Shown piece after piece: positions 1-64,000 of a DNA stretch of 64,000 bases (the stretch's first letter is position 1; the number at the start of each line of letters is the position of its first letter). The DNA lies in the IMG/VR virus record IMGVR_UViG_3300027867_000005, positions 506 to 64,505 of that record; one strand, written 5' to 3'. The notes beneath the pieces are model-generated. The model saw only the letters and a list, made by a program, of their open reading frames with translations, made no database searches and had not been told where the DNA came from. The position numbers and the translations under genes are program-made. The DNA is from a virus. Taxonomy: Duplodnaviria; Caudoviricetes.

Positions 1-3000
1 GATCTCATCACCCTCGCAGGCGGCGTATATGTGTTGCCGGCGGTTCTGTCGGTCACGAACACGACGCTGGTCGCGCTGCTCCTCAATAATCCGGGGATCG
101 GCAATTACGCGCCTGGAGACACGATCCATCTGGCGGGCGGCACCCAATCGACGCCGGCCTTCGTGACGGTGCAGACCACAAAGGTCGTTTCGGCTACGGT
201 CGCCGCGGGAGGGACTGGCGGCACCAACGGGACGCAGACGGTCACCGGCACGACGGGCACCGGCACAAAATTCCAGGCATCGGTAACCGTTGCGGGCGGC
301 GCGATAACCGCAGTCCTCGGCATCCTCGTTGGCGGCGACTACACGGTCAACCCGACGACGCCCGCGACGGAACCGGTCACGGGGGCAAGCCTCACCGGCG
401 CGCAATTGGATATCGTGATCGGCGTGCGCAGCATCACGCTCACCAATGGCGGCGTCTTTACCGCGAACGCTTCCAGCGGCACGTTCACCCAGGCGTCGAG
501 CTCTGGCACTGGCACGGGCGCAACATTCGTTGGCGGCATCTTCGGTCCGAACGTGCTGGCGATCTCCACCGCAGGCATTTACTCGGTCCTCCCGAGCAAC
601 CCGGTTTCGCAGGCATCGACCACCGGAGCAAGTGGTTTCGGGGCCACCTTCACGATGACCAGCGGGGCCACTGCGGCGTTCAACAACGGCGATTGGGTAT
701 TCTTCCGGAATGTCGGCGGCATGACGCAGTTGAACGGCAACACCTACATCGTTGCCGGTGTCTCCGGGGTCAATTTCAGTCTGACCGATCTTGATGGCAA
801 TGCCATCGACTCGACGAGCTACGGCGTCTTTACCAGCGGCGGCACCGTCGCGCGCATCTACACGCTGACGACCCCATACGCCGCCGCCGATCTTCCCTAT
901 CTGAAATACACGCAGGACACCGACACGATGTCGCTGACCTGCGTCAATATCTCGACGGGAACAGAATACCCGCCGCAGGAACTGAAGCGTTTCGGGGCGA
1001 CCAATTGGACGATCGCGCCGCTTGCGATCGGCGCGGTAGTCCCGGCTCCTACGGGCCTCACCGCCACGGCATCGAACAATCCGGATAGCGGCGCAAGCCC
1101 GCCGACGCAACCCTGCGCCTATGCCTATGTCGTGACGGCGGTCGACCTCGTGACGGGGCAGCAGAGCATCGCTAGCGCGCGCGCCGATGTCGTCAACACC
1201 GTCGACATGAGCGTGACGGCGGGATCGATCACGCTCCAATGGAACTCGATAAACTGGAACAATCCGGTCGCCTATAATGTCTACCGGACGGCGCCAGCAT
1301 ATAATACCGGAGGGAGCACGACCGTGGCGCTTCCGGTTCCGGCGGGGGCGCAGTTCTTCTTTGTCGGGCTGTCTTACGGGACGCAGCTCGTCGACACCAA
1401 CACGGTAACCGACGCCTCGACAACCCCGCCGCTGCACATCGACCCCTTCGCACCCGGCCAGGTGCAAAGCGTCCGTATCACCGCCAGCAGCAACGATTGG
1501 ACGACGGCAACCGCATCAATCACGTCGGGAACAGGCTCGGGTTGGATCGGAGAATGCGTGATCGTCGACGGTTCCATCGTCGCCATCATCGTGCTCGATC
1601 CGGGGATGAACTATACCTCGGCCGATACTCTTTCGGTCTCGGGCACCGGTACCAGCGTCACCGGCGCTCTCAACGTCGGGCCGCAGAGCGGCACCTATCC
1701 CGGCGTGACCGCGTATTTTCAAACGCGCCGGATTTACGCCAACACCCGCAACCAGCCCGACACGTTCTTTACCTCGCAGTCGGAGAACTTCACCGATTTC
1801 GACTCCTCTAACCCCCCGGTCGCCGATGATGCGATCACGGCATCGCCTTTCAGCCAGACAGTCGACGGCATCCAGTGGCTTTTGCCGACGCTGGGCGGTC
1901 TCGTCATTCTCACCGGCAACGGGGCTTGGCAGGTCACGGGAACGGGCGGAAGCGCATTTGCGCCGGTGCCTATCACGCCGTCCTCGCTCGAAGCAACGCC
2001 GCAGGCGGTCAACGGCGCCGATGCGGTGTGCATGCCGACCAAGGTCAACAATGATATCCTCTATCTGTCGTCGACCGGCCAATTCTATTACGAACTGAAC
2101 TACACGATCTATTTCAACAGCTTCACCGTCGTCGACATCTCGTGGACATCGGCGCATTTCTTCCTCGGCCAGACGATCAGGCAAAATGCGTGGTGTCTTC
2201 AGCCGTACAAGATCCTTTGGGCGGTGCGCGGAGACGGAGCGTTCCTGTCGCTGACCTGGCTCAAAGAGCAGGAGGTTGTCGGCTGGACGCGGCACGATAC
2301 GCAGGGCGTGGTGCAGGGTGTCTGTACCGTCACCGAGCCGCCCGTCGATGCGCTCTACATGATAGTGCAGCGTTTCGTTCAAAGCCGGTGGCTCTATTTC
2401 GCCGAGCGGATGGACAACCGCATCTGGAACGATGTCGAGACGACATGGTGCGTCGACTGCGGTCTCTCGACGCTGACGGCCGCTGCCTATCCCAGCGGCA
2501 TTCTGACGGTATCGGCGGCGACGGGCTCGCTCATCACGGTGCAGTCATCACAGGCGAATTTCGCGCCCGCCAATGTCGGCGACATCATCCGGGCCGGCGG
2601 CGGCATCCTCACGATAACCGCCTATTCGACAAGCCAGTTGGTCACCGGCACGTGGACGAAGCCGCTGACCGCGCTCATCCCCAATGATCCCCTCGGAACG
2701 CCGCTCCCCATTCCTGCGGGTCAATGGTCGATGCTTCCGCAGGTCACCGTCGTGACGGGGCTGTCGCATCTCGCCAATAAGCGGGTCGTCGGGCTGCTCG
2801 ATGGTATCCCGATCGGCGGCGGCGCGGCCGCCAATCCTAATTTCCCCGGCCCCTACATCGTGAGCAGTACCGGATCGCTGACGTTGCCGTTCGAAGCGAG
2901 CCTCGTCACAATCGGTCTCGCCTTTACCCCGCAAGTGCAATCGCTTTATCTGGACGAAGGACAGCCAACGGTGCAGACGCGGCGCAAGGTCATCAACAAC

Positions 3001-3384
3001 GCATCGGCGCGGCTCGCGGCATCGGGATGGCCGTTCGTGTCGATCAACCAGCCGGACGGAAGCTCGCTTGACCCGATGGAAATCGCGCCCCCATGGGCAT
3101 TGGGACAGAAGATGCGGCCAACCCCGCCAGGACAGACATCACCAAGCCCGCCCTACCAGACGGCAGCGGGACAGACCGTACAGCCGCTGACGACAGGCGA
3201 TGTCTATTCCAATGTCATTGCCACATGGCGCAAGCCGGGCCAGCTTGCCCTGCAACAGCCGCTTCCGCTTCCGCTCAACGTAACGGCCTTTGTGGTCAAT
3301 GATGTTCCGGGCGATCTTCCGGAAGCCGGGATTTCGCCGCGGCAACAGCCTCCACCGCGCGGGCCGCAGAGACGGGCGACATGA
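1..3384 (+). CDS. Tail tubular protein B / nozzle (T7 gp12, P22 gp10-like), 5' truncated, with Gly/Thr-rich inserts and an E1-FCCH-like domain
   Basis: Frame is open from base 1. Motifs YPGVTAYFQTRRIYANT, WLKEQEVVGWTRHDT and GLSHLANKRV. Segment NGDWVFFRNVGGMTQLNGNTY resembles the FCCH-like insert. Lies just upstream of the internal virion genes. Confidence 0.85.
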   Translation, partial: DLITLAGGVYVLPAVLSVTNTTLVALLLNNPGIGNYAPGDTIHLAGGTQSTPAFVTVQTTKVVSATVAAGGTGGTNGTQTVTGTTGTGTKFQASVTVAGGAITAVLGILVGGDYTVNPTTPATEPVTGASLTGAQLDIVIGVRSITLTNGGVFTANASSGTFTQASSSGTGTGATFVGGIFGPNVLAISTAGIYSVLPSNPVSQASTTGASGFGATFTMTSGATAAFNNGDWVFFRNVGGMTQLNGNTYIVAGVSGVNFSLTDLDGNAIDSTSYGVFTSGGTVARIYTLTTPYAAADLPYLKYTQDTDTMSLTCVNISTGTEYPPQELKRFGATNWTIAPLAIGAVVPAPTGLTATASNNPDSGASPPTQPCAYAYVVTAVDLVTGQQSIASARADVVNTVDMSVTAGSITLQWNSINWNNPVAYNVYRTAPAYNTGGSTTVALPVPAGAQFFFVGLSYGTQLVDTNTVTDASTTPPLHIDPFAPGQVQSVRITASSNDWTTATASITSGTGSGWIGECVIVDGSIVAIIVLDPGMNYTSADTLSVSGTGTSVTGALNVGPQSGTYPGVTAYFQTRRIYANTRNQPDTFFTSQSENFTDFDSSNPPVADDAITASPFSQTVDGIQWLLPTLGGLVILTGNGAWQVTGTGGSAFAPVPITPSSLEATPQAVNGADAVCMPTKVNNDILYLSSTGQFYYELNYTIYFNSFTVVDISWTSAHFFLGQTIRQNAWCLQPYKILWAVRGDGAFLSLTWLKEQEVVGWTRHDTQGVVQGVCTVTEPPVDALYMIVQRFVQSRWLYFAERMDNRIWNDVETTWCVDCGLSTLTAAAYPSGILTVSAATGSLITVQSSQANFAPANVGDIIRAGGGILTITAYSTSQLVTGTWTKPLTALIPNDPLGTPLPIPAGQWSMLPQVTVVTGLSHLANKRVVGLLDGIPIGGGAAANPNFPGPYIVSSTGSLTLPFEASLVTIGLAFTPQVQSLYLDEGQPTVQTRRKVINNASARLAASGWPFVSINQPDGSSLDPMEIAPPWALGQKMRPTPPGQTSPSPPYQTAAGQTVQPLTTGDVYSNVIATWRKPGQLALQQPLPLPLNVTAFVVNDVPGDLPEAGISPRQQPPPRGPQRRAT

Positions 3385-3854
3385 TGTCACCCTATGTCAT
3401 CCGCGATTGTCGGCTGGCCGATCTTCGGGCGCTGGTGCCAGCGATGCGTGCCGCCGATCGCAGCGAGATCGAGGGCGCAGGGATGGTGCCCCGGCACGCG
3501 CTGTTCGACCTCTGGCGGCGCTCGCCCGATCCGCAGATTGCCGAGATACGCGACGGCGCCGGCTGGCGGATCGCTGCGGCATGGGGTGACTGCGGGACGA
3601 TGCTCAATCCCATCGGCTCGGCGTGGCTCTTTACCACGGATGCCGTTGAGCTTGCGCCGCTCGCATTCTTCCGGCATGCCCGGTCATGGGCATATTCCCG
3701 TCTTGATTTCCGCAAAAAGATCGTAAGCTCAGTACGTTCGGACTATACGAGCGCGCTGAGGTTTTTTGCGATGATGGGATTTTCGGTTGGCGAACCGCAG
3801 GCAATCCCGCCGCACGGCATCGCCTATTCGATGATCGAGTTGAGGCGGCACTAA
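3381..3854 (+). CDS. Acetyltransferase-like internal virion protein A (T7 gp13-like)
   Basis: MRAADRSEI...AWLFTTD...SALRFFAMMGF pattern; follows the nozzle gene. Confidence 0.7.
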   Translation: MMSPYVIRDCRLADLRALVPAMRAADRSEIEGAGMVPRHALFDLWRRSPDPQIAEIRDGAGWRIAAAWGDCGTMLNPIGSAWLFTTDAVELAPLAFFRHARSWAYSRLDFRKKIVSSVRSDYTSALRFFAMMGFSVGEPQAIPPHGIAYSMIELRRH

Positions 3855-3855
3855 G

Positions 3856-4413
3856 ATGGGCCTTGAGGTACTCGCCCTTGCGGCCTCTGGCATCGGCACC
3901 GGCATTTCGGCGATCGGTGCGATCAACTCGGCCAATGCCACGGCAAAAAACGCGGCCTATCAGGCGCAGGTCGCTCGGAACAACCAGATCACCGCCGCTC
4001 GCAATGCGCAGTACGCGAGCCAAGCGGGTGCTGCCACGACGACTGCCGCACAGTTGAAACAGCGCAGCGAGCTTGCCGACATCACCGCCGCTGCGGGAGC
4101 GAGCGGAGTGGATATCAACAGCGGATCGCCGCTTGCGGTACGCCGGTCAGAGGCTGAACTTGGGCAGTTGAACACCCAAAACACCGCGCAGAACACCGCA
4201 CTCAATATTTACGGCTATCGGGTGCAGGAAAGCAATTTCGGGGCGCAGGCCGGCATCGAGCAGAACATCGCCGCACAGGCTCCGGTTGCCGGGGCGATAT
4301 CCGCGAGCGGGACGCTCCTATCCGGCGCCGGGAGTCTCGCAAGCAAGTGGCTCTCGTGGCAGAACCCGAACCCGGCAGGCCCGGCGGCGGAAGGAACCGG
4401 GGGTCTGTACTAG
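3856..4413 (+). CDS. Internal virion/ejection protein (T7 gp14-like)
   Basis: Ala/Gln-rich, hydrophobic N-terminus, AASGVD-like motif (GASGVDINSGS), synteny. Confidence 0.7.
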   Translation: MGLEVLALAASGIGTGISAIGAINSANATAKNAAYQAQVARNNQITAARNAQYASQAGAATTTAAQLKQRSELADITAAAGASGVDINSGSPLAVRRSEAELGQLNTQNTAQNTALNIYGYRVQESNFGAQAGIEQNIAAQAPVAGAISASGTLLSGAGSLASKWLSWQNPNPAGPAAEGTGGLY

Positions 4414-6873
4414 ATGGCGAGGACGCTTTTCACGCCATACCCGGAGACGACGCCGACCCTGACGCCGCCGCAGGACTATCAGCATGTCGATACATCGCCT
4501 GCGGCGTTCGGGGCGTTGCAGGGGCAGGCGCTCGAGCATGCCGGGGCGCAGCTCGCCCAGACCGGCAACGAGCTTACCAACACCTACAGCGAATTGTCGG
4601 CGCAGCAGGCCAATTCAGGGTTTACGGACAAGGTGAACAAAATCCTGTTCGGCGATCCGGATACGCCCGGCGATGTGGGTTATTACGGGATGCACGGACA
4701 GGCCGCGATGGATAACCGCGGCGCAACGCTGAAGGCGATCGAGGATGCGCGGCAACAGGCGCTCGGCGGTCTCAGCACGACCCAAGCGCAGGTCATGTTC
4801 AGCAATGAGGCACGCTACTACACAGCGAGGATAACAGCCGAGATCGGGCGGCATTACGATGACGAGTCGAAGGTATGGGCTGGGACGGTACAGAAGACCC
4901 GCTACAGCGATGCGCTGAACGACGCCGCTTTGCGGGGCTGGCAAGACCCGAATGCCCTCTTGACGGCGGAAGGACAGGCCGCGAGCGCGCTGATGCAGGC
5001 CGATCAGTCCGTGGGAATTCTCCCGCCATCGGGGCAGCCCACGACGCCGGAGCAAGACGCCATCATCCTGGCGCATGAGCATCAAGCCAAGGTCGACACC
5101 GTGGAGGCGGCGATCAAATCGGCTCTCGGACGAAATCAGCCGGGCATTGCCCAATCGCTTTTTGACAGCAACAAGGACGTGCTCTCGGCATCGAAGAACT
5201 TTGATGAGTTGGCGCGGCAGCTCAAAACGAGCGGAAATGCCGCCATCGGCATGGGCATGCTGAACGATGCGCAAGGGCGCGCAGGCAGCGCATCGACGCA
5301 ACAATCGGCTCCCGCCGTAAGCAGCAACGCGGTAAATACTTCCATTCCGCCCGAAGGTCGGGCGCTGCTGGATACGCTTGCAGGCCCCGAGAGCGGCGGT
5401 GCCTACAATGTCCGATGGAATGGATCGCGGGGCGACGCCACATTCTCCAGCTACGCCGATCATCCCCGCGTCTACGCGCCGGGGCCTCAAGGGCCGAGTT
5501 CGGCAGCAGGCCGCTATCAGATCGTCGCGAGCACGTGGGACAAGGTAGCGCCTGAAATTGGGGCGACCGATTTTTCACCGCCCAATCAGGACGCCGCAGC
5601 ATGGCAAATCGCCCAGGACGCCTATAAGCAGCAGACGGGCGGCGATTTGCTCACGGCATTACGCCAAGGCCAGACTGCATCGGTTCAGAGCGCGCTTCGC
5701 AACAGCAACCAATGGACGACGGCAAACATGTCGTCCTACGGAGCAAATCTGGCGAAATACCAGAATGCGACGGCCGGACAGACGGGGGCCGGCACCCAGG
5801 CGCAGCCGATTCCAACTGCATTGCCGCCGGGTCAGCCGCAAACCCCGCCGGTGGCGCAGCCGCCGAGCATCGAGGGGCTATCGCTCGCGCAATCGGAACT
5901 CGCACAGCGGCACGCAGCGACCATACAGCATCTCATCGACGATCCGCGAGCGCAGACAAATCCTGAAGCGCTCCAGCATGCTATCGCCGTTGAGGACACG
6001 CAGTTTCGCGCCAAGGACGCTGCGCTGGCGCTGCAAAAGCAGGCGATCACCGAACAGCAGGGCTTGGTCGCGGATAATATCGTAAAGCGGCTGATGGCTG
6101 GTGACAGCGGCCCGGACATGGTCAACCAAATCGCCGCAGCCGAGGTCAGCGAGCCTGTGCGGGCGCATCTGTGGGCGCTCCTCGACGAGCACAACAAGAA
6201 CACGCCTGACGCGGGGCTTCGGGATTTCGGGCCGGGCTATTACGACGTGGTTAAACGCATGGGATTAAAGCCGGACGATCCCAATAGAATTTCCGATTAT
6301 TCGCAACTCCTGGCCATGACGGTTCCTGATCAAACCGGCTTTCGCTGGTTGAGCGAGAACGGGCTGAAACAGGCGTCTCTCGACTTGGCGAGCACGAAGA
6401 AACCCGAAAGTGCCGCCGATCTTCAGGTCAAGGCCGCGCAGCTCGAAGCGGTGAAGCATTTCCTCGCCTTCGAGGATGACGGGACCAACAAGCTTGATCC
6501 TGTCGGCATGGCATCGTTCGCCCGCTTCATGCCTGTTTTCCAGAAGTATTGGGACTCGCCGCAGCGCCTCATCGACCAAGGTAAGGGCGATCCGACAAAA
6601 GGCGATAGCCCGATGACCAACGCAATCTATGCGCTGGCCATGCCGTACAAGCGCTCTGCGGCAGAGTTCCAGAAGGATTTCATGACCGCGCCGCAGCCTG
6701 CGCCGGAAGTGAAGATCGAAACCCAGGACGATCTCGCGAAGGCGATCTCCAACGGCACCTTGACCAAGGCGCAAGGCCAGCAGATCGGCATCGAGCGCGG
6801 CTGGATTGTTCCTCGCGCAGCAACGCCGCCGGCACCCGCTGCGCCGGCCGAACCGCAAGCCCCGATGCGCTGA
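4414..6873 (+). CDS. Internal virion protein with lambda-R-like lysozyme/transglycosylase domain
   Basis: RALLDTLAGPES...SSAAGRYQIVASTWD...DFSPPNQDAAAW matches lambda lysozyme family motifs. Confidence 0.8.
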   Translation: MARTLFTPYPETTPTLTPPQDYQHVDTSPAAFGALQGQALEHAGAQLAQTGNELTNTYSELSAQQANSGFTDKVNKILFGDPDTPGDVGYYGMHGQAAMDNRGATLKAIEDARQQALGGLSTTQAQVMFSNEARYYTARITAEIGRHYDDESKVWAGTVQKTRYSDALNDAALRGWQDPNALLTAEGQAASALMQADQSVGILPPSGQPTTPEQDAIILAHEHQAKVDTVEAAIKSALGRNQPGIAQSLFDSNKDVLSASKNFDELARQLKTSGNAAIGMGMLNDAQGRAGSASTQQSAPAVSSNAVNTSIPPEGRALLDTLAGPESGGAYNVRWNGSRGDATFSSYADHPRVYAPGPQGPSSAAGRYQIVASTWDKVAPEIGATDFSPPNQDAAAWQIAQDAYKQQTGGDLLTALRQGQTASVQSALRNSNQWTTANMSSYGANLAKYQNATAGQTGAGTQAQPIPTALPPGQPQTPPVAQPPSIEGLSLAQSELAQRHAATIQHLIDDPRAQTNPEALQHAIAVEDTQFRAKDAALALQKQAITEQQGLVADNIVKRLMAGDSGPDMVNQIAAAEVSEPVRAHLWALLDEHNKNTPDAGLRDFGPGYYDVVKRMGLKPDDPNRISDYSQLLAMTVPDQTGFRWLSENGLKQASLDLASTKKPESAADLQVKAAQLEAVKHFLAFEDDGTNKLDPVGMASFARFMPVFQKYWDSPQRLIDQGKGDPTKGDSPMTNAIYALAMPYKRSAAEFQKDFMTAPQPAPEVKIETQDDLAKAISNGTLTKAQGQQIGIERGWIVPRAATPPAPAAPAEPQAPMR

Positions 6874-6876
6874 GCG

Positions 6877-9800
6877 ATGGCAGGAACCAATCCGTCAACC
6901 GATCCCGGCGTCTCGGCGGGTGCGACTGCCGCGGGGATGGCGCCGCCGCTGCCGGTCACGCCATCGCCGCAGGCCCCGGCTGCCAGCATCGATGAACTTC
7001 TGGCCCGCCGCGCGCCAGCACCGGAGAACGCCGCCGCTCCCGCCGATATCGACGAATTCATGTCCCGCTACGCGCCGCAGCCGCCGAACTCCTATGTGCT
7101 GGCTGAGGGCGGCGGGGTCATGCAGGGCGACCAGTGGGACTCCCTCTTCACCGGCGATACTCCCGGCGCGCGCATTCTCGATGCGATGGGTGCGGGCGCA
7201 AAGCATGCCTGGGGCGCACTCCCGATCGATTGGGATGAAAAAACCATCGATTACCTGAAGAAGTCCGGCGTCTTCCAGGATGCGCTCGCAACGATCATGG
7301 GGCCGGCGCAATCAGTGTCGCGGGCGCTCGGGAGCACCACCGGATCATCGTTCATCAAAGGCTATAACGAGGCCATGCTCCGTCCCTTGGCATGGGCAAT
7401 GGGGACGGCGGAAGTTGCCTATCGCGATATCGCCGCCGCGCAGGAAGGGGCCGCGGCCGGGGTCTATCAGACGGGACAGGAGCTTCAGAACGTTCCGGTC
7501 ATCGGCGCACTGGCGCCGGGAGAATTGGCCCGAGAAATTGCCGGCTCAATCCAGACCGGAGGCCCGTTCGCCGGGGCACCCGGCATGCTGCGAATGCACG
7601 TTCCGGAGCCGCCGACGCCGTTTTCGGCGGCAAGCGAAGCAAACCGCGAAGCCGTAAGCGCGCTCAATCCAGAACGCCTGCGTCCCGGCAATCTGGCGGT
7701 TGAACCGGCACCGCGCGGCGAAGTCACCATCGAAAGCATTGAGGCACGCGCGCTCGGGAAACCGTTCCGTCCCGCTTCGATCCCCGAAGCCCGATCACTG
7801 GCGGCGATCGGCGAAAGCGATGGCGGCTATTTCGATTTGACGACGCCGACGCCGGAAGTTCAAGCCGAACGGGATGCAGCCATTGCCGCCATCCCGAGCG
7901 AACCTCCAACTGTCCCGGCTATTACGCCCGATATCCAATCGGCAGCGCGGGCGGCCAACCCTGATCTGTTCGCGGAATTTGATGCGACAGGTCTTCGCGC
8001 CGACGCACTGCGCCGGCAAATTGATGACCTGCAAGCGCAACGCGAACAGCAATCAAGCCCCGAGATCGCCGCGCTCGATCAGCGCCTCGGCGATCTGCGG
8101 CAGATGCAGGGCCAGGAGCCGGCCACGACCGCCGCCGGTCGACAATTGCGGCGCCAGATCACGGCTGCGGTCAATGACCGGCAACGTCTCGTCGACGCCC
8201 TGCCGGAAACCGGCGATACCGCGGAGATGGCGGCCGCGCGGCAACAATTGCTGGCCGAAACCCATCGCATGTGGGATTTGAGTCCGCAGGTGCGCGAAGC
8301 CTACCGGACGGCCAGCGAGGCGATGCCGGCTGCCGAAGCAACCCCGCCAGAGGTCGCGCCCGAGCCGCAGCCAGCGCCGGAAGCGACCACGCCCGCTACG
8401 CCTGCAGCCGGAACCGCGCCAGGCGCACCAGCGCCGCCCGCAGCGCCCCCGCTGTCGATGCCCATCGCGCAGGATGTTGCCCGGCAATTGATGGCGGCAG
8501 GGCGGCCGGCGGAAGAAGCCGATGCAGTCGGAGCGATCCAGGCGGCACGCTACGCGGCGCGTTCGGCAAACCTCGAAGGCACGACACCCGAGCAGCTTTA
8601 CGCGGAGGAAGCGCCGACGATTGAGGCGGGGCCGGGCGCGAAGCGCGGCGCTATCACAATCAGCGACGCGCGCTCGACGATCCGGCTTCTCGGCCGCGCG
8701 GACGCTTCGACGGCGATCCATGAGTTGGGTCATAGCTGGTTTGAGGAACTGACCCGCGACGCTGCCGACGATCGTGCAACGCCTGCCGTCAAGGCCGATG
8801 CCGACACGGTGCAGAAATGGCTTGGTGTCGACGAAGGCGCGAGCCCGAGCCGGGCGCAGCATGAGAAATTCGCCCGTGGCGTCGAGCGCTACATGATGGA
8901 AGGCCGCGCGCCGACGCAGGCATTGGCAGGCGTCTTCGCCAAATTCAAGACATGGCTGACCAACATCTACCAGACGGTCGGGCGGCTGCGCTCGCCGATC
9001 AGCGACGATATCCGCCGCGTGTTCGATCGCATGCTGACGGCGCCTGAGAGAACGCTGATCACGCCGGAAGCGGAAGCCGCCGATTTTGCCGCACGGCACG
9101 AGGCGATCGCCGAACGCACGCCGGCAAACGAAGCCGCGGCGGCGGCGGATCATATCACCGACGAGGCGAACGACATCGCCGCGGAACGGAGTCCCGAAAT
9201 CCATGCAGAACTCACAAGCACCGGAGAACCCGGACCTGGAGGCGGCGCTGGCGGAGAGCCGGGCGCGGGTCAACAGCCTGATCGTGATGCAGTTGCGGCC
9301 GGGGCAGTCGGTGGAGAACCTGCAGCTCCTGGCCCAGCTCGAGCGGTCGGCGCGGGCGGCGGTGAAGTTGCGCCAGCGGGCGCTCGCAGCACAACAGCAA
9401 CAACAACAGCCGAACGCCCCGCCACCGATATCCCCCGAACCGACACCCGGCTTGTAGACAAGGCCGGGAACATTCGGCTCGACAACATCAACTCGCCGGA
9501 AGAGTGGAAAGAGGCGCTAAGGCAGGCAGCCGAGCGCAACGCTGATTTCACCGAGCGGCGCCGTGGTGTCGTGACCGATGCCCAGCGCAACGCGCTGGCC
9601 AATGTCCTCGGCACGACGCCCGATCGCGTTTTCACGAAGGAGATCGGCGAGAGTTTTACCGACAGCGAAATCAAGCTCCTGGAAAAGACGCTCGCGGAGT
9701 CGACGGCACATGTGACCGAGTTGGGGGCGAAGGCCATCGAAACCGGAAGCGACGCCGATATCGCAACCGCGACTGCGGCGTTGCTGCGTCACGACATGAT

Positions 9801-11877
9801 CCAGGGGCTGTATTCGCAAGCGACCGCTGAAGCCGGCCGATCGTTGCGCGCGCTTCGACGGAGCCAAGAATTCTGGACGGCCGCGACCACGCAGCAGAGC
9901 GGAATGCTGCGCCAGTCGCTTCAGGATGCCACAGGGCGCACCCCCGAGCAGATGCTGCAGCTTTTCCAGAAGCTCACGGCATTCGACCAGGCGGGGCCGG
10001 CGAACAAATTCCTGCGCGATGCGATGAAGCCGGGACTGTTCGATTGGATACAAGCCGCTTGGACGAATGGGATCCTGTCAAATCCGTTCACCCATGCGAC
10101 CTATTGGGCTGCCGGCCAGGTCTTTGCGCTTTACCGGCAGTTCTGGGCGACGCCGTTTCAGTCCGCAGTCGGTGCGGCGCGGTATGCTTTCGACATGCTG
10201 CGCGGTCGCCCGACGACGGCGCCCTACGCCTCAATCCGGATGGTCGCCCCGGAAGTCCACGGCTATCTCTTCGGTTCGATCGACGGGATGCGGGCGGCCT
10301 ATACGGCGATCAAGGAAAACCAGCAGATCATCCCGGCCGAAGTGACGGCTCTGCGCAAAGAAGCCGGCCAGATGGCGCAGCAAGGTGCCGGCATCATCCC
10401 CAATCCGACAATCGCGGGCCGCGAGATACCGATCGGGAAAACCCTTGAGATGCCGATGCGGATGGTATCGGCGCTGCACTCGTTCAATTGGACGGCATTT
10501 TACCGCCAAGGGCTTGGGCGCCTCGCGTTCCAGACGGCCCAGAACGAAGGGCTGATCCCCGGCACGCAGGACTTCGCCAAGCGGCTCGCCGATCTGACGC
10601 AAAACCCGACAAAGGGGATCATCGAAGAAGCCAGCAAATACGCCGATGCCGGTGCGCTCGTGACCCGCGCGCCTTACGACTCGGTGATCGGCGCGGCATC
10701 ACGGCTGCTCCATCGGGGGCGATATTTTGAGCCGCTGAAAGTCCCCGGCACCAAACTCGAAATCCCGCTCGGGACATTCCGGCCTGGCATGTATGTCGAT
10801 CCGTTCGTGCAAATCCAGGGCAACATCCTGCGCACCGCCTACATGAACGGGACGCCGCTCGAAGCCTTCACGGGAGCGGCGCGCGACGATTTGATGATGC
10901 GCAACGGTGGCTTGGCGTTCGATCTGCGGGCCGGACGGATTTTGGCCGGGACCACGCTCATGCTCGGAGCGGGTGGCCTCTATTATCTCGGGCACCTCAA
11001 TGACTCCGGGCCGAGCGATCCCGTCAAGGCATACTGGTGGCGCCGAACCCATGGCATGCCGCATGGTCTCAACATCGGGCATCTGTCGTTTGACGTGCTG
11101 CGGCTCGGAACCATCGGCATGCAGATCAGCGTTGCCGCCGACTTGGCCAAGATAGCGGGTGATGTTGGCCATGGCGAATTCAGCCAAGCAGCGGCCGATC
11201 TGGTGCATGCGGTCAGCCAGAACATTATCGACGAAAGCGCCTTTTCCGGGCCGCAGCGGATGCTTGAGGCAATCAACAACAATGATCGCTACGGCGCGGC
11301 GTGGATCAGACAGTTCGCATCGAGCCTGATCCCCTATTCGGGGCTTGCGCGCGGCACGACGCACATGATCGATCCCTATACCCGCCGCGTCAGAAGTACC
11401 GTTGACGCCATGAAGGCGATCATCCCCGGTGAGTCCGAAACCCTCTATCCGCGCTATGATTTCTGGGGGCAGCCCGAACCAAACCGGGGCTGGCTCCTTA
11501 GCAATTATGAGCATTTGCGAAACGATCCCGTCGATTTGAAACTTCAGTCCCTCGGGATCACGCCGCGCATGCCGCAGCAATGGATAAGAGGCGTCGCGTT
11601 GACCGAGCAGCAATATGCGGATTATTCGCGGGAAGCGGGACGGCTGGCGCGTCAGCAGGTCGAAAACACCTTGAAGGAACCGGGATTTGACGACAGACCG
11701 CCCGGCGTCCAGATCGACATGATCGACAAGGCCGTTGCGCGCGGCCACCGGGTCGCCGCAAACAGGATCATTCAGCAGAGCCGTTTGTCCGGAGACAATT
11801 CGATACTCGACATCGCCGCGGAAAGAAAGCGCGCACACCGGGAAACCGGCGCACCGATCAGAGAGCCGGCGCGTTAA
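6877..11877 (+). CDS. Large DNA-ejection / polyvalent internal virion protein
   Basis: 1666 aa; ADASTAIHELGH...HEKFARGVERY zincin-like motif seen in large ejection proteins; synteny. Confidence 0.75.
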   Translation: MAGTNPSTDPGVSAGATAAGMAPPLPVTPSPQAPAASIDELLARRAPAPENAAAPADIDEFMSRYAPQPPNSYVLAEGGGVMQGDQWDSLFTGDTPGARILDAMGAGAKHAWGALPIDWDEKTIDYLKKSGVFQDALATIMGPAQSVSRALGSTTGSSFIKGYNEAMLRPLAWAMGTAEVAYRDIAAAQEGAAAGVYQTGQELQNVPVIGALAPGELAREIAGSIQTGGPFAGAPGMLRMHVPEPPTPFSAASEANREAVSALNPERLRPGNLAVEPAPRGEVTIESIEARALGKPFRPASIPEARSLAAIGESDGGYFDLTTPTPEVQAERDAAIAAIPSEPPTVPAITPDIQSAARAANPDLFAEFDATGLRADALRRQIDDLQAQREQQSSPEIAALDQRLGDLRQMQGQEPATTAAGRQLRRQITAAVNDRQRLVDALPETGDTAEMAAARQQLLAETHRMWDLSPQVREAYRTASEAMPAAEATPPEVAPEPQPAPEATTPATPAAGTAPGAPAPPAAPPLSMPIAQDVARQLMAAGRPAEEADAVGAIQAARYAARSANLEGTTPEQLYAEEAPTIEAGPGAKRGAITISDARSTIRLLGRADASTAIHELGHSWFEELTRDAADDRATPAVKADADTVQKWLGVDEGASPSRAQHEKFARGVERYMMEGRAPTQALAGVFAKFKTWLTNIYQTVGRLRSPISDDIRRVFDRMLTAPERTLITPEAEAADFAARHEAIAERTPANEAAAAADHITDEANDIAAERSPEIHAELTSTGEPGPGGGAGGEPGAGQQPDRDAVAAGAVGGEPAAPGPARAVGAGGGEVAPAGARSTTATTTAERPATDIPRTDTRLVDKAGNIRLDNINSPEEWKEALRQAAERNADFTERRRGVVTDAQRNALANVLGTTPDRVFTKEIGESFTDSEIKLLEKTLAESTAHVTELGAKAIETGSDADIATATAALLRHDMIQGLYSQATAEAGRSLRALRRSQEFWTAATTQQSGMLRQSLQDATGRTPEQMLQLFQKLTAFDQAGPANKFLRDAMKPGLFDWIQAAWTNGILSNPFTHATYWAAGQVFALYRQFWATPFQSAVGAARYAFDMLRGRPTTAPYASIRMVAPEVHGYLFGSIDGMRAAYTAIKENQQIIPAEVTALRKEAGQMAQQGAGIIPNPTIAGREIPIGKTLEMPMRMVSALHSFNWTAFYRQGLGRLAFQTAQNEGLIPGTQDFAKRLADLTQNPTKGIIEEASKYADAGALVTRAPYDSVIGAASRLLHRGRYFEPLKVPGTKLEIPLGTFRPGMYVDPFVQIQGNILRTAYMNGTPLEAFTGAARDDLMMRNGGLAFDLRAGRILAGTTLMLGAGGLYYLGHLNDSGPSDPVKAYWWRRTHGMPHGLNIGHLSFDVLRLGTIGMQISVAADLAKIAGDVGHGEFSQAAADLVHAVSQNIIDESAFSGPQRMLEAINNNDRYGAAWIRQFASSLIPYSGLARGTTHMIDPYTRRVRSTVDAMKAIIPGESETLYPRYDFWGQPEPNRGWLLSNYEHLRNDPVDLKLQSLGITPRMPQQWIRGVALTEQQYADYSREAGRLARQQVENTLKEPGFDDRPPGVQIDMIDKAVARGHRVAANRIIQQSRLSGDNSILDIAAERKRAHRETGAPIREPAR

Positions 11878-12029
11878 CTCATTATTGTATCGTTGGCTTT
11901 CGCTTAATAAGAAAAACACAAGATCATCTCAACCGGGGAGCGGGCTTATGCTGGGCGGTAAACCATCCTATAGGCTGAGCCATGCGACGCTCGGTGCGCA
12001 TCCTTTTACATCCGCGCGGAGATAGGATT

Positions 12030-12335
12030 GTGGGTTATTTCAGCAGGCGCCAAGATGTTGCCGCGCTCGTCAAGGATGCCGTGGCAAATGCGGTCGCCGA
12101 TGCTACCAATGCCGTCACATTGGCCGGGCATATGGCCCAATGCGAGAAGGACAAGGCAGAGCTGAAGGCCGAGCAGTTGCGGATGCACAACGAGAACAAC
12201 ATCAAGTTCAAGCTGATCGAGGATCAGAACGCCAAAATTATGCGGATCGTGTATATTGCAACCGGAGTGCTCGCCACCCTGCATCTCGTCGTGTCGGAAA
12301 AGGGAGCGGCGTTCCTCTCGCATTTCGGGCTTTGA
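12030..12335 (+). CDS. Small coiled-coil protein with C-terminal TM helix (lysis-module membrane protein)
   Basis: GTG start after GGAG/AGGA; hydrophobic stretch IVYIATGVLATLHLVV; directly upstream of the endolysin. Confidence 0.55.
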   Translation: MGYFSRRQDVAALVKDAVANAVADATNAVTLAGHMAQCEKDKAELKAEQLRMHNENNIKFKLIEDQNAKIMRIVYIATGVLATLHLVVSEKGAAFLSHFGL

Positions 12336-12346
12336 TCGGAGACCAC

Positions 12347-13129
12347 ATGGCAGGGCTACTCGCATTTGACGCCGATCAGCACATCGGAGCCATCGCGCCG
12401 CTGGCGATCAGCAAGGGCGTTCGCATCTTCCTCCCATACTACAAGCTGTTCAGCCCGGCCGATCGGGATGCGATCTTCGCAGCCGGCGCGGCAGCCGGCG
12501 TCGAGGTTGGTATCATTCCGATTTTCGAGACAACCGCTGAGCGCGCGCTTGGTGGCGCATCGGCTGGATCGAACGATGCCGACGCTATCGCGGCCTACAT
12601 GAATTCGGTCCGGCAACCTCTCGATACAGCTTTCGTGCTGACCTTCGATTTTGACGAACAGACCGCACAAGATTTGGCCTGCCGTGCTTATGCAGCCGCG
12701 GTGCATGCCGGCGTCGACACACAGCCCATGATCGCCTATGGCAACGGCGCGCTCACTGAGGAACTAAAGGCTGCCGGCATCGCCAAGTTTTCGTGGGTAG
12801 CGGGCGGCATGGGCATGCGCGGCACCCGCGCCGACATCGCGGGCGGCAACGAAGATATGCAACAGGATGTCGGCGACGTACGCGGGCTGCATCTCGGGAT
12901 CGAGATCGACAGCGACTTTGCTCCGCATGCGACATCGCCGCGCGATCTGTGCGCATGGATGGCAACGCCACCTCCTGAGCAGTGGCAGCAGCCTACGCAA
13001 CAGACGGGCGTGGATAAAACGGCGCTCCTGAAAACATGGCAAGCCACTCTCGGCGTCACTGCGGACGGCATTTGGGGGCCGAATACCGCCGCCGCCTTTG
13101 CCGCCTATTTTGGAGACGACAATGGCTGA
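12347..13129 (+). CDS. Endolysin: DUF1906/GH25-like TIM barrel plus peptidoglycan-binding domain
   Basis: FDADQ, IIPIFET, TFDFD, IDSD motifs; C-terminal WQATLGVTADGIWGPNT PG-binding signature; GGAG RBS. Confidence 0.75.
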   Translation: MAGLLAFDADQHIGAIAPLAISKGVRIFLPYYKLFSPADRDAIFAAGAAAGVEVGIIPIFETTAERALGGASAGSNDADAIAAYMNSVRQPLDTAFVLTFDFDEQTAQDLACRAYAAAVHAGVDTQPMIAYGNGALTEELKAAGIAKFSWVAGGMGMRGTRADIAGGNEDMQQDVGDVRGLHLGIEIDSDFAPHATSPRDLCAWMATPPPEQWQQPTQQTGVDKTALLKTWQATLGVTADGIWGPNTAAAFAAYFGDDNG

Positions 13130-13478
13130 TCAACCTTCAGCATCGCTGACCACGACTGCCATCGGTGGCTTGACGATCGCCACGGTACTGCCGTTCGTCG
13201 ATTGGGCGTGGACCGGCTTCCACGGCGCTCCGCCGGACTCGCTCAAAGGTCTTGTTGCCGGCGGCATTCTCTTTCTCGGGCATGCCGTTCAGAAGGGCAT
13301 TGTCGCGTGGCTCGGCACTCGCAAGACCCCGGCTGCGGAAGCCTTGTTGCAGGCCATTGAGACGGTGCCGGCGCCCGCGCCAGTGCCTACGGTATCCCCG
13401 CTTCCTACGCCTCCCGCCATCGTCGTTAATCCTGCTGGCGTTATTGCCACTCTGCAAATGCAAGGACAAAACTCATGA
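13122..13478 (+). CDS. Holin-like membrane protein
   Basis: Two hydrophobic segments; overlaps the endolysin stop. Confidence 0.5.
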   Translation: MADQPSASLTTTAIGGLTIATVLPFVDWAWTGFHGAPPDSLKGLVAGGILFLGHAVQKGIVAWLGTRKTPAAEALLQAIETVPAPAPVPTVSPLPTPPAIVVNPAGVIATLQMQGQNS

Positions 13479-13966
13479 TCCGCAAACTTCTCGCTGCCTC
13501 GGTCGCCGGCTTCGTTCTTCTCTCTGGCTGTTCGTCGGGCACCACCACGCAGCCGGTCACGGTCTCGACGATCACCACGCAGGCCGCACAGGATGTGCAG
13601 ACCCTCGCCATCGGCTTGCCGGCGATCGTCAGCGCGCTCCAGACGGCCGGCGTCTCGTCGACCGCCTTGGCGCAAGTTCAGACCGATCTGTCGAAGGTCC
13701 AAGCCGCAGCCACAGCGCTGGCCGGGATGCCCGCAATCCCATCGAATGCAACCGCGCTCCAGACATTCGAGGTGGCGCTGAACGATGCGCTCTCGGTCGC
13801 CAATGCCGTACTGCCGGGCAACCAGTACGTCGTCGCCGCGTCGCTGCTTGCGCCGCTGGTTGAGGGCGGCATCAATCTCGTCGCGTCGCAGCTCCCGGCG
13901 GCGCCCGCGCCAGCGATGACGCCAGATCAGGCGCGCGCGATCCTGCGCTCTGTGGCTGCGCGGTAG
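13475..13966 (+). CDS. Lipoprotein (possible spanin or lysis accessory)
   Basis: MIRK + hydrophobic core + LSGC lipobox. Confidence 0.65.
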   Translation: MIRKLLAASVAGFVLLSGCSSGTTTQPVTVSTITTQAAQDVQTLAIGLPAIVSALQTAGVSSTALAQVQTDLSKVQAAATALAGMPAIPSNATALQTFEVALNDALSVANAVLPGNQYVVAASLLAPLVEGGINLVASQLPAAPAPAMTPDQARAILRSVAAR

Positions 13967-13968
13967 CC

Positions 13969-14124
13969 GTGCGCTGGCTTTTGATGGCGATGGCATTAGC
14001 TGTCGCCGCTTGCGCCATCGCTCCATCAGTGGCACCCGTTCCGGCACGGCCTGGGCCGAATTACCAGGAGCCGGGGTTTACCGCCTACTGCAACGCGCAT
14101 CCGCATATTGGGACGTGCCCATGA
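13969..14124 (+). CDS. 51-aa lipoprotein resembling the BTLCP N-terminus (not in the ORF track)
   Basis: Hand translation MRWLLMAMALAVAAC-AIAPSVAPVPARPGPNYQEPGFTAYCNAHPHIGTCP; VAAC lipobox; ATGA overlap with the next gene. Confidence 0.65.
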   Translation: MRWLLMAMALAVAACAIAPSVAPVPARPGPNYQEPGFTAYCNAHPHIGTCP

Positions 14125-14993
14125 AAACACTCTGCATCTACCACGGCAATTGCCAGGACGGGTTTGGTGCGGCCTGGGCGGTGCGCCACGCGCTGGGCGA
14201 GGAGAATGTCGAGTTCTTTCCGGGCGTCTACCAGGAAGCGCCGCCAAACGTCGCCTTCCGGGACGTTATCCTGGTCGACTTCTCTTATAAGCGTCCGGTC
14301 CTTGAACAGATCATCGCCGGCTGCAACACGCTCTTGGTACTCGACCATCACAAGAGCGCCGCGGAAGACCTGGAGTTCATGCCCTTCGTCACATGGCCGT
14401 ATGAAGAACATCGGCACCACGGGATCGGCGATCCGAAGTTCGGTGCCATCTTCGACATGAACCGCTCCGGGGCTGGCGTGGCCTGGGACTATTTCCATCC
14501 GGGCCGGACGCGCCCGCGGCTCATTGACCACATCGAGGACCGCGATCTGTGGCGTTTCCAGTTGCCCTACACGCGGCTGATCTCCGCGGCGCTGTTCTCG
14601 CATCCTTATGATTTCGAGTTGTGGGCCGATTACATGGCGAAGGACGATCTGTCGTCGCTGATCGTCGAAGGTGCCGCGATCGAGCGCAAGCACAAGCAGG
14701 ACATCGCCAACCTCCTGCCCGTCGTGCAGCGCGAGATGGTGATCGGCGGCTTGCGCATGCCGGTCGCCAACCTGCCGCTGACGATGACGAGCGATGCTGG
14801 TCATAAGATGGCCATCGGTGCTGGTGGGATCGCGGCCTGCTATTGGGACACACCGGAAGGCCGCGTGTTTTCGCTGCGCTCGACGGATGACGGGCCGGAT
14901 TGCCAGGCGATCGCGGTCGGTTACGGCGGCGGCGGCCACGCGCACGCGGCCGGCTTCCGCATGCCGCTCGGCTGGGAAGGCGAATGCCCATGA
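14121..14993 (+). CDS. DHH/DHHA1 phosphoesterase (NrnB-like)
   Basis: YHGNCQDG, VDFS, LDHHKSA, EDRDLW, GGGGHAHAAGF motifs. Confidence 0.92.
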   Translation: MKTLCIYHGNCQDGFGAAWAVRHALGEENVEFFPGVYQEAPPNVAFRDVILVDFSYKRPVLEQIIAGCNTLLVLDHHKSAAEDLEFMPFVTWPYEEHRHHGIGDPKFGAIFDMNRSGAGVAWDYFHPGRTRPRLIDHIEDRDLWRFQLPYTRLISAALFSHPYDFELWADYMAKDDLSSLIVEGAAIERKHKQDIANLLPVVQREMVIGGLRMPVANLPLTMTSDAGHKMAIGAGGIAACYWDTPEGRVFSLRSTDDGPDCQAIAVGYGGGGHAHAAGFRMPLGWEGECP

Positions 14994-15424
14994 CCGCGAC
15001 GCCCAAACAACTCGCCCAGCTTCGCGCGGTGAATGACCAGATCAACGCCATTCCCTACCAAGGGCTCGGCGCGGATCAGACGCAAGATGTCTGGATCGAC
15101 GCGCCATCTCCTGGGATGCTTTGGGAATGCCGGGACTATACGATCGCCAAGGCGAAGGCGCTGCGAGAGCAGGGATGGCCGCCAGCGGACATGGGCGTCG
15201 TGCTGTGCTGGACCGAACCGGAACCGCCAGGCGCCGGACAGCCGCCTATTCGCCAGTACCATGCGGTGCTGGGCTGCAATGCCGGCGGCGAGGTCTGGAT
15301 ACTCGATAGCCGCACAGCGGACATCTACCGCTGGGATCAGTGCCCCTACGATTATCTCTGGGCGCACCAGCAGATTGCCGGGTCGACCGAATTTCGCGAT
15401 GCGCGCGGCGGGCTGATCACATGA
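14990..15424 (+). CDS. Transglutaminase-like cysteine protease (BTLCP/C93) catalytic part
   Basis: ECRDYTIAK...HAVL...ILDSR gives a Cys-His-Asp triad. Confidence 0.8.
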   Translation: MTATPKQLAQLRAVNDQINAIPYQGLGADQTQDVWIDAPSPGMLWECRDYTIAKAKALREQGWPPADMGVVLCWTEPEPPGAGQPPIRQYHAVLGCNAGGEVWILDSRTADIYRWDQCPYDYLWAHQQIAGSTEFRDARGGLIT

Positions 15425-15882
15425 CAACCATCACCCCTGCTAATTTCGCCACGGTCGATGCCGTTCTGTGGCGCGGTGCCCGGCCAGATGCCGCGCAGGC
15501 GGGATGGCTGTTCGCAAACGGCGTGCGCGGCGTCATCAATCTTGAACTGTTCGAGGAAGACCGCGCGGCCTGGGACGGACTAGCAGTCGATTATCGCCAT
15601 CTTCCCGATTGGGAACCGCTCGCTCTCGGTCCTTCCGGGATCGAGGATCGGCACATCAAAGCAGTGCTCGCCGCCATCCGCGAGATGCCGAAGCCGATTT
15701 ATATCCATTGTCGCGACGGGCAGAACCGCACTGGCATCGCGGTCGCGACGTACTGCCTCGTCGAGAAGGGAGAACCGCTCGACGCAGTTCTCGCCGACAT
15801 GAAGAGCTACCGGGGAGCTTGGGCGGCTGGGGACGCCAGCTACTTGAGATCGCTGGCTGGGCGCGTGGCCGAGTTCCGTTAA
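15421..15882 (+). CDS. Protein tyrosine / dual-specificity phosphatase
   Basis: LWRGARP, VINL, and HCRDGQNRTG (CX5R) active site. Confidence 0.9.
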   Translation: MTTITPANFATVDAVLWRGARPDAAQAGWLFANGVRGVINLELFEEDRAAWDGLAVDYRHLPDWEPLALGPSGIEDRHIKAVLAAIREMPKPIYIHCRDGQNRTGIAVATYCLVEKGEPLDAVLADMKSYRGAWAAGDASYLRSLAGRVAEFR

Positions 15883-15886
15883 TGGT

Positions 15887-16075
15887 TTAGTAAACGCTCG
15901 CATACTTTACAAAGCCACATGCGCATACGACAGCACCAACACCAAGAACGGTAAAGATGCCGACATAGACCAGATCCCTATTCGGCCGTCTGGAAGCGAG
16001 GATCGCTTGTAAGAAGCAAAAATGCCCGGTGAGGAAGGCGAAGAACGCGAGAGCCACGAAGACGGATTGGCGCAT
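15887..16075 (-). CDS. Small two-TM membrane protein
   Basis: 62 aa with two hydrophobic segments, directly downstream of recT. Confidence 0.45.
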   Translation of the reverse strand: MRQSVFVALAFFAFLTGHFCFLQAILASRRPNRDLVYVGIFTVLGVGAVVCACGFVKYASVY

Positions 16076-16095
16076 GATCGTTTTTATCCCGAAAT

Positions 16096-17640
16096 TTACG
16101 CAGGTATCCGCGCCCACTGCGCTTCTATTGCCGCCTTCAGCTCGGCCGCGCACCCAAGCGCATTGCGGCACGTCCCCAGGTTCGCCTCGTTGTCACCGAG
16201 CAGATGTGCCATGTCCTCTGTTGTCGTGGCGCTGCGCATCCGCGGCAAAAACTGCGCATCCTTCCACGCCGCCCAATCCTGCCGCCCGTTCTTGCTCCGC
16301 GGCTCGATCAGAAGCGACGGGCGATCGAACCATGCGCTGCGCTCGGGAAGCGGCTCCTGCGTGTTGTCGATAGCAAGCGTGGGCTGCGCAGGAGCGGCTT
16401 CAGAGCGGTTTGGTGCATCCTGTGCCGCAGGCTGGCCACTCGCATTGCCAGCCGCCCCAGGGCTCGCCGTTGAGGCGCTCCCTGACGAATATGGGGGCGT
16501 GACCGGCTGAGCAGCGCCAGCCGTCGTAGTAGGGCGTGCCGCAGCCGCCTCTATGCGCTTCACAGCCGCATTGGCCGCGCCCATGATCGCGTTCCACGCA
16601 TCGACATTTCCCGCATCGCGAAGGAACGCGAACATCTCGCCGTTGCTCTCCATCAGCCCGTCGAGAGCCTTGATGCCGCGCTTCTCCGCATCCCCGATGA
16701 GCTCGAGCATTTTCGCCTGGACTTCCGCGACGGCACCGAATTCGTGCTCGACGCCATCCAAATCGATGAGCGCAAAGACCTGCTCCAGCGCAGCGGATGA
16801 CTCGGTCACTGCGGTTTCGTCATTGGTGAATTCGGAACGCTGAGGGCGCGCAGGCGGCGGCATCACGGCGCTGCCGTCCGGCATTTCGATTTCCTCCCCG
16901 CGATCCAGCATCGTCGATAGCCGCTGCATCGCTGCGGATTGCGGTGCCGATTTAGCGCAGCGCCGCAAGGCCGTCTTGCGTGCCGCCTCGCCGTAATGAT
17001 CGCGCCACATCGGGCCATCCTTGGCCTTGCTCTGCGCCCGCGCCCGCTCAATGTCGGACTTGCGCAGGACATCCCGCAGCACTTCGCCATTGTTCAATTT
17101 GATGATGGCATAGGAACCGATGATGTCTCCGGGATCGACATCCAGCGCCGCCGGCTCGTGCTCGATGAAGGCATTATCGCCGAGGGCGTAGCGAAACCTG
17201 TCATGCCGGTAGACGACGTGCGCGTCAGCGCTGGCGACCTCGCCGCTGTTACGCATTCGCTTGCGGATGCCATAGACCATCGGCATTAGCTGCACTGCGT
17301 CGACCCAGCGCTCGATCGTCCCACCGTTGCCGTTGGGCACTTTCACTTTCGTCTTGTAGATGACCAGCGCGGCCTCGCGACCGTCCGGAACCAAACCGTC
17401 GCTCGCGCATTTGATGCAAGACATCAGCAGCGTGCGCCGATCGGCCGAGACCAGATCGGGGTTCATGTTGATCGCGGTCATCACGACGCTGCGGAAATGC
17501 TCAGGCGACACATCCGGCGGCAGCGAATTGATGATATCAGGCATATACACGTCGACGGCGCGCTCAACCGGCATCCTCGAAAGCTGATCGAAATTCGGCT
17601 TGTCGGTCGTGGTGACCGCATTGCGCTGGTCAGACATCAC
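16096..17640 (-). CDS. recT: RecT-family single-strand annealing protein with long C-terminal extension
   Basis: GLVPDGREAALV, QLMPMVYG, EAARKTALRRCAK motifs. Confidence 0.9.
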   Translation of the reverse strand: MMSDQRNAVTTTDKPNFDQLSRMPVERAVDVYMPDIINSLPPDVSPEHFRSVVMTAINMNPDLVSADRRTLLMSCIKCASDGLVPDGREAALVIYKTKVKVPNGNGGTIERWVDAVQLMPMVYGIRKRMRNSGEVASADAHVVYRHDRFRYALGDNAFIEHEPAALDVDPGDIIGSYAIIKLNNGEVLRDVLRKSDIERARAQSKAKDGPMWRDHYGEAARKTALRRCAKSAPQSAAMQRLSTMLDRGEEIEMPDGSAVMPPPARPQRSEFTNDETAVTESSAALEQVFALIDLDGVEHEFGAVAEVQAKMLELIGDAEKRGIKALDGLMESNGEMFAFLRDAGNVDAWNAIMGAANAAVKRIEAAAARPTTTAGAAQPVTPPYSSGSASTASPGAAGNASGQPAAQDAPNRSEAAPAQPTLAIDNTQEPLPERSAWFDRPSLLIEPRSKNGRQDWAAWKDAQFLPRMRSATTTEDMAHLLGDNEANLGTCRNALGCAAELKAAIEAQWARIPA

Positions 17641-17972
17641 GATTTCCCCTGATCTTCGAGGGTGCCACCGCCGACAATATCGGCAAGCGCCGCGATGGCG
17701 CTCGATAGGTCATGCCATTCGATGCCCGTTCGGGGGAGACGGTAGCGAGCGTCGACAACCCGGCGCGCAGCCGTGCGCAGCTTGTCGTGCTCCCCAACCG
17801 TAGGTCGTGTGATCCCGAGCATTGAGCAAATCTGCTCGGGCGTTTCGCTCACCACGAACGGCATCCAGGCGATGTGCAACAGCGTGCCGCCAGCGTCTTC
17901 GCTGAAGGCAAACGGCGTCGGCACATGGATAGCGCGGCCATCGGTGCGGGTGAGCTTGAGGTATGGCGGCAT
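17637..17972 (-). CDS. Hypothetical protein
   Basis: Coupled by overlap to recT; VSETPEQI motif. Confidence 0.55.
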   Translation of the reverse strand: MPPYLKLTRTDGRAIHVPTPFAFSEDAGGTLLHIAWMPFVVSETPEQICSMLGITRPTVGEHDKLRTAARRVVDARYRLPRTGIEWHDLSSAIAALADIVGGGTLEDQGKS

Positions 17973-17990
17973 GGCTACGATCTCTCCCGG

Positions 17991-18407
17991 CTAAAAGAGG
18001 ATTTCATCGTCGTCAATTGGCGCGAACTGCTCGCCTTGATCATTTGATATCAATTTATCCTCCGGCTCCTCCGCCGGATAAGGGTCCGGCACCTCGTATT
18101 CCGCGCTTTCATCTTCAAATTCAATTGGCGCAGGAAGTGCTTCGACCGGAAGAATAGCTCGTATTGCGGCCGGCAGTTCCCAGCTCTCAGTTGCCCCGCG
18201 GGCGAAAGCAACTTCCGCAGAGCATGGCGTGAGTCGATAGATCGCTGCACCACCATGAAAAATAGCGGGCAGGAACTCTCCCTCGAACAAGGGTTCCAGC
18301 GCTAACATCTTGGCGCCGAAGCGCTCGACTTCAGCGATGCGGCCGACAAGAGTGGTGTGCCCGAAAAGCTCGACAATGGCATATTCGCCGGGTGGAAAAT
18401 CGCTCAT
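17991..18407 (-). CDS. Conserved phage hypothetical protein
   Basis: YAIVELFGH...GGAAIYRLTP; acidic tail; ATGA coupling. Confidence 0.65.
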   Translation of the reverse strand: MSDFPPGEYAIVELFGHTTLVGRIAEVERFGAKMLALEPLFEGEFLPAIFHGGAAIYRLTPCSAEVAFARGATESWELPAAIRAILPVEALPAPIEFEDESAEYEVPDPYPAEEPEDKLISNDQGEQFAPIDDDEILF

Positions 18408-19252
18408 GCTCTGACCCTCGTGCGGCTGTCCTCGAAAATCTCAACGCCATCCAGCTTGCGGCCCCCGGCTTTGATAAAGCTGCGCACCGCCGCCTCAAGC
18501 GCGTCGTGCGGCAGATGCGACCGCAGCGCTTCAAGATCGAGCGCCGCCCTGTCGAGCGCGCGGAACGTCCAGAACCGCGTTAGGCTCGACGTGGCTCCCA
18601 AATCGGAGCGAGTACGGCTAAGATCGGCCAGCGGCGCCGCTGCGGCCTTCTCGATGCGGCTAGCATCGGCTTCCGCCTGGCGAGCGGCTGTATCGCGGTC
18701 TATCGCCGCCTGCAGGTCTTTCTCCGTCTGCGCGACCCTCTCAGCTTGCTCGGCCTCGCGCCGGCGCCGTTCGGCTTCTTCCCGCTCGATCTTGGCCGCT
18801 TCCTCTCGTGCCCGGCGCTCGGCATCGGCCTTGGCGCGCTGGTAGAGCGTCATGCGGGTCTCGACGATCTCGCGCGCCTGACCGGCGCGGTCGCGTCCCT
18901 TGGGCGTCCCGAGCTTGTCGACGAGCGCGCCGAAATAGCCATCGACTGCGCGCGACGCCGCCAAGAATGGCGACTTGCGCGCCTCCCTTTCCGCCTCGAT
19001 GGCCTTCAATAGCTTGGTGATCATGCCGACGTAATCGGTCGCTTTCTTGTTCCATTCCTCGTCTTCGATCACTGCAGGGATACGATCCAGCGCAGCAAGC
19101 AGCTCGTCTCTGCGGACGATATACGGCTCTGCCCCCTCGGCAAGATACGCGATCAGCGCTTCCGGCTCGATCTGGACATGGCCGTGCTCATCGAGCCAAA
19201 TCCAATTGAGACCGTGCGAAGAGGCTACGAGATCGTTTTCTATTCCATCCAT
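18404..19252 (-). CDS. Coiled-coil phage protein of the recombination module
   Basis: Long charged helix; C-terminal GGRKLDGVEIFE motif; start taken at MDGIEN. Confidence 0.65.
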   Translation of the reverse strand: MDGIENDLVASSHGLNWIWLDEHGHVQIEPEALIAYLAEGAEPYIVRRDELLAALDRIPAVIEDEEWNKKATDYVGMITKLLKAIEAEREARKSPFLAASRAVDGYFGALVDKLGTPKGRDRAGQAREIVETRMTLYQRAKADAERRAREEAAKIEREEAERRRREAEQAERVAQTEKDLQAAIDRDTAARQAEADASRIEKAAAAPLADLSRTRSDLGATSSLTRFWTFRALDRAALDLEALRSHLPHDALEAAVRSFIKAGGRKLDGVEIFEDSRTRVRA

Positions 19253-19689
19253 GATACGCACCCCTCGGTTTCGCATTTCCCATGGATATGCCCGTTGTAA
19301 GCCGAGATAGAAAGATGCAGGCGTCCCTTGCATGCCGGACACTCGACAATCTCGCTGGCCGATCGGCCTTTATGAGCTTTTCGCCACTCGGCAATTCCGG
19401 TTTGCACTGTGGCCATCTTGCTCATCCGGGCATTAATCCATTTTTCATGGGCCTCGATTTCCTCGGGCGTGGGCAAGCGCAGATTTTCGCAATGAACTGC
19501 GCCCGGTTTTGATTTCCCATCCTTGGTGAGAAAACGCGGCCTAATATCGAACCTGTGATCGCGAAAGAGACTGTATTTCACGCCCGCTTCGCATGTATCC
19601 GCCGGATCGCCGAGCCGAATATTCCCATTGTAGCGGTAGTGAATGCACCAGCCGGGAGCATAGCCCGGATCACCCTTGCGCTTCGACAT
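19240..19689 (-). CDS. Cys-rich (Zn-ribbon) hypothetical protein
   Basis: CPACKG...HIHGKCETEGC. Confidence 0.65.
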   Translation of the reverse strand: MSKRKGDPGYAPGWCIHYRYNGNIRLGDPADTCEAGVKYSLFRDHRFDIRPRFLTKDGKSKPGAVHCENLRLPTPEEIEAHEKWINARMSKMATVQTGIAEWRKAHKGRSASEIVECPACKGRLHLSISAYNGHIHGKCETEGCVSWME

Positions 19690-19690
19690 C

Positions 19691-19927
19691 TCACACTTTC
19701 CTGTAAGGATATTTCGCCGGGTCGCTGCGGATGTGCTTGCCGAAGTGCGAGCCGATGCTTTTCGCGGACATCAACGCGGCATGATCCTCGGCGCTCACAT
19801 TGTCATAATGGTAGACTGCCCCGACAGTCTCGTCTTTTCGCGGATGAAATTCGACTGCGAGCGTCTTGGTCGCGATCTCATAGCCGATCCGGCTGATTTG
19901 GCTCGATGATACCTGCTTCATGCGCAT
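19691..19927 (-). CDS. KTSC domain protein
   Basis: VSSSQISRIGY...LAVEF...YHYDNV...AKSIGSHF; GGAGG RBS. Confidence 0.9.
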   Translation of the reverse strand: MRMKQVSSSQISRIGYEIATKTLAVEFHPRKDETVGAVYHYDNVSAEDHAALMSAKSIGSHFGKHIRSDPAKYPYRKV

Positions 19928-19946
19928 GGGGGTTACCTCCTGTTTT

Positions 19947-20351
19947 TCAGAACGGCAATGCGGCTTGCAGCCAGTCCACCGGCTTGTGCGGCTGTGCCTG
20001 GGCCTCGTCGGGCGCATAGCGCTGCGCATATTTCAGGTCAGCAACCCGGAAGGCATACTCGCTCTCGGTAATCGGCGTGGCCTTCATCAGAAGCCGGCGC
20101 ACGTCATCAATCCCGACGATCTCGCCCGCTATGAATGCCGCAAGAAATGGGCTGCGCGTGCCCCTCATGTCGTTCTCAGGCTCGCCGGGTTCACTCGCCG
20201 TTTCAATCCGCATGATCGCGACAGGAACAAGCGGCCCTCTGTTGACCAGCGCAACGGCCCAGAACCCGACGCTGGGCGTTTCTCTTTCGCAGTCAAGGAT
20301 CGATTGCTCCTTGGCCTGGCGCCATAGCGCTGCCCAATTAATTTCCGGCAT
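19947..20351 (-). CDS. Hypothetical protein
   Basis: Part of a coupled leftward operon; RGPLVPVAI motif. Confidence 0.6.
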   Translation of the reverse strand: MPEINWAALWRQAKEQSILDCERETPSVGFWAVALVNRGPLVPVAIMRIETASEPGEPENDMRGTRSPFLAAFIAGEIVGIDDVRRLLMKATPITESEYAFRVADLKYAQRYAPDEAQAQPHKPVDWLQAALPF

Positions 20352-20529
20352 TTTCCTTGACCGCTTTCAGCGTCTCAAGAACCGACTTCATGCAGGCGAT
20401 CTCGTGCTCGGCTTTCTCCTGCGTCATCCGTCGATCGGCAACCCAACGCGGATAGACGCGCAGCCGCATGGCGATCTCACGCTCGACGCTGGCGATCTGC
20501 TCGTCGATGCTTGGTGGGATGAGATTCAT
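20338..20529 (-). CDS. Conserved small phage protein
   Basis: QIASVEREIAMRLRVYPRWV...EIACMKSV. Confidence 0.7.
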   Translation of the reverse strand: MNLIPPSIDEQIASVEREIAMRLRVYPRWVADRRMTQEKAEHEIACMKSVLETLKAVKENAGN

Positions 20530-20942
20530 TCTTCGGCTGCCATCGGCACGGGCGGTGTCGCCCCGCTTCGAATGAATCCGCCATCAACGCCCAACACCTT
20601 ATCCCCGAGCTTCAGGATCGCAGCTTGCACCTGAGCGGGCCGTGTCCCGCCGATCATCTCAGCCAATGCCTCTATCGTCTGAGGCATGCCGCTCAGCCGG
20701 TAATAGACTTCCTCGGCGATGTTGCGCCGCGGTGCGCGGGCGGATTTCTGTGTCGGACCGAGGTTGGTGGGAGACAGCGGCTCACGGGGAGGATCGGCTT
20801 CGGTCATCGCAGCGACGGCGGCGTCATGCGCGGCAAGAGCCGCACGCGCAATGTCGAATTCCTTTGCCCACCGCTCGACTTCGGCCGCCGCATGTTCTCT
20901 CGATGCGACCAATTCGGCACGCAATTCGGTGGTGTCAGTCAT
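20526..20942 (-). CDS. Hypothetical protein, possible C-terminal winged HTH
   Basis: Coupled ORF; coiled coil followed by a TIEALAEMIG segment. Confidence 0.55.
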   Translation of the reverse strand: MTDTTELRAELVASREHAAAEVERWAKEFDIARAALAAHDAAVAAMTEADPPREPLSPTNLGPTQKSARAPRRNIAEEVYYRLSGMPQTIEALAEMIGGTRPAQVQAAILKLGDKVLGVDGGFIRSGATPPVPMAAEE

Positions 20943-21178
20943 CAGCTTTTGTCTCCGTTAAAAAAAGAGTTTTTATCGCGGCAAACTCCTACCATGTAGG
21001 TTTCGAGCGCCGCGCCGACGATCATGCCGAACGCTGCCGACATAAGCGCCAGCACTACGATAAGCGCTATCTGGTTACGCGTGAACTTACGATGACGACA
21101 CGGCGTCTCGCGCACGCGGAGACCGACATTCGCTCGGCCGGCGCGGGTGAAGCGGCCATGCTCGTCCCGCGGGGTCAT
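20942..21178 (-). CDS. Small membrane protein
   Basis: PRDEHGRF motif and one TM helix. Confidence 0.55.
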   Translation of the reverse strand: MTPRDEHGRFTRAGRANVGLRVRETPCRHRKFTRNQIALIVVLALMSAAFGMIVGAALETYMVGVCRDKNSFFNGDKS

Positions 21179-21387
21179 TGTTTCAGCGTCGTAAGCGCGG
21201 CTGCGACACCGGCGAGATAGGCGCGGGAAAGATTAAAAGCATATTCCTCAGCCTCGTCTTGACTGTGAAAGGTAGTAATAGCAATCTGACCAGGCCCCAC
21301 GATATGGTACCGGTGGTAGCCACAGCCGCAATCGTCGATTTCGACAGTGTACGGCAGCTTCGTGGTATCTAGCGTGCCCTCAGCCAT
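21175..21387 (-). CDS. Hypothetical protein
   Basis: Start MAEGTLD preceded by AAGGAG. Confidence 0.55.
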   Translation of the reverse strand: MAEGTLDTTKLPYTVEIDDCGCGYHRYHIVGPGQIAITTFHSQDEAEEYAFNLSRAYLAGVAAALTTLKQ

Positions 21388-21547
21388 TGACTTGCTCCTT
21401 CGCCGCGATCTCATCCTCGATCCTGACAATGAGCTGCGCAAGCTTGGGTCTGCCAGGATCATTCAGCGACATCGTCTTCAGCATCGCTATCAACGCATCG
21501 CGCCGCTTCTCGAGGCTCAATGTCGGGGTCTCTAGGTATTTCGTCAT
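21380..21547 (-). CDS. 55-aa protein, first gene of the leftward operon (not in the ORF track)
   Basis: Hand translation MTKYLETPTLSLEKRRDALIAMLKTMSLNDPGRPKLAQLIVRIEDEIAAKEQVNG; overlaps the next start. Confidence 0.5.
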   Translation of the reverse strand: MTKYLETPTLSLEKRRDALIAMLKTMSLNDPGRPKLAQLIVRIEDEIAAKEQVNG

Positions 21548-21597
21548 ACCTCAACACTTACGACATTGCGGATGTTCGCGCAACTGATATTTGTCCG

Positions 21598-21626
21598 TTG
21601 CAACCGAAATTATTTTCTGGCATCGT
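21598..21626 (+). promoter_or_regulatory. Putative sigma70 promoter giving a near-leaderless cro-like transcript
   Basis: TTGCAA-N17-CATCGT, ending 8 nt before ATG 21635; no SD sequence. Confidence 0.45.
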
Positions 21627-21634
21627 TCCGCGCC

Positions 21635-21856
21635 ATGAGAAAAGATCGCTCGGACGTGCTGAAGCGCGTCATCTCCGCAGCCGGCGGGATCGGCAAGATC
21701 GCCACTCACATCGGCATCAGACAAAACGTCGTTTCGATGTGGAGCCGGGTGCCTCCAAAGCACGCGGTGGCCGTTGCGAAGCTCACCGGCATTCCTCTGC
21801 ATGAGCTGCGCCCGGACATCTTCCCAGCACCACAGCAAGGACAAGGCAATGCCTGA
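21635..21856 (+). CDS. Cro/YdaS-like HTH transcriptional regulator
   Basis: GGIGKIATHIGIRQNVVSMWSRVP...HELRPDIF. Confidence 0.85.
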   Translation: MRKDRSDVLKRVISAAGGIGKIATHIGIRQNVVSMWSRVPPKHAVAVAKLTGIPLHELRPDIFPAPQQGQGNA

Positions 21857-22604
21857 CGGATCGACGACGGCCAACAGCACCTACAGCCGGGCGCAACTGC
21901 TCGAAGTCGTCGACAAGCTCGAGGAACAAGGCCAAGCGCTCGTCGAAGCAAAGAAAACCGTCTCGTCGCTGGCGCGCTCGCTGCGCGTCTTCCGCGACCA
22001 AACGGTAAAATCGCTCGGCATCCCGCTCGACATACTCGACGAGGCAATCCGCGACGCGAAAATGTCCGGGACCGAGCGTCAGCGGCGATACGAGCATAAG
22101 GCCCGCATGATGGCGTTTCTGGACAAGCCGATCGGGTTCCAGGGATCATTCATCATGCCCGAGGAAACCGACGAGGATCGCGCTGCGTTCGCCGTGCATA
22201 ATCTCAAGGCGATCGACGTTGCTGGCTATGCGGCCGGGAAAGTCGGGCATGATCGGCACGGGAGCAACACCTATTCGCCGGGTACGGAAGAACACGTCAG
22301 GTTCGATAATGCCTGGCTCCGCGGCGATGGCGAGAAGCCGGCCAATCCGCCTGCGCCCCCGGAACTGAAGCGCGGGCCGGGGCGTCCGCGAAAGACTGCG
22401 GTGCCCGTCACCACAAATGGTGCCGCAGGCGAGCCGACGATGAGCATCGATGACATGGCGCGGCGGGACGGACGCCTTGATGCCTCCGAAGGCCACGACA
22501 ACCATGCCGGCCTGTACCCCCAGGGGAATGAAGGTCACAGTTCGTACCTTCTTGGCCGCGCTGAGATCGACCGGGCGCGGCAGGGCGAACACGGGACTGC
22601 TTAG
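21849..22604 (+). CDS. GapR(DUF2312)-like protein with Rmf-like motifs and an AT-hook
   Basis: KSLGIPLDILDEAIRDAKMSGTER resembles GapR; GYAAG...NTY...WLRG motif; KRGPGRPRK. Confidence 0.55.
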   Translation: MPDGSTTANSTYSRAQLLEVVDKLEEQGQALVEAKKTVSSLARSLRVFRDQTVKSLGIPLDILDEAIRDAKMSGTERQRRYEHKARMMAFLDKPIGFQGSFIMPEETDEDRAAFAVHNLKAIDVAGYAAGKVGHDRHGSNTYSPGTEEHVRFDNAWLRGDGEKPANPPAPPELKRGPGRPRKTAVPVTTNGAAGEPTMSIDDMARRDGRLDASEGHDNHAGLYPQGNEGHSSYLLGRAEIDRARQGEHGTA

Positions 22605-23093
22605 GTGCAAATCGTCATAGAGCTGCCAGGTCCGGTTCGCGGCAAGGGCGCAGGCCGTGCCTTCGTCGTGCGCGGACCTGGCCAAAGTGGTGGCCTGAGA
22701 GCGGCCATCTTCACGGACAGCAAGACGCGATCCTACGAAGCGCAGCTAAAGATGCTCGCAAGGGATGCAATGAACGGCCAGCCACCGACCGAGGAGTCGG
22801 TGATCGTCACGATCGAGGCGCGGTTTGCGGTTCCGAAGTCATGGTCAAAGCGCGATCGAGCGGCTGCGCTCGCCGGTCATATCTGGCCGACGACCAAGCC
22901 CGACACAAACAATATCAGCAAAACTTTAGACGGGCTCAACGAGATCGTCTGGCGCGACGACAGCCAGATTGGCGAGGAGCGTGTCATCAAGCGGTATAGC
23001 GAGCATCCTGGCCTCACGATCATCGTGGAGACGCGGGATCAGCAGCGGTCGGTTGCGGCCGCCCCGCAGGTGTTGCCGCTATTTGGTGGCTGA
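22605..23093 (+). CDS. rusA: RusA-family Holliday junction resolvase
   Basis: KPDTNNISKTLDGLNEIVWRDDSQI. Confidence 0.9.
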   Translation: MQIVIELPGPVRGKGAGRAFVVRGPGQSGGLRAAIFTDSKTRSYEAQLKMLARDAMNGQPPTEESVIVTIEARFAVPKSWSKRDRAAALAGHIWPTTKPDTNNISKTLDGLNEIVWRDDSQIGEERVIKRYSEHPGLTIIVETRDQQRSVAAAPQVLPLFGG

Positions 23094-23096
23094 GTT

Positions 23097-23172
23097 TGGT
23101 AGACCCGGCAGGATTCAAACCTGCGCCCTCCGGCTGCGGATGCCGGCGCTCTATTCACTGAGCTACGGGCCT
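23097..23172 (-). tRNA. tRNA-Arg(CCG), atypical
   Basis: Full 76-nt cloverleaf: AGGCCCG/CGGGTCT acceptor, CCGGC-ATCCGCA-GCCGG anticodon arm, GCAGG-TTTGAAT-CCTGC T arm, encoded CCA. Confidence 0.85.
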
Positions 23173-23179
23173 ATCATAT

Positions 23180-23253
23180 TGGTCGGGGCGGCAGGAGTTG
23201 AACCTGCGGCCTTCTGTTCCAACACAGACGCTCTATCACTGAGCTACGCCCCT
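23180..23253 (-). tRNA. tRNA-Pro(TGG)-like with a 6-nt anticodon loop (possibly a pseudo-tRNA)
   Basis: 74-nt cloverleaf with CCA; G72/A73 Pro identity; arm TCTGT-GTTGGA-ACAGA; A1-G72 mismatch. Confidence 0.7.
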
Positions 23254-23260
23254 CACAAAC

Positions 23261-24856
23261 TCAATCCCAACGATCGATGTTGTAGCGGTTCCACGCGCCA
23301 TTTAAGAACGCGCGCAAGGTACAATTTGGTACAGAACGAGACAAATCCAATCCCGAAGCAAGCTGACAGTCTGCAGGCCCAATCGATGCTCGCTTGGAAT
23401 AAGCCTCAATGGTCGCGCGTATCGGAAATAGGTCACCGCGCAAACACTCAGGGAACAGCGCGTTTCCCTGATCAGTACCGCTATCGCAGGCATTTTCCAG
23501 AACCAACAGCAGACGATCGCCAGATAGGTAATGTGCTTCGTCATTTTCTTGCTGGCTCGGATCATTGACGATGGCAACGACCGGAACCCAGCCACCCGAA
23601 GGCAACCCCCAACGAGATGCCAGAGAACCATTGTGGTAGACGTATCCACTGATCGGATTGTTCCATTTAAAGATCAGAGGGGCATCGGCGTGCTGCGCGG
23701 TCAATAATGCACGGTAATTACCGCGTGCCGGCGCCAATACCTCAATCCGTTCGGCATTGGGTAGGACTGCGCGAGAGAACTTCTCCCATGTCATTGTAAT
23801 GGCAGGAAGATCAACAACCGGGATCGGCTCGCGTCCTTTGGCCACTATGTGTCCGAACACTCCATGGGTCTGCGCAGCGTTAACTGGAGCGCACGAAAGC
23901 CAGATTGCCGGCACTTCATCGAGACGCGCGAAACGGCGCTCCAGAGAACGCGCGATCCCGAGCTTCTCGACGATTGCCTCGGCCGCTTTGATGTTGCCCG
24001 GAGTGGGCGCGCTCTGCGGACGCTGGTAGCGTAGCCCGTGCGTCATCTCGTCGAATTTTGCCTTGATAGCCTCGAACGGCAAACCGGCCTCGATCGCTTC
24101 GAGCAACGGCGCCGCAACCGAAGTGCGAGGATGGCAGAACCCCTCCGGTGCTGTGGCGATGGCGCGCCACAGCAAATTTTCTCCCTTGCGCCCCTTTGGA
24201 TGCCCGTATAGAGCGCGCAACCACTTGATTGGTCCGGAGAACTTTTCAGCGCCGCGCAAAGCCTCGGCATCGAACAGCCTTATGAGCTGGTCAAGAGCCG
24301 CTGGCTTGTAGACGGCTAACGCGCGAGCGACGGTCTCAAAATTCTCTCGCTTTGCGGCCATCGCCTGCCCGGCAGTTATGGCGCGTTCACGATAAACTAT
24401 TCCTTCCGGCGGAATTACGGCAGGATGAGACCATTCCCCTGTAAGGGGTGTTCCCCATATCCTTTCTTTCGAGAAGAACGGTGCCACAATGCGGGCTTTC
24501 TCGACGCGCGCTCGCAGCTTCGCAAATGCGTCTGCATAGAAATCAGCTACATCATCGGACGACCAAAGAGCAGAGCGCAATGTGCCATCATCGTTGGTGG
24601 TCGCAAGAAAACCGTAAGATCGAAAGAATCGAGCGCAGGCATGACAAGTATGCGTCTGCCGTTCCTGCGGCAGACTATCGAGATAAATTTCGTAGAGACC
24701 ATCGGCGTCGGTCTTGAACAACGGCCCCCTATGCCCATCGAAACTCTCGCGCACCTTCAGCAAGAGGGCAGAGTAGTCGTGTTCATGATCATGAGCGATG
24801 ATTGATGCCGCTGCTATTTTGGTTGCGGCACGGTTGCGACCTCGGTGCGTCGCCAT
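23261..24856 (-). CDS. Conserved phage protein of unknown function
   Basis: 531 aa with GGAG RBS; RQTHTCHACARF motif. Confidence 0.8.
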   Translation of the reverse strand: MATHRGRNRAATKIAAASIIAHDHEHDYSALLLKVRESFDGHRGPLFKTDADGLYEIYLDSLPQERQTHTCHACARFFRSYGFLATTNDDGTLRSALWSSDDVADFYADAFAKLRARVEKARIVAPFFSKERIWGTPLTGEWSHPAVIPPEGIVYRERAITAGQAMAAKRENFETVARALAVYKPAALDQLIRLFDAEALRGAEKFSGPIKWLRALYGHPKGRKGENLLWRAIATAPEGFCHPRTSVAAPLLEAIEAGLPFEAIKAKFDEMTHGLRYQRPQSAPTPGNIKAAEAIVEKLGIARSLERRFARLDEVPAIWLSCAPVNAAQTHGVFGHIVAKGREPIPVVDLPAITMTWEKFSRAVLPNAERIEVLAPARGNYRALLTAQHADAPLIFKWNNPISGYVYHNGSLASRWGLPSGGWVPVVAIVNDPSQQENDEAHYLSGDRLLLVLENACDSGTDQGNALFPECLRGDLFPIRATIEAYSKRASIGPADCQLASGLDLSRSVPNCTLRAFLNGAWNRYNIDRWD

Positions 24857-24882
24857 TCGTCTTCTCCAAACCCCTGGGATAG

Positions 24883-24897
24883 CCCCGAGGCGCGGGC
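24883..24897 (-). repeat. Start-associated repeat GCCCGCGCCTCGGGG, copy 1
   Basis: Identical 15-mer at 31525 and 33303; each copy is about 25 nt upstream of a start codon. Confidence 0.8.
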
Positions 24898-24935
24898 AGC
24901 GGAATGGTTATCCCATCCGCAGCAGCGATGTCAAT

Positions 24936-26105
24936 TCATATCGCCATCCACGGCATTTCGTTTGGCAGCTTAATATCGCTCGGCCGGAGGATGCAATTGC
25001 CGCGGATTTCCACCTTCACGATACGGCCATCCGCGACAAGCCGCTCGACGCTGTCGGCGAGCACGAGCAAGGGCAAGTCCCGATATTCGGGCGTGCTCCG
25101 CTTGGCACGCTTCGGGAGCGAGCGATCGAGCTCGGGGTCGGCGGGGATCAGTGTTCCGTTGCCGCAGAGCCGGCGCAGCGCCGCCAGCATCCGGTAGTCC
25201 AGGTCCAGGCGCTCAGTGTGGCTCAGCGCCCTCTTGCGCTCGGGCATTTCCTCGGTGACGAAAACGCCGTCCTGCCATCGCAGCTTCGTTGCATTGAGCT
25301 TGGAGCCGTAGTTGCTCCCCATTCCGTAGAGAATGCGCACATCCTCGTCGGTGCCTGTCTCGCGGTTGTAAGTCTTCGGGCGCTCGAGCGAGATCGTGAT
25401 ACGCACCGTCGACTCCCATGCCGACGAACCGCTGTACCACCCGCCGCTACGGTTCGGGTGCGCATTGAGCAGGATGGCCCCACCCAGCGTATCGGCGAGC
25501 CAAGCCAGCTTTTCGACATAAGCCGTGACCTGGTTGCGGTTCACTTCATCGCCACCGAATGTTCGTGCGCTGGTGTCGATCGGCACCACGCGCACGCCAG
25601 TATCCTTGCAGAAATTGACCATCTGATCCCACCGCGGCGTCATCTTGGGGATCGCGCTGAACCGCTCGAACTCGCAGAGCCGCGCATTGCCGCCGTTCGC
25701 CCCGATCTGGTCGCGCGACAGCCACGACACTTCCGTCTCGAGATCGGCGTGGCTGATGTCGTAATGGCGGTTGATGTTGATCTGCCTGTGCGCAAGTGCC
25801 TGCTCGCGATCCTCGGCGAAGTATCCGAAGCTGCGAAACTGGCCGATATCCCGCCCGAGCCAGCGGCGCCCCAGCGCAGCGGCCGTCATCATGTCCTGGC
25901 ACAGAAAGGTCTTGCCGAGCTTCGTGGCGCCCGCAAATAGCGTTACCTCGCCCCTCAGCAGCACGCCAGGGACAAGCCAATCGAGCGGGGGCGGTACTTT
26001 CCCCTCGAGCGACGCGGCGTAAGTAGGGACGAACGGCGCGATCGTCGGCGCCCGCTGCTCGCGATTGAGCGGGACGACGTTGGCACCAGGACCGCGCCCT
26101 TGCAT
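24936..26105 (-). CDS. AAA_25 / RepA-like replicative helicase
   Basis: WLVPGVL...GATKLGKT Walker A, YFAED, PIDT, GGDE, YSGSSAWE. Confidence 0.85.
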   Translation of the reverse strand: MQGRGPGANVVPLNREQRAPTIAPFVPTYAASLEGKVPPPLDWLVPGVLLRGEVTLFAGATKLGKTFLCQDMMTAAALGRRWLGRDIGQFRSFGYFAEDREQALAHRQININRHYDISHADLETEVSWLSRDQIGANGGNARLCEFERFSAIPKMTPRWDQMVNFCKDTGVRVVPIDTSARTFGGDEVNRNQVTAYVEKLAWLADTLGGAILLNAHPNRSGGWYSGSSAWESTVRITISLERPKTYNRETGTDEDVRILYGMGSNYGSKLNATKLRWQDGVFVTEEMPERKRALSHTERLDLDYRMLAALRRLCGNGTLIPADPELDRSLPKRAKRSTPEYRDLPLLVLADSVERLVADGRIVKVEIRGNCILRPSDIKLPNEMPWMAI

Positions 26106-26111
26106 GACCCG

Positions 26112-27080
26112 TTACTCGGCGACAGCGGAAAAAAGATCGCCCTCTTGTCGCGGTCGTTCGGCCATGTCGAGATTAGAAATCGCCTGTCGGTAATAGGTCG
26201 GCTTCAATTCTATACCGATGCCGCGCCGTCCGGAACGAATAGCGCAATAGACCTCTGAACCAACCCCCATGAAAGGCGTGAGCACCGTCTCGCCAGGATT
26301 GCTCCACAGCACCAAAATGCGATCGATCACGTCCAATTGCAGCGGGTGAACATGCCGTTCGTCATCCTCATCTCGCGCCCTCTTAAAGGGCAGCACGCGA
26401 TCGATCCGCACATCATCCCAAAAGGCCGAGGCATATTGCCTCCAAATCCAGTGTGAAAAGCGGTTTTCGATCTGATTTCCCGTCCAGCCACGATATTTCA
26501 GAAGTTCGGCCGGCATCTGGCGCTCGCCGGCGTATTCCATCAGGCCAGTTGCATGCGTTATCGGAACCGGGTTCTGACCTTTGCGGCGGAAGACCAGAAG
26601 ATAATCGGCAGAGGCAACGCTGCATCTCGAGCTGTCCTCGACGAGCGAGCGATGAGCCAGGTTCTTCGCCATCGTCCGGTTGCGGACGGCGAGAGGCTCT
26701 TTCCACACCGCATAGCGCGCTATGAATTGCCACCCTTCCCGCTCATGCAGACGGATGATGTCTCCGGGGAAATCGATCAGGTGATCGGTTCCGGTGTTGC
26801 CGCTTGGCACATCCATGCAGTGCACGGCCGTCATACGCCCCGGCATCGTCAGCCGTGCCAGTTCATGCACAACGAAAGCGTAGTGCTCAAAAAACTGATT
26901 GTAGTCGGTGCAATTTGACAGATCTTGATCGGACGATGAATAACAAAACAACCCGCCAAACGGGGGTGAATATACACTGAGATGAATTTTCCCGTCAGGC
27001 AGGTCGCGCATCACATCAATGCAGTCCGCGTTATAAGCCGCGTATTCCTTCGTGATCTTTTGGTCGAGCACTAAAGCCAT
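26112..27080 (-). CDS. N4-C/N6-A DNA methyltransferase (beta-type order)
   Basis: SPPF catalytic motif, HPLQLD, TPFMGVGSE, GIELK. Confidence 0.92.
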   Translation of the reverse strand: MALVLDQKITKEYAAYNADCIDVMRDLPDGKIHLSVYSPPFGGLFCYSSSDQDLSNCTDYNQFFEHYAFVVHELARLTMPGRMTAVHCMDVPSGNTGTDHLIDFPGDIIRLHEREGWQFIARYAVWKEPLAVRNRTMAKNLAHRSLVEDSSRCSVASADYLLVFRRKGQNPVPITHATGLMEYAGERQMPAELLKYRGWTGNQIENRFSHWIWRQYASAFWDDVRIDRVLPFKRARDEDDERHVHPLQLDVIDRILVLWSNPGETVLTPFMGVGSEVYCAIRSGRRGIGIELKPTYYRQAISNLDMAERPRQEGDLFSAVAE

Positions 27081-28465
27081 GATGGGATGACCTCGCTTTG
27101 GCGAAAATTAGAAGTGCGGTTAATGCTCTCGGCTTCGTGCATTTGTTCGACCAGATAGGCGAACATCCGATCGGACGCGGCAGCCTTGCGCTGCAGGTTA
27201 GACAGCACGCTTTTCTCACCCTGCGTGGTGACGATATCAGATGTCACCGGCCGCTGCTGACCGAAGCGCCAAAAGCGTCGAATGCTTTGGTAGTAGCCCT
27301 CGAAGCTGTGCGTCGGGAAACTGACGGAGTGAGCACAATGCTGGAAATTAAGACCCCAAGCCCCGATCTTTTCCTTGGTGATAAGACCGCGGGCTTGTCC
27401 CTCGCAGAATGCGAGGAATTTTTCTTCCTTAGCATCGTCCCTGTCGGCTCCGCTGACCTGCACGAAGTCGGGCAACATCCGGTCGAGCAAGTCGCCTTCG
27501 TTGTTGAGATGGCACCATATTGCCGCCGGCTCGCCGGTGTCTGCGACCAATGCCGCAGCACGTTCGCACCGCTCGACAATGGTTCGGCGCCGCTCTTCGC
27601 GCTGCTCGGTCAGGCCGATTGCCGGCAACGCAAACAATGCGCCATCGGGTAACGTGCGCGCCTCGACCTCGTGAACACGTTCCGATAACGGGGGCAACAC
27701 GAAGCGATCATCTTCAAAACCTAGATCGGATGGCTTGCGGCAGGCTCGCGCCCAAGAGCACACCCAGCGCCAGAAGGGCATTTCGGCGTGGCCCTTGAAA
27801 CGCCATTTGCCCGCTTCGTCAAGATTTGCGTAATTGCGGCCCTTGTCTCTATACCGAAAAGGCTTGATCGAGTTTCCTTGGTCATTTTTGAAAAAACGGC
27901 TCAACATGTCCATATGGCCGAGATAGCCAAGAGCTTCGCTGCTGGTGCCGAGCTCGACATACTCGTTCGGCGATGGTGTAGCGGTGCATAGAAGGCGGTA
28001 TTTCAGCCGCCGCATGAACTCGGTTATCTCGGCACGCCTAACACCGTCGAAAGATTTGAGGATCGCACTTTCATCGCAGATCGCGCCCTCGAAATCCTCC
28101 GCGTCGAATAGACGCAGACGCTCGTAATTGGTAACGGTAATCGCGGTCTTGGGTCTTCCGTCCGATGACCTTGCGCACTCAACCCCAAACTTCGCACCCT
28201 CGCGAACGGTTTGAGCTGACACTGCTAATGGGCAGATGATCAGCACGCGCCCGCCTGTGTGCTCAACCACAGCATCGGCAAATGCCAATTCCATTGCGGT
28301 TTTCCCCAAGCCGCAATCGGCAAATATGGCGGCTCGTCCCTTGCGCAAAGCCCATTCCACAAGATGCGCTTGGAAATCGAAGAGCCAAGACGGGAGTTTT
28401 CCAGGTGAAAAACCGTCATCCGTACCGATCTGAGACTTGGCCGCGAGAAATTCCTCATACGTCAC
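27071..28465 (-). CDS. SNF2-like superfamily 2 helicase
   Basis: DCGLGKT, DESAILK, TATP, GLNFQ, QSIRRFWRFGQ. Confidence 0.92.
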   Translation of the reverse strand: MTYEEFLAAKSQIGTDDGFSPGKLPSWLFDFQAHLVEWALRKGRAAIFADCGLGKTAMELAFADAVVEHTGGRVLIICPLAVSAQTVREGAKFGVECARSSDGRPKTAITVTNYERLRLFDAEDFEGAICDESAILKSFDGVRRAEITEFMRRLKYRLLCTATPSPNEYVELGTSSEALGYLGHMDMLSRFFKNDQGNSIKPFRYRDKGRNYANLDEAGKWRFKGHAEMPFWRWVCSWARACRKPSDLGFEDDRFVLPPLSERVHEVEARTLPDGALFALPAIGLTEQREERRRTIVERCERAAALVADTGEPAAIWCHLNNEGDLLDRMLPDFVQVSGADRDDAKEEKFLAFCEGQARGLITKEKIGAWGLNFQHCAHSVSFPTHSFEGYYQSIRRFWRFGQQRPVTSDIVTTQGEKSVLSNLQRKAAASDRMFAYLVEQMHEAESINRTSNFRQSEVIPSWL

Positions 28466-29406
28466 GCCATCACCTCGCGCCCAAGGAGCATCGAACCGAA
28501 GTCGTCGTAGCTCTCGTCCGGGAGCACGACATCACATTGCCGCTGCTGGCTGTGCTCGCGCCAGGCGGCATCAGCCATGCGCTCGCCGACTTCACCGCGA
28601 TCGCCGAAGATGTACAACTGGTCGACGCAATCGGGCACCCAAACGGAGCCGAGCCGCGCAGCCCCGCATACTGCCCATACGGGGAACCGGAACAGCATAG
28701 CAGCAGCTATGGCAGTCTCGACACCCTCTGCAAGTCCCAGCGCCGGGCCTGCGGCCGCCAGTCGTACGGCACCGTCGCCCATGCTGCCCAGCACCTTCTT
28801 GCGGGCCTGCAGCGGCGCGCGGCTGTCCCTGGCTGTGGCAAGCTCCACCCGCGGCAGGCACCATATCCGCTGACAGGCGATGACATGACCATCGCTGTTT
28901 TTGATCGGGGCAACGAGTGCCGGCAGCCGTTCGTTAGTCTCGGCGACATAGAGCCCGGGATGAGCCCGGAGCGCCGGCTGATCGGTCGACAGCCCGCGAG
29001 ACCAAAGGTACAGCCAGGCAGCCGTAGTGCTCGCCACCTGCTCGCTCTCATGGATGATCCGATGCACGCGCTCGATGTCGGTCGACTGGCTTGATCGACA
29101 CTTTGTCGATCGAGATACCGCCGCTGCCTGCGGCGCCGTTTCCGGAAGCTCGAGCAATTCCCGAATTGCTTCGTGGAATTTCAGCCCGCGCTGTTTCATC
29201 ACATATTCGATCGCATCACCGCTTCCGCAGCCGGCGAAACATTTCCAGCGATCTCCGGTGATGCCGAATGACGGGCTGCTGTCATCGTGGAAAGGGCATT
29301 GGCCGACATACCAAGTGCCGGAGCGTTTCAATGCCACATCTCGCCCGATGAGCTGGACGAGGCCAATCCGGTTGCGTGCCGCCGCTATTTCGGTGTCGCT
29401 GAACAT
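28462..29406 (-). CDS. Primase: CHC2 zinc finger plus Toprim
   Basis: CPFHDDSSPSF...CFAGC; AEGVETA; FGDRG; DDF. Confidence 0.9.
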   Translation of the reverse strand: MFSDTEIAAARNRIGLVQLIGRDVALKRSGTWYVGQCPFHDDSSPSFGITGDRWKCFAGCGSGDAIEYVMKQRGLKFHEAIRELLELPETAPQAAAVSRSTKCRSSQSTDIERVHRIIHESEQVASTTAAWLYLWSRGLSTDQPALRAHPGLYVAETNERLPALVAPIKNSDGHVIACQRIWCLPRVELATARDSRAPLQARKKVLGSMGDGAVRLAAAGPALGLAEGVETAIAAAMLFRFPVWAVCGAARLGSVWVPDCVDQLYIFGDRGEVGERMADAAWREHSQQRQCDVVLPDESYDDFGSMLLGREVMA

Positions 29407-29409
29407 TTT

Positions 29410-29688
29410 TTAGGTTCGGCTTCTATTCGGATGCCGAGCGGTGGGCTTGCCAATGATTGCACAAACGCTTTCACGGATACGCCATTTGCTGTTGTTTCGA
29501 TTGAGAAACGGCGCTCCAGGCTGACCGTGAAAGCTGATCTTCAATTGCGACGCTAGGTTCCGGACGGTGTTCGGTGATCGCCCCATGACTAGAGCCGCTT
29601 CCGTAGTAGAAAACCCTCTCTCAGCATACCATCGTAAATGGAGAATGTCCGCTGGAGACCATGTCGTCGGGCGTCCCTTAACGGCCAT
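29410..29688 (-). CDS. GcrA/Myb-like HTH protein
   Basis: WSPADILHLR...GFSTTEAALVMGRSPNTVRN. Confidence 0.6.
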   Translation of the reverse strand: MAVKGRPTTWSPADILHLRWYAERGFSTTEAALVMGRSPNTVRNLASQLKISFHGQPGAPFLNRNNSKWRIRESVCAIIGKPTARHPNRSRT

Positions 29689-29856
29689 CTCACACCTTAT
29701 CGCGCAGATGTTTCGGAATCGGAAGATCGCCGATCTTATAGAGGCGCTCGCCTGTTTTCGGATCAATCGAAACCGTCACACGCGGCAAGCGAGAATTGCG
29801 CGGCACCCATGTTTTTTTGATGGTATCGCTAACGCCATGAGCTTCGTCATCCGAGT

Positions 29857-30192
29857 TCATCTCGCGCGCCCCAGACGTTGCCGATACCGTTTCAACGATT
29901 GCAGCGATACGAGCCGCGAGACTTGGCCCAGCGGCTGCCATGCAGCAAATGAGAGAGGCTCGTTGCGGGGATTTTCCAGCGCGCGGATTGCGGCATCGAC
30001 GCGGGCTATTTCGGCGGCGATCTGCGTCGATCGCCATTTAGAAACAGGCGACTTGAAATTGTCACCGGCGGGAATTATAAATTGCTCAGCCATTTGAGCG
30101 ACGCCTCCAACGTCGTTGGCTTGAACCGCTCGAGAAAGTTGCGCTTCTCGGGCGGTTCGCTTTTTCGTCTGGCTACGATAGGCGCGTTTCAC
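29857..30192 (-). CDS. Hypothetical protein
   Basis: ORF co-oriented with the operon; start uncertain. Confidence 0.4.
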   Translation of the reverse strand: MKRAYRSQTKKRTAREAQLSRAVQANDVGGVAQMAEQFIIPAGDNFKSPVSKWRSTQIAAEIARVDAAIRALENPRNEPLSFAAWQPLGQVSRLVSLQSLKRYRQRLGRAR

Positions 30193-30317
30193 CGTCTATC
30201 GCAAGAGAGAACGAAGCGAGATTGATCATGTCACCCACCAGAAGCCGGCCGCGGCGATCAGCATGGCGACGATCCATATCCAGCCTATCGGTGGCGCTCG
30301 GTCATCGGGGAGCATGA

Positions 30318-30521
30318 TCATCTGGGCGGGAACAGGATAATAACGAGCCAAAATACCAGGGTAATAACACCGATAAACCACGTCCACGAGAGGATCATCA
30401 GTCCGTGACTAGCGGCATACTCGGCACCCTTCAATGCGATTAGAGTACCAACCGCTGCACAGACAAAACATAAGATCGGACTAATGTCAGGCATAGTCCC
30501 CTCTGGTTTGAACAGCCTCAT
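30318..30521 (-). CDS. Small two-TM membrane protein
   Basis: Hydrophobic and lower in GC than neighbours. Confidence 0.5.
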   Translation of the reverse strand: MRLFKPEGTMPDISPILCFVCAAVGTLIALKGAEYAASHGLMILSWTWFIGVITLVFWLVIILFPPR

Positions 30522-30530
30522 ATGGCGGGG

Positions 30531-31220
30531 TCATGGGATCGAGCAGACCGCGTCAAGCAGTTCGCGCACCACGTGCTCCCAGGCGGCAGCACGATCGGCG
30601 AGGGCGAGGGCGAGGTCGAGGGCGAGGTCGAGGGCGAGGGCGAGGTCGAGGGCGAGGTCGAGGTCGAGGTCGAGGGCGAGGTCGAGGGCGAGGGCGAGGT
30701 CGAGGGCGAGGGCGCGGGCGAGGGCGCGGTCGCTCTGCTCTATCGCGTTTTTGGCGGCGGCCGGATCGCCGATCGGCGCCAAGGCGCGCAACCGCGCAGC
30801 CTCTTCCGGCAGCTGCAGCAGGTCGAGCAGCGCCGGCGCCATTTTACGGTAGGCGTGATCAAGCAGCGCGTAAACCCGGCGATCGTCCTGCGCCGGGTCA
30901 AGACCGCCGAGCGCGGGCGGCAGGAATCTCGGCAGATAGGGCCGCAATACCGCCGTGCGGTGGTCGTCGTCGCGCCACGGCCCGTCATTGAGCGCCGGGA
31001 GCAAATCGGTGAGCCGGGTCACTCCCGGCGGCGTCGCATCGGCATGAACGCCGGTCACCACCTCGTGCAGCAATTCGCGCGCGCAATGCTCGCAGTCGGG
31101 ACCGCCAGTCCTGCCCTGATGCGCACCGCGGAACAGCGTTAGCCTCTTCAGGAGCGCGAGCCGCTCGGCCGGAATGATCGATGATGCAGGCTCGGGCAAT
31201 AATTCCCTAATTTTACTCAT
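30531..31220 (-). CDS. Phage protein with an LALDLA low-complexity tract
   Basis: GAH...CARELL...LNDG motif followed by alternating L-A/L-D repeats. Confidence 0.65.
   Translation of the reverse strand: MSKIRELLPEPASSIIPAERLALLKRLTLFRGAHQGRTGGPDCEHCARELLHEVVTGVHADATPPGVTRLTDLLPALNDGPWRDDDHRTAVLRPYLPRFLPPALGGLDPAQDDRRVYALLDHAYRKMAPALLDLLQLPEEAARLRALAPIGDPAAAKNAIEQSDRALARALALDLALALDLALDLDLDLALDLALALDLALDLALALADRAAAWEHVVRELLDAVCSIP
30598..30728. repeat. Hexamer tandem array of GAGGGC/GAGGTC
   Basis: About 20 consecutive 6-mers are visible. Confidence 0.9.
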
Positions 31221-31501
31221 TGGAAAAGCCTCGCGTAAACAGAAGTCCATACCCTCGCCGCGGACTTCGCCACCTCAACATCCCGCTCGCACTGGCGATA
31301 AAAGCCGAGGTTCGAGCGGCCGGATAACATGTTGTCCCATTCGGCTTCGAGCCACAGGGATAGCATGTGCGGGTTCATTGCGCCGGCAATATAGGGATGC
31401 GACTGCCACCGTCCGCAGAAGTCTTCATAGCGCCACCCACCATGCTTGCTGAGCAGTTGGCGATACTCGTAGGTGTCGCCGGTCAGGATCATTATTGCCA
31501 T
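31217..31501 (-). CDS. Early hypothetical protein
   Basis: GDTYEYRQLLSKHGGWR motif; GGAG RBS; follows the start-associated repeat. Confidence 0.6.
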   Translation of the reverse strand: MAIMILTGDTYEYRQLLSKHGGWRYEDFCGRWQSHPYIAGAMNPHMLSLWLEAEWDNMLSGRSNLGFYRQCERDVEVAKSAARVWTSVYARLFQ

Positions 31502-31524
31502 CTTCTGTCTCCACCCCTGATTGG

Positions 31525-31539
31525 CCCCGAGGCGCGGGC
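31525..31539 (-). repeat. Start-associated repeat, copy 2
   Basis: Identical 15-mer. Confidence 0.8.
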
Positions 31540-31551
31540 TACGGACATAGA

Positions 31552-32153
31552 TCAGGTTTCCTCCAACGGTGTCCGGCAATGCTCGGGCAATCCCCGGCAA
31601 CCGCATCGGTAGCCGAGAATACAGCTACCATCATCGGCGTGGTAGCCCTCGTGATGCCCGCAAGGACACATCTTTGGGCCTTTCGCGTAGCACCACGACG
31701 GCACATAAGGGCCGTCGTCCGGCGGACCTTCGTAGCTATCGCTCACCGGACCAGGCATGACTCAATCATTCCTGGCGTGCGGATATTCGCATTGGCGCGG
31801 ATTGCCGATGACGCACGACTTTTTGCCATCAAGGCATTTCCAGCAAGAGTGATCGCGGAACATACCGTTTGCTGCCGCTCGCTTGGTTGCGAAGCGTGCA
31901 TTGCGCTCATCTTCACTCTCGGCGAATTGATCGTCCCAAGATGGTCGATTGCTCATTCAAATTCTCCCGTTCCTTCGCAAGCTGGACACGTCGTTGTGCT
32001 GACACAGAAATACCAACTTGGCGTCGTCAGCGGGTTTACCGTGCCGCGACCCTTGCAGGTCGGACAGGGAATGGATTCGAACTCAGGGTCGGGCTCCATT
32101 CCGTCATCGTCAATCTCTTCCTCTGGCTCATAGCATTCCCACAAGTCGCTCAT
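31552..32153 (-). other. Three small Cys-rich early ORFs (31552-31758, 31762-31956, 31953-32153)
   Basis: Abutting or coupled ORFs with CPCGH, CWKC and CPTCKGRG/CPACEGTG motifs. Confidence 0.6.
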
Positions 32154-32342
32154 GGCGCTTTCCTCAAAATTCGATATCGCGCAGACGCGCTAACGCGCGC
32201 CCTTGCTCAAATGAAATACGAAGTGCACCCGCGATACGTTCTTTAATTCGGTCTGGATGCGGGACCATGCCATAGCATTCAATATGGTCCTCGACTATCT
32301 TCCGCGCGATTAACATCGCATCGTCGTCTTCGTCGTTGATCA

Positions 32343-34136
32343 TTACAACGCCTCTCTGGCTTTGATCTGCGTTTCCGCCTTTTTAGTGGTGATCGCTTGC
32401 CGCTGTAGCCGCTCATAGTCGGGCAGCTTCTTGAACGACCGGACAATCTCGCGACGCATCCCTGGGGATAGCTGAAACCACTGCGCCTCAGTGCCGCCGA
32501 AACAACCCTCTGGCAATTCCTCAAAAGACGGCGTGGGAAAGGACGACTGATACGTCCAGTATTTTTCGCCGCTCATGCGTCGATCTCCCGCTTGATGTGC
32601 GTCGTGCGCCACGGGATTTCGTTCCGGTCATACTCAGTCGTTGTTTCGTCTTCCGACCAATTGACCGCCTGGCTATCCCAGCCATACGGCATACCGATGC
32701 GCGACAACTGGCCGATGGACTGCACGAGCGAGCGATAGCCCATACAGAGCGATCTTGATTTGGATCATGCCGTTGCTCCTTTGCGCTCTCGATGCCGAGC
32801 TTCGACCAGCACGCGTTGGCCAAACTCATGTATCTGTCGCGTCACGACCCCCGGACCACCCTCGTTCGGTTCACACACCTGCTCTAGCGCGGCCAAGACC
32901 TCGATTTGGCCGAGCGCTTGGTATAGCGCGAGCATCATTTCCTCCCATAGGCGTCGCGGGACGCGTATTTGATCGTGCGGCATCATCTTACTCCCCGAGA
33001 AGCCGGTTGATCTCGGCGAGCCGTGCCAGCAACTGCTCCCGCTCAGTCAACAGCCTTACGCGATTGGCGTCTTCTGCCTCTACGGCGTCGGCCTTGATAC
33101 CAATGAGCCGGTCGCGCGCATTAAAGAATGCGGGGATGCCGGCGCTCTTGATCTCGCCAACGATCTGTTGCATCCAGGGCCGGGAGCCGAACTGATCCCA
33201 GACCAGCCAGTCTCCGCTGCGCTTCGGAGTGCCCATGTCGCGCTGGAAGATTTCGTTTACTTGCTGCATCGTCGCCATTTCCCTTACTCCGCCCCTGAAA
33301 AACCCCGAGGCGCGGGCTGCGGGAGCTTAATGTAGCGTGATGGCCGGATGGGGCAGAAAACCGGCGGCGATCAGAGGGGATGTCCAGCCCTTCCCCGGCA
33401 TCCACTCAGCTACCACCCGGTATTCGTCGGCGGTTTCCTCGATCAGTTGCACGAACGGCTCGTTGGTGTAGCCAGGCTGATAGCATTCTTCGATTTGGCG
33501 AGCTTTTTTCGCCATATCCGTTGTCCATCCCCGCACGGGACGGGAGTAATCGAATGATTGCCGGGGGAACTTCGCCCAATACCGAGGGTAGCTCATTTGG
33601 TATCTCCCGCTAAATCGATGATTGACCATGTGTCAGCCCTCCCACTGCTTAATAAGCAGGGCCAAGCGATCCCGTTCGGTGCGCGCCCAGATAAGCGCAA
33701 AGTAAGCGTATGTATAGCCTTTGGCGTAAGCCTTGGCTGATTCCGCCATCAAAATCAGAGCACCCAAAGCGTCATGTGCGCGATTTATGTCTTCAATGGT
33801 GATAGTGTGGTTTTTGTAATCCTTTTGCATAAGATTGAGCCTTTCTTCCAGGGTTAACAGTTCATCGATCTAACCGAGGGTCATTTGTTAAAGGTTGAGC
33901 GAGCGAACGAAGCGCAGCGCGCCATTCTGGCGCGGGCCGAACGCGACATAATTGCCGTATTCGTCGATCCTCAAGCCAGCCGGCGCACGATCAAGGATGA
34001 TCGCCGCATCCTCAGCGGTAAGCGGCGCGGCGCCGCAATTTGCCTGCCGGCGGCAACCGACCGCCAATGCGATCAGATTGTCGATGCAATTGGGATTGTC
34101 TTGCGTCTGTGCGAGCCGCAGCGTTTGCATGTCCAT
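32343..34136 (-). other. Cassette of small early ORFs (32343-32576, 32765-32986, 32988-33278, 33327-33596, 33633-33830, 33888-34136)
   Basis: Co-oriented short ORFs, most with SD-like motifs. Confidence 0.55.
33303..33317 (-). repeat. Start-associated repeat, copy 3
   Basis: Identical 15-mer. Confidence 0.8.
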
Positions 34137-34161
34137 CGCGCTACCTCCGTTTGACCAACGC

Positions 34162-34190
34162 ACAATGCGCCCTTTCCCGATGTCGTGCAA
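34162..34190 (-). promoter_or_regulatory. Putative early sigma70 promoter
   Basis: TTGCAC-N17-CATTGT with an AT-rich upstream tract, followed by GGAGGT RBS and ATG. Confidence 0.5.
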
Positions 34191-34396
34191 GCTGAATTAT
34201 CGTAAAAAATGACATCGGCTGAATTTCCCCGTTAAGACATTGCAATCGCATGCCGTTTTGATTGTTTTGATTTCATCCCCTAAAACAGCCCCGGAAATCA
34301 CCGTTTTCGCCCCTAATTTGATTTCCCAAATCCCAAAACCGCCAGTTTCCGCTTTACTTGCAGAGACTTGGAGGAAATCAAAAAATTTGGCTCATT

Positions 34397-34831
34397 TCAG
34401 CGGAAAAACTCATCGTCAGTCACGGCGCGCGAACCTGATCGAGCTCGAGCCGGCCGTTGCTTCCAGTTGAGCCGGCGCATAACATCTTCGGCCACGGCGC
34501 GATGGTACAGCCTGCCATCCGAGCACAGAACCCAGCCCTTCATGATGCCTGCGCGCGCTTGCTGGAACGATCGCATCGTCCCGTATCGGGCCAGCCTCAC
34601 CAATGCTCTATCATCGTTTGGCAGGCTCCCCGCAGGTCTCTGGTGCCAGCTCGCGATCATGAGCCGCAGAGCCATGTATCCCGCGTAAGCAGTCTCATAT
34701 TCGTAAGCCGGATCAGTAAAGTAGACGGCTGGATCAATCGCCATCCCAATCGAATGGCGCAGATTGGCATCTGCCGGAACAAATGGCTCTGGCAGCAATT
34801 GCGTAAATGCATCGTCGATGCTATTTTCCAT
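34397..34831 (-). CDS. DUF1376/YdaU-family protein
   Basis: SWHQRPAGSLPNDDRALVRLA...GWVLCSDGRLYH; AGGAGG RBS. Confidence 0.8.
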   Translation of the reverse strand: MENSIDDAFTQLLPEPFVPADANLRHSIGMAIDPAVYFTDPAYEYETAYAGYMALRLMIASWHQRPAGSLPNDDRALVRLARYGTMRSFQQARAGIMKGWVLCSDGRLYHRAVAEDVMRRLNWKQRPARARSGSRAVTDDEFFR

Positions 34832-34897
34832 GGGTGTTGCCCCTCCTATCGGGCAGCATCCCGAGGTCAATTCCGCCCCACGCGGAATGCCTCCTTG

Positions 34898-34934
34898 ACG
34901 GCCGGCAAGCCCAAATCTTGCTGGCCGTTTTTTT
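34898..34934 (+). terminator. Intrinsic terminator
   Basis: CGGCCGGCAAG-CCCAAAT-CTTGCTGGCCG followed by T7. Confidence 0.7.
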
Positions 34935-35254
34935 ATGCCGCAGCGATGCCGCGAGTGTCAAGCGCTTGCTTTTTTGCAAGCGAAAAACACGTGCGGGGCC
35001 GAAAAAATCGCCCCGCAATGGGTATAAGCTATTGAAAATAAACAACACACGCAGCGCAGATAGTTAACAGATAGTTAGCGTTAAGGGTAAGGAAAGGGTA
35101 ATCAGAGACTCCTACGGAAAAGTCACAGTCTCCAACCCCGACAAAATCGTCATGGCGTTGCGTGCAAATTCGACCCCATCCCATCAAGGCAATTCTCCGA
35201 CCCGGCCGAAACTCCTGCGTTGACAAACCCGCTCCGTCCGTGACAACAATTGCT

Positions 35255-35867
35255 ATGCCCGATCGCAAGCCGCCGAAGCCCATGCCCCAGATCACCGAGC
35301 ACATGCTCAAGGCCGGCGAAGACGTACTGATCGGATATATCGGTGCCGCCGACGCGCTGCCATCATGGGTTTCGTATCGTCGAGTAATCGCAGAGATTTT
35401 CTCGGCGATGCAAATAGCTCAGTACGAAATGCTCCGGGAAATGAAATCATCTCCGCAAACAACCAGCGAAAATGGCTGAGTTCGCGGCATGGCTGGCCGC
35501 TAATGGCACGAATCACGGTCATCTACGAGAAAGACCAACGCCCGCCGTTGCAAGTTCACGCGCCAGCCGACATGGTGCGGATCGCATCAATTGACATCGG
35601 ACAAAACTCTGTCGCTGATCTTAATGTTTATGCCGTGGCGCAAAAACTCGCCGAGTTATTGCTCGAACAATTGGCGGTGTGCGAAAAATGATGGCCGATT
35701 TCGTCGCGAACGCCGATCACACAGCGCGGATCAAGGAAATCCGTGCGGCGGAAACGCCAAAGTGCGAGTATAGCGGGATGACGCTGTACGCTTGTCTGCG
35801 GTCGCCGGCCAGGTGTAGGGAAGGCTGCGAACGGCGCGGAGATTGGATCGGACCAGATGTCAAGTGA
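35255..35867 (+). other. Three small rightward ORFs (35255-35479, 35503-35691, 35688-35867)
   Basis: Short co-oriented ORFs at the start of the rightward arm. Confidence 0.5.
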
Positions 35868-36222
35868 CCGGAACATGTGGCCTCTGGAGCGCACGGACAT
35901 GCTGATTGCGATGTGGAGAAACACGGACCTTGCGACAGATGCGATGGCCGCGCAGCTCGGGCTGACGAAGAACATGGTGATCGGCAAGCTTCATCGGCTG
36001 GGCTTGAGCGCTGCCGAACGGCCGTACAAGTCGAAGAGGCGGCGATCAAGGGCGCGGACGAGCGCGCCGGCGCCGAGCCGGCGATGGAAGAAGCTCGAGC
36101 CGCTCGAGCCGCTCGAGCCGCTCGAGCCGCTCGAGCCGCGGTCGACAAAGCCGGTGGCGCAGGCATTGCCTTGGGAGCCGATCGCCGCCCCGTCGCGCGC
36201 CAGGCTCATGGCAGGACGGTAG
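35857..36222 (+). CDS. GcrA-like regulator
   Basis: WPLERTDMLIAMW...MAAQLGLTKNMVIGKLHRLGL matches the GcrA N-terminal signature. Confidence 0.8.
   Translation: MSSDRNMWPLERTDMLIAMWRNTDLATDAMAAQLGLTKNMVIGKLHRLGLSAAERPYKSKRRRSRARTSAPAPSRRWKKLEPLEPLEPLEPLEPRSTKPVAQALPWEPIAAPSRARLMAGR
36093..36137 (+). repeat. 9-bp tandem repeat GCTCGAGCC x5 (encodes LEP x5)
   Basis: Seen directly. Confidence 0.95.
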
Positions 36223-36530
36223 GATGGATCACTTAACCGATGCGCAGCGTCTGGCGATCGTGCAGTTGCTGATCGACATCAAGCACCTGATCATCGATAC
36301 CCACGGCACTGAGAGCGAGCGGAACGCTGCAGCCCGCGTGGTCACGCGGATAGAGACGCTGGTCGCTCGGATGGAGGAAGAGGCATGAGCCGTTTCCAAG
36401 ACCCTAATCGCGGACGCCCTGACGGGCTGGGACACCACACCGCCGTGAGTTACCAAGCCCGCATCAAGGGCGGGGCTCGAGCTACCCTGCGGCGCTTGGC
36501 CAGATTGTGCCGGCACCAGCGTCGTCGTCC

Positions 36531-37058
36531 ATGACATCCTGGGTCGTTGTCATCACCAAGCCTGCAGCCGAGGAGATCGCCGAGCGCGATCTGCGGCGCG
36601 CCGGCTACCGCGTGTATCTGCCGCGGTATCGCAAGCTGCTGAGCCCGCATGGCCGCGATCGGCGACCGGTAACTTCGATGCGGCCGCTGTTCACGGGCTA
36701 CTTGTTTGCCGAGGACTGGCGCGGATGGCCGCGCGAGACTGTGCACGGCGTCGAGGGTTTGCTGCACCGCAGCGGCTCGAGCCGGCATGCGCTCTTCAGC
36801 GGCGCCGATATCCAAGCCATTCGCGACCGCGAAAGCTCATTCGACGAAATGCGTTACGCTGCGGGCCAAGGCCGGGCGATGATCCGCGAGGATGTTTCCG
36901 TTGGCGATGTCATGACCGTAGACATTGGGAGCATTCCGATGCAAGCTGTGCTCCGCGAGCTTAGCGCCGATGGGCGCGCCCTAGTCGAAGTGATGATTTT
37001 CGGCCGCGTGACGCCGATGCGTGTTGAGCAAGAGGCGCTACTGGCCGCAGGAGGGTGA
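36531..37058 (+). CDS. NusG/RfaH-like transcription antitermination factor
   Basis: WVVVITKP...VYLP...PLFTGYLF NGN domain; KOW end VEVMIFGRVTPM. Confidence 0.85.
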   Translation: MTSWVVVITKPAAEEIAERDLRRAGYRVYLPRYRKLLSPHGRDRRPVTSMRPLFTGYLFAEDWRGWPRETVHGVEGLLHRSGSSRHALFSGADIQAIRDRESSFDEMRYAAGQGRAMIREDVSVGDVMTVDIGSIPMQAVLRELSADGRALVEVMIFGRVTPMRVEQEALLAAGG

Positions 37059-37062
37059 CGCG

Positions 37063-37869
37063 ATGCGTTGCAAGGGATGCGGTAATCAGATGCAGGATCC
37101 CCCGGCCGAGGAGCAGCGCCGCACGCAGATGGAGCAACTCCGCGCCGCAGTGCTGACCGGCCTTCGCGAGCGCGGATGGCCGGAGCCGCGATTACGGGAG
37201 CCAAATGGCGAGCATCTCGATCCATGGCACGTATGGGGCGACGACAAACCAAGCGTCTGGATGACGGATTGCTGCTCCTCGAGCGGCTACACCACCGCCG
37301 ATGGCTACGAAAGCGGCTGGACTGAATTCGACGAGTGCGTCGATGCCCAACGGATCGTCGAGGCGATCGACCGGCTCCGCTGGGTGATCGGGCTGTCCGA
37401 CGTAGGAGGACACGCTGTTGGCTTCTCGTCTCATGCTGGTCAGCTCATTCAGCACGGATGGCGAACCGTAGACGCATGGGCTTGTGATCCCGACAGCGGT
37501 TTGCAGCATGGTTTAAAGGGTTGCGTCCCTGATGGCTGGCTATGGAAATTCGGCAATCGGGTGATGCAGTTCGACGCCAAGATTGGCGGGTGGCTGGAAA
37601 TAAAGCCGGGGCCAACGTCAGAGCGCTGGGACGCAACCACCTGCCGAGACTCGGGTACGCCATGGATTTATGGCCGTAGTCCCGGCATGGACGCGCTGAC
37701 GGCTGAAATAGCTCGGCACAAGGAAAAACTTGCGCACATGCGAAATGTCGTCTCGCGCTCAATGGGGGCACACCAGGACGCCGCTGCCGGTCTCGTCCCG
37801 CTGCCCGCGAAGCCGCAGCTGCCCGAGCCGGCGCCGTTCGTTCCGCGCAAGTTCGGGGAGCACGGCTGA
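37063..37869 (+). CDS. Hypothetical protein
   Basis: GGAGGG RBS; fills the operon between the NusG-like and GcrA-like genes. Confidence 0.55.
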   Translation: MRCKGCGNQMQDPPAEEQRRTQMEQLRAAVLTGLRERGWPEPRLREPNGEHLDPWHVWGDDKPSVWMTDCCSSSGYTTADGYESGWTEFDECVDAQRIVEAIDRLRWVIGLSDVGGHAVGFSSHAGQLIQHGWRTVDAWACDPDSGLQHGLKGCVPDGWLWKFGNRVMQFDAKIGGWLEIKPGPTSERWDATTCRDSGTPWIYGRSPGMDALTAEIARHKEKLAHMRNVVSRSMGAHQDAAAGLVPLPAKPQLPEPAPFVPRKFGEHG

Positions 37870-38165
37870 TGGCGCTGATGGCTTCGAGCGACCCAACGCT
37901 GGACGATCGCCTCTACGAGCTAATCGCCGCCGGCAAGACATCGGCCGAGTGCGCGGCTATTTTGGGAATAACCCGTAACGCAGCGATGGGTAGGGCGCGT
38001 CGCCGCGGTTTCAAATGGCATACACCGCCATTAGCCCAACGATGGCGATATCCACGCACGCTTGAGGACCGCCTCGACGCCATACACACCAAGTTCGACG
38101 CCACAATTGCGGAAATTCGCAAGCGCGCCGAAAAATTTCCGTTGACTTACCGTGCCCAATTGTGA
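37869..38165 (+). CDS. Second GcrA-like HTH protein
   Basis: GKTSAECAAILGITRNAAMGRARRRG. Confidence 0.7.
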   Translation: MALMASSDPTLDDRLYELIAAGKTSAECAAILGITRNAAMGRARRRGFKWHTPPLAQRWRYPRTLEDRLDAIHTKFDATIAEIRKRAEKFPLTYRAQL

Positions 38166-38456
38166 GGGGAACGCCGCATGGCGAACATATTTGGGCTGGC
38201 AACGAGCCGCCGTGTTTGGTCGAGGACAGATCGCACCACGCCTGCCGAGCGCGCCCAAATAGAGGAATTCATGCGAACGCGCGGGGCAACAAAATGCGAT
38301 CCTGCGCCAAACGTGCTTGTTCCGAAATCGGCTTTTGCCGAAAAAAAAGATTGACGAATTGCCAAATGGGGAGTTATCAGCCAATTCATGAATTGCATTG
38401 GGGGCCACACACGTTCGGTGTAGGCCCTCGAAAGCTTTCGGGAAGCTGGTAATTCG

Positions 38457-38894
38457 ATGGCCAAATCAGGCGGTTTCCGACCGGGCGCGGGTCGCCCCAA
38501 GGGGGCAAAGAGCCGCTCCCTCGAAGATCGCATCCTCAGCCGTGACCACGTCGGCCGGCGCGCCAACAAGCGCTTTCCGATCCTGACTGCGGCCGTCGCC
38601 AAGAAGATCATTTCCGAGGCCATCCTCTGCGGACAGACGCCGCTCGAGGTGATGCTGTTCACGATGCGGTGGCATTTCACCGATGGCCGGTTCGACGACG
38701 CAGCGCGTGTGGCGAAGGACGCCGCGCCCTACATGCACCCGCATTTGACTTCGACGAAGGTCGAAATTCGCCGCCCCGAAGACATGACCGATGACGAGCT
38801 GGCAGCACACCTTGCCGCAGCAGAGGCCGCGCTCGAAAATGGCGGCGGACTGGGCGAAGATACTCCGCCAGGAACAAGCCAGACGCGCCATTGA
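38457..38894 (+). CDS. terS: Terminase small subunit
   Basis: GGFRPGAGRPKG...TPLEVML...AKDAAPYMHP...MTDDEL; directly upstream of TerL. Confidence 0.8.
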   Translation: MAKSGGFRPGAGRPKGAKSRSLEDRILSRDHVGRRANKRFPILTAAVAKKIISEAILCGQTPLEVMLFTMRWHFTDGRFDDAARVAKDAAPYMHPHLTSTKVEIRRPEDMTDDELAAHLAAAEAALENGGGLGEDTPPGTSQTRH

Positions 38895-40431
38895 CGCCGA
38901 TCGGGCGCGTGAGGTTTATCTGACACAGGCAGAGCGTCGCACACGGCTGTACCGGCTGTACCCTGAAACCGGACCGTTGCGCCGCGAGCTCTACCCGAAG
39001 CACATGGAGTTCTTTGCGCTAGGCGCAGTACACAGCGAACGCGCGTTCATAGGCGGCAATCGCTGCATTACCCCATGGACGCCCATTGAAATGGCGCGGT
39101 CCACGCGCCTGCCCGCAGAAATTCTCGGCGAGCGTAGCCTAGATGTTCGATCGTGGGCTGATGGATCGCGATGTGGTGCTCAAGCCTCCGGCGTATTTCT
39201 GAAGGGCATAGAGCCAGCGTTTCGAGTTCACTTGGACAACGGACAAGCTTTTGATTGCTCGGGTGCGCACCGGGTATTGAGCGTCGCGGGCTGGATTGAG
39301 TTCGGCCTGTTAATGTCGCTCTCAGATGGTCTGCGTTTGAAGGATAGAGCGCTAGATTATCCGGCCAATTGTGCCACGGCACATTGTCGAGATGATCGGG
39401 CACCTCAGAGCGATCGAGATAACGGCCAAGCACAACCTCCATCACCAGGCGATGCTCGCCAACGCGCCCTGTCGATGATCGAGCGTGCTGGTGAAGAGGA
39501 GCAAAAATTCCGATATATCCATGCTTATCCAGGGATCGGCGGCCCCTCCATTCTTGACGACCCGGACCAGCTCGCGGACCTGATCGGGCAGTTTGAAGAC
39601 CCCATTTCAGTACCCGGCGCTCTATTGACCGAATATGAACGCCGAGAATATCAGCGGCTTGTCGCTGAGTTAGGCCCTCTTGCAGCAGAAGCATCTGGAG
39701 GTGATCTCGATCGATCAAGTTGGCAGCCAGATTGTCGGCTCTTTTTCCCATTTCGGCACATCCCATTGATTGGTGGGAATAGGATTGTATGCGCCGAGGC
39801 GCTAGGTTTCCAGCCAATCCTCGACATCGAGGTCTACGGCACGCACTGCTACGAAACTGGCGGCGTGATCCATCACAATACTGGGAAAAGTTTTTGCATC
39901 GGGTATGAGGGCACGTGCCACCTGATCGGCTGGTACCCCGATTGGTGGACCGGCCGCCGGTTCAATCGGCCTGTCATAGGTTGGGCGGCGGGCGAAGATG
40001 CGAAGGCTGTGCGAGAGTCCTTGCAGCCGACGCTCTGCGGGCCAGCCGAGGCGCGCGGGACGGGGCTGATCCCTGGCGAAATGATTTTACGCTCCCCAAC
40101 GCGCAGCGGCATCCCCGACGCGATCGATTTCGTCGAGGTGAACCATTCATCCGGCGGTCGCAGTCGCTTGGTCTTCAAGGCTTACGAGCAGGGGCGAGAG
40201 AGCTTCCAGGCTTCGCGGATCGATTTCGCCCTGCTCGACGAGGAGCCACCGTTGCACATCTACACCGAGACGCTGACACGAACGCTATCGACGGTGCCGG
40301 GAGAGGCAAACGGCTTGGTGCTGTGTGCCTTCACGCCCCTGAAGGGTGTCAGCGAGACGGTGCTGCAATTCCTGCCAGGTGGCGCTTACCCTGCGACGGA
40401 GGAATTACGCAAGCAAGCCTGGGGGTGGTGA
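38839..40431 (+). CDS. terL: Terminase large subunit, ATPase half, intein-containing
   Basis: Walker A GGNR|TGKS split by an intein; YEQGRESFQ; LDEEPP Walker B; FTPLKG. Confidence 0.92.
   Translation: MAADWAKILRQEQARRAIDADRAREVYLTQAERRTRLYRLYPETGPLRRELYPKHMEFFALGAVHSERAFIGGNRCITPWTPIEMARSTRLPAEILGERSLDVRSWADGSRCGAQASGVFLKGIEPAFRVHLDNGQAFDCSGAHRVLSVAGWIEFGLLMSLSDGLRLKDRALDYPANCATAHCRDDRAPQSDRDNGQAQPPSPGDARQRALSMIERAGEEEQKFRYIHAYPGIGGPSILDDPDQLADLIGQFEDPISVPGALLTEYERREYQRLVAELGPLAAEASGGDLDRSSWQPDCRLFFPFRHIPLIGGNRIVCAEALGFQPILDIEVYGTHCYETGGVIHHNTGKSFCIGYEGTCHLIGWYPDWWTGRRFNRPVIGWAAGEDAKAVRESLQPTLCGPAEARGTGLIPGEMILRSPTRSGIPDAIDFVEVNHSSGGRSRLVFKAYEQGRESFQASRIDFALLDEEPPLHIYTETLTRTLSTVPGEANGLVLCAFTPLKGVSETVLQFLPGGAYPATEELRKQAWGW
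39064..39879 (+). mobile_element. 272-aa intein in the TerL P-loop
   Basis: C1 (CITPWTPI), block B CSGAHRV, block F ILDIEV..THCY, terminal HHN followed by Thr+1. Confidence 0.92.
39068..39751 (-). CDS. HTH-HNH homing endonuclease encoded antisense inside the intein
   Basis: LTQRQAADILGVHIRSIERR HTH; WRGRR..DKHGYI; EHRLVMEVVLGRYL...DHLDNVPWHNWPDNL HNH_3-like motif. Confidence 0.82.
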   Translation of the reverse strand: MGKRADNLAANLIDRDHLQMLLLQEGLTQRQAADILGVHIRSIERRVLKWGLQTARSGPRAGPGRQEWRGRRSLDKHGYIGIFAPLHQHARSSTGRVGEHRLVMEVVLGRYLDRSEVPDHLDNVPWHNWPDNLALYPSNADHLRATLTGRTQSSPRRSIPGAHPSNQKLVRCPSELETLALCPSEIRRRLEHHIAIHQPTIEHLGYARREFLRAGAWTAPFQWASMG

Positions 40432-40432
40432 G

Positions 40433-41227
40433 GTGACCAAGGCCGTCGTTCAGGCCGGCTGGGATGAAACGCCACATCTGAGCGAAGAAGCCCGCCAGCA
40501 GCTCATCAACTCCTATCCCCCGCATGAGCGCGACGCACGCACTCGCGGGGTGCCCCAGCTCGGTTCGGGGGCGATCTATCCGGTTCCTGAGACGGAGATC
40601 GTCGTCGAGCCATTCGAGTGGCCGCATTTCTGGAAGCAATGCTACGCGCTCGATGTCGGATGGAATCGTACTGCAGCGCTTTGGGCTGCTTATGACAGCG
40701 AGCACGATGTCGCCTATCTGGTGAGCGAGCATTACCGGGCGCAAGCCGAACCGCCGATCCATGCACAGGCAATTCTCGCGCGCGGCAAGTGGATACCGGG
40801 CGTCATTGATCCGGCGGCACGGGGCAGGAGCCAACGCGATGGCCAAGACCTCTTCGGCATCTACACCGACCTCGGGCTCAGGCTCAGCCCTGCCGATAAC
40901 GCCGTCGAGGCTGGCATTTATGAGGTTTGGACGCGCCTCTCGACCGGACGGCTCAAGGTCTTTTCGACGCTCACGAATTGGCGGGCGGAATATCGGCTCT
41001 ATCGTCGAGACGAGAAGGGGCGCGTCGTCAAGGAGCACGATCATTTGATGGACTGCTGCCGCTATCTCGTGATGACCGGTCTCGACATCGCGGCATTCAA
41101 GCCGCGCGAGCAGCGCTCTGGCCCACAGATGAAGGCCGACTACCGCCCGATCGAAGCCTGGGACCAGTCGCGCGGCGGTGGCCGCAACGTCGCCAACGGA
41201 CCGTATCGTCCGTATGGAGCAGGCTGA
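40433..41227 (+). CDS. terL: Terminase large subunit, nuclease half (separate +1 frame)
   Basis: WDETPHL, PQLGSGAIYP, LDVGWN, IDPA, HDHLMDCCRY (RNase H fold). Confidence 0.9.
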   Translation: MTKAVVQAGWDETPHLSEEARQQLINSYPPHERDARTRGVPQLGSGAIYPVPETEIVVEPFEWPHFWKQCYALDVGWNRTAALWAAYDSEHDVAYLVSEHYRAQAEPPIHAQAILARGKWIPGVIDPAARGRSQRDGQDLFGIYTDLGLRLSPADNAVEAGIYEVWTRLSTGRLKVFSTLTNWRAEYRLYRRDEKGRVVKEHDHLMDCCRYLVMTGLDIAAFKPREQRSGPQMKADYRPIEAWDQSRGGGRNVANGPYRPYGAG

Positions 41228-41228
41228 C

Positions 41229-41513
41229 ATGGGTTTCCTGTCGCCAGCGCCGGTACCGGCCCCGCCGCCTCCGCCACCGGCACCACCACCGCCGCCGACA
41301 ATCGCCAACGCTAGCACCCAGGCCGCAGGTGCGGCGGCAGGGGCCAGTGCTGCGGCTGCAGGGGGCGCGTATGGGGGGACGTTGCTCACCTCCGGGCAGG
41401 GTGTGCCCGCGCCAGCCACGGCGACCAAAGAGTTACTCGGGCAAAGTATTTTGTTGGCGATGATCTTTGGTAAGGTTATCTTCGCTGCATGCCATTCGCA
41501 CGGATTGATCTGA
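41229..41513 (+). CDS. Small Pro/Ala-rich virion protein upstream of the portal
   Basis: TLLTSGQG...KELLGQ motif typical of this gene position, followed by a 22-aa extension. Confidence 0.7.
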   Translation: MGFLSPAPVPAPPPPPPAPPPPPTIANASTQAAGAAAGASAAAAGGAYGGTLLTSGQGVPAPATATKELLGQSILLAMIFGKVIFAACHSHGLI

Positions 41514-42004
41514 TTGGGCTTCGCTTCGGGCGACTTTGCGTTAAAGCCCTCGTGAGGGTTACGCCTAGTGGAAGTCTCTGGCACTGTGAATGCGACTGCG
41601 GTGGTTCATGCGAGGCCACAACTTCGCGACTGAAGCGCACGCCAAATGTAGGCTGCAAAAGTTGTGAGACCGAGCGCCGCGCCGCCGTACAGTCAAAGCA
41701 CGGCGAGAGCAGGGGCAACTCGAACGGCGGTAAAACAAAACTCTACATGATCTGGAAAGGCATGCATAGTCGATGCCGCGACCCAGGCAACACGAGTTGG
41801 AAGTATTATGGCGGGAAGGGCATTACCGTTTGTACCGAGTGGGCAACTTACGTGCCGTTTCGTGATTGGGCGCTCGCTAATGGTTACAAAGAGGGGCTGA
41901 GTATCGAGCGTGAAAATCCCCAACTCAATTATGTGCCCGAGAACTGCGAATGGATTACTCGCGGTGAAAACAGCCGAAGGGCTCATCTGCGCACAAGATG
42001 CTGA
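41489..42004 (+). CDS. Free-standing HNH-like endonuclease
   Basis: GLRFGRL, WHCECDCG, YYGGKGITVC, SIERENPQLNYVPENCEW. Confidence 0.85.
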   Translation: MPFARIDLIGLRFGRLCVKALVRVTPSGSLWHCECDCGGSCEATTSRLKRTPNVGCKSCETERRAAVQSKHGESRGNSNGGKTKLYMIWKGMHSRCRDPGNTSWKYYGGKGITVCTEWATYVPFRDWALANGYKEGLSIERENPQLNYVPENCEWITRGENSRRAHLRTRC

Positions 42005-42080
42005 GACATCGGAGCGCCTTACCGAGATTTATCCGCTAAGCAACCCGAACGCACTCAGACGGATCGACAGGTCAATTTGA

Positions 42081-43907
42081 ATGCCCCTCGACGGGATATC
42101 AGTAGGGAGCGAGCCGGGTACGATCGGGCCGATGTTTCTGGCGCGGCAGCCAGTCTCTGCCCCTGCACCGAAGCGCATTGAGCCGTGGCCGGCCTATTAT
42201 GCTCACTACACCGCGCGCTTGGGGGCGCTCCGGGTATGGAGATACTCGTGGTGGGTGCATTGGGCTCGCTGCGCCGAGTTCATCCTGCCCTACCGTTACC
42301 GGTGGCTTGTCACCGCGAATACCTTCAATCGCGGCTACCCGGTCAACGATCGCATCATCGACGAGACCGCGCTTCTGGCGATGCAAGTCTGCGGGCATGG
42401 GTTGCTCGCAGGGCTCATGGGCGGGGAGTGGTTCAAGCTCGGTCTCGGGCTTGCCGGCGAGGAACCGCCTGACGCTGCGGCGCGTGAGTGGCTGAAGACC
42501 GTTCAGGACCGGCTCTATGCGGTGCTCGACGGCTCGAACTTCTACACGATCATGGCGCAGGCGATGCGCGACGTGGCGACGTTCGGAACGGCTCCCGTGC
42601 TTATCAACGAGGATTTCGAGGACGTAATCCGCTGCTATCTGCCGTGCGCCGGGGAGTATTACCTCGCAGTGGGCGGCCGGCTCGCAGTCGACACGTTCTA
42701 TCGCGAATTCACATTTACCGTTGCGCAGATCGTCGATCGCTTCAAACTTGAGAACTGCCCCGAGGAAGTCCAGCAGTTTTGGCGCACCGGTGGTGCTTCG
42801 CTTGAGCGCGAGTTTGTGATTTGCCACGCCATTGAGCCGAATTTCCCGATCGCCGGCAAAGGCACGCGGGGGAATGCGGTTTATCTGGTGCCGAAGGGTT
42901 TCACCTGGCGCTCGGTCTACTGGATACGCGGCGAGCAGAATATGGCGCCGCTGGAAGCTCGTGGGGAGCACGATCAGCCATTTGCGGTAGCGGCGTGGAC
43001 GCGCACGAGCAACGATGCCTACGGCCGCGGTCCTGGGATGGACGCATTGGCTGCCACCCGGCAGTTGCAGCATGAGCAGGAGCGGAAGGGCGAATTTATT
43101 GACAAGGGTGTTCGGCCGCCGATGGGCGCGCATCCGCAGCTCGAGCATAAGCCGGCATCGATCCTTCCCGGTGAATTGACCTTCGTCAACACGAGCACAG
43201 GCGAAAAGGGCTTCTGGCCGCTATTCGAGGTCAACCCGGCGCACCTGGCTCCGATGATCGAGGACATCAAGGAAGTTCAGGAGCGTATCAATCGCTGCTT
43301 CTATACCGATGTTTTCCTGATGATTACGCAGATGGAGGGCATCCAGCCGCGGAACGAGCTTGAGCTTGCGGAGCGCAAGGGTGAGAAAATTCAGCAGCTT
43401 GGCCCGGTCATCCTGCACTTTCAGACCGAATTCGCGCCAACGGTCATTCACCGCGTGCTGGGGATCATGCAGCGGCGCCGGCTCTTTCCGCCACCGCCCC
43501 CCTCGGTACGCAACAAGCCGCTCAACATTGAGTTTCTATCGATGATGGAACTGGCCCAGCGTGCGGCCGAGACGGCAAGCATGGAGCGAGGTTTCTCGGT
43601 GCTGGGCTCACTGTCCGAAGCCTCGAAAGCCGCGCAGCAGCCAGATCCGATCCGTACCGTCAATTTGGACAAGGCGTGGAATTTCTATGCTGAGCGTGTC
43701 GGGTTCCCGATGACGGTGATGCGTTCGGCCCGCGAGGTCGCGGCGATCGACAAGGCCAACGCGCAAGCCGCGCAGCAAGCGCAGGCGGCGCAAGCCGGGA
43801 TGGCCGCAGTGTCGGCGGGTCAGGGCCTCAGCAATATACAGGTCGGGGGCGGCCAGAATGCGGTGAGTGCGTTGCTCGGCAATGGTCCGGTCGCAGGGAG
43901 CGCATGA
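42081..43907 (+). CDS. Portal (head-to-tail connecting protein, Bbp21/T7 gp8-like)
   Basis: SNFY, TFGTA, YGRGPGMDAL, ERKGEK..QLGP motifs. Confidence 0.92.
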   Translation: MPLDGISVGSEPGTIGPMFLARQPVSAPAPKRIEPWPAYYAHYTARLGALRVWRYSWWVHWARCAEFILPYRYRWLVTANTFNRGYPVNDRIIDETALLAMQVCGHGLLAGLMGGEWFKLGLGLAGEEPPDAAAREWLKTVQDRLYAVLDGSNFYTIMAQAMRDVATFGTAPVLINEDFEDVIRCYLPCAGEYYLAVGGRLAVDTFYREFTFTVAQIVDRFKLENCPEEVQQFWRTGGASLEREFVICHAIEPNFPIAGKGTRGNAVYLVPKGFTWRSVYWIRGEQNMAPLEARGEHDQPFAVAAWTRTSNDAYGRGPGMDALAATRQLQHEQERKGEFIDKGVRPPMGAHPQLEHKPASILPGELTFVNTSTGEKGFWPLFEVNPAHLAPMIEDIKEVQERINRCFYTDVFLMITQMEGIQPRNELELAERKGEKIQQLGPVILHFQTEFAPTVIHRVLGIMQRRRLFPPPPPSVRNKPLNIEFLSMMELAQRAAETASMERGFSVLGSLSEASKAAQQPDPIRTVNLDKAWNFYAERVGFPMTVMRSAREVAAIDKANAQAAQQAQAAQAGMAAVSAGQGLSNIQVGGGQNAVSALLGNGPVAGSA

Positions 43908-44581
43908 TGGATGACGGATTTCTATTTGAACCATGCGATCCGCGCGAATGCTCGTGGGTGGCGGATGCTCCCTGGGTCAAGGCCAACCATCGGCACCGGC
44001 ACGAATATTACGTCCGTGCTCCAGGCTGGAGCCTTCCCCGGTGCCACACCTATTTAAGCGCTCCATCGGGGAAAGACACGCTTCGCCAGCTTTTTTACGG
44101 CGTCACGCCCAAGGAATTGGGTGCCGCACGAGAAATGTTGGGGCTATCGGAGATGTTCTGCACGACCGACGCAACCCAACGGCAAAACACCGTCAATGTT
44201 TTTGATGCCAAAGGCGATGGCGGCGCTTCCGGGTGGTTGATCGCTTGGTCATTACGCGGATGCTACATGGTGTCGCCCGATGGCGAGCCAGCATCATATG
44301 GCTCGGAGAGCGCGATTGTTGTCGCCGATTGGCGGATGGTTGCTCGGATCGCGAATATCGATGTGCATCGGTCGCGCGATTTTTCGCTTATGACGCTTTT
44401 TCTGACGGCATTAGGCTCTGTTCCGTACCGCGGAAAAGGAACGCGGCCAATGTTTTACGTCAATCGCGATGTCTTCAATGCCTTGGTCGACGAAGGACTT
44501 GACCGCGACAGGCCGCTCATTCATGGCGTCTGGGTTCGCGTCGTCGACGAACTTCACAATGACGAGCCGCGCGTGACCTGA
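43904..44581 (+). CDS. Shortened, divergent major capsid protein paralogue
   Basis: Shares LFYG, NVFDAKG, DWR...RIANID, YVNR and VRVVD..NDEPRVT blocks with the MCP at 48249. Confidence 0.75.
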   Translation: MMDDGFLFEPCDPRECSWVADAPWVKANHRHRHEYYVRAPGWSLPRCHTYLSAPSGKDTLRQLFYGVTPKELGAAREMLGLSEMFCTTDATQRQNTVNVFDAKGDGGASGWLIAWSLRGCYMVSPDGEPASYGSESAIVVADWRMVARIANIDVHRSRDFSLMTLFLTALGSVPYRGKGTRPMFYVNRDVFNALVDEGLDRDRPLIHGVWVRVVDELHNDEPRVT

Positions 44582-45045
44582 TGAGCAGCGGGCTCACAGA
44601 AATCGAGATTTTCGCGAAGATCGCCGAGCTGAAGGGCGCATCGGAGATTTGCGGGAAATTGGCTTGGCACCCACGCCGCGGCCCGGAATACCGCAAGCTG
44701 CTCGCGATCCTCTCGGAAGCCGCCGGCGCGATGCGGCAAGCCTATTACTGGCGGAACTACGATGCGCGCTGGCTCTACATCGCCGAGGGGCTTGAGCAAG
44801 TGAGGCTGATGGCCGGCCGATGGCTCAGAGACTCGGCCAGCAAGGACGCCCGCACCATGGCGCATCCGCAGTTCGTGGCGCTGGCCGATATGTTGGGCAA
44901 GTTGGCGGGAGATGCACAGATCACCAAGACGGCGAAGACAGGCCGTCTCGGGCCTATCCTGCCGAAGCCGCTCCCCGAGCCGGAAATCCGCGTCGGGCGC
45001 CCGGTACAGGTCATTTCGCCCGGCGGGGTTTTGCTGCCGGCATGA
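44581..45045 (+). CDS. Hypothetical protein
   Basis: Coupled ORF in the head operon. Confidence 0.65.
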   Translation: MSSGLTEIEIFAKIAELKGASEICGKLAWHPRRGPEYRKLLAILSEAAGAMRQAYYWRNYDARWLYIAEGLEQVRLMAGRWLRDSASKDARTMAHPQFVALADMLGKLAGDAQITKTAKTGRLGPILPKPLPEPEIRVGRPVQVISPGGVLLPA

Positions 45046-45070
45046 GCCGACGAGGCGGCTGTTCTGAACA

Positions 45071-45448
45071 ATGGCCGCGCTCGGAAATGGCCGATGGGGC
45101 CTCATCGCTTCCCTGCTTGGTGCCGGATTAGGGCTGGTCGCGGCCGTTGCGGGATACGGCGCGCTGACGGCTCAGGTGCAGGGAAGCGCCCAGGCGATCA
45201 GCGAGATGCGTAGCCGCAGCGCAGAGATGGAAGCGAAACTTTCGCTGCAACAGCAGCAGATAACCGAATTGACGGCGGCGCAGAAAGAAATCGAGACGCA
45301 GTTCTGCTCATCCGACATCGTGCGCAATCTGATGCACGCGAACGAATTGAGGATCGTGTCGATGCTGTGGAACAGGGTGTTCCCGCGGTCGATCTATCCC
45401 ACCGACAACGCCTATTATCCGCGCGTCTGCAATCGTGGGCCACAGTGA
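45071..45448 (+). CDS. Membrane-anchored coiled-coil protein
   Basis: N-terminal TM helix followed by a heptad region. Confidence 0.6.
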   Translation: MAALGNGRWGLIASLLGAGLGLVAAVAGYGALTAQVQGSAQAISEMRSRSAEMEAKLSLQQQQITELTAAQKEIETQFCSSDIVRNLMHANELRIVSMLWNRVFPRSIYPTDNAYYPRVCNRGPQ

Positions 45449-45864
45449 GCGATGATCGTCCTGTACCGGAAACCGCCGATGATGATGCCGCGCCCAATGC
45501 CGTTGGCACTGGTGCCATCAACGTTGCTGACCCGGTTCAAATCCGAAGGGCGCGCCGCCGCGGCAAACGGCTGGTCGACGAAAGCGCCGAATTCTGGAAG
45601 CGGGTCTTCGCCGACAAGATTGGCCGCCGCGAAATGTGGGGCTTGCTTGCGTCCGGAGGCGCGTTCGAGCAGCGCTACGGCACGACGGCCAACGGCTCGT
45701 CGGAGCCGATCGAGACGCAGCGCCAGGAAGGCGAGCAACGGCTGGCGTTCAGGCTTTATCTGTCGTGGATGAAGCTCGATCCGGAGGGGGTGGCGCTGAT
45801 GCTGCAGGAGAACCATCCGCAGATTGCGGCAGCATCAGCGGTTCGGCCAACCCGAAGTTACTGA
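45445..45864 (+). CDS. Bbp19-like head protein
   Basis: VFADKIGRREMWGLL...EGEQRLA pattern; lies between portal and scaffold. Confidence 0.65.
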   Translation: MSDDRPVPETADDDAAPNAVGTGAINVADPVQIRRARRRGKRLVDESAEFWKRVFADKIGRREMWGLLASGGAFEQRYGTTANGSSEPIETQRQEGEQRLAFRLYLSWMKLDPEGVALMLQENHPQIAAASAVRPTRSY

Positions 45865-45866
45865 AT

Positions 45867-46238
45867 TCATAGGACGGCCTCTTTCAGCGCCCATTCAAGA
45901 GCTTTACGCACCTCTTCGTTACGCTCCGGGATTGTCTCTGGTCGCGTCATGTCAAACACCATGTACGCATTGGCATGGTCGCCACCGTAAACCCGAAATC
46001 TCATTACGATCGACGAATGGTATTCTGGAGGCACCTCTTTCTCGATGTCGGCGAGTAGTTGGCGGAAATCAGCGATAGACCATACATCGCCGTCTCTGAT
46101 TTCTAAACTTTTCAGTTCCACTTCTGCCATCCGTGGTTCACGCGGCTCTCGGCCGAAGTATTCGGCAATGCGGTCGCCGCAATATTCGAAAATCCGCCGA
46201 TCAGCTTCAGTGCAGATCGTGTTGCCCTTATCGCCCAT
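45867..46238 (-). CDS. Counter-oriented inserted gene (moron)
   Basis: Lower-GC ORF filling the gap; flanked by CATAGGA direct repeats. Confidence 0.55.
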   Translation of the reverse strand: MGDKGNTICTEADRRIFEYCGDRIAEYFGREPREPRMAEVELKSLEIRDGDVWSIADFRQLLADIEKEVPPEYHSSIVMRFRVYGGDHANAYMVFDMTRPETIPERNEEVRKALEWALKEAVL

Positions 46239-46249
46239 AGGAACCCCTC

Positions 46250-47086
46250 TTGGCTGATCCTGACATTGTACCACAGGCAGACGGCGGCGGCACGCCTGTA
46301 GCGGATGTGCCGGCGGTCGTAGAGCCGGTTGAGCCGGCAGGTGCGGTCCCGTCGCTGCTGAGCGAGGCCATGACTGCGGCTGTCCCGGCGACACCCGCTG
46401 TTGAGCCGGAACCTGCGGCAGCCGCCGTCGATGCTCCGGCGTCGCCTGAACCGACACCCTTACCGGCGGCAGAACCCGCAACCCCGGCAGCCGCCGCAGA
46501 GCCGGCCGCAGCAACGCCGCCCGCCACGCCACCAGGGCCGGCACCTGCTCTCGAGCCGATCATTTACGAGCCGTACCAACCACCGGAAGGGTTCACGCTC
46601 GACGCGGAACGCGTCGCGGCGCTCGACGGGAAGATGGCATCGGCGCGCGTTACCAACGAATTGAGGAACGAGCTCTACAGCGAGCACATCGCCGAGATGC
46701 AGCGGCTCGACAAGCATTATCGGGATGAGCAATGGCGCGTCTTCAACAATCAGCAGCGCGCCGAGCAGGAAAAGGTTCAGGCTGACCCCGAGCTATGGCG
46801 GCCGGGCCTCCAATTGCCCGATCAGCCCGCGCTCGCCGCAGCGGTGCGCATGATCGACGAATTCGTTCCGGCATCGCAGCGCGACGACTGGGATCAGATG
46901 ATGTCGGATACGGGCGTAGGTAACCGGCACATTTTCATCAAGTTTCTGACCAATCTCGCCAAAAAGTTCGATGCGCCGGCAACCCCGCTCGTCCCCGTGG
47001 CACCGCCGCGCGATATCGGTCGGGCCGCAGGCGGCGGCCGCCGCCTGCGTGATCTCTATGACAACCCGCGGTCCAAGGTCAGTTAG
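46250..47086 (+). CDS. Capsid scaffolding protein
   Basis: Pro/Ala-rich N-terminus; TGVGNRHIFIKF motif; upstream of the MCP. Confidence 0.8.
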   Translation: MADPDIVPQADGGGTPVADVPAVVEPVEPAGAVPSLLSEAMTAAVPATPAVEPEPAAAAVDAPASPEPTPLPAAEPATPAAAAEPAAATPPATPPGPAPALEPIIYEPYQPPEGFTLDAERVAALDGKMASARVTNELRNELYSEHIAEMQRLDKHYRDEQWRVFNNQQRAEQEKVQADPELWRPGLQLPDQPALAAAVRMIDEFVPASQRDDWDQMMSDTGVGNRHIFIKFLTNLAKKFDAPATPLVPVAPPRDIGRAAGGGRRLRDLYDNPRSKVS

Positions 47087-48174
47087 GTTTTCGCAAATTC
47101 ACCATGATAACGCAGGCATGCGCGCTCATAGGCGTCAGACGCTTCTTTCTTCGTCCGAAAACGACCAACGATCCGCTGCTTGCCGTCGACGACGATCTGA
47201 ACCCGGTAAAGACCTCGCGCCGCTTCAAAGCGGACGCCCTTGAGACCTAAAGCATTGTTGCTTTGCGCTCCTCTGTTTCGCGCATTTTCAGCGATTGAGG
47301 CAAGACGGAGATTGATCGCTCGGTTATCGTGTGGGTTGCCATTGATGTGGTCAACATGCTTGTCGGCTGGCGGCCATGTGCCGTGTGTCAGCAGCCACGC
47401 CAGCCGCGTTGCTTGATAGGTACAGAGTTTGTTTATCCGAATTACCCGGTAGCCGGCATTTAGGTAGCCAGCTTCGCGGCCAGCAAATTCGGCGTTCCAT
47501 GCCTCAGTTCTGTCGGGTCTGCGCCGCCACAGGAATATGCCGGTATCTGGATTGTAGTCGAGGACCGAGCGCACCAAGTCGGCGGTGTCATAGTTGACGG
47601 GGGCGCGGATCAAAGAAGTCGTTGGTTTGCATGGGCGATCGCTTTCAGGCTTTAACCGACCGAAGCCGCTATGCAACTCTACGACAGCGCGCTCATAGGC
47701 CAAGGCGGCCAATTCCGCCGTTTCGTGGCGACCCAAATCGTAATGCTTGCCGCTTACTGATATTTTGGCTCGCCACTTTTTATTCTTTTTGTCGTACGTG
47801 ACGCCCTTAAATCCGCTCGAATTATTCTTTTGGGCTCCTCTGTTCTGACCATTTTGGGAGTGATCGGCTAGCCGAAGATTAACAATCCGATTGTCACCTG
47901 GGTCGCCATTAATATGATCAATCCCACTGACTGGCCATTCACCATAATGATGTAGCCAAGCGACCCGATGCGCTAAGTATAAACGATCATTGATCCGTAC
48001 TTGCTTCGCGCCGTACTGATAACTGGTTCCGGTTTCTCTGCCGACAAATCGACTATTCCATGCTCTTAAGCGATCAGACCGAAGCCGCCAAGTAAGGCGA
48101 CCTGTTACGGGATCATAATCCAACACAGATCGAACGAAAGCGGCCGACAAATTAGCCGATACACCAACTCTCAT
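47083..48174 (-). CDS. Homing endonuclease with two tandem HNH-AP2 modules
   Basis: Each module has LDY.P.TG...DHING.P.DNR..NLRLA...N...G.KGV followed by an AP2-like segment. Confidence 0.9.
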   Translation of the reverse strand: MRVGVSANLSAAFVRSVLDYDPVTGRLTWRLRSDRLRAWNSRFVGRETGTSYQYGAKQVRINDRLYLAHRVAWLHHYGEWPVSGIDHINGDPGDNRIVNLRLADHSQNGQNRGAQKNNSSGFKGVTYDKKNKKWRAKISVSGKHYDLGRHETAELAALAYERAVVELHSGFGRLKPESDRPCKPTTSLIRAPVNYDTADLVRSVLDYNPDTGIFLWRRRPDRTEAWNAEFAGREAGYLNAGYRVIRINKLCTYQATRLAWLLTHGTWPPADKHVDHINGNPHDNRAINLRLASIAENARNRGAQSNNALGLKGVRFEAARGLYRVQIVVDGKQRIVGRFRTKKEASDAYERACLRYHGEFAKT

Positions 48175-48248
48175 GTCTACGGTCTCCTGTCCTTACGCCT
48201 GGGAGAGACTGTAGCAGCCCATTAGGCGAAAATCTAGGAGATTGTAGC

Positions 48249-49295
48249 ATGGCTACGGGCGCCTGGCCAACATTGTTAGACGTAGCCCAAAGGGAGGGTC
48301 CGGATGGCAAACAGCTATTCCTCGCGGAAATGCTGTCGCAGACCAACGAAATCCTCGACGACACGCCGTTTGTCGAGGCAAACGAAAAGACCGGGCATGA
48401 GTTCGGTTTCCGTGACAGCATCCCCGCTGGTGCATGGCGCTCGTACAACATGGGCGTCGGCTACTCGAAGTCGACCGCAGGCAAGTCGCGGGTCGGCATC
48501 GGCACGCTCGCGGCATGGAGCCAGGTCGACCGCGATCTCGCGGAAGACAGCGGCGACCCGGAAGCATTCCGCGAGAGCGAGGATATCGCCTTCATGGAGG
48601 GGCTGTCGCAGACCTGGGCGGAAGCCTTGATCTACGGCAATACGGCAGCCATACCGTCGCAGTTCATGGGGCTGGCTCCGTTCTACAACACCGCCAGCAC
48701 CGGTACGGCGAAAAACGCCGCCAATGTCATCGATGCGAAAGGCGTCGGAAGCTCCAATACGAGTTTCTGGGGCATCGGCTGGAACGAGGGCACGTTCTAT
48801 TGCGTGTTCCCGCGCGCCGGCAAAGCCGGTCTCGACATGTTCGACCGCGGCGACACGGTTCCGGCCTACGACACGCTCGGCAACCCGTTTGCGGCGTTTA
48901 CGACCGAGTTCCGCTGGCGCGGCGGCCTTGTCCCGCAGGACTGGCGAAACGGCGTCCGCATCGCCAACATCGACACGACTGCTGCGGGGTTGCAGGGGCC
49001 GAATGCGCCTGACCTGTTCTCGCTGCTGGCGCAGATGATGTATCTCTTCCCGGCGCTCGGGAAGCGCAACAGCGGCATCGGCAGCACCGATGCGCCGCGC
49101 GACCGCTCAGTTGGCGTCCGAGCCGTCATCTATGTCAACCGCACCGGCCGGCATTGGATGGACATCCAGGCCACGCGTGACCGCAACGTCCTGCTGTCGA
49201 TCGACGATTATGCGGGCAATCCGACGATGGGTTACCGCGACGTGCCGATCCGCATCGTGGACCAAATCGTCAATTCGGAAAGCCGCGTGACCTGA
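48249..49295 (+). CDS. Major capsid protein (BPP-1 Bbp17 / epsilon15 gp7-like)
   Basis: EMLSQTNEILDD, FRESED.AFMEG, DWR...RIANID; AGGAG RBS. Confidence 0.92.
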   Translation: MATGAWPTLLDVAQREGPDGKQLFLAEMLSQTNEILDDTPFVEANEKTGHEFGFRDSIPAGAWRSYNMGVGYSKSTAGKSRVGIGTLAAWSQVDRDLAEDSGDPEAFRESEDIAFMEGLSQTWAEALIYGNTAAIPSQFMGLAPFYNTASTGTAKNAANVIDAKGVGSSNTSFWGIGWNEGTFYCVFPRAGKAGLDMFDRGDTVPAYDTLGNPFAAFTTEFRWRGGLVPQDWRNGVRIANIDTTAAGLQGPNAPDLFSLLAQMMYLFPALGKRNSGIGSTDAPRDRSVGVRAVIYVNRTGRHWMDIQATRDRNVLLSIDDYAGNPTMGYRDVPIRIVDQIVNSESRVT

Positions 49296-49353
49296 TCGGC
49301 GCCTATCTCTCCCTTGCTAATCACACCGCGACAGCGCGGCTCAGGAGACCACA

Positions 49354-49902
49354 ATGCAGCTTGATGCGCTCCTCAATTTCGTTCAGCCGAACGCCATGCC
49401 GGTGTCATTGGTGGGGGCGGCTGGCGCTTCCATTTCGATCGGCGGCGTCATCGATTTGCTCGGCAGCGGTGTCGGCACGGCCCCGCAAGGCATCATCGGC
49501 AATACGACCCTATGGGGTGACGATCCCGGCATTGGGCGCGTCAAGCCCGACATTCAGATCACGATCGGCACGGCGGTCGCCACGGGCAACGGCGCGACCA
49601 CCGCATTTGCGCTGCAGTATGCGGCGGACACCGGAGCGGCGGGCGGTTATCAGCCCGGAACCTGGTACACGTCATCGCAGACGAACGCGCATGCGGCCGC
49701 AGCGCTCGCGGCGAATACCATCATCCGCATGGACCTGACGCCAGCACCGCCGGAAGTTCCGGCACCGCGCTATGTGCAGCTCATCGCGATCGTTCCGGCC
49801 GGCGAGAACAACAGCGCTGGCACCGTGTCGTTTGCGGGCCTCACGATGGTGCGCGACGATCAAACGAACCGCCAAATCCCGAACAATTTTACGGTCGCTT
49901 AG
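49354..49902 (+). CDS. Bbp16-like capsid cement protein
   Basis: MQLDALLNF, VIDL, RYVQL; directly after the MCP. Confidence 0.75.
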   Translation: MQLDALLNFVQPNAMPVSLVGAAGASISIGGVIDLLGSGVGTAPQGIIGNTTLWGDDPGIGRVKPDIQITIGTAVATGNGATTAFALQYAADTGAAGGYQPGTWYTSSQTNAHAAAALAANTIIRMDLTPAPPEVPAPRYVQLIAIVPAGENNSAGTVSFAGLTMVRDDQTNRQIPNNFTVA

Positions 49903-49954
49903 CCCTATGGGCTGGCCCAAGGGCAAGCCACGGAAACCACAAGCGGAGCGTTCA

Positions 49955-50791
49955 ATGTCAGAGGAACGGCCGGCGGAAACGCATGTCTCCCACGAAGCCG
50001 GCGAAAGCTTGCGGCTGGCTCCGCGCTATAGCGATGCGGAGTTCGATGCCCGCGTCGATGCTGCGGTCAAGGTGCAAGTCGAAAACCTGCTCCCCGAGCT
50101 TATGGCTCGGCTGGCGGCGGCGCAGGCGCAGACGGCAGCACCCGGCAGCGACAAACCGGGCGATTTCGTTTCCGCGCTCGCGCTGCAGCTTGCCGAGCTT
50201 ACGGGCCAGGGCACTGGTCGCATCTACGTGGCGCCGGAGATTGTCGAGAAACGCCGCCGGGCGCTCGGCCGCTTGCAGGAGTTGATCCTTGACCTCTGGT
50301 CGCAGAGCGATCGCGGTCGCAACAAGGAATACGTCCCGGCCTACAAGCTGATCGGCAAGGTGTACCTCAATCTCGGGATGCCATTGGGCGAGGTGCTGAT
50401 CGATCCGCTCTACCGCGACAATCAGAAACTCGTGCAGTCGACTGAGATCGATTGGCCGGGCATTCCCAATCCTCTTATGGAACCGATCAACGAGCCAGCT
50501 AAAGCTGTCTACAAGATCTTTTGCGAGTGGACCGGGATTAATGGCCCGGCTGAAGCCGATCCGTTGCAGGCACTGACGGCACAGGGTGCCGTCGTGCGCG
50601 GCAAGGCTGCGAGCGTGCTGCTGAAGGGGGGCGCGCGCAATATGGGCGCTGGAGACCAGGAGCCTACCGCGCCGGAATTCACCGAGGATGGCGATATGGT
50701 GCCGACTGCGGCGATTCGCCGTCACGATCGCGCACCGACCACCAAGGTTCAGGTGCTCGGGACGCTGACCAAGCCGGTCGAGGTCAGCTAG
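49955..50791 (+). CDS. Hypothetical head-associated protein
   Basis: GGAG RBS; WPGIPNPLMEPINEPAK motif. Confidence 0.65.
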   Translation: MSEERPAETHVSHEAGESLRLAPRYSDAEFDARVDAAVKVQVENLLPELMARLAAAQAQTAAPGSDKPGDFVSALALQLAELTGQGTGRIYVAPEIVEKRRRALGRLQELILDLWSQSDRGRNKEYVPAYKLIGKVYLNLGMPLGEVLIDPLYRDNQKLVQSTEIDWPGIPNPLMEPINEPAKAVYKIFCEWTGINGPAEADPLQALTAQGAVVRGKAASVLLKGGARNMGAGDQEPTAPEFTEDGDMVPTAAIRRHDRAPTTKVQVLGTLTKPVEVS

Positions 50792-50792
50792 T

Positions 50793-51050
50793 ATGTGTGA
50801 GCATAAGAATTTCTCAGTCGCCGCGACCGTGAACAGGCTCGAAGATACACGCCAGTTCATCATGGATGTGACGGTCAATTGCATCGATTGCGGGCTGCCA
50901 TTCCAGTTCATGGGGTTAGAGCCGGGTCTCGACCTGCAAGGCGCAAAAGTCGACCTAGATGGCACAACCGCTAGGTTGGCGATCCATCCACAGGGCGCTC
51001 GCCCATCGCCTCTGCAACGAATGGCCTTTGGCGTTTCCCGGTCTCATTAG
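50793..51050 (+). CDS. Small Zn-binding hypothetical protein
   Basis: MCEH...CIDCGLPFQF. Confidence 0.65.
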   Translation: MCEHKNFSVAATVNRLEDTRQFIMDVTVNCIDCGLPFQFMGLEPGLDLQGAKVDLDGTTARLAIHPQGARPSPLQRMAFGVSRSH

Positions 51051-51464
51051 ATGGCCATCCCTAACCCAAACGTTTCACAGACCCCGCCAGCCGGCGATCG
51101 CGCGAACGCCGTCGTCACTGGCGCGTTCAGTGCTGCGACGCAGGTCAGCGCGGTCTTTTCCCCAATGGGCGCATTCAACGTTGCGATCTGGGGAAACAGC
51201 GGCCCGAACGGAGCCTGGACCGGTTCCGTGCAGCTCGAGCGCTCGTTTGACGGCGGAACGACGTGGATCGTCTGCGGGATCGGCGGGGCGGGACAGCAGG
51301 CGATTTGGGCGACGGGCACCGACGTGTCGTTTGCCGCTGGTGAAGTCGAGTTCGGCATGTCCTACCGGCTGCATTGCACGGCGCTTTCCGCCGGCCCGAT
51401 CAATTACCGCCTCTCGGCATCAGGCCCGGCGGCGATGTCGATTTCCATTCCGACCGCGCTTTAG
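51051..51464 (+). CDS. Virion beta-sandwich protein
   Basis: GSVQLERSFDGGTTW...YRL motif. Confidence 0.7.
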   Translation: MAIPNPNVSQTPPAGDRANAVVTGAFSAATQVSAVFSPMGAFNVAIWGNSGPNGAWTGSVQLERSFDGGTTWIVCGIGGAGQQAIWATGTDVSFAAGEVEFGMSYRLHCTALSAGPINYRLSASGPAAMSISIPTAL

Positions 51465-51476
51465 GAGCACGACAAG

Positions 51477-52736
51477 ATGAAACAGTTTCGCTTGGTCGGC
51501 ACCGCAGCGCTGCTGATCGTGATGATCGGCATAGCGGCGACGCGAGCCGGCGTCTTCACGCTGTATTCGACGCTGACCAATGGCGAGATCGTCATCGATC
51601 AGGCAAATCCGACCGGCGCGCAGTTCACGTCTGGTCTTTTGCACGGCACCTCGAACGGCATCAACGCACAGACCGGGACGAGCTACACGATCGTCGGCAG
51701 TCCTGGCGCACAAACCGGCAGCCCGCTTTATACCGGCGACATGGGGGCGCTGGTCACTTTCAACAACAGCAGCCCGGTCGCCGTTACGTTGCCGCAAGCG
51801 GGCACCAGCGGGTTCGAGACGAACAAATGGTTTGATGTCGAGAATATCGGGGCCGGCGCGGTCACGATCACGCCCACCGTATCGACGATCAACGGGTCGG
51901 CCACCCTGACCATTGACCAAGGCCGCGGCACACGGATTTATTCGGACGGCACCAATTGGCAGATCATGGCCGGCGGTGTCGGGCTTGCCGGAACGCCGTT
52001 GACGGTGCCGGAGGGCGGCACCGGTGACAGCACGCTTACTGCGCATGGTGTATTGCTCGGGCAGGGCACGTCGGCGGTTACTGCTGTCGGCCCGACCACG
52101 ACGGGCATTCCGCTCATCGCCAAGGGCGCGACCTCGGACCCGGCCTACGGCACCGCTGTCGTTGGCGGCGGCGGCACTGGTGCGACAACCCTCACGTCGC
52201 ACGGTGTCCTTGTAGGCGAAGGAACGAGCGCGGTTGTCGCCACGACCGCAGGCACCGCAGGGCAATTGCTGATCGGCACCGCAAGCGACCCGGCATTTGC
52301 AACGCCCGCATCGGCACTCACCCTCCCCGGTAACCCGTCAGCGATCAGCCCCGGCACATCGACGGCACAGGCATTCGGGCTTGGCGCGAATAGCAACCCG
52401 TCAGTTCTGACGCCGGTAGCGACCGGGCGCGTCTATTACTCGATCACCTTCACCGTTCTCATCGCCAGCACCAGCAACGGTGCCACGTTCTCATGCCATC
52501 ACGGCACCGGCTCGGCACCGGCGAATGCTGCGACAACCGGGCTCGGCACCGCAGACAGCGCCGCCGTGGCCTATCTCGCCGGGGCGACCACGGAAAAAGC
52601 GGTCATCACCTGTTCCGGCATCGTGACCGGGGCGACGCTCAGCACCGCGCTGTGGTTCGATGTGATCGCCCTCAACACCACCGGTTCACAGTCGATCACC
52701 CCGACTCTCACCACCTTTACCGCGTTCGAGTTCTAA
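51477..52736 (+). CDS. Tail-fibre-like protein with an N-terminal signal peptide
   Basis: VTLP, GAGAVTI, SDGTNW, and repeated GGTG..TLT.HGVL.G.GTSAV fibre motifs. Confidence 0.7.
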   Translation: MKQFRLVGTAALLIVMIGIAATRAGVFTLYSTLTNGEIVIDQANPTGAQFTSGLLHGTSNGINAQTGTSYTIVGSPGAQTGSPLYTGDMGALVTFNNSSPVAVTLPQAGTSGFETNKWFDVENIGAGAVTITPTVSTINGSATLTIDQGRGTRIYSDGTNWQIMAGGVGLAGTPLTVPEGGTGDSTLTAHGVLLGQGTSAVTAVGPTTTGIPLIAKGATSDPAYGTAVVGGGGTGATTLTSHGVLVGEGTSAVVATTAGTAGQLLIGTASDPAFATPASALTLPGNPSAISPGTSTAQAFGLGANSNPSVLTPVATGRVYYSITFTVLIASTSNGATFSCHHGTGSAPANAATTGLGTADSAAVAYLAGATTEKAVITCSGIVTGATLSTALWFDVIALNTTGSQSITPTLTTFTAFEF

Positions 52737-52761
52737 ACCGCTCTCATCGGAGACAGGCACC

Positions 52762-54087
52762 ATGAAAATTCCGCGCTTCGGGTTCGTTGGCGCCCTCGCC
52801 GCAGCGGTGACGCTCGCCGCGGCTGCCGCCCATGCCCAGCAGCCGACGCCGATCCTCGTTCCGTCGATCGGCGCCAACGACATCATCTGCAATGATATCG
52901 TGAATGGTCAGGCGACGCCGCAGGACCATTGCATTACCGCAGCGATCCTCGGCAATTTCGCCGGCACGGTGCCGAGCGGAAACATGGACAACGCGCTGAT
53001 CGGCGGCGATTTCACGACCAATCTCTTTCAGCGCGGCACGACCGGAAGCAATGTCACCACCACCCTGACCTACGGCGCGCCTGACCGCTTTTTTGCGTGG
53101 GACGGCGGCACCGGCACGCAGGCGACCAGCACTCTCAGCCGCGACACGACTGCGGCCGATATCCCGGCCGACTACAAATACGCGGTGAAGCACCAGCGCA
53201 CTTCCGCGCAGACCGGCTTGGCCCAGCTTTGCATCGGCCAGGTTGTCGAGAGCTCCAACGCGTACCAGTTCCAGAGCCAGACCGCGGAATTCGATTTCCA
53301 CGCGGCGCCCGGCGGCAATTTCAGCGCCGCAGGCGACAATGTGACGGCATACATCATCACTGGCACCGTTGCCGATGAGGGTGCCGTCAACATGGCTTAC
53401 GGCATCAATACCGGCGGCGGCGGTTCCGGGGGCTGGACGGGGCAAGTCAATTGGGGCGTTACCGTCCCGGTCACCTCGCTCAACCGCTTCACCATCGCCG
53501 CCCCGGTACCGGCTGCGGCAGCCGAGATCGGCGTGGCTTTGTGCTGGACGCCTGTCGGCACCGCCGGGACCAATGATTACGTCGCCTACAGCGGGCTGCA
53601 GTTGACGCGCAACAGCGCCTTGACGCCGCTTGTGGCAAGCAATGCCAGCGGCACCGCGACCCTGCTCAACAGCTATCAGCAGCCGGCCGCAAGGTCTTTC
53701 GCGCGCCGTTCCCAGGCCGTCGAAATCGCGTTGCAGCAGCGCTACTACTACGAGGTGGACGAGGTCGCGTCATCCACTGCGGCACTGCCGGGCATATGCG
53801 AAGCGCAAAGCACGACCGTGGCGGTTTGCAGCATCCCGCTCAAGGTCTCGATGCGTGCGGCACCCACCGTTGCCTGTACCTTCGGCACGCTGAAACGCCA
53901 GGTCGCGGGTACGGATACGGCCCTCACCGCCTGCGCTGCGGCAGCCACCACAAACGGCGTTTCCACGCCCGAGACGGTATTCATTACCGCAACGGTCGCG
54001 AGCGGCGATACGGCGGGTCTTGCCGGCGTGTTGATGAGCGGCAATTCCACCGGTGGCGGAAAGATCACGGCCAGCGCCGAGGAATAG
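52762..54087 (+). CDS. Tail-fibre/receptor-binding-like protein with a signal peptide
   Basis: N.LIGGDF...FQRG...PDRF, EIALQQRYY and MRAAPTV motifs; AHA|Q cleavage site. Confidence 0.7.
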   Translation: MKIPRFGFVGALAAAVTLAAAAAHAQQPTPILVPSIGANDIICNDIVNGQATPQDHCITAAILGNFAGTVPSGNMDNALIGGDFTTNLFQRGTTGSNVTTTLTYGAPDRFFAWDGGTGTQATSTLSRDTTAADIPADYKYAVKHQRTSAQTGLAQLCIGQVVESSNAYQFQSQTAEFDFHAAPGGNFSAAGDNVTAYIITGTVADEGAVNMAYGINTGGGGSGGWTGQVNWGVTVPVTSLNRFTIAAPVPAAAAEIGVALCWTPVGTAGTNDYVAYSGLQLTRNSALTPLVASNASGTATLLNSYQQPAARSFARRSQAVEIALQQRYYYEVDEVASSTAALPGICEAQSTTVAVCSIPLKVSMRAAPTVACTFGTLKRQVAGTDTALTACAAAATTNGVSTPETVFITATVASGDTAGLAGVLMSGNSTGGGKITASAEE

Positions 54088-54091
54088 CCGA

Positions 54092-54295
54092 ATGCCGTGG
54101 ACGGCGAAGCAATTCGCCACCCGCCACAACAAGAAGCTGAAGGGCGCGGCGGCCGAGGCTGCCGCACGCCAAGCGACTGCGATGGTCAAGGCCGGCGTTC
54201 CCGAGGGCATCAGCATCGCGACGGCGAATAAGCACGCAGACAAGATGAGGCGCCGTCGCGCTCTCTACGACCACCCGAGCAGCAAGCGTGGCTGA
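54092..54295 (+). CDS. Small basic protein ending RRRRALYDHPSSKRG
   Basis: GAGG RBS; MPWT...EGISIATAN is ChaB-like. Confidence 0.7.
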   Translation: MPWTAKQFATRHNKKLKGAAAEAAARQATAMVKAGVPEGISIATANKHADKMRRRRALYDHPSSKRG

Positions 54296-54494
54296 AAAAG
54301 TCTCGAAGCACAGCGTAGGCTACGAGCGCCCGGCTCAGGGGCCGCACCACTGCGCCCAATGTGGGCATTTCCAGCGCCCGCGCGGCTGCGAGATCGTCGC
54401 AGGCATTATCCGTCCGGAAGACTGGTGTCGACGTTTCAAGCGGAAGAGCGCGAATGCCGTCTCCCACCATGATCGACGTAGCGCAACGGAGTAG
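54288..54494 (+). CDS. HiPIP-like iron-sulfur protein
   Basis: K..VGY...CAQCGHF....CEIVAGII...DWC..F is the HiPIP pattern. Confidence 0.75.
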   Translation: MAEKVSKHSVGYERPAQGPHHCAQCGHFQRPRGCEIVAGIIRPEDWCRRFKRKSANAVSHHDRRSATE

Positions 54495-54498
54495 GCCC

Positions 54499-54774
54499 GT
54501 GGCGAAATTCTGGACACCGAAGGGCAGCGTCAGCACGGCCGGGCGGCGTGAGGCCGAAAACAAAGGCCAGACTATGCGCGGAGGTTCATTCCCGATACGA
54601 AATGCCGCCGATCTTGCGCGGGCCAAGCATGATGTTGGTAGGGCGAAAGACCCGGCCGCCGCTCGCCGATGGATCAACAGGCGCGCTAAAGAACTCGGCG
54701 AACCCAGCCTTGGTCAGAGCAAGGAGAAGCGCCGGCGCACCCTCTACGATCATCCCTCGTCAAAGCGCTCGTAG
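54499..54774 (+). CDS. Small basic protein ending RRRTLYDHPSSKRS
   Basis: GSFPIRNAADL..A...GRAKD...RRWINRRAKELG. Confidence 0.7.
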   Translation: MAKFWTPKGSVSTAGRREAENKGQTMRGGSFPIRNAADLARAKHDVGRAKDPAAARRWINRRAKELGEPSLGQSKEKRRRTLYDHPSSKRS

Positions 54775-54780
54775 GAAATT

Positions 54781-54917
54781 GCTGCGGGCCGGGCGCTACT
54801 CCGGCGGCGTCTCGGGCGTTGGCCCAGTTTGGGGCCGCTTCTTAAGCTGCACCCCTCGCTCGTATCGCTTTCTGATAATCCAGAGCTTCCTAGCGCGATG
54901 TCTCGCGCCGCCACAGC
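54781..54917 (-). ncRNA. tRNA-shaped non-coding element A
   Basis: 7-bp closing stem GCTGTGG/CCGCAGC, hairpin GCGCGA/TCGCGC, T-arm-like GCCGG-AGTAGCGC-CCGGC; homologous to 60848-61013. Confidence 0.65.
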
Positions 54918-54933
54918 GTAACGAGGATACCAC

Positions 54934-55344
54934 ATGGCTGAGACTGAGAAAAAGCCCGAACGCAAGAGCCGCCGGGAAGCGATGTACGACCATGAGGACA
55001 GCAAGAAGCGGCGCGAGGCCAGCGCCCAGCCGAAGCGGGCGGCATCTGGCGGCGACGGCGAGGGTGTCGGCAAGATGACCGGTACGGAGCGGTCCCATGC
55101 CGAAATGCTGATGCGCCACCGCAACGAACGCCGAGCCATGCATGGCCGTCACCGGGCCGAGCATGATGCGATCGACAAAGAAGAAGGGCCGAAGGCTCAC
55201 AAGAAGATCGCCGCGCATCATCGCCACCGTGTCGAGATGGACCAGATGCATGGCAACCACGAGAACGAACTGATGGCGGCCGAGCAGGCCCAGCCCGGCA
55301 GCGCCACAGCGCCCGAGGCCGTTCCTACAGCGGCAGCGGCGTAA
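54934..55344 (+). CDS. His/charge-rich protein carrying RREAMYDHEDSK
   Basis: GAGG RBS; repeated RH..E units. Confidence 0.7.
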   Translation: MAETEKKPERKSRREAMYDHEDSKKRREASAQPKRAASGGDGEGVGKMTGTERSHAEMLMRHRNERRAMHGRHRAEHDAIDKEEGPKAHKKIAAHHRHRVEMDQMHGNHENELMAAEQAQPGSATAPEAVPTAAAA

Positions 55345-55358
55345 AGGAGCGCAAGGAC

Positions 55359-55670
55359 ATGGCATGGAGTCGCATGATCGACATGGAGCTCGACGATGAG
55401 GACAAAGTCGAGACGATGTGCCCGCCAGCCCTTGAGAATGTGCCCGATTACCCATGGGGTCTGCGGATCACGCTGACGCACCGCGAGCTTGAAAAGCTTG
55501 GCCTCGACGATGATTGCTCGGTTGGCGACGTGATCGATCTGCGAGCCTTCGCCCGCGTGTGCTCGATTTCGAGCAACGAGACGGCGATGGGACCGGAGTG
55601 CCGCATCGAGCTGCAGATAACCCAGCTCGCGGTAGAGAACGAAATGGATGAAGAGGACATGCCGGGCTGA
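55359..55670 (+). CDS. Epsilon15 gp10-like capsid staple protein
   Basis: YPWGLRITL...LGL...VG...VCSIS...ELQIT. Confidence 0.75.
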   Translation: MAWSRMIDMELDDEDKVETMCPPALENVPDYPWGLRITLTHRELEKLGLDDDCSVGDVIDLRAFARVCSISSNETAMGPECRIELQITQLAVENEMDEEDMPG

Positions 55671-55728
55671 GGCGTTTGCCTCTTACGGCTCCGATTGCCG
55701 GCGCCGGCATAGACAGGGATTACCGATC

Positions 55729-56337
55729 ATGAGCGACGCGCGCGATACCGCGATGGTACCGAACCCGAACCGCGACGAAACCGATTACGGACGCGCCAGC
55801 CACATCGAGCGCATCAATCCTGGCGACAACCCGGCGGCTGCGCCGTGGGCTGCAGGAACTTTCCCGGTTCCTCCCGAGCCACCGCAGGAACGCGGCATAA
55901 AGCGGCTTTACCGCATGCTGATGAAGGGCACCCACGATGGCGTTCTTCACCGTGCGGGCTCGACGGTGATGCTCTACGACGACGAGGTAGGGCCGCACCA
56001 CCAGTTGACGCCGGAGGGGACGCAGCCGCTTCCGGCGGCTGCGGTGGGCAGCGTGCGCGATCCGCGGGACGAAGAGATCGCGAAGCTGCGCGGTGTGCTG
56101 GCGTCACACGAGACGGCACTGTCGGGGCTGACAGCCATCGCTGAGCACGCCGATGAATTGGCGCGACTGCATGATGTCATCGATGCCCTCACCCGCGAGC
56201 GCGACGAAGCGCGGGCCGAGATCGATCGTCTGAAGGCTGAGATGGCCGCTATGGCGCCTGCGGTAGAGGTGATACCCGCTACCGATGCCGCGCCGATGCC
56301 AGTTCCCGATGCTCCTGCGCCACCGCCTGCGGTCTGA
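55729..56337 (+). CDS. Hypothetical coiled-coil protein
   Basis: ORF in the late operon. Confidence 0.6.
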   Translation: MSDARDTAMVPNPNRDETDYGRASHIERINPGDNPAAAPWAAGTFPVPPEPPQERGIKRLYRMLMKGTHDGVLHRAGSTVMLYDDEVGPHHQLTPEGTQPLPAAAVGSVRDPRDEEIAKLRGVLASHETALSGLTAIAEHADELARLHDVIDALTRERDEARAEIDRLKAEMAAMAPAVEVIPATDAAPMPVPDAPAPPPAV

Positions 56338-56365
56338 TGGCGATGCTTATCTGGAGGGAAGGTTC

Positions 56366-58369
56366 TTGATCTGCTCATTCAGTTTTCGATCGCTGCTGGC
56401 AGCGGCCGCCGTTCTCCTAGCGGCGGCCGTTTTCGGTTGTGCCGATGCCGATGCGCAAGGTGCCGTACAGGCGTACCAGCCGCAGGTCTACGGCCACGGC
56501 GCGATGTTCGGGCCGCAGAGCAACTACATCATGGATGCCGGCGGTCCGACGCAGAACGGGTTGCCGCCGACGAACCTGACAAACCCCGGCACGTCGCCGC
56601 TGGGTTACCAGTGGGTCAATTCCGGTCTCGGCACTTGCGGGTTCAGCGCCTATGCCAACCAGACGGCATGGTCGTCTTTCTGCATGGGATTTGACGGCTC
56701 GGGCAACGCTTTGCTGTCGATCAGCGGCGTCAACCAGACTCCCAGCGCCTATGTGAACCTGAACGGGGTGCGCTATCCGCTGGTCGCGGGCGGCGGCAAC
56801 ATGGTCGGGCCGTCGCTCAGCGTTGCGGACGATCTGCCGTCATTCACTGACACGACGGGGAAGCTCATCAAGGATAGCGGCTTTCCCTCGGCTGGTGTTC
56901 CGGCAGGGACGATGCTGGCGTTTCCGCCCGCCAATTGGTCGCCGGCCGCACCGAGTGCATGCTGGACATGGGTATCGCCGCCTGGTGTGCCGTCAGTCAA
57001 TTGCGCGTCAACGGTAAGCGCGGGCCTTGCGGAAGCGATGGCGATCCGCGCGCAATATGGCCTCTCGATGCGGATTTACGGACCGGGCGAGAATCTGTTG
57101 GGCGGCGGGGGAGGCAGCAGCACCTACCCCTATATGAGTTCGACGGTCGCTATCAACACCGGCCAGATGGCGCAGCAATCCATCATTGCGCAGGGCGTGA
57201 ACCTGACGATCGCCGGGGTGACGGGTTGCGCCTTCACCATCAACACGATGAATGACGGATCGAATTTCTATTGGGGCGGTCTCATCGTCGACGGCAACAA
57301 TGCCCCGACATCATCGAGCCACGCCGTCTGCATTCAGCCGACGAGCAACGCACCGGTGGAAGGTTTCCCGATCGTCGTTGCGGTGCCGATCTACATCGGC
57401 GGCATCGCCTTTGGCACCGGTGGCGCGCCATCCGTCGCTGCGGGCGATGACCTCTTTATCGACCCGTCGACCGCCAGCGTGCAGCGCGCCGACATCACGG
57501 TTGGTGAGATCAACTGCAATGGTCCAGGGGCCGGAGCGGTGTCAAATGCCGGCATTCGGATAGGCCCATCGACGCTGAACACGGCTATGTTCAGCACGCA
57601 TGTGCGTGTGTTTGATCTGCATAATTGCGTGAACGGCGTTATCGATGGGGGAACGGTCGTCAATCCTGGCCCATTCGCCAATGATTTTCGGCTCGATAAC
57701 GTCAGCCTGTCAGCAGACGTTTCCGGGAACAAAGGCATCGCCTTTGACGAGTTCGGCTATAACAACGACATAACCATGCCGACCGTCAACACGTTCGAGG
57801 GTCCCTACAACACCGCGATCAAATTCGAGACCGGATCAGGGGCGTCGGCGCGCGCGGGCGCGATTGGCGATCGTGTTCACATCGAAGCGGAAGGCTATTC
57901 AGTCGGGATAGGTTGGATCGATGTCACCGCCGGAGCTGCCGGTCATGACATGGAGTTCAACGGCAACCATGTGCTGGGCCGGCTTCTTGTGGCTTGGACA
58001 CCAGCGCTTAATTTCAGCTCGGCGTCGACGGGGATCACCTATTCGCTGCAGAGCGGCGCGATCCTGCAGAACGGCAAGGAGATCACGGCGGATTTCAATC
58101 TGACGCTCACGTCAAAGGGTAGCGCGAGCGGCGTCGCGACGATTGCCGGCCTTCCTATCGAGCCGCAAGGCACATATCCCGGCGTCTGTAGCATCAATGA
58201 CTATAGCAATATGGCCTCACTAACGGGACAGCCATTTGGTTCCATTCCAACAGGAACAACTTCTATCGCACTTTACCTTCCTGGGTCAGCCGGCCAATTT
58301 AACATCGCTGACACCAATTTTACCAATACGACGCTGATCACCGGCACCTGTCACTATCTGACCAATTGA
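56366..58369 (+). CDS. Tail spike/fibre-like protein with a signal peptide
   Basis: TTG start after GGAGG; FTDTTGKLIKDSG fibre motif; beta-rich body; C-terminal WTP.L...IAGLP domain. Confidence 0.7.
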   Translation: MICSFSFRSLLAAAAVLLAAAVFGCADADAQGAVQAYQPQVYGHGAMFGPQSNYIMDAGGPTQNGLPPTNLTNPGTSPLGYQWVNSGLGTCGFSAYANQTAWSSFCMGFDGSGNALLSISGVNQTPSAYVNLNGVRYPLVAGGGNMVGPSLSVADDLPSFTDTTGKLIKDSGFPSAGVPAGTMLAFPPANWSPAAPSACWTWVSPPGVPSVNCASTVSAGLAEAMAIRAQYGLSMRIYGPGENLLGGGGGSSTYPYMSSTVAINTGQMAQQSIIAQGVNLTIAGVTGCAFTINTMNDGSNFYWGGLIVDGNNAPTSSSHAVCIQPTSNAPVEGFPIVVAVPIYIGGIAFGTGGAPSVAAGDDLFIDPSTASVQRADITVGEINCNGPGAGAVSNAGIRIGPSTLNTAMFSTHVRVFDLHNCVNGVIDGGTVVNPGPFANDFRLDNVSLSADVSGNKGIAFDEFGYNNDITMPTVNTFEGPYNTAIKFETGSGASARAGAIGDRVHIEAEGYSVGIGWIDVTAGAAGHDMEFNGNHVLGRLLVAWTPALNFSSASTGITYSLQSGAILQNGKEITADFNLTLTSKGSASGVATIAGLPIEPQGTYPGVCSINDYSNMASLTGQPFGSIPTGTTSIALYLPGSAGQFNIADTNFTNTTLITGTCHYLTN

Positions 58370-58372
58370 GCG

Positions 58373-60208
58373 GTGCACGCCATGTTCTCAAGCATCAGAT
58401 CATTGCTGGCTGCGGCGGCGCTGCTTGTGCTGTCGGCACCGGCGCATGCCCAAGTGCCGCCGTCGCCGCCATTCCTCAATCCGCCAATCACTGCCGGCGA
58501 CTGTCTCAAGGCCGGGTCGTCGTTCGGGGCGATCAGCGATGCGGGATTTTCCTGCACGGGGAGCGGGGTTCTCCCGACACTGGCCGCGAACAGCATCCTC
58601 GAAACGAACGGCACACCAACGGCGTCGTGGCAGACAAAGCTTTTCGGCTGGACGCCACAACTCGGCATCGCTGACAATTCGACGACGACAGTCGGCGGGA
58701 CGAATACGGGCTTTGCCGTTGGCGATCAACTGACGCTGAATGACGGCTGCGCGACGCACGGGGTCATCATCGTCAGCATTGTGTCAGGCGGCGCCATCCA
58801 GGCTAACGGCTGGGTCATCTCGAACAAGGGCGTGTGCGCACAAGCACCGGCCAACCCGGCCGCAGTCGGCATCCTGTCATCGACCGGTGGAAGCACCAAT
58901 GCGACATTCAATTTGACCTATGTGCCGGTCAACATGGGCAGCCTATCCATAGCCGGATCGTCTTCGATCAACAACGGCAATCTCCTGATTTCACCGACCG
59001 TCTTCAAGTCAATCGGTACCGAGACGACGATCATAGCTGGGGGCTTTACTGGCCAGTACTGGTCGCAGGGGAATTTCAATACCTTCCTCGGCCTTGGCGT
59101 GGCGCAGAGCGGTGCGAACTGCGCCGGCAGCGTTACGGCCGTCGTGTTCGACACCGACACGCTCGGCGGCACCGATGCGGCGCGCAACTCCTGCGGCATG
59201 GAGCGGGTCACGCTTTGGGGTTCCGGCGCGATGAAGAACTATACCGGCGTCGAGACCACGCCGGGCAGTCACATGGCGTTCGGCACGGTTGCGGTCGGGG
59301 CCAATGCGCTTTTGAACTGGAACGGCACGACATTCCCGTGGAATACAGCGGTTGGCGACAGCGCGTGCCAAGGCGCGAGCGGCGCCACCTTCACCAATGC
59401 TTCGTGCTTTGGCTCGAACACCGGCAAGAACCTGACGAGCGCGAGCAATGTGCTCATCCTGGCCGGCGGCGGCAACGGGCGGGACACATGCTCATCGTGC
59501 AGCGGCGTCATCGATATACTGAGCGGATCGCAGGCCAGCACGCTCTCGGCGACCGCGACCAACACCATCAACTTCGACAACTCGCTGCGGATCACCGGCA
59601 CTAACACGCCGAGCACATCGGTAACGACGGCCGAAGGCAGCCTGACCGTTGCCGGCGGCGCGCTCACGGCGACGAACGGCAGTTCGACGGTACCCGCGAT
59701 TACGTTCGCCGCCGGTGACAGCACCGGGCTGTCAGAGACCTCGGCCGGGACGGTGGCACTCTTGGCCAGTGGGGTCACCAATGCCAGCTTTACCAGCACG
59801 ACCACGGCATTGACTATGACCGCGACCAGCGCCGCGCAGGCCGGAACGCTCTGCGGATCGACCTCGACGGGCGGCACGATCACGATCGATACTACTCTCG
59901 GCTGTCTTTCGTCAGATGAGCGCTTGAAGCAGATCGGCACCCCGCTCGCCGATCCTACGGAGACGCTCATGCGTCTGGAGCCGATTGTGTACCGGTGGCG
60001 TCCCGACGCCCCGCGGGCGAAGGATGATCCCGGCGACCATATCGGACTTGGTGCCTTTGCGACGGCTTATGCCGATGAAAGGCTGATTGCCCGCGGCGCC
60101 GATGGGCAGCCGAGGGCATGGCGCCAGGATGCGATGATCGCGCTGCTGGTCGCCGTGGTGCAGCGGCAACAGAGCGAGATCGAGGCGCTCCAGAAAGCGC
60201 GGCAATAA
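58373..60208 (+). CDS. Tail fibre with a signal peptide and a C-terminal S74 intramolecular chaperone
   Basis: AHA|Q signal; NTAVG..A repeats; SDERLK...L.PIVYRW...LVAVVQ..Q.EIEAL. Confidence 0.85.
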   Translation: MHAMFSSIRSLLAAAALLVLSAPAHAQVPPSPPFLNPPITAGDCLKAGSSFGAISDAGFSCTGSGVLPTLAANSILETNGTPTASWQTKLFGWTPQLGIADNSTTTVGGTNTGFAVGDQLTLNDGCATHGVIIVSIVSGGAIQANGWVISNKGVCAQAPANPAAVGILSSTGGSTNATFNLTYVPVNMGSLSIAGSSSINNGNLLISPTVFKSIGTETTIIAGGFTGQYWSQGNFNTFLGLGVAQSGANCAGSVTAVVFDTDTLGGTDAARNSCGMERVTLWGSGAMKNYTGVETTPGSHMAFGTVAVGANALLNWNGTTFPWNTAVGDSACQGASGATFTNASCFGSNTGKNLTSASNVLILAGGGNGRDTCSSCSGVIDILSGSQASTLSATATNTINFDNSLRITGTNTPSTSVTTAEGSLTVAGGALTATNGSSTVPAITFAAGDSTGLSETSAGTVALLASGVTNASFTSTTTALTMTATSAAQAGTLCGSTSTGGTITIDTTLGCLSSDERLKQIGTPLADPTETLMRLEPIVYRWRPDAPRAKDDPGDHIGLGAFATAYADERLIARGADGQPRAWRQDAMIALLVAVVQRQQSEIEALQKARQ

Positions 60209-60240
60209 TCGCCGCCGCAACCAAAGACAGGATTTAGCCC

Positions 60241-60843
60241 ATGCCAACGCAAGCCGGGATCGTCAACGAAGCATTGGCGATGATCGATAGCCAAGCGACC
60301 ATCACCGCCCTCAACGATGGCAGTGTCGAGGCAAATGCCGCGACGCAAATTTATACCCCGACGCTGCAAATGCTGCTCCGCCAACTCGATCCGGACTTCG
60401 CCCGCACGACGAATGCTCTGGTCGCCGCTGCCGCATCGTCGCCGTTGCCCCCCTTCCAGTATGAGTATGCCTATCCGGCCGATTGCCTGCGGGCACGGCA
60501 GGTAGCGCCCCCTCCCACCGGGACGGGATCATTGGCCGATCCTTTCGACCCGAGGCCCATCCCCAGCGAGATCGCCTACGATCCGAACGGCGGCGGCGTC
60601 AGCACGCCCGAAAAGGTGATCCTGACCAACCAGCAGAATGCGTGGCTCAGCTACACCACGAGCAACGTCACCGAGGCGATGTTTGACGCCGCGTTTGTCG
60701 AAGCCTTTGCGCGCCGTATCGCCAGTCCGCTCGCGATGGCTATCGCCGGCCGCCCGGATTTCGCACGCGAGTTACTCGAAGAAGCCGAGCGTTATGCTGC
60801 CCTAGCCGAGTTGGTTGATGAAAGAGCGGATGGTAGTGCGTGA
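60241..60843 (+). CDS. Tail tubular protein A / adaptor paralogue 1
   Basis: IVNEAL...DGSVEAN...FAR...YAYPADCLR...FDAAFVEA. Confidence 0.8.
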   Translation: MPTQAGIVNEALAMIDSQATITALNDGSVEANAATQIYTPTLQMLLRQLDPDFARTTNALVAAAASSPLPPFQYEYAYPADCLRARQVAPPPTGTGSLADPFDPRPIPSEIAYDPNGGGVSTPEKVILTNQQNAWLSYTTSNVTEAMFDAAFVEAFARRIASPLAMAIAGRPDFARELLEEAERYAALAELVDERADGSA

Positions 60844-60847
60844 ATTT

Positions 60848-61013
60848 GCTGAGGGTCGGTCGCTACTCCGACGCGGGTGATCTTTTGGCGCCACCCTGGC
60901 ACTGCCGGCGAAAAGGAGCTAACTCCCGAAACCCTCCGGACAAGCTATCTTCCCGAGGTCGCTAGCCCTCGCATCGCTTTCTGTTGCGCGTCTGCATTCC
61001 GCGCTGCCTCAGC
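60848..61013 (-). ncRNA. tRNA-shaped non-coding element B
   Basis: Closing stem GCTGAGG/CCTCAGC, hairpin GCGCG/CGCGC, T-arm-like GTCGG-AGTAGCGA-CCGAC; covaries with element A. Confidence 0.65.
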
Positions 61014-61032
61014 AAAATCAGGATAAGCTACA

Positions 61033-61659
61033 ATGGCCCAGAGTGTCGAGGACATTTGCAACCAAGCGCTCCGTGCGGCCGGTAGCCGCAAACGTATTGG
61101 TTCTATTTACGACGGTTCTCCGGAAGCGCGCGCGTGCCTTGATTTCTACGGGCAAGTGCGAGACGAGGTGCTGCAGGAGCAGGATTGGCCTTTCGCAATG
61201 CGCGAGGCTGCGCTGACATCGGCATCCCCTGCGCCACCGTGGCCATGGATCGCCGAATACATCTACCCATCGGACGCCTTGCGCATTCACTACGTACAGC
61301 CCTCGCAATCCCAAGTGCCAGATCCTTTCGACCCACAGGCGGTGCAATTCCAGGACTTCAACGATCCGCGCATACCGGGGCTGGCGCTGCTGTGCAGCCT
61401 GCCGGCAACACCGTCGCCGCCGATCGCCATCTATGTCGGGCGCGTGACCAACCCCTCGCAATGGCTGCCTGAGTTCACCAACACCTTCATCGCGAGGCTG
61501 GGAGCCAAGATCGCTCTGTCGCTCTCGCAAAACATCGATGTCAGCAAGCAGGCATGGGCGATCTCGGACATCACCGAACAGAACGCCGCGTCAGTCAATG
61601 ACACGACGCCGCCGCGGCTGCCGATGACGACGGGCATGGAAAACCAGCGGAGCCGCTGA
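61033..61659 (+). CDS. Tail tubular protein A / adaptor paralogue 2
   Basis: ICNQAL...DGSPEA...WPFA...YIYPSDALR. Confidence 0.8.
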   Translation: MAQSVEDICNQALRAAGSRKRIGSIYDGSPEARACLDFYGQVRDEVLQEQDWPFAMREAALTSASPAPPWPWIAEYIYPSDALRIHYVQPSQSQVPDPFDPQAVQFQDFNDPRIPGLALLCSLPATPSPPIAIYVGRVTNPSQWLPEFTNTFIARLGAKIALSLSQNIDVSKQAWAISDITEQNAASVNDTTPPRLPMTTGMENQRSR

Positions 61660-62324
61660 TGGCGACGACAGTCGAGCAGATCGTCAACCAAGCGCTCTAC
61701 GCGATCGGCTATCCCCGGCGCATCGGTAATATCTATGAGGGCACCGCAGCGGCGCGGGCAGCGCTCGAAGTCTACGGCCAGACGCGCGACGAGGTGCTGT
61801 CGGCGCAAGACTGGCCATTTGCTCGGGCTGGCGGCGCACTCCCGCTGACGTTGCTGAAAGGGCCGCCGCCACCCGGAGGCTACAGCCCGTTGCAGCCGTG
61901 GTCGCCGATCTATCCGGCTGCCGGTTTCCTCTATGAATACGCCTATCCTGCAGACTGCCTCGAACTGCGCGCTGTGATTGCGCCGCCGCTGGCTCTCCCG
62001 AACCTTGACCCGAAGGCCGTATCGTGGCGGCTCGACAACGATGCAACGCCCGTCCTTTCCGGGCCATATACGCAATTCCCGGCCGCGCCTCCTACGGTCT
62101 CAGGGCCGCCGCAGAAAGTCATTCTCACCAACCAGGGGAGCGCCCTCGCCGTCTATCGGCGCCGGATCACCAATCCGTCGCTGTGGACCGATCAGCTTTT
62201 TGTCGCGATGTTCATCGCTGCACTGGCGAGCAAGCTGTCATTGGTGCTGACCGGACGCCCCGGCGATGACCAAGCCAAGATGGCCGCAGCGACGGGCGCA
62301 CTGGCTGATCTCACGAAGGGCTGA
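61659..62324 (+). CDS. Tail tubular protein A / adaptor paralogue 3
   Basis: IVNQAL..IG...WPFAR...YAYPADCL. Confidence 0.8.
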   Translation: MATTVEQIVNQALYAIGYPRRIGNIYEGTAAARAALEVYGQTRDEVLSAQDWPFARAGGALPLTLLKGPPPPGGYSPLQPWSPIYPAAGFLYEYAYPADCLELRAVIAPPLALPNLDPKAVSWRLDNDATPVLSGPYTQFPAAPPTVSGPPQKVILTNQGSALAVYRRRITNPSLWTDQLFVAMFIAALASKLSLVLTGRPGDDQAKMAAATGALADLTKG

Positions 62325-62326
62325 CG

Positions 62327-63271
62327 ATGGCCTTTTACACGCCTGCTGACATTGTGAACAGGTCCTTGAACGCTCTCGGGGTGCCGTTCGCGATCGGGAG
62401 CCTTGAAGACGGCACCGATATCAGCGAGACGGCGCGGCGTGCGTATGGGCCGATGCTGCGCCAGCTTTTGCGCGCAGCTCACTGGAACTTCGCGCGAGCG
62501 GTCGCCAAGCTGGAACTGCTAGGCGACGCCAGCGGCAACTCGCAGGCTCCCCAGGGCTATCCGACCGGGCAATCACCGCCGCCGGGACCGGGGGTGCCGA
62601 TCTCCAATATCGTCGAACCGCCATGGGTCTATGCCTACGCATGGCCGGGCGACGGCGTTGCCGCCCGCTGGCTGCCGTGGCGGCTCGAGCCCGTTCCGAG
62701 CAACAACCCGCCGCTCTATACCGGGCAGCAGAACAGCAACCAGTTGCTCATCAACCAGCATCCGGCGCGGTTTCTCGTGTCGTCCAGCAACCAGTATCCG
62801 ACGATCGTCGACCCGGTAGATTGGGATCGGTTTCCCGATTTCGAGAGTACTGAAGGCGTCGGCCCGATCGGGCGCCGCATCATCCTCACTAACGTTCCGT
62901 TCGCTCACCTCGTCTACACCCGGCTCGTTCTCTCGATCGAGGAATGGGATCCGATGTTCGAGGAAACCATGGTTGCCTTCATGGCCCAGCGGCTTGCGCT
63001 GGTCGCATGCAAGGCGGCGAAGATGTCGGACGCGGAGGCGATCAAGCTGCGCAACGATCAGATCGGCATCGTCAAGGAGCAGCTGATGGAGGCGCGCACC
63101 CGCAACGCCAACGACGCCGGTTTCCCGCAGACGCCTGACCATATTGCGCCGTGGACGCGGGCACGGCGGTACGGCGGCTCACGGTGGGGCGCTGGCGGTC
63201 TCGGCATCGGGCCGGGAGTGCTCGGCTACGGGTGGGATACGCTCAGCATGGGTTCGGGAAACGTGTTCTAG
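62327..63271 (+). CDS. Tail tubular protein A / adaptor paralogue 4
   Basis: IVNRSL..LG...HWNFAR...YAYAWP...WDPMF. Confidence 0.8.
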   Translation: MAFYTPADIVNRSLNALGVPFAIGSLEDGTDISETARRAYGPMLRQLLRAAHWNFARAVAKLELLGDASGNSQAPQGYPTGQSPPPGPGVPISNIVEPPWVYAYAWPGDGVAARWLPWRLEPVPSNNPPLYTGQQNSNQLLINQHPARFLVSSSNQYPTIVDPVDWDRFPDFESTEGVGPIGRRIILTNVPFAHLVYTRLVLSIEEWDPMFEETMVAFMAQRLALVACKAAKMSDAEAIKLRNDQIGIVKEQLMEARTRNANDAGFPQTPDHIAPWTRARRYGGSRWGAGGLGIGPGVLGYGWDTLSMGSGNVF

Positions 63272-63907
63272 CGATCGTAAAGCCATTCCTGCGGATAATA
63301 CCACGGGGTTTGAGAAGTACGCGTCGCACCGCATGCACGGCACTCATCTAGCCAAATTGGCATCCACGGACAGATAACCGGTTTTACCTTCCAGTCATGG
63401 CCGCCGAAAATCCAGCAGATCAGCCGCCTCATTCCGTCTCTGCCTTCTGATCCGCCAGTGCGGCGTCGATCATCATCATCCACGCAGTCTTAGTGTTTTC
63501 GAGCGTCCAATCTTCCGGCTTTTCGTGGTGCTCGTACATTTCGGCTTCGCCAGCTTCCACCATCGCCTCTGTCGGCTCGCGCATTGCAGCGATGGCGGCG
63601 CGGGCGCATGCAAGACAATCATCTCGGTTAGAAATTGGCGCATCCTGCCAAGGGCGCACGCCAACAGGATCGGTTTTGTAGATTGCCTCAGCCACTCGCT
63701 CCACCATCTCGTTCATTCGACCAATCCAGCCGAAAGCTTGCGCATCTCTTGGAGTATATCGGCCTGCTCACTCTGCTCGGCTTCGATCAGGCGATGAAAC
63801 AGCCCCGGCATCAATTCGAGGTACGTGACAGCCCGCAATTGCCTCTCGGTAATCGCATTCCCGCTGGAGATTTGACCCCTAATCGCCGCTCTCAGCATCT
63901 CATTCAT
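63268..63907 (-). other. Counter-oriented cluster of three small ORFs (63268-63432, 63429-63716, 63713-63907)
   Basis: ATGA-coupled; ARAAIAAMREPTEAMVEAG and LICWIFGGHDW are common small phage motifs. Confidence 0.65.
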
Positions 63908-63943
63908 AACAGCCTCATTTGTCGTTGGAGATGATATTACCAG

Positions 63944-64000
63944 ATGACGATCCCGACGATACAGCCTAATTTTTCTGCCGGTGAGATTACCCCGGAATTG
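63944..64000 (+). CDS. N-terminus of tail tubular protein B (runs off the window)
   Basis: MTIPTIQPNFSAGEITPEL is the typical start of this family; follows the adaptor genes. Confidence 0.75.
   Translation, partial: MTIPTIQPNFSAGEITPEL

What the first reader, a model, noticed from the sequence alone, without database searches (positions are those of the whole stretch)
39064..39879. Intein whose homing endonuclease is written on the antisense strand
Seen: a 272-aa intein with intact splicing blocks interrupts the TerL Walker A (GGNR|TGKS). Its central region has no recognisable LAGLIDADG or HNH motif in the sense frame. The opposite strand carries an uninterrupted 227-aa ORF (39751 to 39068) with an HTH and an HNH_3-type core. 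That ORF lies wholly inside the intein, overlaps the N-terminal splicing domain and stops 4 nt inside the splice junction. Knowledge: canonical inteins carry the nuclease in frame. Inference: this is a double-coded mobile element in which splicing and homing come from opposite strands, so the nuclease can be expressed independently of the late terminase. Deviations from the HNH consensus may reflect dual-coding constraint. I cannot confirm novelty; alternative-frame intein nucleases may have been reported.
Basis: partly seen in the sequence, partly recalled or inferred. Interest (0 to 1): 0.92.

Follow-up and report, generated by a model that had tools for sequence, protein, structure and literature searches.

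The report
Terminase intein with antisense HNH gene
A phage DNA-packaging gene is interrupted by a self-splicing intein whose DNA-cutting "homing" enzyme is a separate gene on the opposite strand; the layout is real and kept by selection on both strands, but it is an HNH version of an arrangement already described for other nucleases.

Summary
A 272-codon class-1 intein (39064-39879, +) splits the TerL Walker A (GGNR|TGKS). A 227-codon HTH-HNH ORF (39751-39068, -) lies wholly inside it, and its stop codon begins 4 nt after the first intein base.

Both frames are real. The sense frame matches mini-inteins by sequence and fold. The antisense frame matches HNH families.

In 17 of 17 close relatives, and in 56 of 56 unique related viral loci, both frames are stop-free. 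Synonymous shuffles predict 2-7 stops per locus.

Codon-position conservation shows three regimes:
- Sense-only in the C-terminal splicing half.
- Antisense-only in the middle, where the sense product is a disordered read-through.
- Dual constraint over the roughly 88 codons of the N-terminal splicing half.

Intein-free alleles exist in the closest terminases. Homing and expression of the nuclease are inferred, not shown.

Antisense nucleases in inteins are published for LAGLIDADG and VSR-like types (10.1101/2025.01.02.630785). I found no paper on the HNH version. This scan has noted the same layout on other DNA before, in at least 59 genomes. Verdict: a new variant of a known kind.

The parts
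38791..39063 (+). TerL N-extein, ending in the first half of Walker A (GGNR). The start codon was not verified.
   Evidence: ORF list and translation. It aligns with L004 TerL. The intein-free relative L092 reads ...ERAFIGGNR|TGKSFCI.
39064..39879 (+). Class-1 intein, 272 codons: Cys1, block B S-G-A-H69, His271-Asn272, then Thr+1.
   Evidence: C1, H69, H271 and N272 are invariant in 17 of 17. A profile of the family hits DnaB mini-inteins 4o1r at 4.4e-9 and 1mi8 at 1.1e-8. Foldseek hits mini-inteins with TM 0.65-0.77 normalised by target.
39064..39333 (+). N-terminal splicing (Hint) half, residues 1-90. This is the stretch read on both strands.
   Evidence: pLDDT 84-92. Nucleotide identity at codon positions 1/2/3 is 0.62/0.63/0.58, against 0.35-0.37 at position 3 in the exteins and in the C-terminal half.
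39334..39738 (+). Sense read-through linker, residues 91-225. It is the reverse-frame translation of the HNH gene, kept stop-free but not conserved as protein.
   Evidence: Amino-acid identity 0.24. Sense position 2 is the least conserved, at 0.39. pLDDT is about 31-34 over residues 95-163. No Pfam or PHROG match. No stops, against 5.0 expected.
39739..39879 (+). C-terminal splicing half (blocks F and G), residues 226-272.
   Evidence: pLDDT 74-91. Ordinary sense coding signature, 0.62/0.73/0.37. It matches the C-terminus of 4o1r.
39880..40431 (+). C-extein: the rest of the TerL ATPase domain, from TGKS to the TGA at 40429-40431.
   Evidence: Terminase_6N at 9.7e-12. 78% identical to L092 over 165 aa.
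39068..39751 (-). HTH-HNH endonuclease gene: 227 codons plus the TAA stop. Other in-frame starts are ATG 39766 and TTG 39817.
   Evidence: Its ATG aligns with the conserved M-G-K start of relatives. An in-frame ATG lies 125 or 128 nt inside the intein end in 15 of 17 loci.
39602..39721 (-). Helix-turn-helix DNA-binding domain, nuclease residues 11-50.
   Evidence: HTH_23 hits 17 of 17 family members. pLDDT 83-90. VIA-align gives Z 5.8 to phage repressor and GcrA DNA-binding domains.
39323..39541 (-). HNH core, nuclease residues 71-143: EHRLVMEV..GRYL..EVPDH.D..P.HNWPDNL....NADH.
   Evidence: Pfam HNH_3 matches residues 100-138. Invariant in 17 of 17: E99, H100, H120, D122, H127, N128, N132, N139, H142. 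Antisense position 3 is the least conserved, at 0.33-0.46.
39071..39322 (-). C-terminal tail of the nuclease, residues 144-227, written antisense to the N-terminal splicing half.
   Evidence: Stop-free in 17 of 17 loci. With the sense protein held fixed, per-locus chance of staying open is 0.017-0.65. pLDDT 75-91 for residues 171-220. Invariant P173, T178, L179 and P199.
39784..39812 (-). Promoter-like site, TGGAAA-17 nt-TACAAT, upstream of the nuclease ATG and inside the codons of the C-terminal splicing half.
   Evidence: 1 site found, 0.7 expected from shuffles, so weak on its own. At the same aligned place, a -10-like hexamer matches at least 5 of 6 bases in 8 of 15 relatives, with an exact TATAAT in 4.
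40433..41227 (+). Separate ORF for the TerL nuclease domain. Its GTG start lies 1 nt after the TGA of the ATPase ORF, with a GGGGG run 7 nt upstream.
   Evidence: Terminase_6C at 2.3e-8. It aligns with L004 TerL from residue 558. The same break...EELRK.AWGW*, occurs in L092, L100 and L014.

Best explanation
This is a mobile intein in which the two activities are coded on opposite strands.

Splicing (+ strand). The terL message gives a precursor whose 272-residue insert folds as a mini-intein from its two ends, residues 1-90 and 226-272. The roughly 135 residues between them are a disordered read-through of the nuclease gene. Class-1 splicing (Cys1, His69, His271-Asn272, Thr+1) should rejoin GGNR-TGKS and restore the Walker A of the packaging ATPase.

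Nuclease (- strand). A transcript that probably starts inside the codons of the C-terminal splicing half gives a free-standing 227-residue HTH-HNH endonuclease. This enzyme most likely nicks or cuts intein-free terL alleles at the P-loop codons during co-infection. Repair from the occupied allele then copies intein and nuclease together (homing).

Shown here: both genes are homologous to their families; both frames are kept open; and selection is antisense-only in the middle, sense-only at the 3' end and dual over the first roughly 88 codons.

Inferred: splicing activity, transcription and translation of the antisense gene, the cleavage target, and homing.
For: - Intein. A profile of 17 sense sequences hits DnaB mini-inteins at 4.4e-9 and 1.1e-8, with both the N- and C-terminal parts aligned. 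The AlphaFold model has pLDDT 84-92 at both ends and matches mini-intein structures at probability 1.00. C1, H69, H271 and N272 are invariant, and +1 is S, T or C in 17 of 17.
- Nuclease. PHROG HNH families at 1.3e-17. Pfam HNH_3 in 11 of 17 family members (best 1.4e-6) and HTH_23 in 17 of 17. The HNH motif residues are invariant. Foldseek against BFVD gives 2 unnamed hits at E<=1e-3, then named HNH or homing endonucleases at E 4e-3 to 0.1.
- Conservation. The antisense protein is more conserved than the sense one, at 44-62% against 31-48% identity to the window.
- Open frames. In 17 of 17 loci both frames have 0 stops. Shuffles give 2.3-6.1 stops (antisense frame) and 2.8-7.0 stops (sense frame). 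The chance of a stop-free frame is at most 0.046 and 0.026. Across all 56 unique loci there are 0 sense-frame stops against a median of 5.7 expected, at GC 0.42-0.68.
- Codon-position identity (s1/s2/s3): exteins 0.58/0.57/0.35 and 0.52/0.54/0.34; C-terminal half 0.62/0.73/0.37; middle 0.60/0.39/0.66; N-terminal half 0.62/0.63/0.58 (same picture).
- Mobility. 13 of 13 terminases found with the C-extein have an uninterrupted P-loop. They include L092, at 78% identity, with 51 of 60 flanking bases identical. Intein-bearing and intein-free alleles interleave by extein similarity.
- Expression signals. An in-frame ATG lies at a fixed distance in 15 of 17 loci, with a -10-like hexamer upstream.
Against: - There are no expression data at all. 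The only run that holds this DNA is a DNA run, probably the source sample.
- For this copy, Pfam HNH_3 is below its curated cut-off (20.5-20.7 against 24.8 bits).
- Searches of solved structures found only the HTH domain, not an HNH fold. The model is poor (pLDDT 38-47) over residues 121-140, which hold H127 and N128.
- The promoter scan found 1 site against 0.7 expected, and the Shine-Dalgarno match of this copy is weak at 4 of 6.
- In this copy alone, the open tail over the N-terminal splicing half is not surprising: chance 0.65. The case for dual selection there rests on the family.
- The related loci share ancestry, so the 17 and 56 are not independent trials.
- The intein-bearing loci were found with the nuclease and the intein-free loci with the extein, so the interleaving is not a formal test of horizontal transfer.
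Confidence: 0.75

Rival explanations
1. The family is real, but this copy is a resident relic. The nuclease gene is intact yet no longer expressed or active, and the intein persists only because it must splice.
For: There is no expression evidence. Pfam HNH_3 is below cut-off for this copy. Its Shine-Dalgarno match is weak. Its open tail is unremarkable on its own. It lacks the extra N-terminal HTH that 11 of 17 relatives carry.
Against: There are no stops over 227 codons, against 4.3 expected. Every family-invariant residue is retained. The ATG and the -10-like hexamer TACAAT sit at the conserved places. Short forms without the extra HTH occur in several other loci that are also intact, namely L003, L005, L008, L022 and L030.
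Confidence: 0.12
2. The HNH protein is not a homing enzyme. It is a helper of the phage itself, for instance a terminase-associated HNH needed for DNA cutting during packaging, and it merely lodges inside terL.
For: HNH genes next to terminase genes are common in phages (abstract of PMC3592412, seen in the listing). This genome has another HNH gene just after terL, at 41489-42004.
Against: 13 of 13 terminases found with the C-extein, including the closest relative L092, lack both the intein and this HNH, so packaging by this terminase type does not need it. Among the 56 unique loci, the HNH always comes nested in an intein at the P-loop. The HTH plus HNH_3 make-up is that of homing enzymes; this last point is from recall, not from a call.
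Confidence: 0.08
3. The sense-frame middle is itself a functional domain, such as a new in-frame nuclease or DNA-binding module, and the antisense ORF is a by-product.
For: The sense frame is kept stop-free. A few sense motifs recur, such as DDP...L..F.DP.
Against: Sense amino-acid identity is 0.24, and sense codon position 2 is the least conserved at 0.39, which is the signature of coding on the other strand. pLDDT is about 32. There are many indels and no family match. The recurring sense motifs lie opposite the conserved antisense motif TARTGPR..G.
Confidence: 0.02
4. It is a chance antisense ORF of a GC-rich genome, or the insert is not an intein.
For: The window has 61% GC, where long spurious ORFs are common; for example, a 411-aa ORF lies antisense to terL at 40349-41584.
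Against: The ORF is homologous to HNH families at 1.3e-17. It is open in relatives with GC as low as 0.42. The shuffle tests and the intein homology also argue against this.
Confidence: 0.01

Closest known systems
Inteins with an antisense LAGLIDADG homing endonuclease: Synechocystis DnaX, the Chloroflexus SpoVR-like protein, and actinophage examples
   Same: The nuclease is a separate ORF on the strand opposite the intein, nested between the splicing blocks. The sense read-through has no recognisable fold. The proposed origin is invasion of a mini-intein by a free-standing nuclease gene. Source: 10.1101/2025.01.02.630785, passages and section 15 read. That paper cites Gorbalenya 1998 and Gogarten 2002, which I did not see.
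   Different: The nuclease here is HTH-HNH, not LAGLIDADG. The host site is the TerL P-loop. [quoted passage not shown]
[quoted passage not shown]
   Same: They are phage inteins, several in the terminase large subunit, with a nuclease in another frame or on the other strand. Predicted structures show an unstructured in-frame middle.
   Different: The nuclease family differs. The paper lists HNH only as an in-frame type (section 8).
In-frame HNH inteins, for example the dCTP deaminase intein of cyanophage vB_AphaS-CL131
   Same: A Hint domain plus an HNH_3 nuclease form one mobile insert in a phage gene. Splicing was shown experimentally for that one (PMC6293099, passages read).
   Different: There the HNH_3 domain is part of the intein polypeptide. 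Here it is a separate protein from the other strand.
Hidden out-of-frame HNH endonuclease in a phage methylase insertion (ShiLan domain)
   Same: An HNH gene is hidden in another frame of an insertion that stays stop-free in the host gene's frame (PMC11855218, passages read).
   Different: That case is on the same strand (frame 3) and has no splicing domains. Here the gene is on the opposite strand and inside a bona fide intein.
Fractured genes: split inteins with a free-standing nuclease gene between the halves (Dassa et al. 2009, as cited in 10.1101/2025.01.02.630785; not seen)
   Same: A free-standing nuclease gene lies between the N- and C-terminal intein parts.
   Different: Here the sense frame is continuous, with 0 stops in 56 of 56 loci, so the intein is contiguous and not split.

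Membership tests
Class-1 intein (Hint domain) | Nucleophile (Cys, Ser or Thr) at position 1 | tested here: met
   Cys1, invariant in 17 of 17.
Class-1 intein (Hint domain) | Block B Thr/Ser-x-x-His | tested here: met
   S66-G-A-H69; H69 is invariant in 17 of 17. The motif definition is from recall.
Class-1 intein (Hint domain) | C-terminal His-Asn followed by Ser, Thr or Cys at +1 | tested here: met
   H271-N272 are invariant; +1 is Thr here and S, T or C in 17 of 17.
Class-1 intein (Hint domain) | Hint fold and sequence homology to solved inteins | tested here: met
   hmmsearch of the A3 profile hits 4o1r at 4.4e-9 and 1mi8 at 1.1e-8. Foldseek hits 6frg at 1.4e-7 and 4o1r with TM 0.77 by target. 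Pfam Intein_splicing is found in only 3 of 17 members and not in this copy.
Class-1 intein (Hint domain) | Protein splicing activity | not testable with these tools
   This needs expression of the 546-aa precursor.
HNH (His-Me finger) homing endonuclease, HNH_3 type | Match to the family profile | tested here: inconclusive
   Pfam HNH_3 gives 20.5-20.7 bits, below the 24.8-bit cut-off, for this copy. 11 of 17 relatives match at E<=0.01, best 1.4e-6. PHROG HNH families match at 1.3e-17.
HNH (His-Me finger) homing endonuclease, HNH_3 type | Conserved His, Asn and His motif residues | tested here: met
   D119-H120, H127-N128, N132, N139 and H142 are present. H120, N128, N132, N139 and H142 are invariant in 17 of 17. 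Which of them is catalytic is from recall.
HNH (His-Me finger) homing endonuclease, HNH_3 type | Beta-beta-alpha-metal fold | tested here: inconclusive
   The model has strands 72-74, 80-83 and 96-98 and helix 99-108, but pLDDT 38-47 over residues 121-140. PDB searches matched only the HTH. BFVD gave 2 unnamed hits at E<=1e-3, then named HNH or homing endonucleases at E 4e-3 to 0.1.
HNH (His-Me finger) homing endonuclease, HNH_3 type | Site-specific cleavage of the intein-free allele | not testable with these tools
   A candidate target exists in L092, with 51 of 60 flanking bases identical.
Non-canonical inteins with an antisense homing endonuclease | Nuclease ORF on the opposite strand, nested in a contiguous intein | tested here: met
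Non-canonical inteins with an antisense homing endonuclease | Nuclease of LAGLIDADG or VSR-like type (the published types) | tested here: not met
   The nuclease is HTH-HNH. The published types are taken from section 8 of 10.1101/2025.01.02.630785.
Split intein / fractured gene | Host gene and intein broken into two ORFs at the nuclease gene | tested here: not met
   The sense frame is continuous through the nuclease gene: 0 stops here and in 56 of 56 loci.

The most novel reading that the evidence does not exclude
The 264 bases that encode the N-terminal Hint half are also, read backwards, a functional C-terminal domain of the nuclease, with both products under purifying selection. That would make this one of the longest antiparallel dual-coding stretches with selection shown in both frames in a bacterial virus. 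The nuclease would be driven by a promoter and ribosome site written into the codons of the C-terminal splicing half. It would then be made independently of, and perhaps earlier than, the late terminase, and its antisense transcription could also damp terL expression.
Probability: 0.35. Interest if true: 0.75.

Novelty: new variant of a known kind. Interest (0 to 1): 0.58.

Why it matters
- Origin of inteins. It adds HNH to the nuclease types that can serve an intein from the opposite strand. This supports the view that inteins gain mobility when free-standing nuclease genes invade mini-inteins.
- Prevalence. It is common, not a curiosity. At least 444 viral contig stretches encode relatives of this nuclease, and all 56 unique loci among the best 80 have the nested layout.
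- Annotation. Gene finders call only one strand. In Pectobacterium phage Ymer the nuclease is unannotated and the terminase is labelled "hypothetical protein". In Pseudoalteromonas phage PHS3 the nuclease is annotated and the terminase is truncated to an internal Met.
- Overlapping genes. The roughly 88-codon stretch under dual-strand constraint is a natural test case for overlapping-gene evolution.
- Testability. These two cultured phages make expression and homing directly testable.

Tried and rejected
- GC content by codon position did not tell which strand codes. The intein has 0.67/0.49/0.52, with no GC3 peak in either frame.
- A single-sequence search of viral contigs with the antisense protein found nothing: 6 pattern matches, 0 confirmed. 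The alignment query was needed.
- Pfam and PHROGs on the sense intein alone gave 0 families.
- Solved-structure searches with the antisense profile and model gave only HTH matches.
- No RNA holder was listed for this DNA. The single DNA holder is probably the source sample, and its contig is identical over 38791-41227. That says nothing about expression.
- I first read the break in terL at 40429-40433 as a frameshift error in a G5 run. I rejected that reading because L092, L100 and L014 end their ATPase ORFs with the same ...EELRK.AWGW stop.
- I did not build an extein tree to test transfer formally. The two sets of loci were collected by different queries, so such a test would be biased.
- The exact antisense proteins (227 and 249 aa) are not in the large protein collection. 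Only the 546-aa sense ORF is, without a name.
- Literature searches for an antisense HNH in an intein found no such report.
Full report
**What is there.** The window is a 64.5-kb IMG/VR virus record. The + strand ORF 38791..40431 is the ATPase part of a large terminase (Terminase_6N, 9.7e-12). Its Walker A is interrupted...RAFIGGNR | CITPWTPIEM...GGVIHHN | TGKSFCIG. The insert, 39064-39879, is 272 codons.

On the - strand an open frame runs from 39817 to a TAA at 39070-39068. The ATG at 39751 gives 227 residues. The stop begins 4 nt after the first base of the intein.

**The sense frame is a real intein.**
- Alone it matches no Pfam or PHROG family.
- I collected relatives from viral contigs and aligned 17 unique close ones (A3).
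- Cys1, His69 (block B), His271 and Asn272 are invariant, and +1 is Ser, Thr or Cys in 17 of 17.
- A profile of A3 hits the solved DnaB mini-inteins 4o1r (4.4e-9) and 1mi8 (1.1e-8). Both the N-terminal part and the last 33 residues align.
- The AlphaFold model has pLDDT 84-92 for residues 1-90 and 74-91 for 221-272, but about 31-34 for residues 95-163.
- Foldseek matches it to mini-inteins: 6frg at 1.4e-7, and 4o1r with TM 0.77 by target.
- So the two ends form a Hint domain and the middle is not a folded domain.

**The antisense frame is a real HTH-HNH gene.**
- It matches PHROG HNH endonuclease families at 1.3e-17, 9.8e-14 and 1.9e-13.
- It matches Pfam HNH_3 at 3.6e-4, below the curated cut-off.
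- In the 17-member alignment A4, HNH_3 is found in 11 of 17 members (best 1.4e-6) and HTH_23 in 17 of 17.
- The motif EHRLVMEV..GRYL..EV.DH.D..P.HNWP.NL....NA.HL is conserved. E99, H100, H120, D122, H127, N128, N132, N139 and H142 are invariant, and this copy keeps all of them.
- The antisense protein is more conserved than the sense one: 44-62% against 31-48% identity to the window's copy.
- Its model (mean pLDDT 70.9) is confident for the HTH (residues 11-50), for residues 71-120 and for residues 171-220. It is poor over 121-140.
- Solved-structure searches found only the HTH.
- Foldseek against predicted viral structures gave 2 unnamed hits at E<=1e-3, followed by named HNH or homing endonucleases at E 4e-3 to 0.1.
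- The HNH assignment therefore rests on sequence, and the fold test is inconclusive.

**Both frames are kept open by selection.**
Of these, 444 encode relatives, and the best 80 were kept.
- After removing duplicates there are 56 unique loci, including the window. In 56 of 56 a long open frame (424-1147 aa) on the other strand spans the whole HNH match.
- For 33 of the 56, an automatic parse found the junctions G.N[RQ]|C...HN|[ST].K. The 17 close ones were parsed.
- I ran synonymous-codon shuffles, 500 per locus, on the 17 close loci:

| Protein held fixed | Frame tested | Stops expected | Chance of none | Stops observed |
|---|---|---|---|---|
| Sense | Antisense | 2.3-6.1 | 0-0.046 | 0 in 17 of 17 |
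| Antisense | Sense | 2.8-7.0 | 0-0.026 | 0 in 17 of 17 |

- Over all 56 loci (GC 0.42-0.68) the sense frame has 0 stops, against a median of 5.7 expected per locus.
- The loci share ancestry, so these are not independent trials. But they have diverged to 30-50% protein identity, which gave ample time for stops to arise.

**Three selection regimes.** Mean pairwise nucleotide identity by sense codon position (1/2/3) over the 17 loci:

| Region | Position 1 | Position 2 | Position 3 |
|---|---|---|---|
| N-extein | 0.58 | 0.57 | 0.35 |
| C-extein | 0.52 | 0.54 | 0.34 |
| C-terminal splicing half | 0.62 | 0.73 | 0.37 |
| Middle (residues 89-225) | 0.60 | 0.39 | 0.66 |
| N-terminal splicing half (residues 1-88) | 0.62 | 0.63 | 0.58 |

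- The exteins and the C-terminal half show ordinary sense coding.
- In the middle, sense position 2 is antisense position 3. This is therefore the signature of coding on the other strand only, and sense amino-acid identity there is 0.24.
- In the N-terminal half there is no relaxed position.
- The same switch appears in the antisense-based alignment, exactly where the nuclease ORF enters the N-terminal splicing half.
- In this frame arrangement every change that is silent on one strand alters the protein of the other. Flat, high conservation is what dual constraint predicts.
- With the first 85 intein codons held fixed, the antisense frame would stay open with chance 0.017-0.65 per locus. It is open in 17 of 17.
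- For the window alone that chance is 0.65, so the claim of dual selection is a family-level one.
- The high pLDDT of the nuclease tail may partly reflect conservation imposed by the intein strand.

**Expression signals are suggestive only.**
- A sigma-70-like site, TGGAAA-17-TACAAT, lies at 39812-39784 on the - strand. The scan found 1 site against 0.7 expected.
- In 15 of 17 loci an in-frame ATG lies 125 or 128 nt inside the intein's 3' end. The other two have GTG there.
- At the same aligned place, 29-41 nt upstream, a -10-like hexamer matches at least 5 of 6 bases in 8 of 15 loci and is an exact TATAAT in 4. It is written in the codons for R-I-[IV]-A of the C-terminal splicing half.
- The Shine-Dalgarno match of this copy is weak, at 4 of 6.
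- No RNA run holds this DNA.

**Mobility.**
- A search with the C-extein found 13 relatives, and 13 of 13 have an uninterrupted P-loop.
- The nearest, L092, is 78% identical over 165 aa. It reads ...ERAFIGGNR|TGKSFCI, and 51 of 60 bases around its empty site match the window's flanks.
- Four distinct sequences (six loci) have Val at +1, which could not support splicing.
- Ranked by extein identity, intein-free alleles (78, 64, 64, 64, 64, 62, 56... %) and intein-bearing ones (64, 62, 52, 50... down to 26%) interleave.
- This fits horizontal spread. It is not a formal test, because the two sets were collected with different queries.

**Comparison with what is known.**
- Gosselin, Arsenault and Gogarten (10.1101/2025.01.02.630785) list the non-canonical architectures found in about 800 actinophage inteins. 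I read the abstract, passages and section 15. [quoted passage not shown]
- They credit the antisense LAGLIDADG type to Gorbalenya 1998 and Gogarten 2002 (Synechocystis DnaX; Chloroflexus SpoVR-like). I did not see those two papers.
- A 2026 preprint treats the dnaX case as an overlapping-frame LAGLIDADG; I saw the abstract, the outline and one passage.
- PMC11855218 describes a same-strand, out-of-frame HNH in a methylase insertion without splicing domains; I read passages.
- PMC6293099 shows an in-frame HNH_3 intein that splices; I read passages.
- Eight full-text searches found no antisense HNH in an intein.
- The concept is therefore known. New here are the nuclease type, the complete overlap with the N-terminal splicing half, and the size of the family.
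- This scan has met the same layout before on other DNA: 75 notes in at least 59 genomes. Those notes pointed me to the literature above, which I then checked myself.

**Cultured examples.**
- In Pectobacterium phage Ymer, a 754-aa "hypothetical protein" next to the portal is a Terminase_6N/6C protein. It carries an intein at AGFG|C...HHN|TGKS.
- An unannotated 232-aa HTH-HNH ORF lies on its opposite strand.
- In Pseudoalteromonas phage PHS3 the HNH gene is annotated, and the terminase is annotated from an internal Met within block F. The frame is in fact open for 708 aa through the HNH gene.

**Verdict.** It is unproven on expression. It is wrong in blaming HNH motif departures on the overlap. 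It overrates novelty.

Noticed in passing
window 40375-40440; L092 1761-3798: terL is in two ORFs. The ATPase ORF ends ...EELRKQAWGW at the TGA 40429-40431. The nuclease-domain ORF starts at GTG 40433, with a GGGGG run 7 nt upstream. The same ending occurs in L092, L100 and L014, so this is not a sequencing error. In L092 an HNH gene (2444-3061) sits between the halves. In total, 12 of 13 intein-free and 6 of 17 intein-bearing relatives end their ORF 171-192 aa after the P-loop. I could not tell whether this is a split terminase, a reinitiation site or a second mobile-element site.
   Followed up: partly
window 41489-42004 (+): A free-standing HNH endonuclease gene (phrog_374, 8.1e-47) lies between the terminase nuclease ORF and the portal gene 42081-43907. 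It is a different type from the intein-nested one.
   Followed up: no
L106 (genome collection), 2501-3181: A 100% identical copy of the nuclease ORF lies on a 64,441-base contig titled as a Bradyrhizobium sp. metagenome-assembled genome. That is a hint at the host, or a phage contig binned with it. Relatives at 53% identity lie in contigs titled Chitinophagaceae and Candidatus Accumulibacter.
   Followed up: no
L022 and L069: In some relatives the intein sits three residues further on in the same P-loop...G.N.xGK | C...HHN | TS... instead of GGNR | ... | TGKS. The element therefore uses at least two insertion points in the Walker A.
   Followed up: no
L094, L095, L098-L100: Several intein-free terminases have Val at the +1 position (NR|VGK[ST]). 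That residue could not support splicing, so these may be alleles immune to productive invasion.
   Followed up: no
window 40349-41584 (-): A 411-aa ORF lies antisense to the terminase nuclease domain. It is rich in Ala, Gly and Pro and looks like a chance GC-rich ORF. It serves as a reminder that a long antisense ORF alone means little here.
   Followed up: no

Follow-up and report, generated by a model that had tools for sequence, protein, structure and literature searches.

Introduction

The nearest cultured relative of the phage described here is Pseudomonas phage vB_PaeP_Tr60_Ab31, a short-tailed phage whose receptor-binding protein is gp17, a long fibre of 783 aa that has no leader and is encoded after the internal virion proteins. 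Fibres and spikes may also carry C-terminal S74 intramolecular chaperones, as in the K1F endosialidase and the L-shaped fibre of T5; the known S74 fibres and spikes fold in the cytoplasm and are leaderless. Virion proteins that are exported by the host machinery occur in filamentous phages, in which pIII and pVIII have cleaved leaders and pIII acquires disulfide bonds in the periplasm; their particles are put together at the membrane and leave the cell by extrusion, without lysis.

Here we analyse a 64,000-nt window (the whole stretch of DNA under study) of a complete 64.5-kb podovirus record. The source is a complete, uncultured short-tailed phage, and its host is a Bradyrhizobium-type soil bacterium. 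Like Ab31, the phage is short-tailed and encodes a gp11-like adaptor, internal virion proteins and a gp12-like nozzle, and the two have the same capsid type, at about 41% identity. Its late genes include four proteins, A to D, that combine leaders with paired cysteines and fibre-like features, and we found no paper describing such a pattern for tail fibres.

Gene context of proteins A–D

The late structural block containing A–D starts with the gene of the major capsid protein, which is of the epsilon15 GP7 type (48249..49295, + strand; PF20911, E 6.4e-91). Between this gene and the tail adaptor genes lie protein A (51477..52736, 419 aa), protein B (52762..54087, 441 aa), protein C (56366..58369, 667 aa counted from a TTG start) and protein D (58373..60208, 611 aa, or 608 aa from the ATG at 58382). 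An earlier note had placed four open reading frames with Sec-type leaders at 51477, 52762, 56366 and 58373, and these coordinates and the + strand were confirmed. A Gp10-like small capsid protein is encoded between B and C (55359..55670, + strand; PF21628, E 1.2e-15).

Four tandem paralogues of the gp11-like tail tubular A protein, or adaptor, occupy 60241..63271 on the + strand (200, 208, 221 and 314 aa; phrog_394, E 9e-35 to 5e-20). Tail tubular B, the nozzle, is found at 1..3384 (+ strand; phrog_376, E 8e-98); its gene begins 420 nt before the first position of the window, and the complete ORF (G000:86-3889) encodes a full-length protein of 1,267 aa. In Ab31, by contrast, the adaptor gene is single and the nozzle measures 779 aa. 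Relatives of the window phage carry three adaptor paralogues or one, and C-type fibres are confined to genomes with several; the four paralogues may serve as docking partners for fibres.

A probable lysis cassette, tentatively assigned from ORF translations with weak annotation, lies at 11982..13966 (+ strand) and comprises ORFs for a small membrane protein, an endolysin-like protein, a holin-like protein with two TM segments and a lipoprotein (LLSG|C; here and below, the bar marks the cleavage site). The endolysin-like ORF has a peptidoglycan-binding-like C-terminus and a weak match to phrog_13480 endolysin (E 0.0029). A search among the phage proteins for an oxidoreductase or a periplasmic chaperone found neither. 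In a phage-database search, B and D returned zero matches and A and C short local matches only; the clade has no cultured relative or virion proteome.

Leaders and cysteines

The N-termini of A–D consist of a basic n-region, a hydrophobic core and small residues at −3/−1, and the genes of A, B and C are preceded by ribosome-binding sites. Leaders were called with our own heuristic, based on hydrophobicity and the −3/−1 rule, together with conservation across homologues. Applied in crude form to the 34 window ORFs of at least 200 aa that passed a GC3 filter, the test flagged six, namely A–D and two antisense shadow ORFs (one inside the portal gene, one inside D), and none of the other 28, so that the occurrence of leaders on A–D exceeds chance. 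The leaders are conserved in kind while their sequence drifts, with the n-region, h-region and AxA pattern kept in hundreds of divergent homologues. Both this pattern and its retention in the families of B (117/120), D (13/13) and C (4/4) indicate that the leaders are genuine, as the earlier note had held. Tat signal peptides were considered and rejected, as A–D have no twin-arginine motif and their n-regions contain single K or R residues only.

The mature regions of A, B, D and C contain 2, 8, 12 and 10 cysteines, matching the earlier count, and the proposed pairing of these residues is backed by parity and by co-varying columns. Mature A–D have 32 cysteines in 2,032 aa (1.57 per 100), against 36 in 6,863 aa (0.52 per 100) for 17 leaderless structural proteins. 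An internal control came from the 150 best representatives that share the modules of A. Cysteine number was even in 40 of the 45 proteins with a leader (0.99 Cys per 100 aa) and in 53 of the 105 without one (0.44 per 100 aa), a difference in parity with Fisher p = 6.5e-6. Even counts were also found in 14 of 16 leader-bearing ORFs that we selected from four complete genomes, within or next to their virion gene blocks, and cysteines are gained and lost in pairs across homologues.

Architecture of the four proteins

The fibre hallmarks reported earlier were recovered in all four proteins, as repeats in A, the fold and a profile match in B, a tip match in C and an S74 domain in D. In Pfam, no part of A–D, the post-leader N-termini included, matched a family of known virion anchors; no T7-type tail-fibre or Mtd_N docking family appeared even at E ≤ 1, and the S74 domain of D was the sole notable match.

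Protein A starts at ATG 51477, with AGGAG 10 nt upstream, and has a leader (res. 1–24, MKQFRLVGTAALLIVMIGIAATRA|G; cleavage TRA|G). Fibre repeat modules follow, and a knob at the C-terminus contains the pair Cys340/Cys379. The modules are common to 4,081 proteins at E ≤ 0.001, and the repeats also occur in long leaderless fibres. Leaders of the AxA|Q type are present on the full-length A homologues P0155, P0171, P0195, P0260 and L008. Among homologues that bear the knob, a leader is present in 11/11 (one record is cut inside the leader) and both cysteines are kept in 9/11.

Protein B starts at ATG 52762 with GGAG upstream, and its leader (res. 1–25, ending AAAAHA|QQ) precedes a mature region that forms a jelly-roll tail-fibre tip resembling a carbohydrate-binding module (CBM). 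It matches phrog_4492, 'tail fiber protein' (E 2.9e-14), over the C-terminal part of the profile (792–1071 of 1096). An AF2 model (pLDDT 81.9) has phage tail fibres as its best BFVD matches (TM 0.5–0.67, E 1e-18 to 5e-28), including those of Xanthomonas phage FoX4, Burkholderia phage BcepNazgul, cyanophages and Ralstonia phiAp1. Besides the 117 of the 120 best homologues, five IMG/VR homologues of B have a leader. Mature cysteine number is even in 118/120 family members (binomial p about 1e-32), C157 and C261 are invariant in 120/120, and three column pairs co-vary: 346/356 (both present in 89, one in 1), 354/422 (both in 24, one in 0) and 52/56 (both in 10, one in 0). A profile of the first 56 mature residues returned no match at E ≤ 1 among 172 targets, which comprised A, C and D and a mixture of proteins with and without leaders.

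Protein C starts at TTG 56366, 29 nt past the stop of the preceding gene, with GGAGGGAAGG upstream as its ribosome-binding site. It consists of a leader (res. 1–30, ending CADADA|QG), a conserved post-leader module and a probable β-helix body, for which an Atlas lead to PF12708 clusters scored below 0.9; at the tip, residues 543–636 match a tail fibre protein of Hafnia phage yong1. Two of its 12 cysteines lie in the leader. Leaders occur in all four family members (C and three homologues), as do even numbers of mature cysteines, and Cys91 and Cys106 are invariant in the four-sequence alignment.

The post-leader module of C (56456..56920, + strand; ~res. 31–185) is a candidate anchor domain. 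BLAST aligns C with P0136, P0137 and G003_59626 over at most the first 190 residues, the distal parts being unrelated. The same module of G003_59626 also aligns with G002_44524 and L004_5114; directly or via G003_59626, it recurs in fibres of G002, G003 and L004 that adjoin the adaptor genes. It is joined to unrelated distal domains in P0136, in P0137 (with PF12708) and in P0133 (with a D-type S74 end). Such a conserved N-terminal module with exchangeable distal domains was seen for C-type proteins only. Processing of C as a lipoprotein by signal peptidase II, suggested by VFGC at residues 22–25, was rejected because the cysteine is absent in 3/3 homologues and P0136 shares the mature start QGAVQ.

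Protein D starts at GTG 58373 or ATG 58382, 4 nt past the stop of C, behind a weak ribosome-binding site. Its leader (ending SAPAHA|QV) is followed by a cysteine-rich shaft with its 12 cysteines in neighbouring pairs and by a C-terminal S74 chaperone. The Peptidase_S74 region spans 59912..60205 (+ strand) and comprises the Pfam match and the C-terminal remainder; PF13884 covers residues 514–559 (E 3.4e-5, 24.5 bits against a cut-off of 22), which bears out the chaperone noted before, and an SDERLK stretch stands at the start of the domain. In the D family (D and 12 homologues), a leader is present in 13/13, and mature cysteines, 8 to 22 in each protein, are even in 12/13.

Discussion

All four proteins carry ordinary bacterial secretion signals and paired cysteines, so that periplasmic folding of the host-recognition apparatus is very probable, in a compartment separate from the cytoplasmic site at which the other parts of the particle are assembled. 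Export and disulfide folding of A–D are near certain. That A–D are receptor-binding fibres or spikes that mature by this two-compartment route is, in our estimate, somewhat better than an even bet, and the same holds for their joining the virion at lysis.

The proposed route has four steps. First, A–D would be expressed late, as part of the virion operon, and exported unfolded to the periplasm by the host Sec machinery, with signal peptidase I removing the leader. Second, the host thiol oxidase system would join neighbouring cysteines as disulfides in the periplasm and the chains would trimerise, aided in D by the C-terminal S74 chaperone, which would then cleave itself off. Both steps are supported by the sequence statistics. 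Third, capsid, portal, adaptor, nozzle and internal proteins would assemble in the cytoplasm into fibre-less particles, as in textbook accounts. Fourth, the holin would open the inner membrane, and particles and finished fibres would meet in the still-enclosed cell or just after the burst. Docking around lysis, as we infer it, would take place through the conserved post-leader N-terminal modules, with the enlarged nozzle or the extra adaptor paralogues as possible docking sites. The time for docking would then be the seconds around lysis, or else it would occur in a diluting lysate. A likely benefit is that disulfide-stabilised appendages have a long life in soil.

A less probable reading, though one with some weight, is that A–D are exported and disulfide-bonded and never enter the particle, acting as free periplasmic or released proteins. 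They might be receptor-masking or decoy lectins, adhesins released at lysis, or enzymes that strip nascent surface polysaccharide against superinfection and the loss of progeny on debris, and host binding by the virion would fall to the enlarged nozzle or to the adaptor paralogues. Export and disulfides have good support, incorporation into the virion is presumptive, and phage T5 exports a lipoprotein, Llp, that blocks its own receptor. The jelly roll of B resembles a carbohydrate-binding module, C has weak leads to pectate-lyase-type β-helices (scores below 0.9), and the nozzle is ~490 aa longer than that of Ab31, with a Gly/Thr-rich insertion. A nozzle of 1,267 aa could include domains that bind the receptor, and this weakens the case for the clade having no other receptor-binding protein. 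With this caveat, the earlier observation that no signal-less fibre gene is present holds: we found no leaderless fibre-like ORF of at least 200 aa in the window or in three relatives rated 100% complete by CheckV.

Against free proteins, ~2,100 residues are coded within the virion operon, in the interval from capsid to tail, in every complete relative examined, and receptors on the outer surface are out of reach of periplasmic proteins before lysis. The C-type N-terminal module is kept while distal domains are swapped, a pattern of docking onto a conserved partner, and leader-bearing proteins are on record from the purified virions of one cultured phage. We favour attachment at or after lysis over a secreted blocker on three grounds, namely the anchor-plus-swapped-tip architecture of C, as in receptor-binding proteins, the position of the A–D genes inside the virion operon, and the annotation of leader-bearing proteins from virion MS/MS in a cultured phage.

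It is improbable that A–D, once exported, are displayed on or retained in the infected-cell envelope or vesicles, neither free nor part of the virion, where they might tether particles or cells and shape spread. A has a long hydrophobic core of 16 residues and, in TRA|G, the weakest cleavage site of the four, but its full-length homologues have ordinary AxA|Q-type sites. Similarly, C has a cysteine at −6 in a VFGC context, but its three homologues lack this leader cysteine and P0136 shares the mature N-terminus QGAVQAYQPQ. Inspection of A, B and D revealed no lipobox or β-barrel anchor. Least credible of all is the view that the hydrophobic N-termini are not export signals, with true starts downstream or the segments structural in cytoplasmic fibres: the ribosome-binding site of D is weak, but such sites stand ahead of the leader-coding starts of A, B and C, the genes abut preceding stops, the n-, h- and AxA pattern survives sequence drift in hundreds of divergent homologues, and the even, co-varying cysteines track leader presence.

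Comparison with known systems

Relative to Ab31, the window phage has four leader-bearing candidate fibres between the capsid and adaptor genes. Like known S74 fibres, D has a Peptidase_S74 end; unlike them, its family has leaders and 8 to 22 cysteines. The likeness of B to the CenC/CBM4-like jelly-roll fibre tips of FoX4, BcepNazgul and cyanophages (BFVD) is one of a model fold, and in several of these matches the domain ends a fibre of 900–1,270 aa, whereas in B it follows the leader and only about 50 residues. In contrast to filamentous phages, the window phage is tailed and has a cytoplasmic capsid and a lysis cassette (weakly annotated).

A parallel to the proposed export of virion proteins is found in Cellulophaga phage phi18:3, a cultured podovirus (Pachyviridae). 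Its gp085, gp086 and gp087 are, like A–D, large proteins with Sec-type leaders (MKNKITIIMILMSISFGYSQ|V and similar), and their annotation in the record as virion or tail proteins is 'based on experimental MS/MS proteomics'; nine other annotated phi18:3 virion proteins that we read have no leader. The three proteins are not homologous to A–D (best E 0.23), belong to a phage of a Bacteroidota host and contain 0, 1 and 3 cysteines, so that disulfides are not the point there and the parallel is one of analogy only. Within that limit, gp085–gp087 offer a cultured precedent for leader-bearing virion proteins.

Leader sequences of four fibre-like proteins

Four open reading frames (ORFs) on the plus strand encode fibre-like proteins that begin with Sec-type signal peptides, or leaders: A (51477–52736, 419 aa), B (52762–54087, 441 aa), C (56366–58369, 667 aa), and D (58373–60208, 611 aa). 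An earlier note, based on reading the DNA by eye, had claimed four exported, fibre-like proteins with paired cysteines, and all four reading frames were found at the coordinates it gave. Each N-terminus presents one or two basic residues, a hydrophobic core, and small residues at positions −3 and −1, with predicted cleavage sites at TRA|G in A, AHA|Q in B and D, and ADA|Q in C; the n-region, core, and −3/−1 pattern claimed for the four is kept across homologues, and the twin-arginine motif is absent from all four leaders. Shine-Dalgarno sequences lie upstream of the leader-coding starts in A, B, and C, and the starts of B, C, and D follow the preceding stop codon by 25, 28, and 3 nt, respectively. 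An alternative ATG at 56285 for C overlaps the previous gene, and the TTG at 56366 is preferred.

A crude leader test on 34 GC3-filtered ORFs of at least 200 aa (a stricter composition filter loses A) was positive for A–D and two antisense shadow ORFs, and negative for the remaining 28. The strongest test of a leader is that its kind is conserved while its sequence is not. For B, at least 339 relatives were recovered at E ≤ 0.001, and 117 of the best 120 passed the leader heuristic; two of the three failures, the protein representatives P0010 and P0094, appear to be artefacts of start-site choice. Leaders are also found on five IMG/VR homologues of B, on 12/12 relatives of D across lengths from 435 to 975 aa, and on 3/3 relatives of C, and the full-length homologues of A have AxA|Q-type sites cleaner than A's own. 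We rejected a lipoprotein reading of C, based on a leader cysteine in a VFGC context: homologues lack this cysteine and one of them, P0136, has the same mature start, so that cleavage by signal peptidase I, at ADA|Q, is to be preferred.

Cysteine parity and pairing

The mature proteins contain 2, 8, 10 (12 in total for C), and 12 cysteines in A–D, exactly as counted in the earlier note, and the pairing it proposed is borne out by even mature counts and by paired gain and loss across homologues. The mature cysteine count is even in 118/120 members of the B family, 12/13 of the D family, and 4/4 of the C family. Of 16 leader-bearing ORFs chosen from within or next to the virion gene blocks of four complete genomes, 14 also have an even count. 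Two cysteines never vary in the B family, where other cysteine columns are gained and lost jointly: columns 346/356 hold both cysteines in 89 sequences and a single one in 1, columns 354/422 both in 24 and a single one in none, and columns 52/56 both in 10 and a single one in none. C carries an invariant Cys91/Cys106 pair inside its N-terminal module.

The modules of A provide an internal control, since they occur in leader-bearing and leaderless proteins alike. Among the 150 best A-module representatives, the 45 with a leader have an even cysteine count in 40 cases and 0.99 cysteines per 100 aa, versus 53 even counts and 0.44 cysteines per 100 aa for the 105 without a leader (Fisher p = 6.5e-6 for parity versus leader). 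The C-terminal knob of A is present in 11 of these 150, all of which bear a leader (one record is cut inside it); both knob cysteines are kept in nine, both are lost in one, and one is left in one. Cysteine parity offers a simple, testable marker for finding exported fibres in metagenomes.

Fibre folds and a shared N-terminal module

B matches a 1,096-position 'tail fiber protein' profile in the profile's C-terminal part, and its AF2 model (pLDDT 81.9) is closest, among predicted structures, to tail fibres of Xanthomonas, Burkholderia, Ralstonia, and Agrobacterium phages and of cyanophages (TM 0.5–0.67); the closest PDB entries are the CBA120 tailspike 4 and carbohydrate-binding jelly rolls. 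D contains an S74 intramolecular chaperone (PF13884), which the earlier note had recognized and which scores above the Pfam threshold. The repeats of A are shared with long leaderless fibres. The C-terminal part of C matches a Hafnia phage tail fibre, and C gives weak leads to pectate-lyase-type β-helices; its AF2 model, built from a 4-sequence alignment, has a mean pLDDT of 37.7, too low for use of the fold. A lead to Mtd_N (Atlas, score 0.86) was dropped because no Pfam match supported it at E ≤ 1.

BLAST alignments of C to the representatives P0136 and P0137 and to G003_59626, a protein of a complete relative, are confined to the first 190 residues or fewer. G003_59626 matches G002_44524 and L004_5114, from a second complete relative and a related contig, over the same N-terminal module, and these three adjoin adaptor genes in their phages. 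Distal parts differ among all six proteins, and a further representative, P0133, fuses the C-type N-terminal module to a D-type S74 end. Judged from these alignments, C-type proteins are built like receptor-binding proteins.

Genome of the phage

The source record of 64,505 bp, of which the window comprises bases 506–64505, is 100% complete according to CheckV and has a G+C content of ~0.61. The same phage (100% identity over B) recurs as a 64,441-bp contig within a metagenome-assembled genome assigned to Bradyrhizobium sp. The portal, a T7-like nozzle, and internal virion proteins were all identified in this short-tailed phage genome, together with an epsilon15-type major capsid protein (PF20911, E 6.4e-91). 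Its closest relatives in culture, the Ab31/YA3-type Pseudomonas phages, are distant (capsid identity ≤41%). Within the cultured-phage collection, the 16-kb block found no DNA match, B and D found no match, and A and C gave short local matches only; IMG/VR scans yielded no relatives of C and D. The phage ORFs scanned include no Dsb-like, signal-peptidase, or periplasmic chaperone genes.

Several other loci are of note. The terminase large subunit (38791–41227) looks interrupted: ORF 38791–40431 carries an intein-like insert, starting with Cys and ending in HN before Thr, after which the frame shifts to ORF 40346–41227, where the ATPase domain ends and the nuclease domain is encoded; inside the inserted stretch, the other strand has an ORF (39068–39817). 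At 47083–48174 (−), a gene for a double HNH endonuclease (phrog_99, E 6e-120) is inserted between the protease/scaffold and capsid genes. Three small, strongly basic ORFs in series at 54053–55344 (80, 137, and 136 aa) have a YDHPSSKR-like motif in common, match no family, and might encode internal or DNA-binding virion proteins. At 23097–23253 (−), a tRNA-Arg(CCG) adjoins a second tRNA-like gene, to which ARAGORN assigned no anticodon, reading a two-base 'tg'.

A probable lysis cassette follows the internal virion protein genes. The sole other clear leader in the genome belongs to a 163-aa lipoprotein (13475–13966, lipobox LLSG|C) encoded after a two-TM holin-like ORF; the lipoprotein may be a spanin of the outer membrane or have some other role in the envelope. 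The lysis genes are followed, at 14010–15882, by genes for three enzymes: a DHH phosphoesterase (phrog_4771), a BTLCP-family transglutaminase-like cysteine protease (PF06035, E 2.8e-11), and a protein resembling dual-specificity phosphatases. Outside its virion block (59825–60577 (−), locus L031/L032), the complete relative G001 encodes a protein of 250 aa that starts with a classical leader (MRKLFGILGALALLSSTAAMA|AD); this may be a moron-borne outer-membrane protein.

Proposed attachment to the virion

We infer that A–D join the virion. Their genes lie inside the virion block, flanked by the capsid and adaptor genes, with a Gp10-like capsid protein encoded between B and C, and the architecture of the C-type proteins also favours joining. 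Neither the window nor three complete relatives (63, 68, and 84 kb) showed a leaderless fibre-like ORF of at least 200 aa, in keeping with the earlier note, which had recognized no signal-less fibre gene. In all four genomes, four leader-bearing ORFs lie within the virion gene block or next to it, and every genome has a B homologue. Against joining, Pfam detected no known docking domain in A–D, and docking would have to be fast. The mature N-terminus of B likewise lacks a profile match to leaderless fibres: a profile of residues 27–82 matched nothing at E ≤ 1 among 172 targets, namely A, C, and D, their homologues with and without leaders, and two IMG/VR fibres lacking a leader, and a likeness to leaderless fibre N-termini was therefore rejected. 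A complex prediction combining adaptor paralogue 4, the N-terminal 480 aa of the nozzle, and B residues 27–110 scored 0.00, was run with no controls, and counts neither way.

Host binding might instead be a task of the nozzle itself (tail tubular B; window 1–3384 with the gene start 420 nt upstream, 86–3889 of the source record). At 1,267 aa, it is ~490 aa longer than the 779-aa nozzle of Ab31, and it contains an insertion rich in Gly and Thr, part of which is an E1_FCCH-like domain (PF16190, E 5e-7). Four tandem gp11-like adaptor paralogues (phrog_394; 200, 208, 221, and 314 aa) are encoded at 60241–63271, compared with three each in the relatives G002 and G003 and the contig L004, and a single one, of the long type, in G001. 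C-type anchors are present in the four genomes or contigs with three or four adaptors and missing from G001. This confinement to multi-adaptor genomes, in a sample of five related phages, hints that the extra adaptors may be docks for fibres. A one-to-one relation between adaptor paralogues and fibres is ruled out by the adaptor:fibre counts, 4:4 in the window, 3:4 in both G002 and G003, and 1:4 in G001. G002 also has an opposite-strand ORF of 259 aa, placed between the adaptor and nozzle genes, whose N-terminus looks GIY-YIG-like by eye.

A possible two-compartment assembly pathway

In the pathway we propose, A–D would be exported by Sec and their leaders cleaved, followed by oxidative folding and trimerization in the periplasm, where D would be aided by S74 and then self-cleave. 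Fibre-less particles would be assembled in the cytoplasm and would meet the fibres once the holin opens the inner membrane, docking via the modules that follow the leader. Whether the pathway is obligate across a whole clade of soil podoviruses, with cytoplasmic assembly of heads and tails, Sec export and periplasmic disulfide locking of every receptor-binding fibre, attachment of these fibres no earlier than the holin breach, and use of the adaptor paralogues as docking sites, is to us an evenly balanced question.

If it is true, infectivity depends on the host Sec and Dsb systems, whose functions become determinants of phage infectivity, and assembly has an unrecognized late, compartment-crossing step wherever fibres are routinely exported and oxidized first. 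Annotation pipelines in which a leader speaks against a place in the virion would then mislabel exported fibres, disulfide-stabilized fibres may explain phage persistence in soil, and engineering their production would need periplasmic expression.

Comparison with known systems

In the textbook account, tailed-phage assembly is cytoplasmic throughout. We found no description of Sec-exported tail fibres of tailed phages in the full-text literature searched, which covers few subscription journals; tail fibres themselves are known and, as far as we have seen, it is the maturation route that is unprecedented. The cultured podovirus Cellulophaga phage phi18:3 offers a parallel that also favours joining of A–D to the particle: its gp085–087 (5892–11584 of record L045) have Sec-type leaders and are annotated in the record, from MS/MS, as virion/tail proteins, whereas nine other virion proteins of this phage have no leader. 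Unlike A–D, to which they are not homologous, gp085–087 contain 0, 1, and 3 cysteines and, by this analogy, disulfides may not in every case be the reason for exporting parts of the virion.
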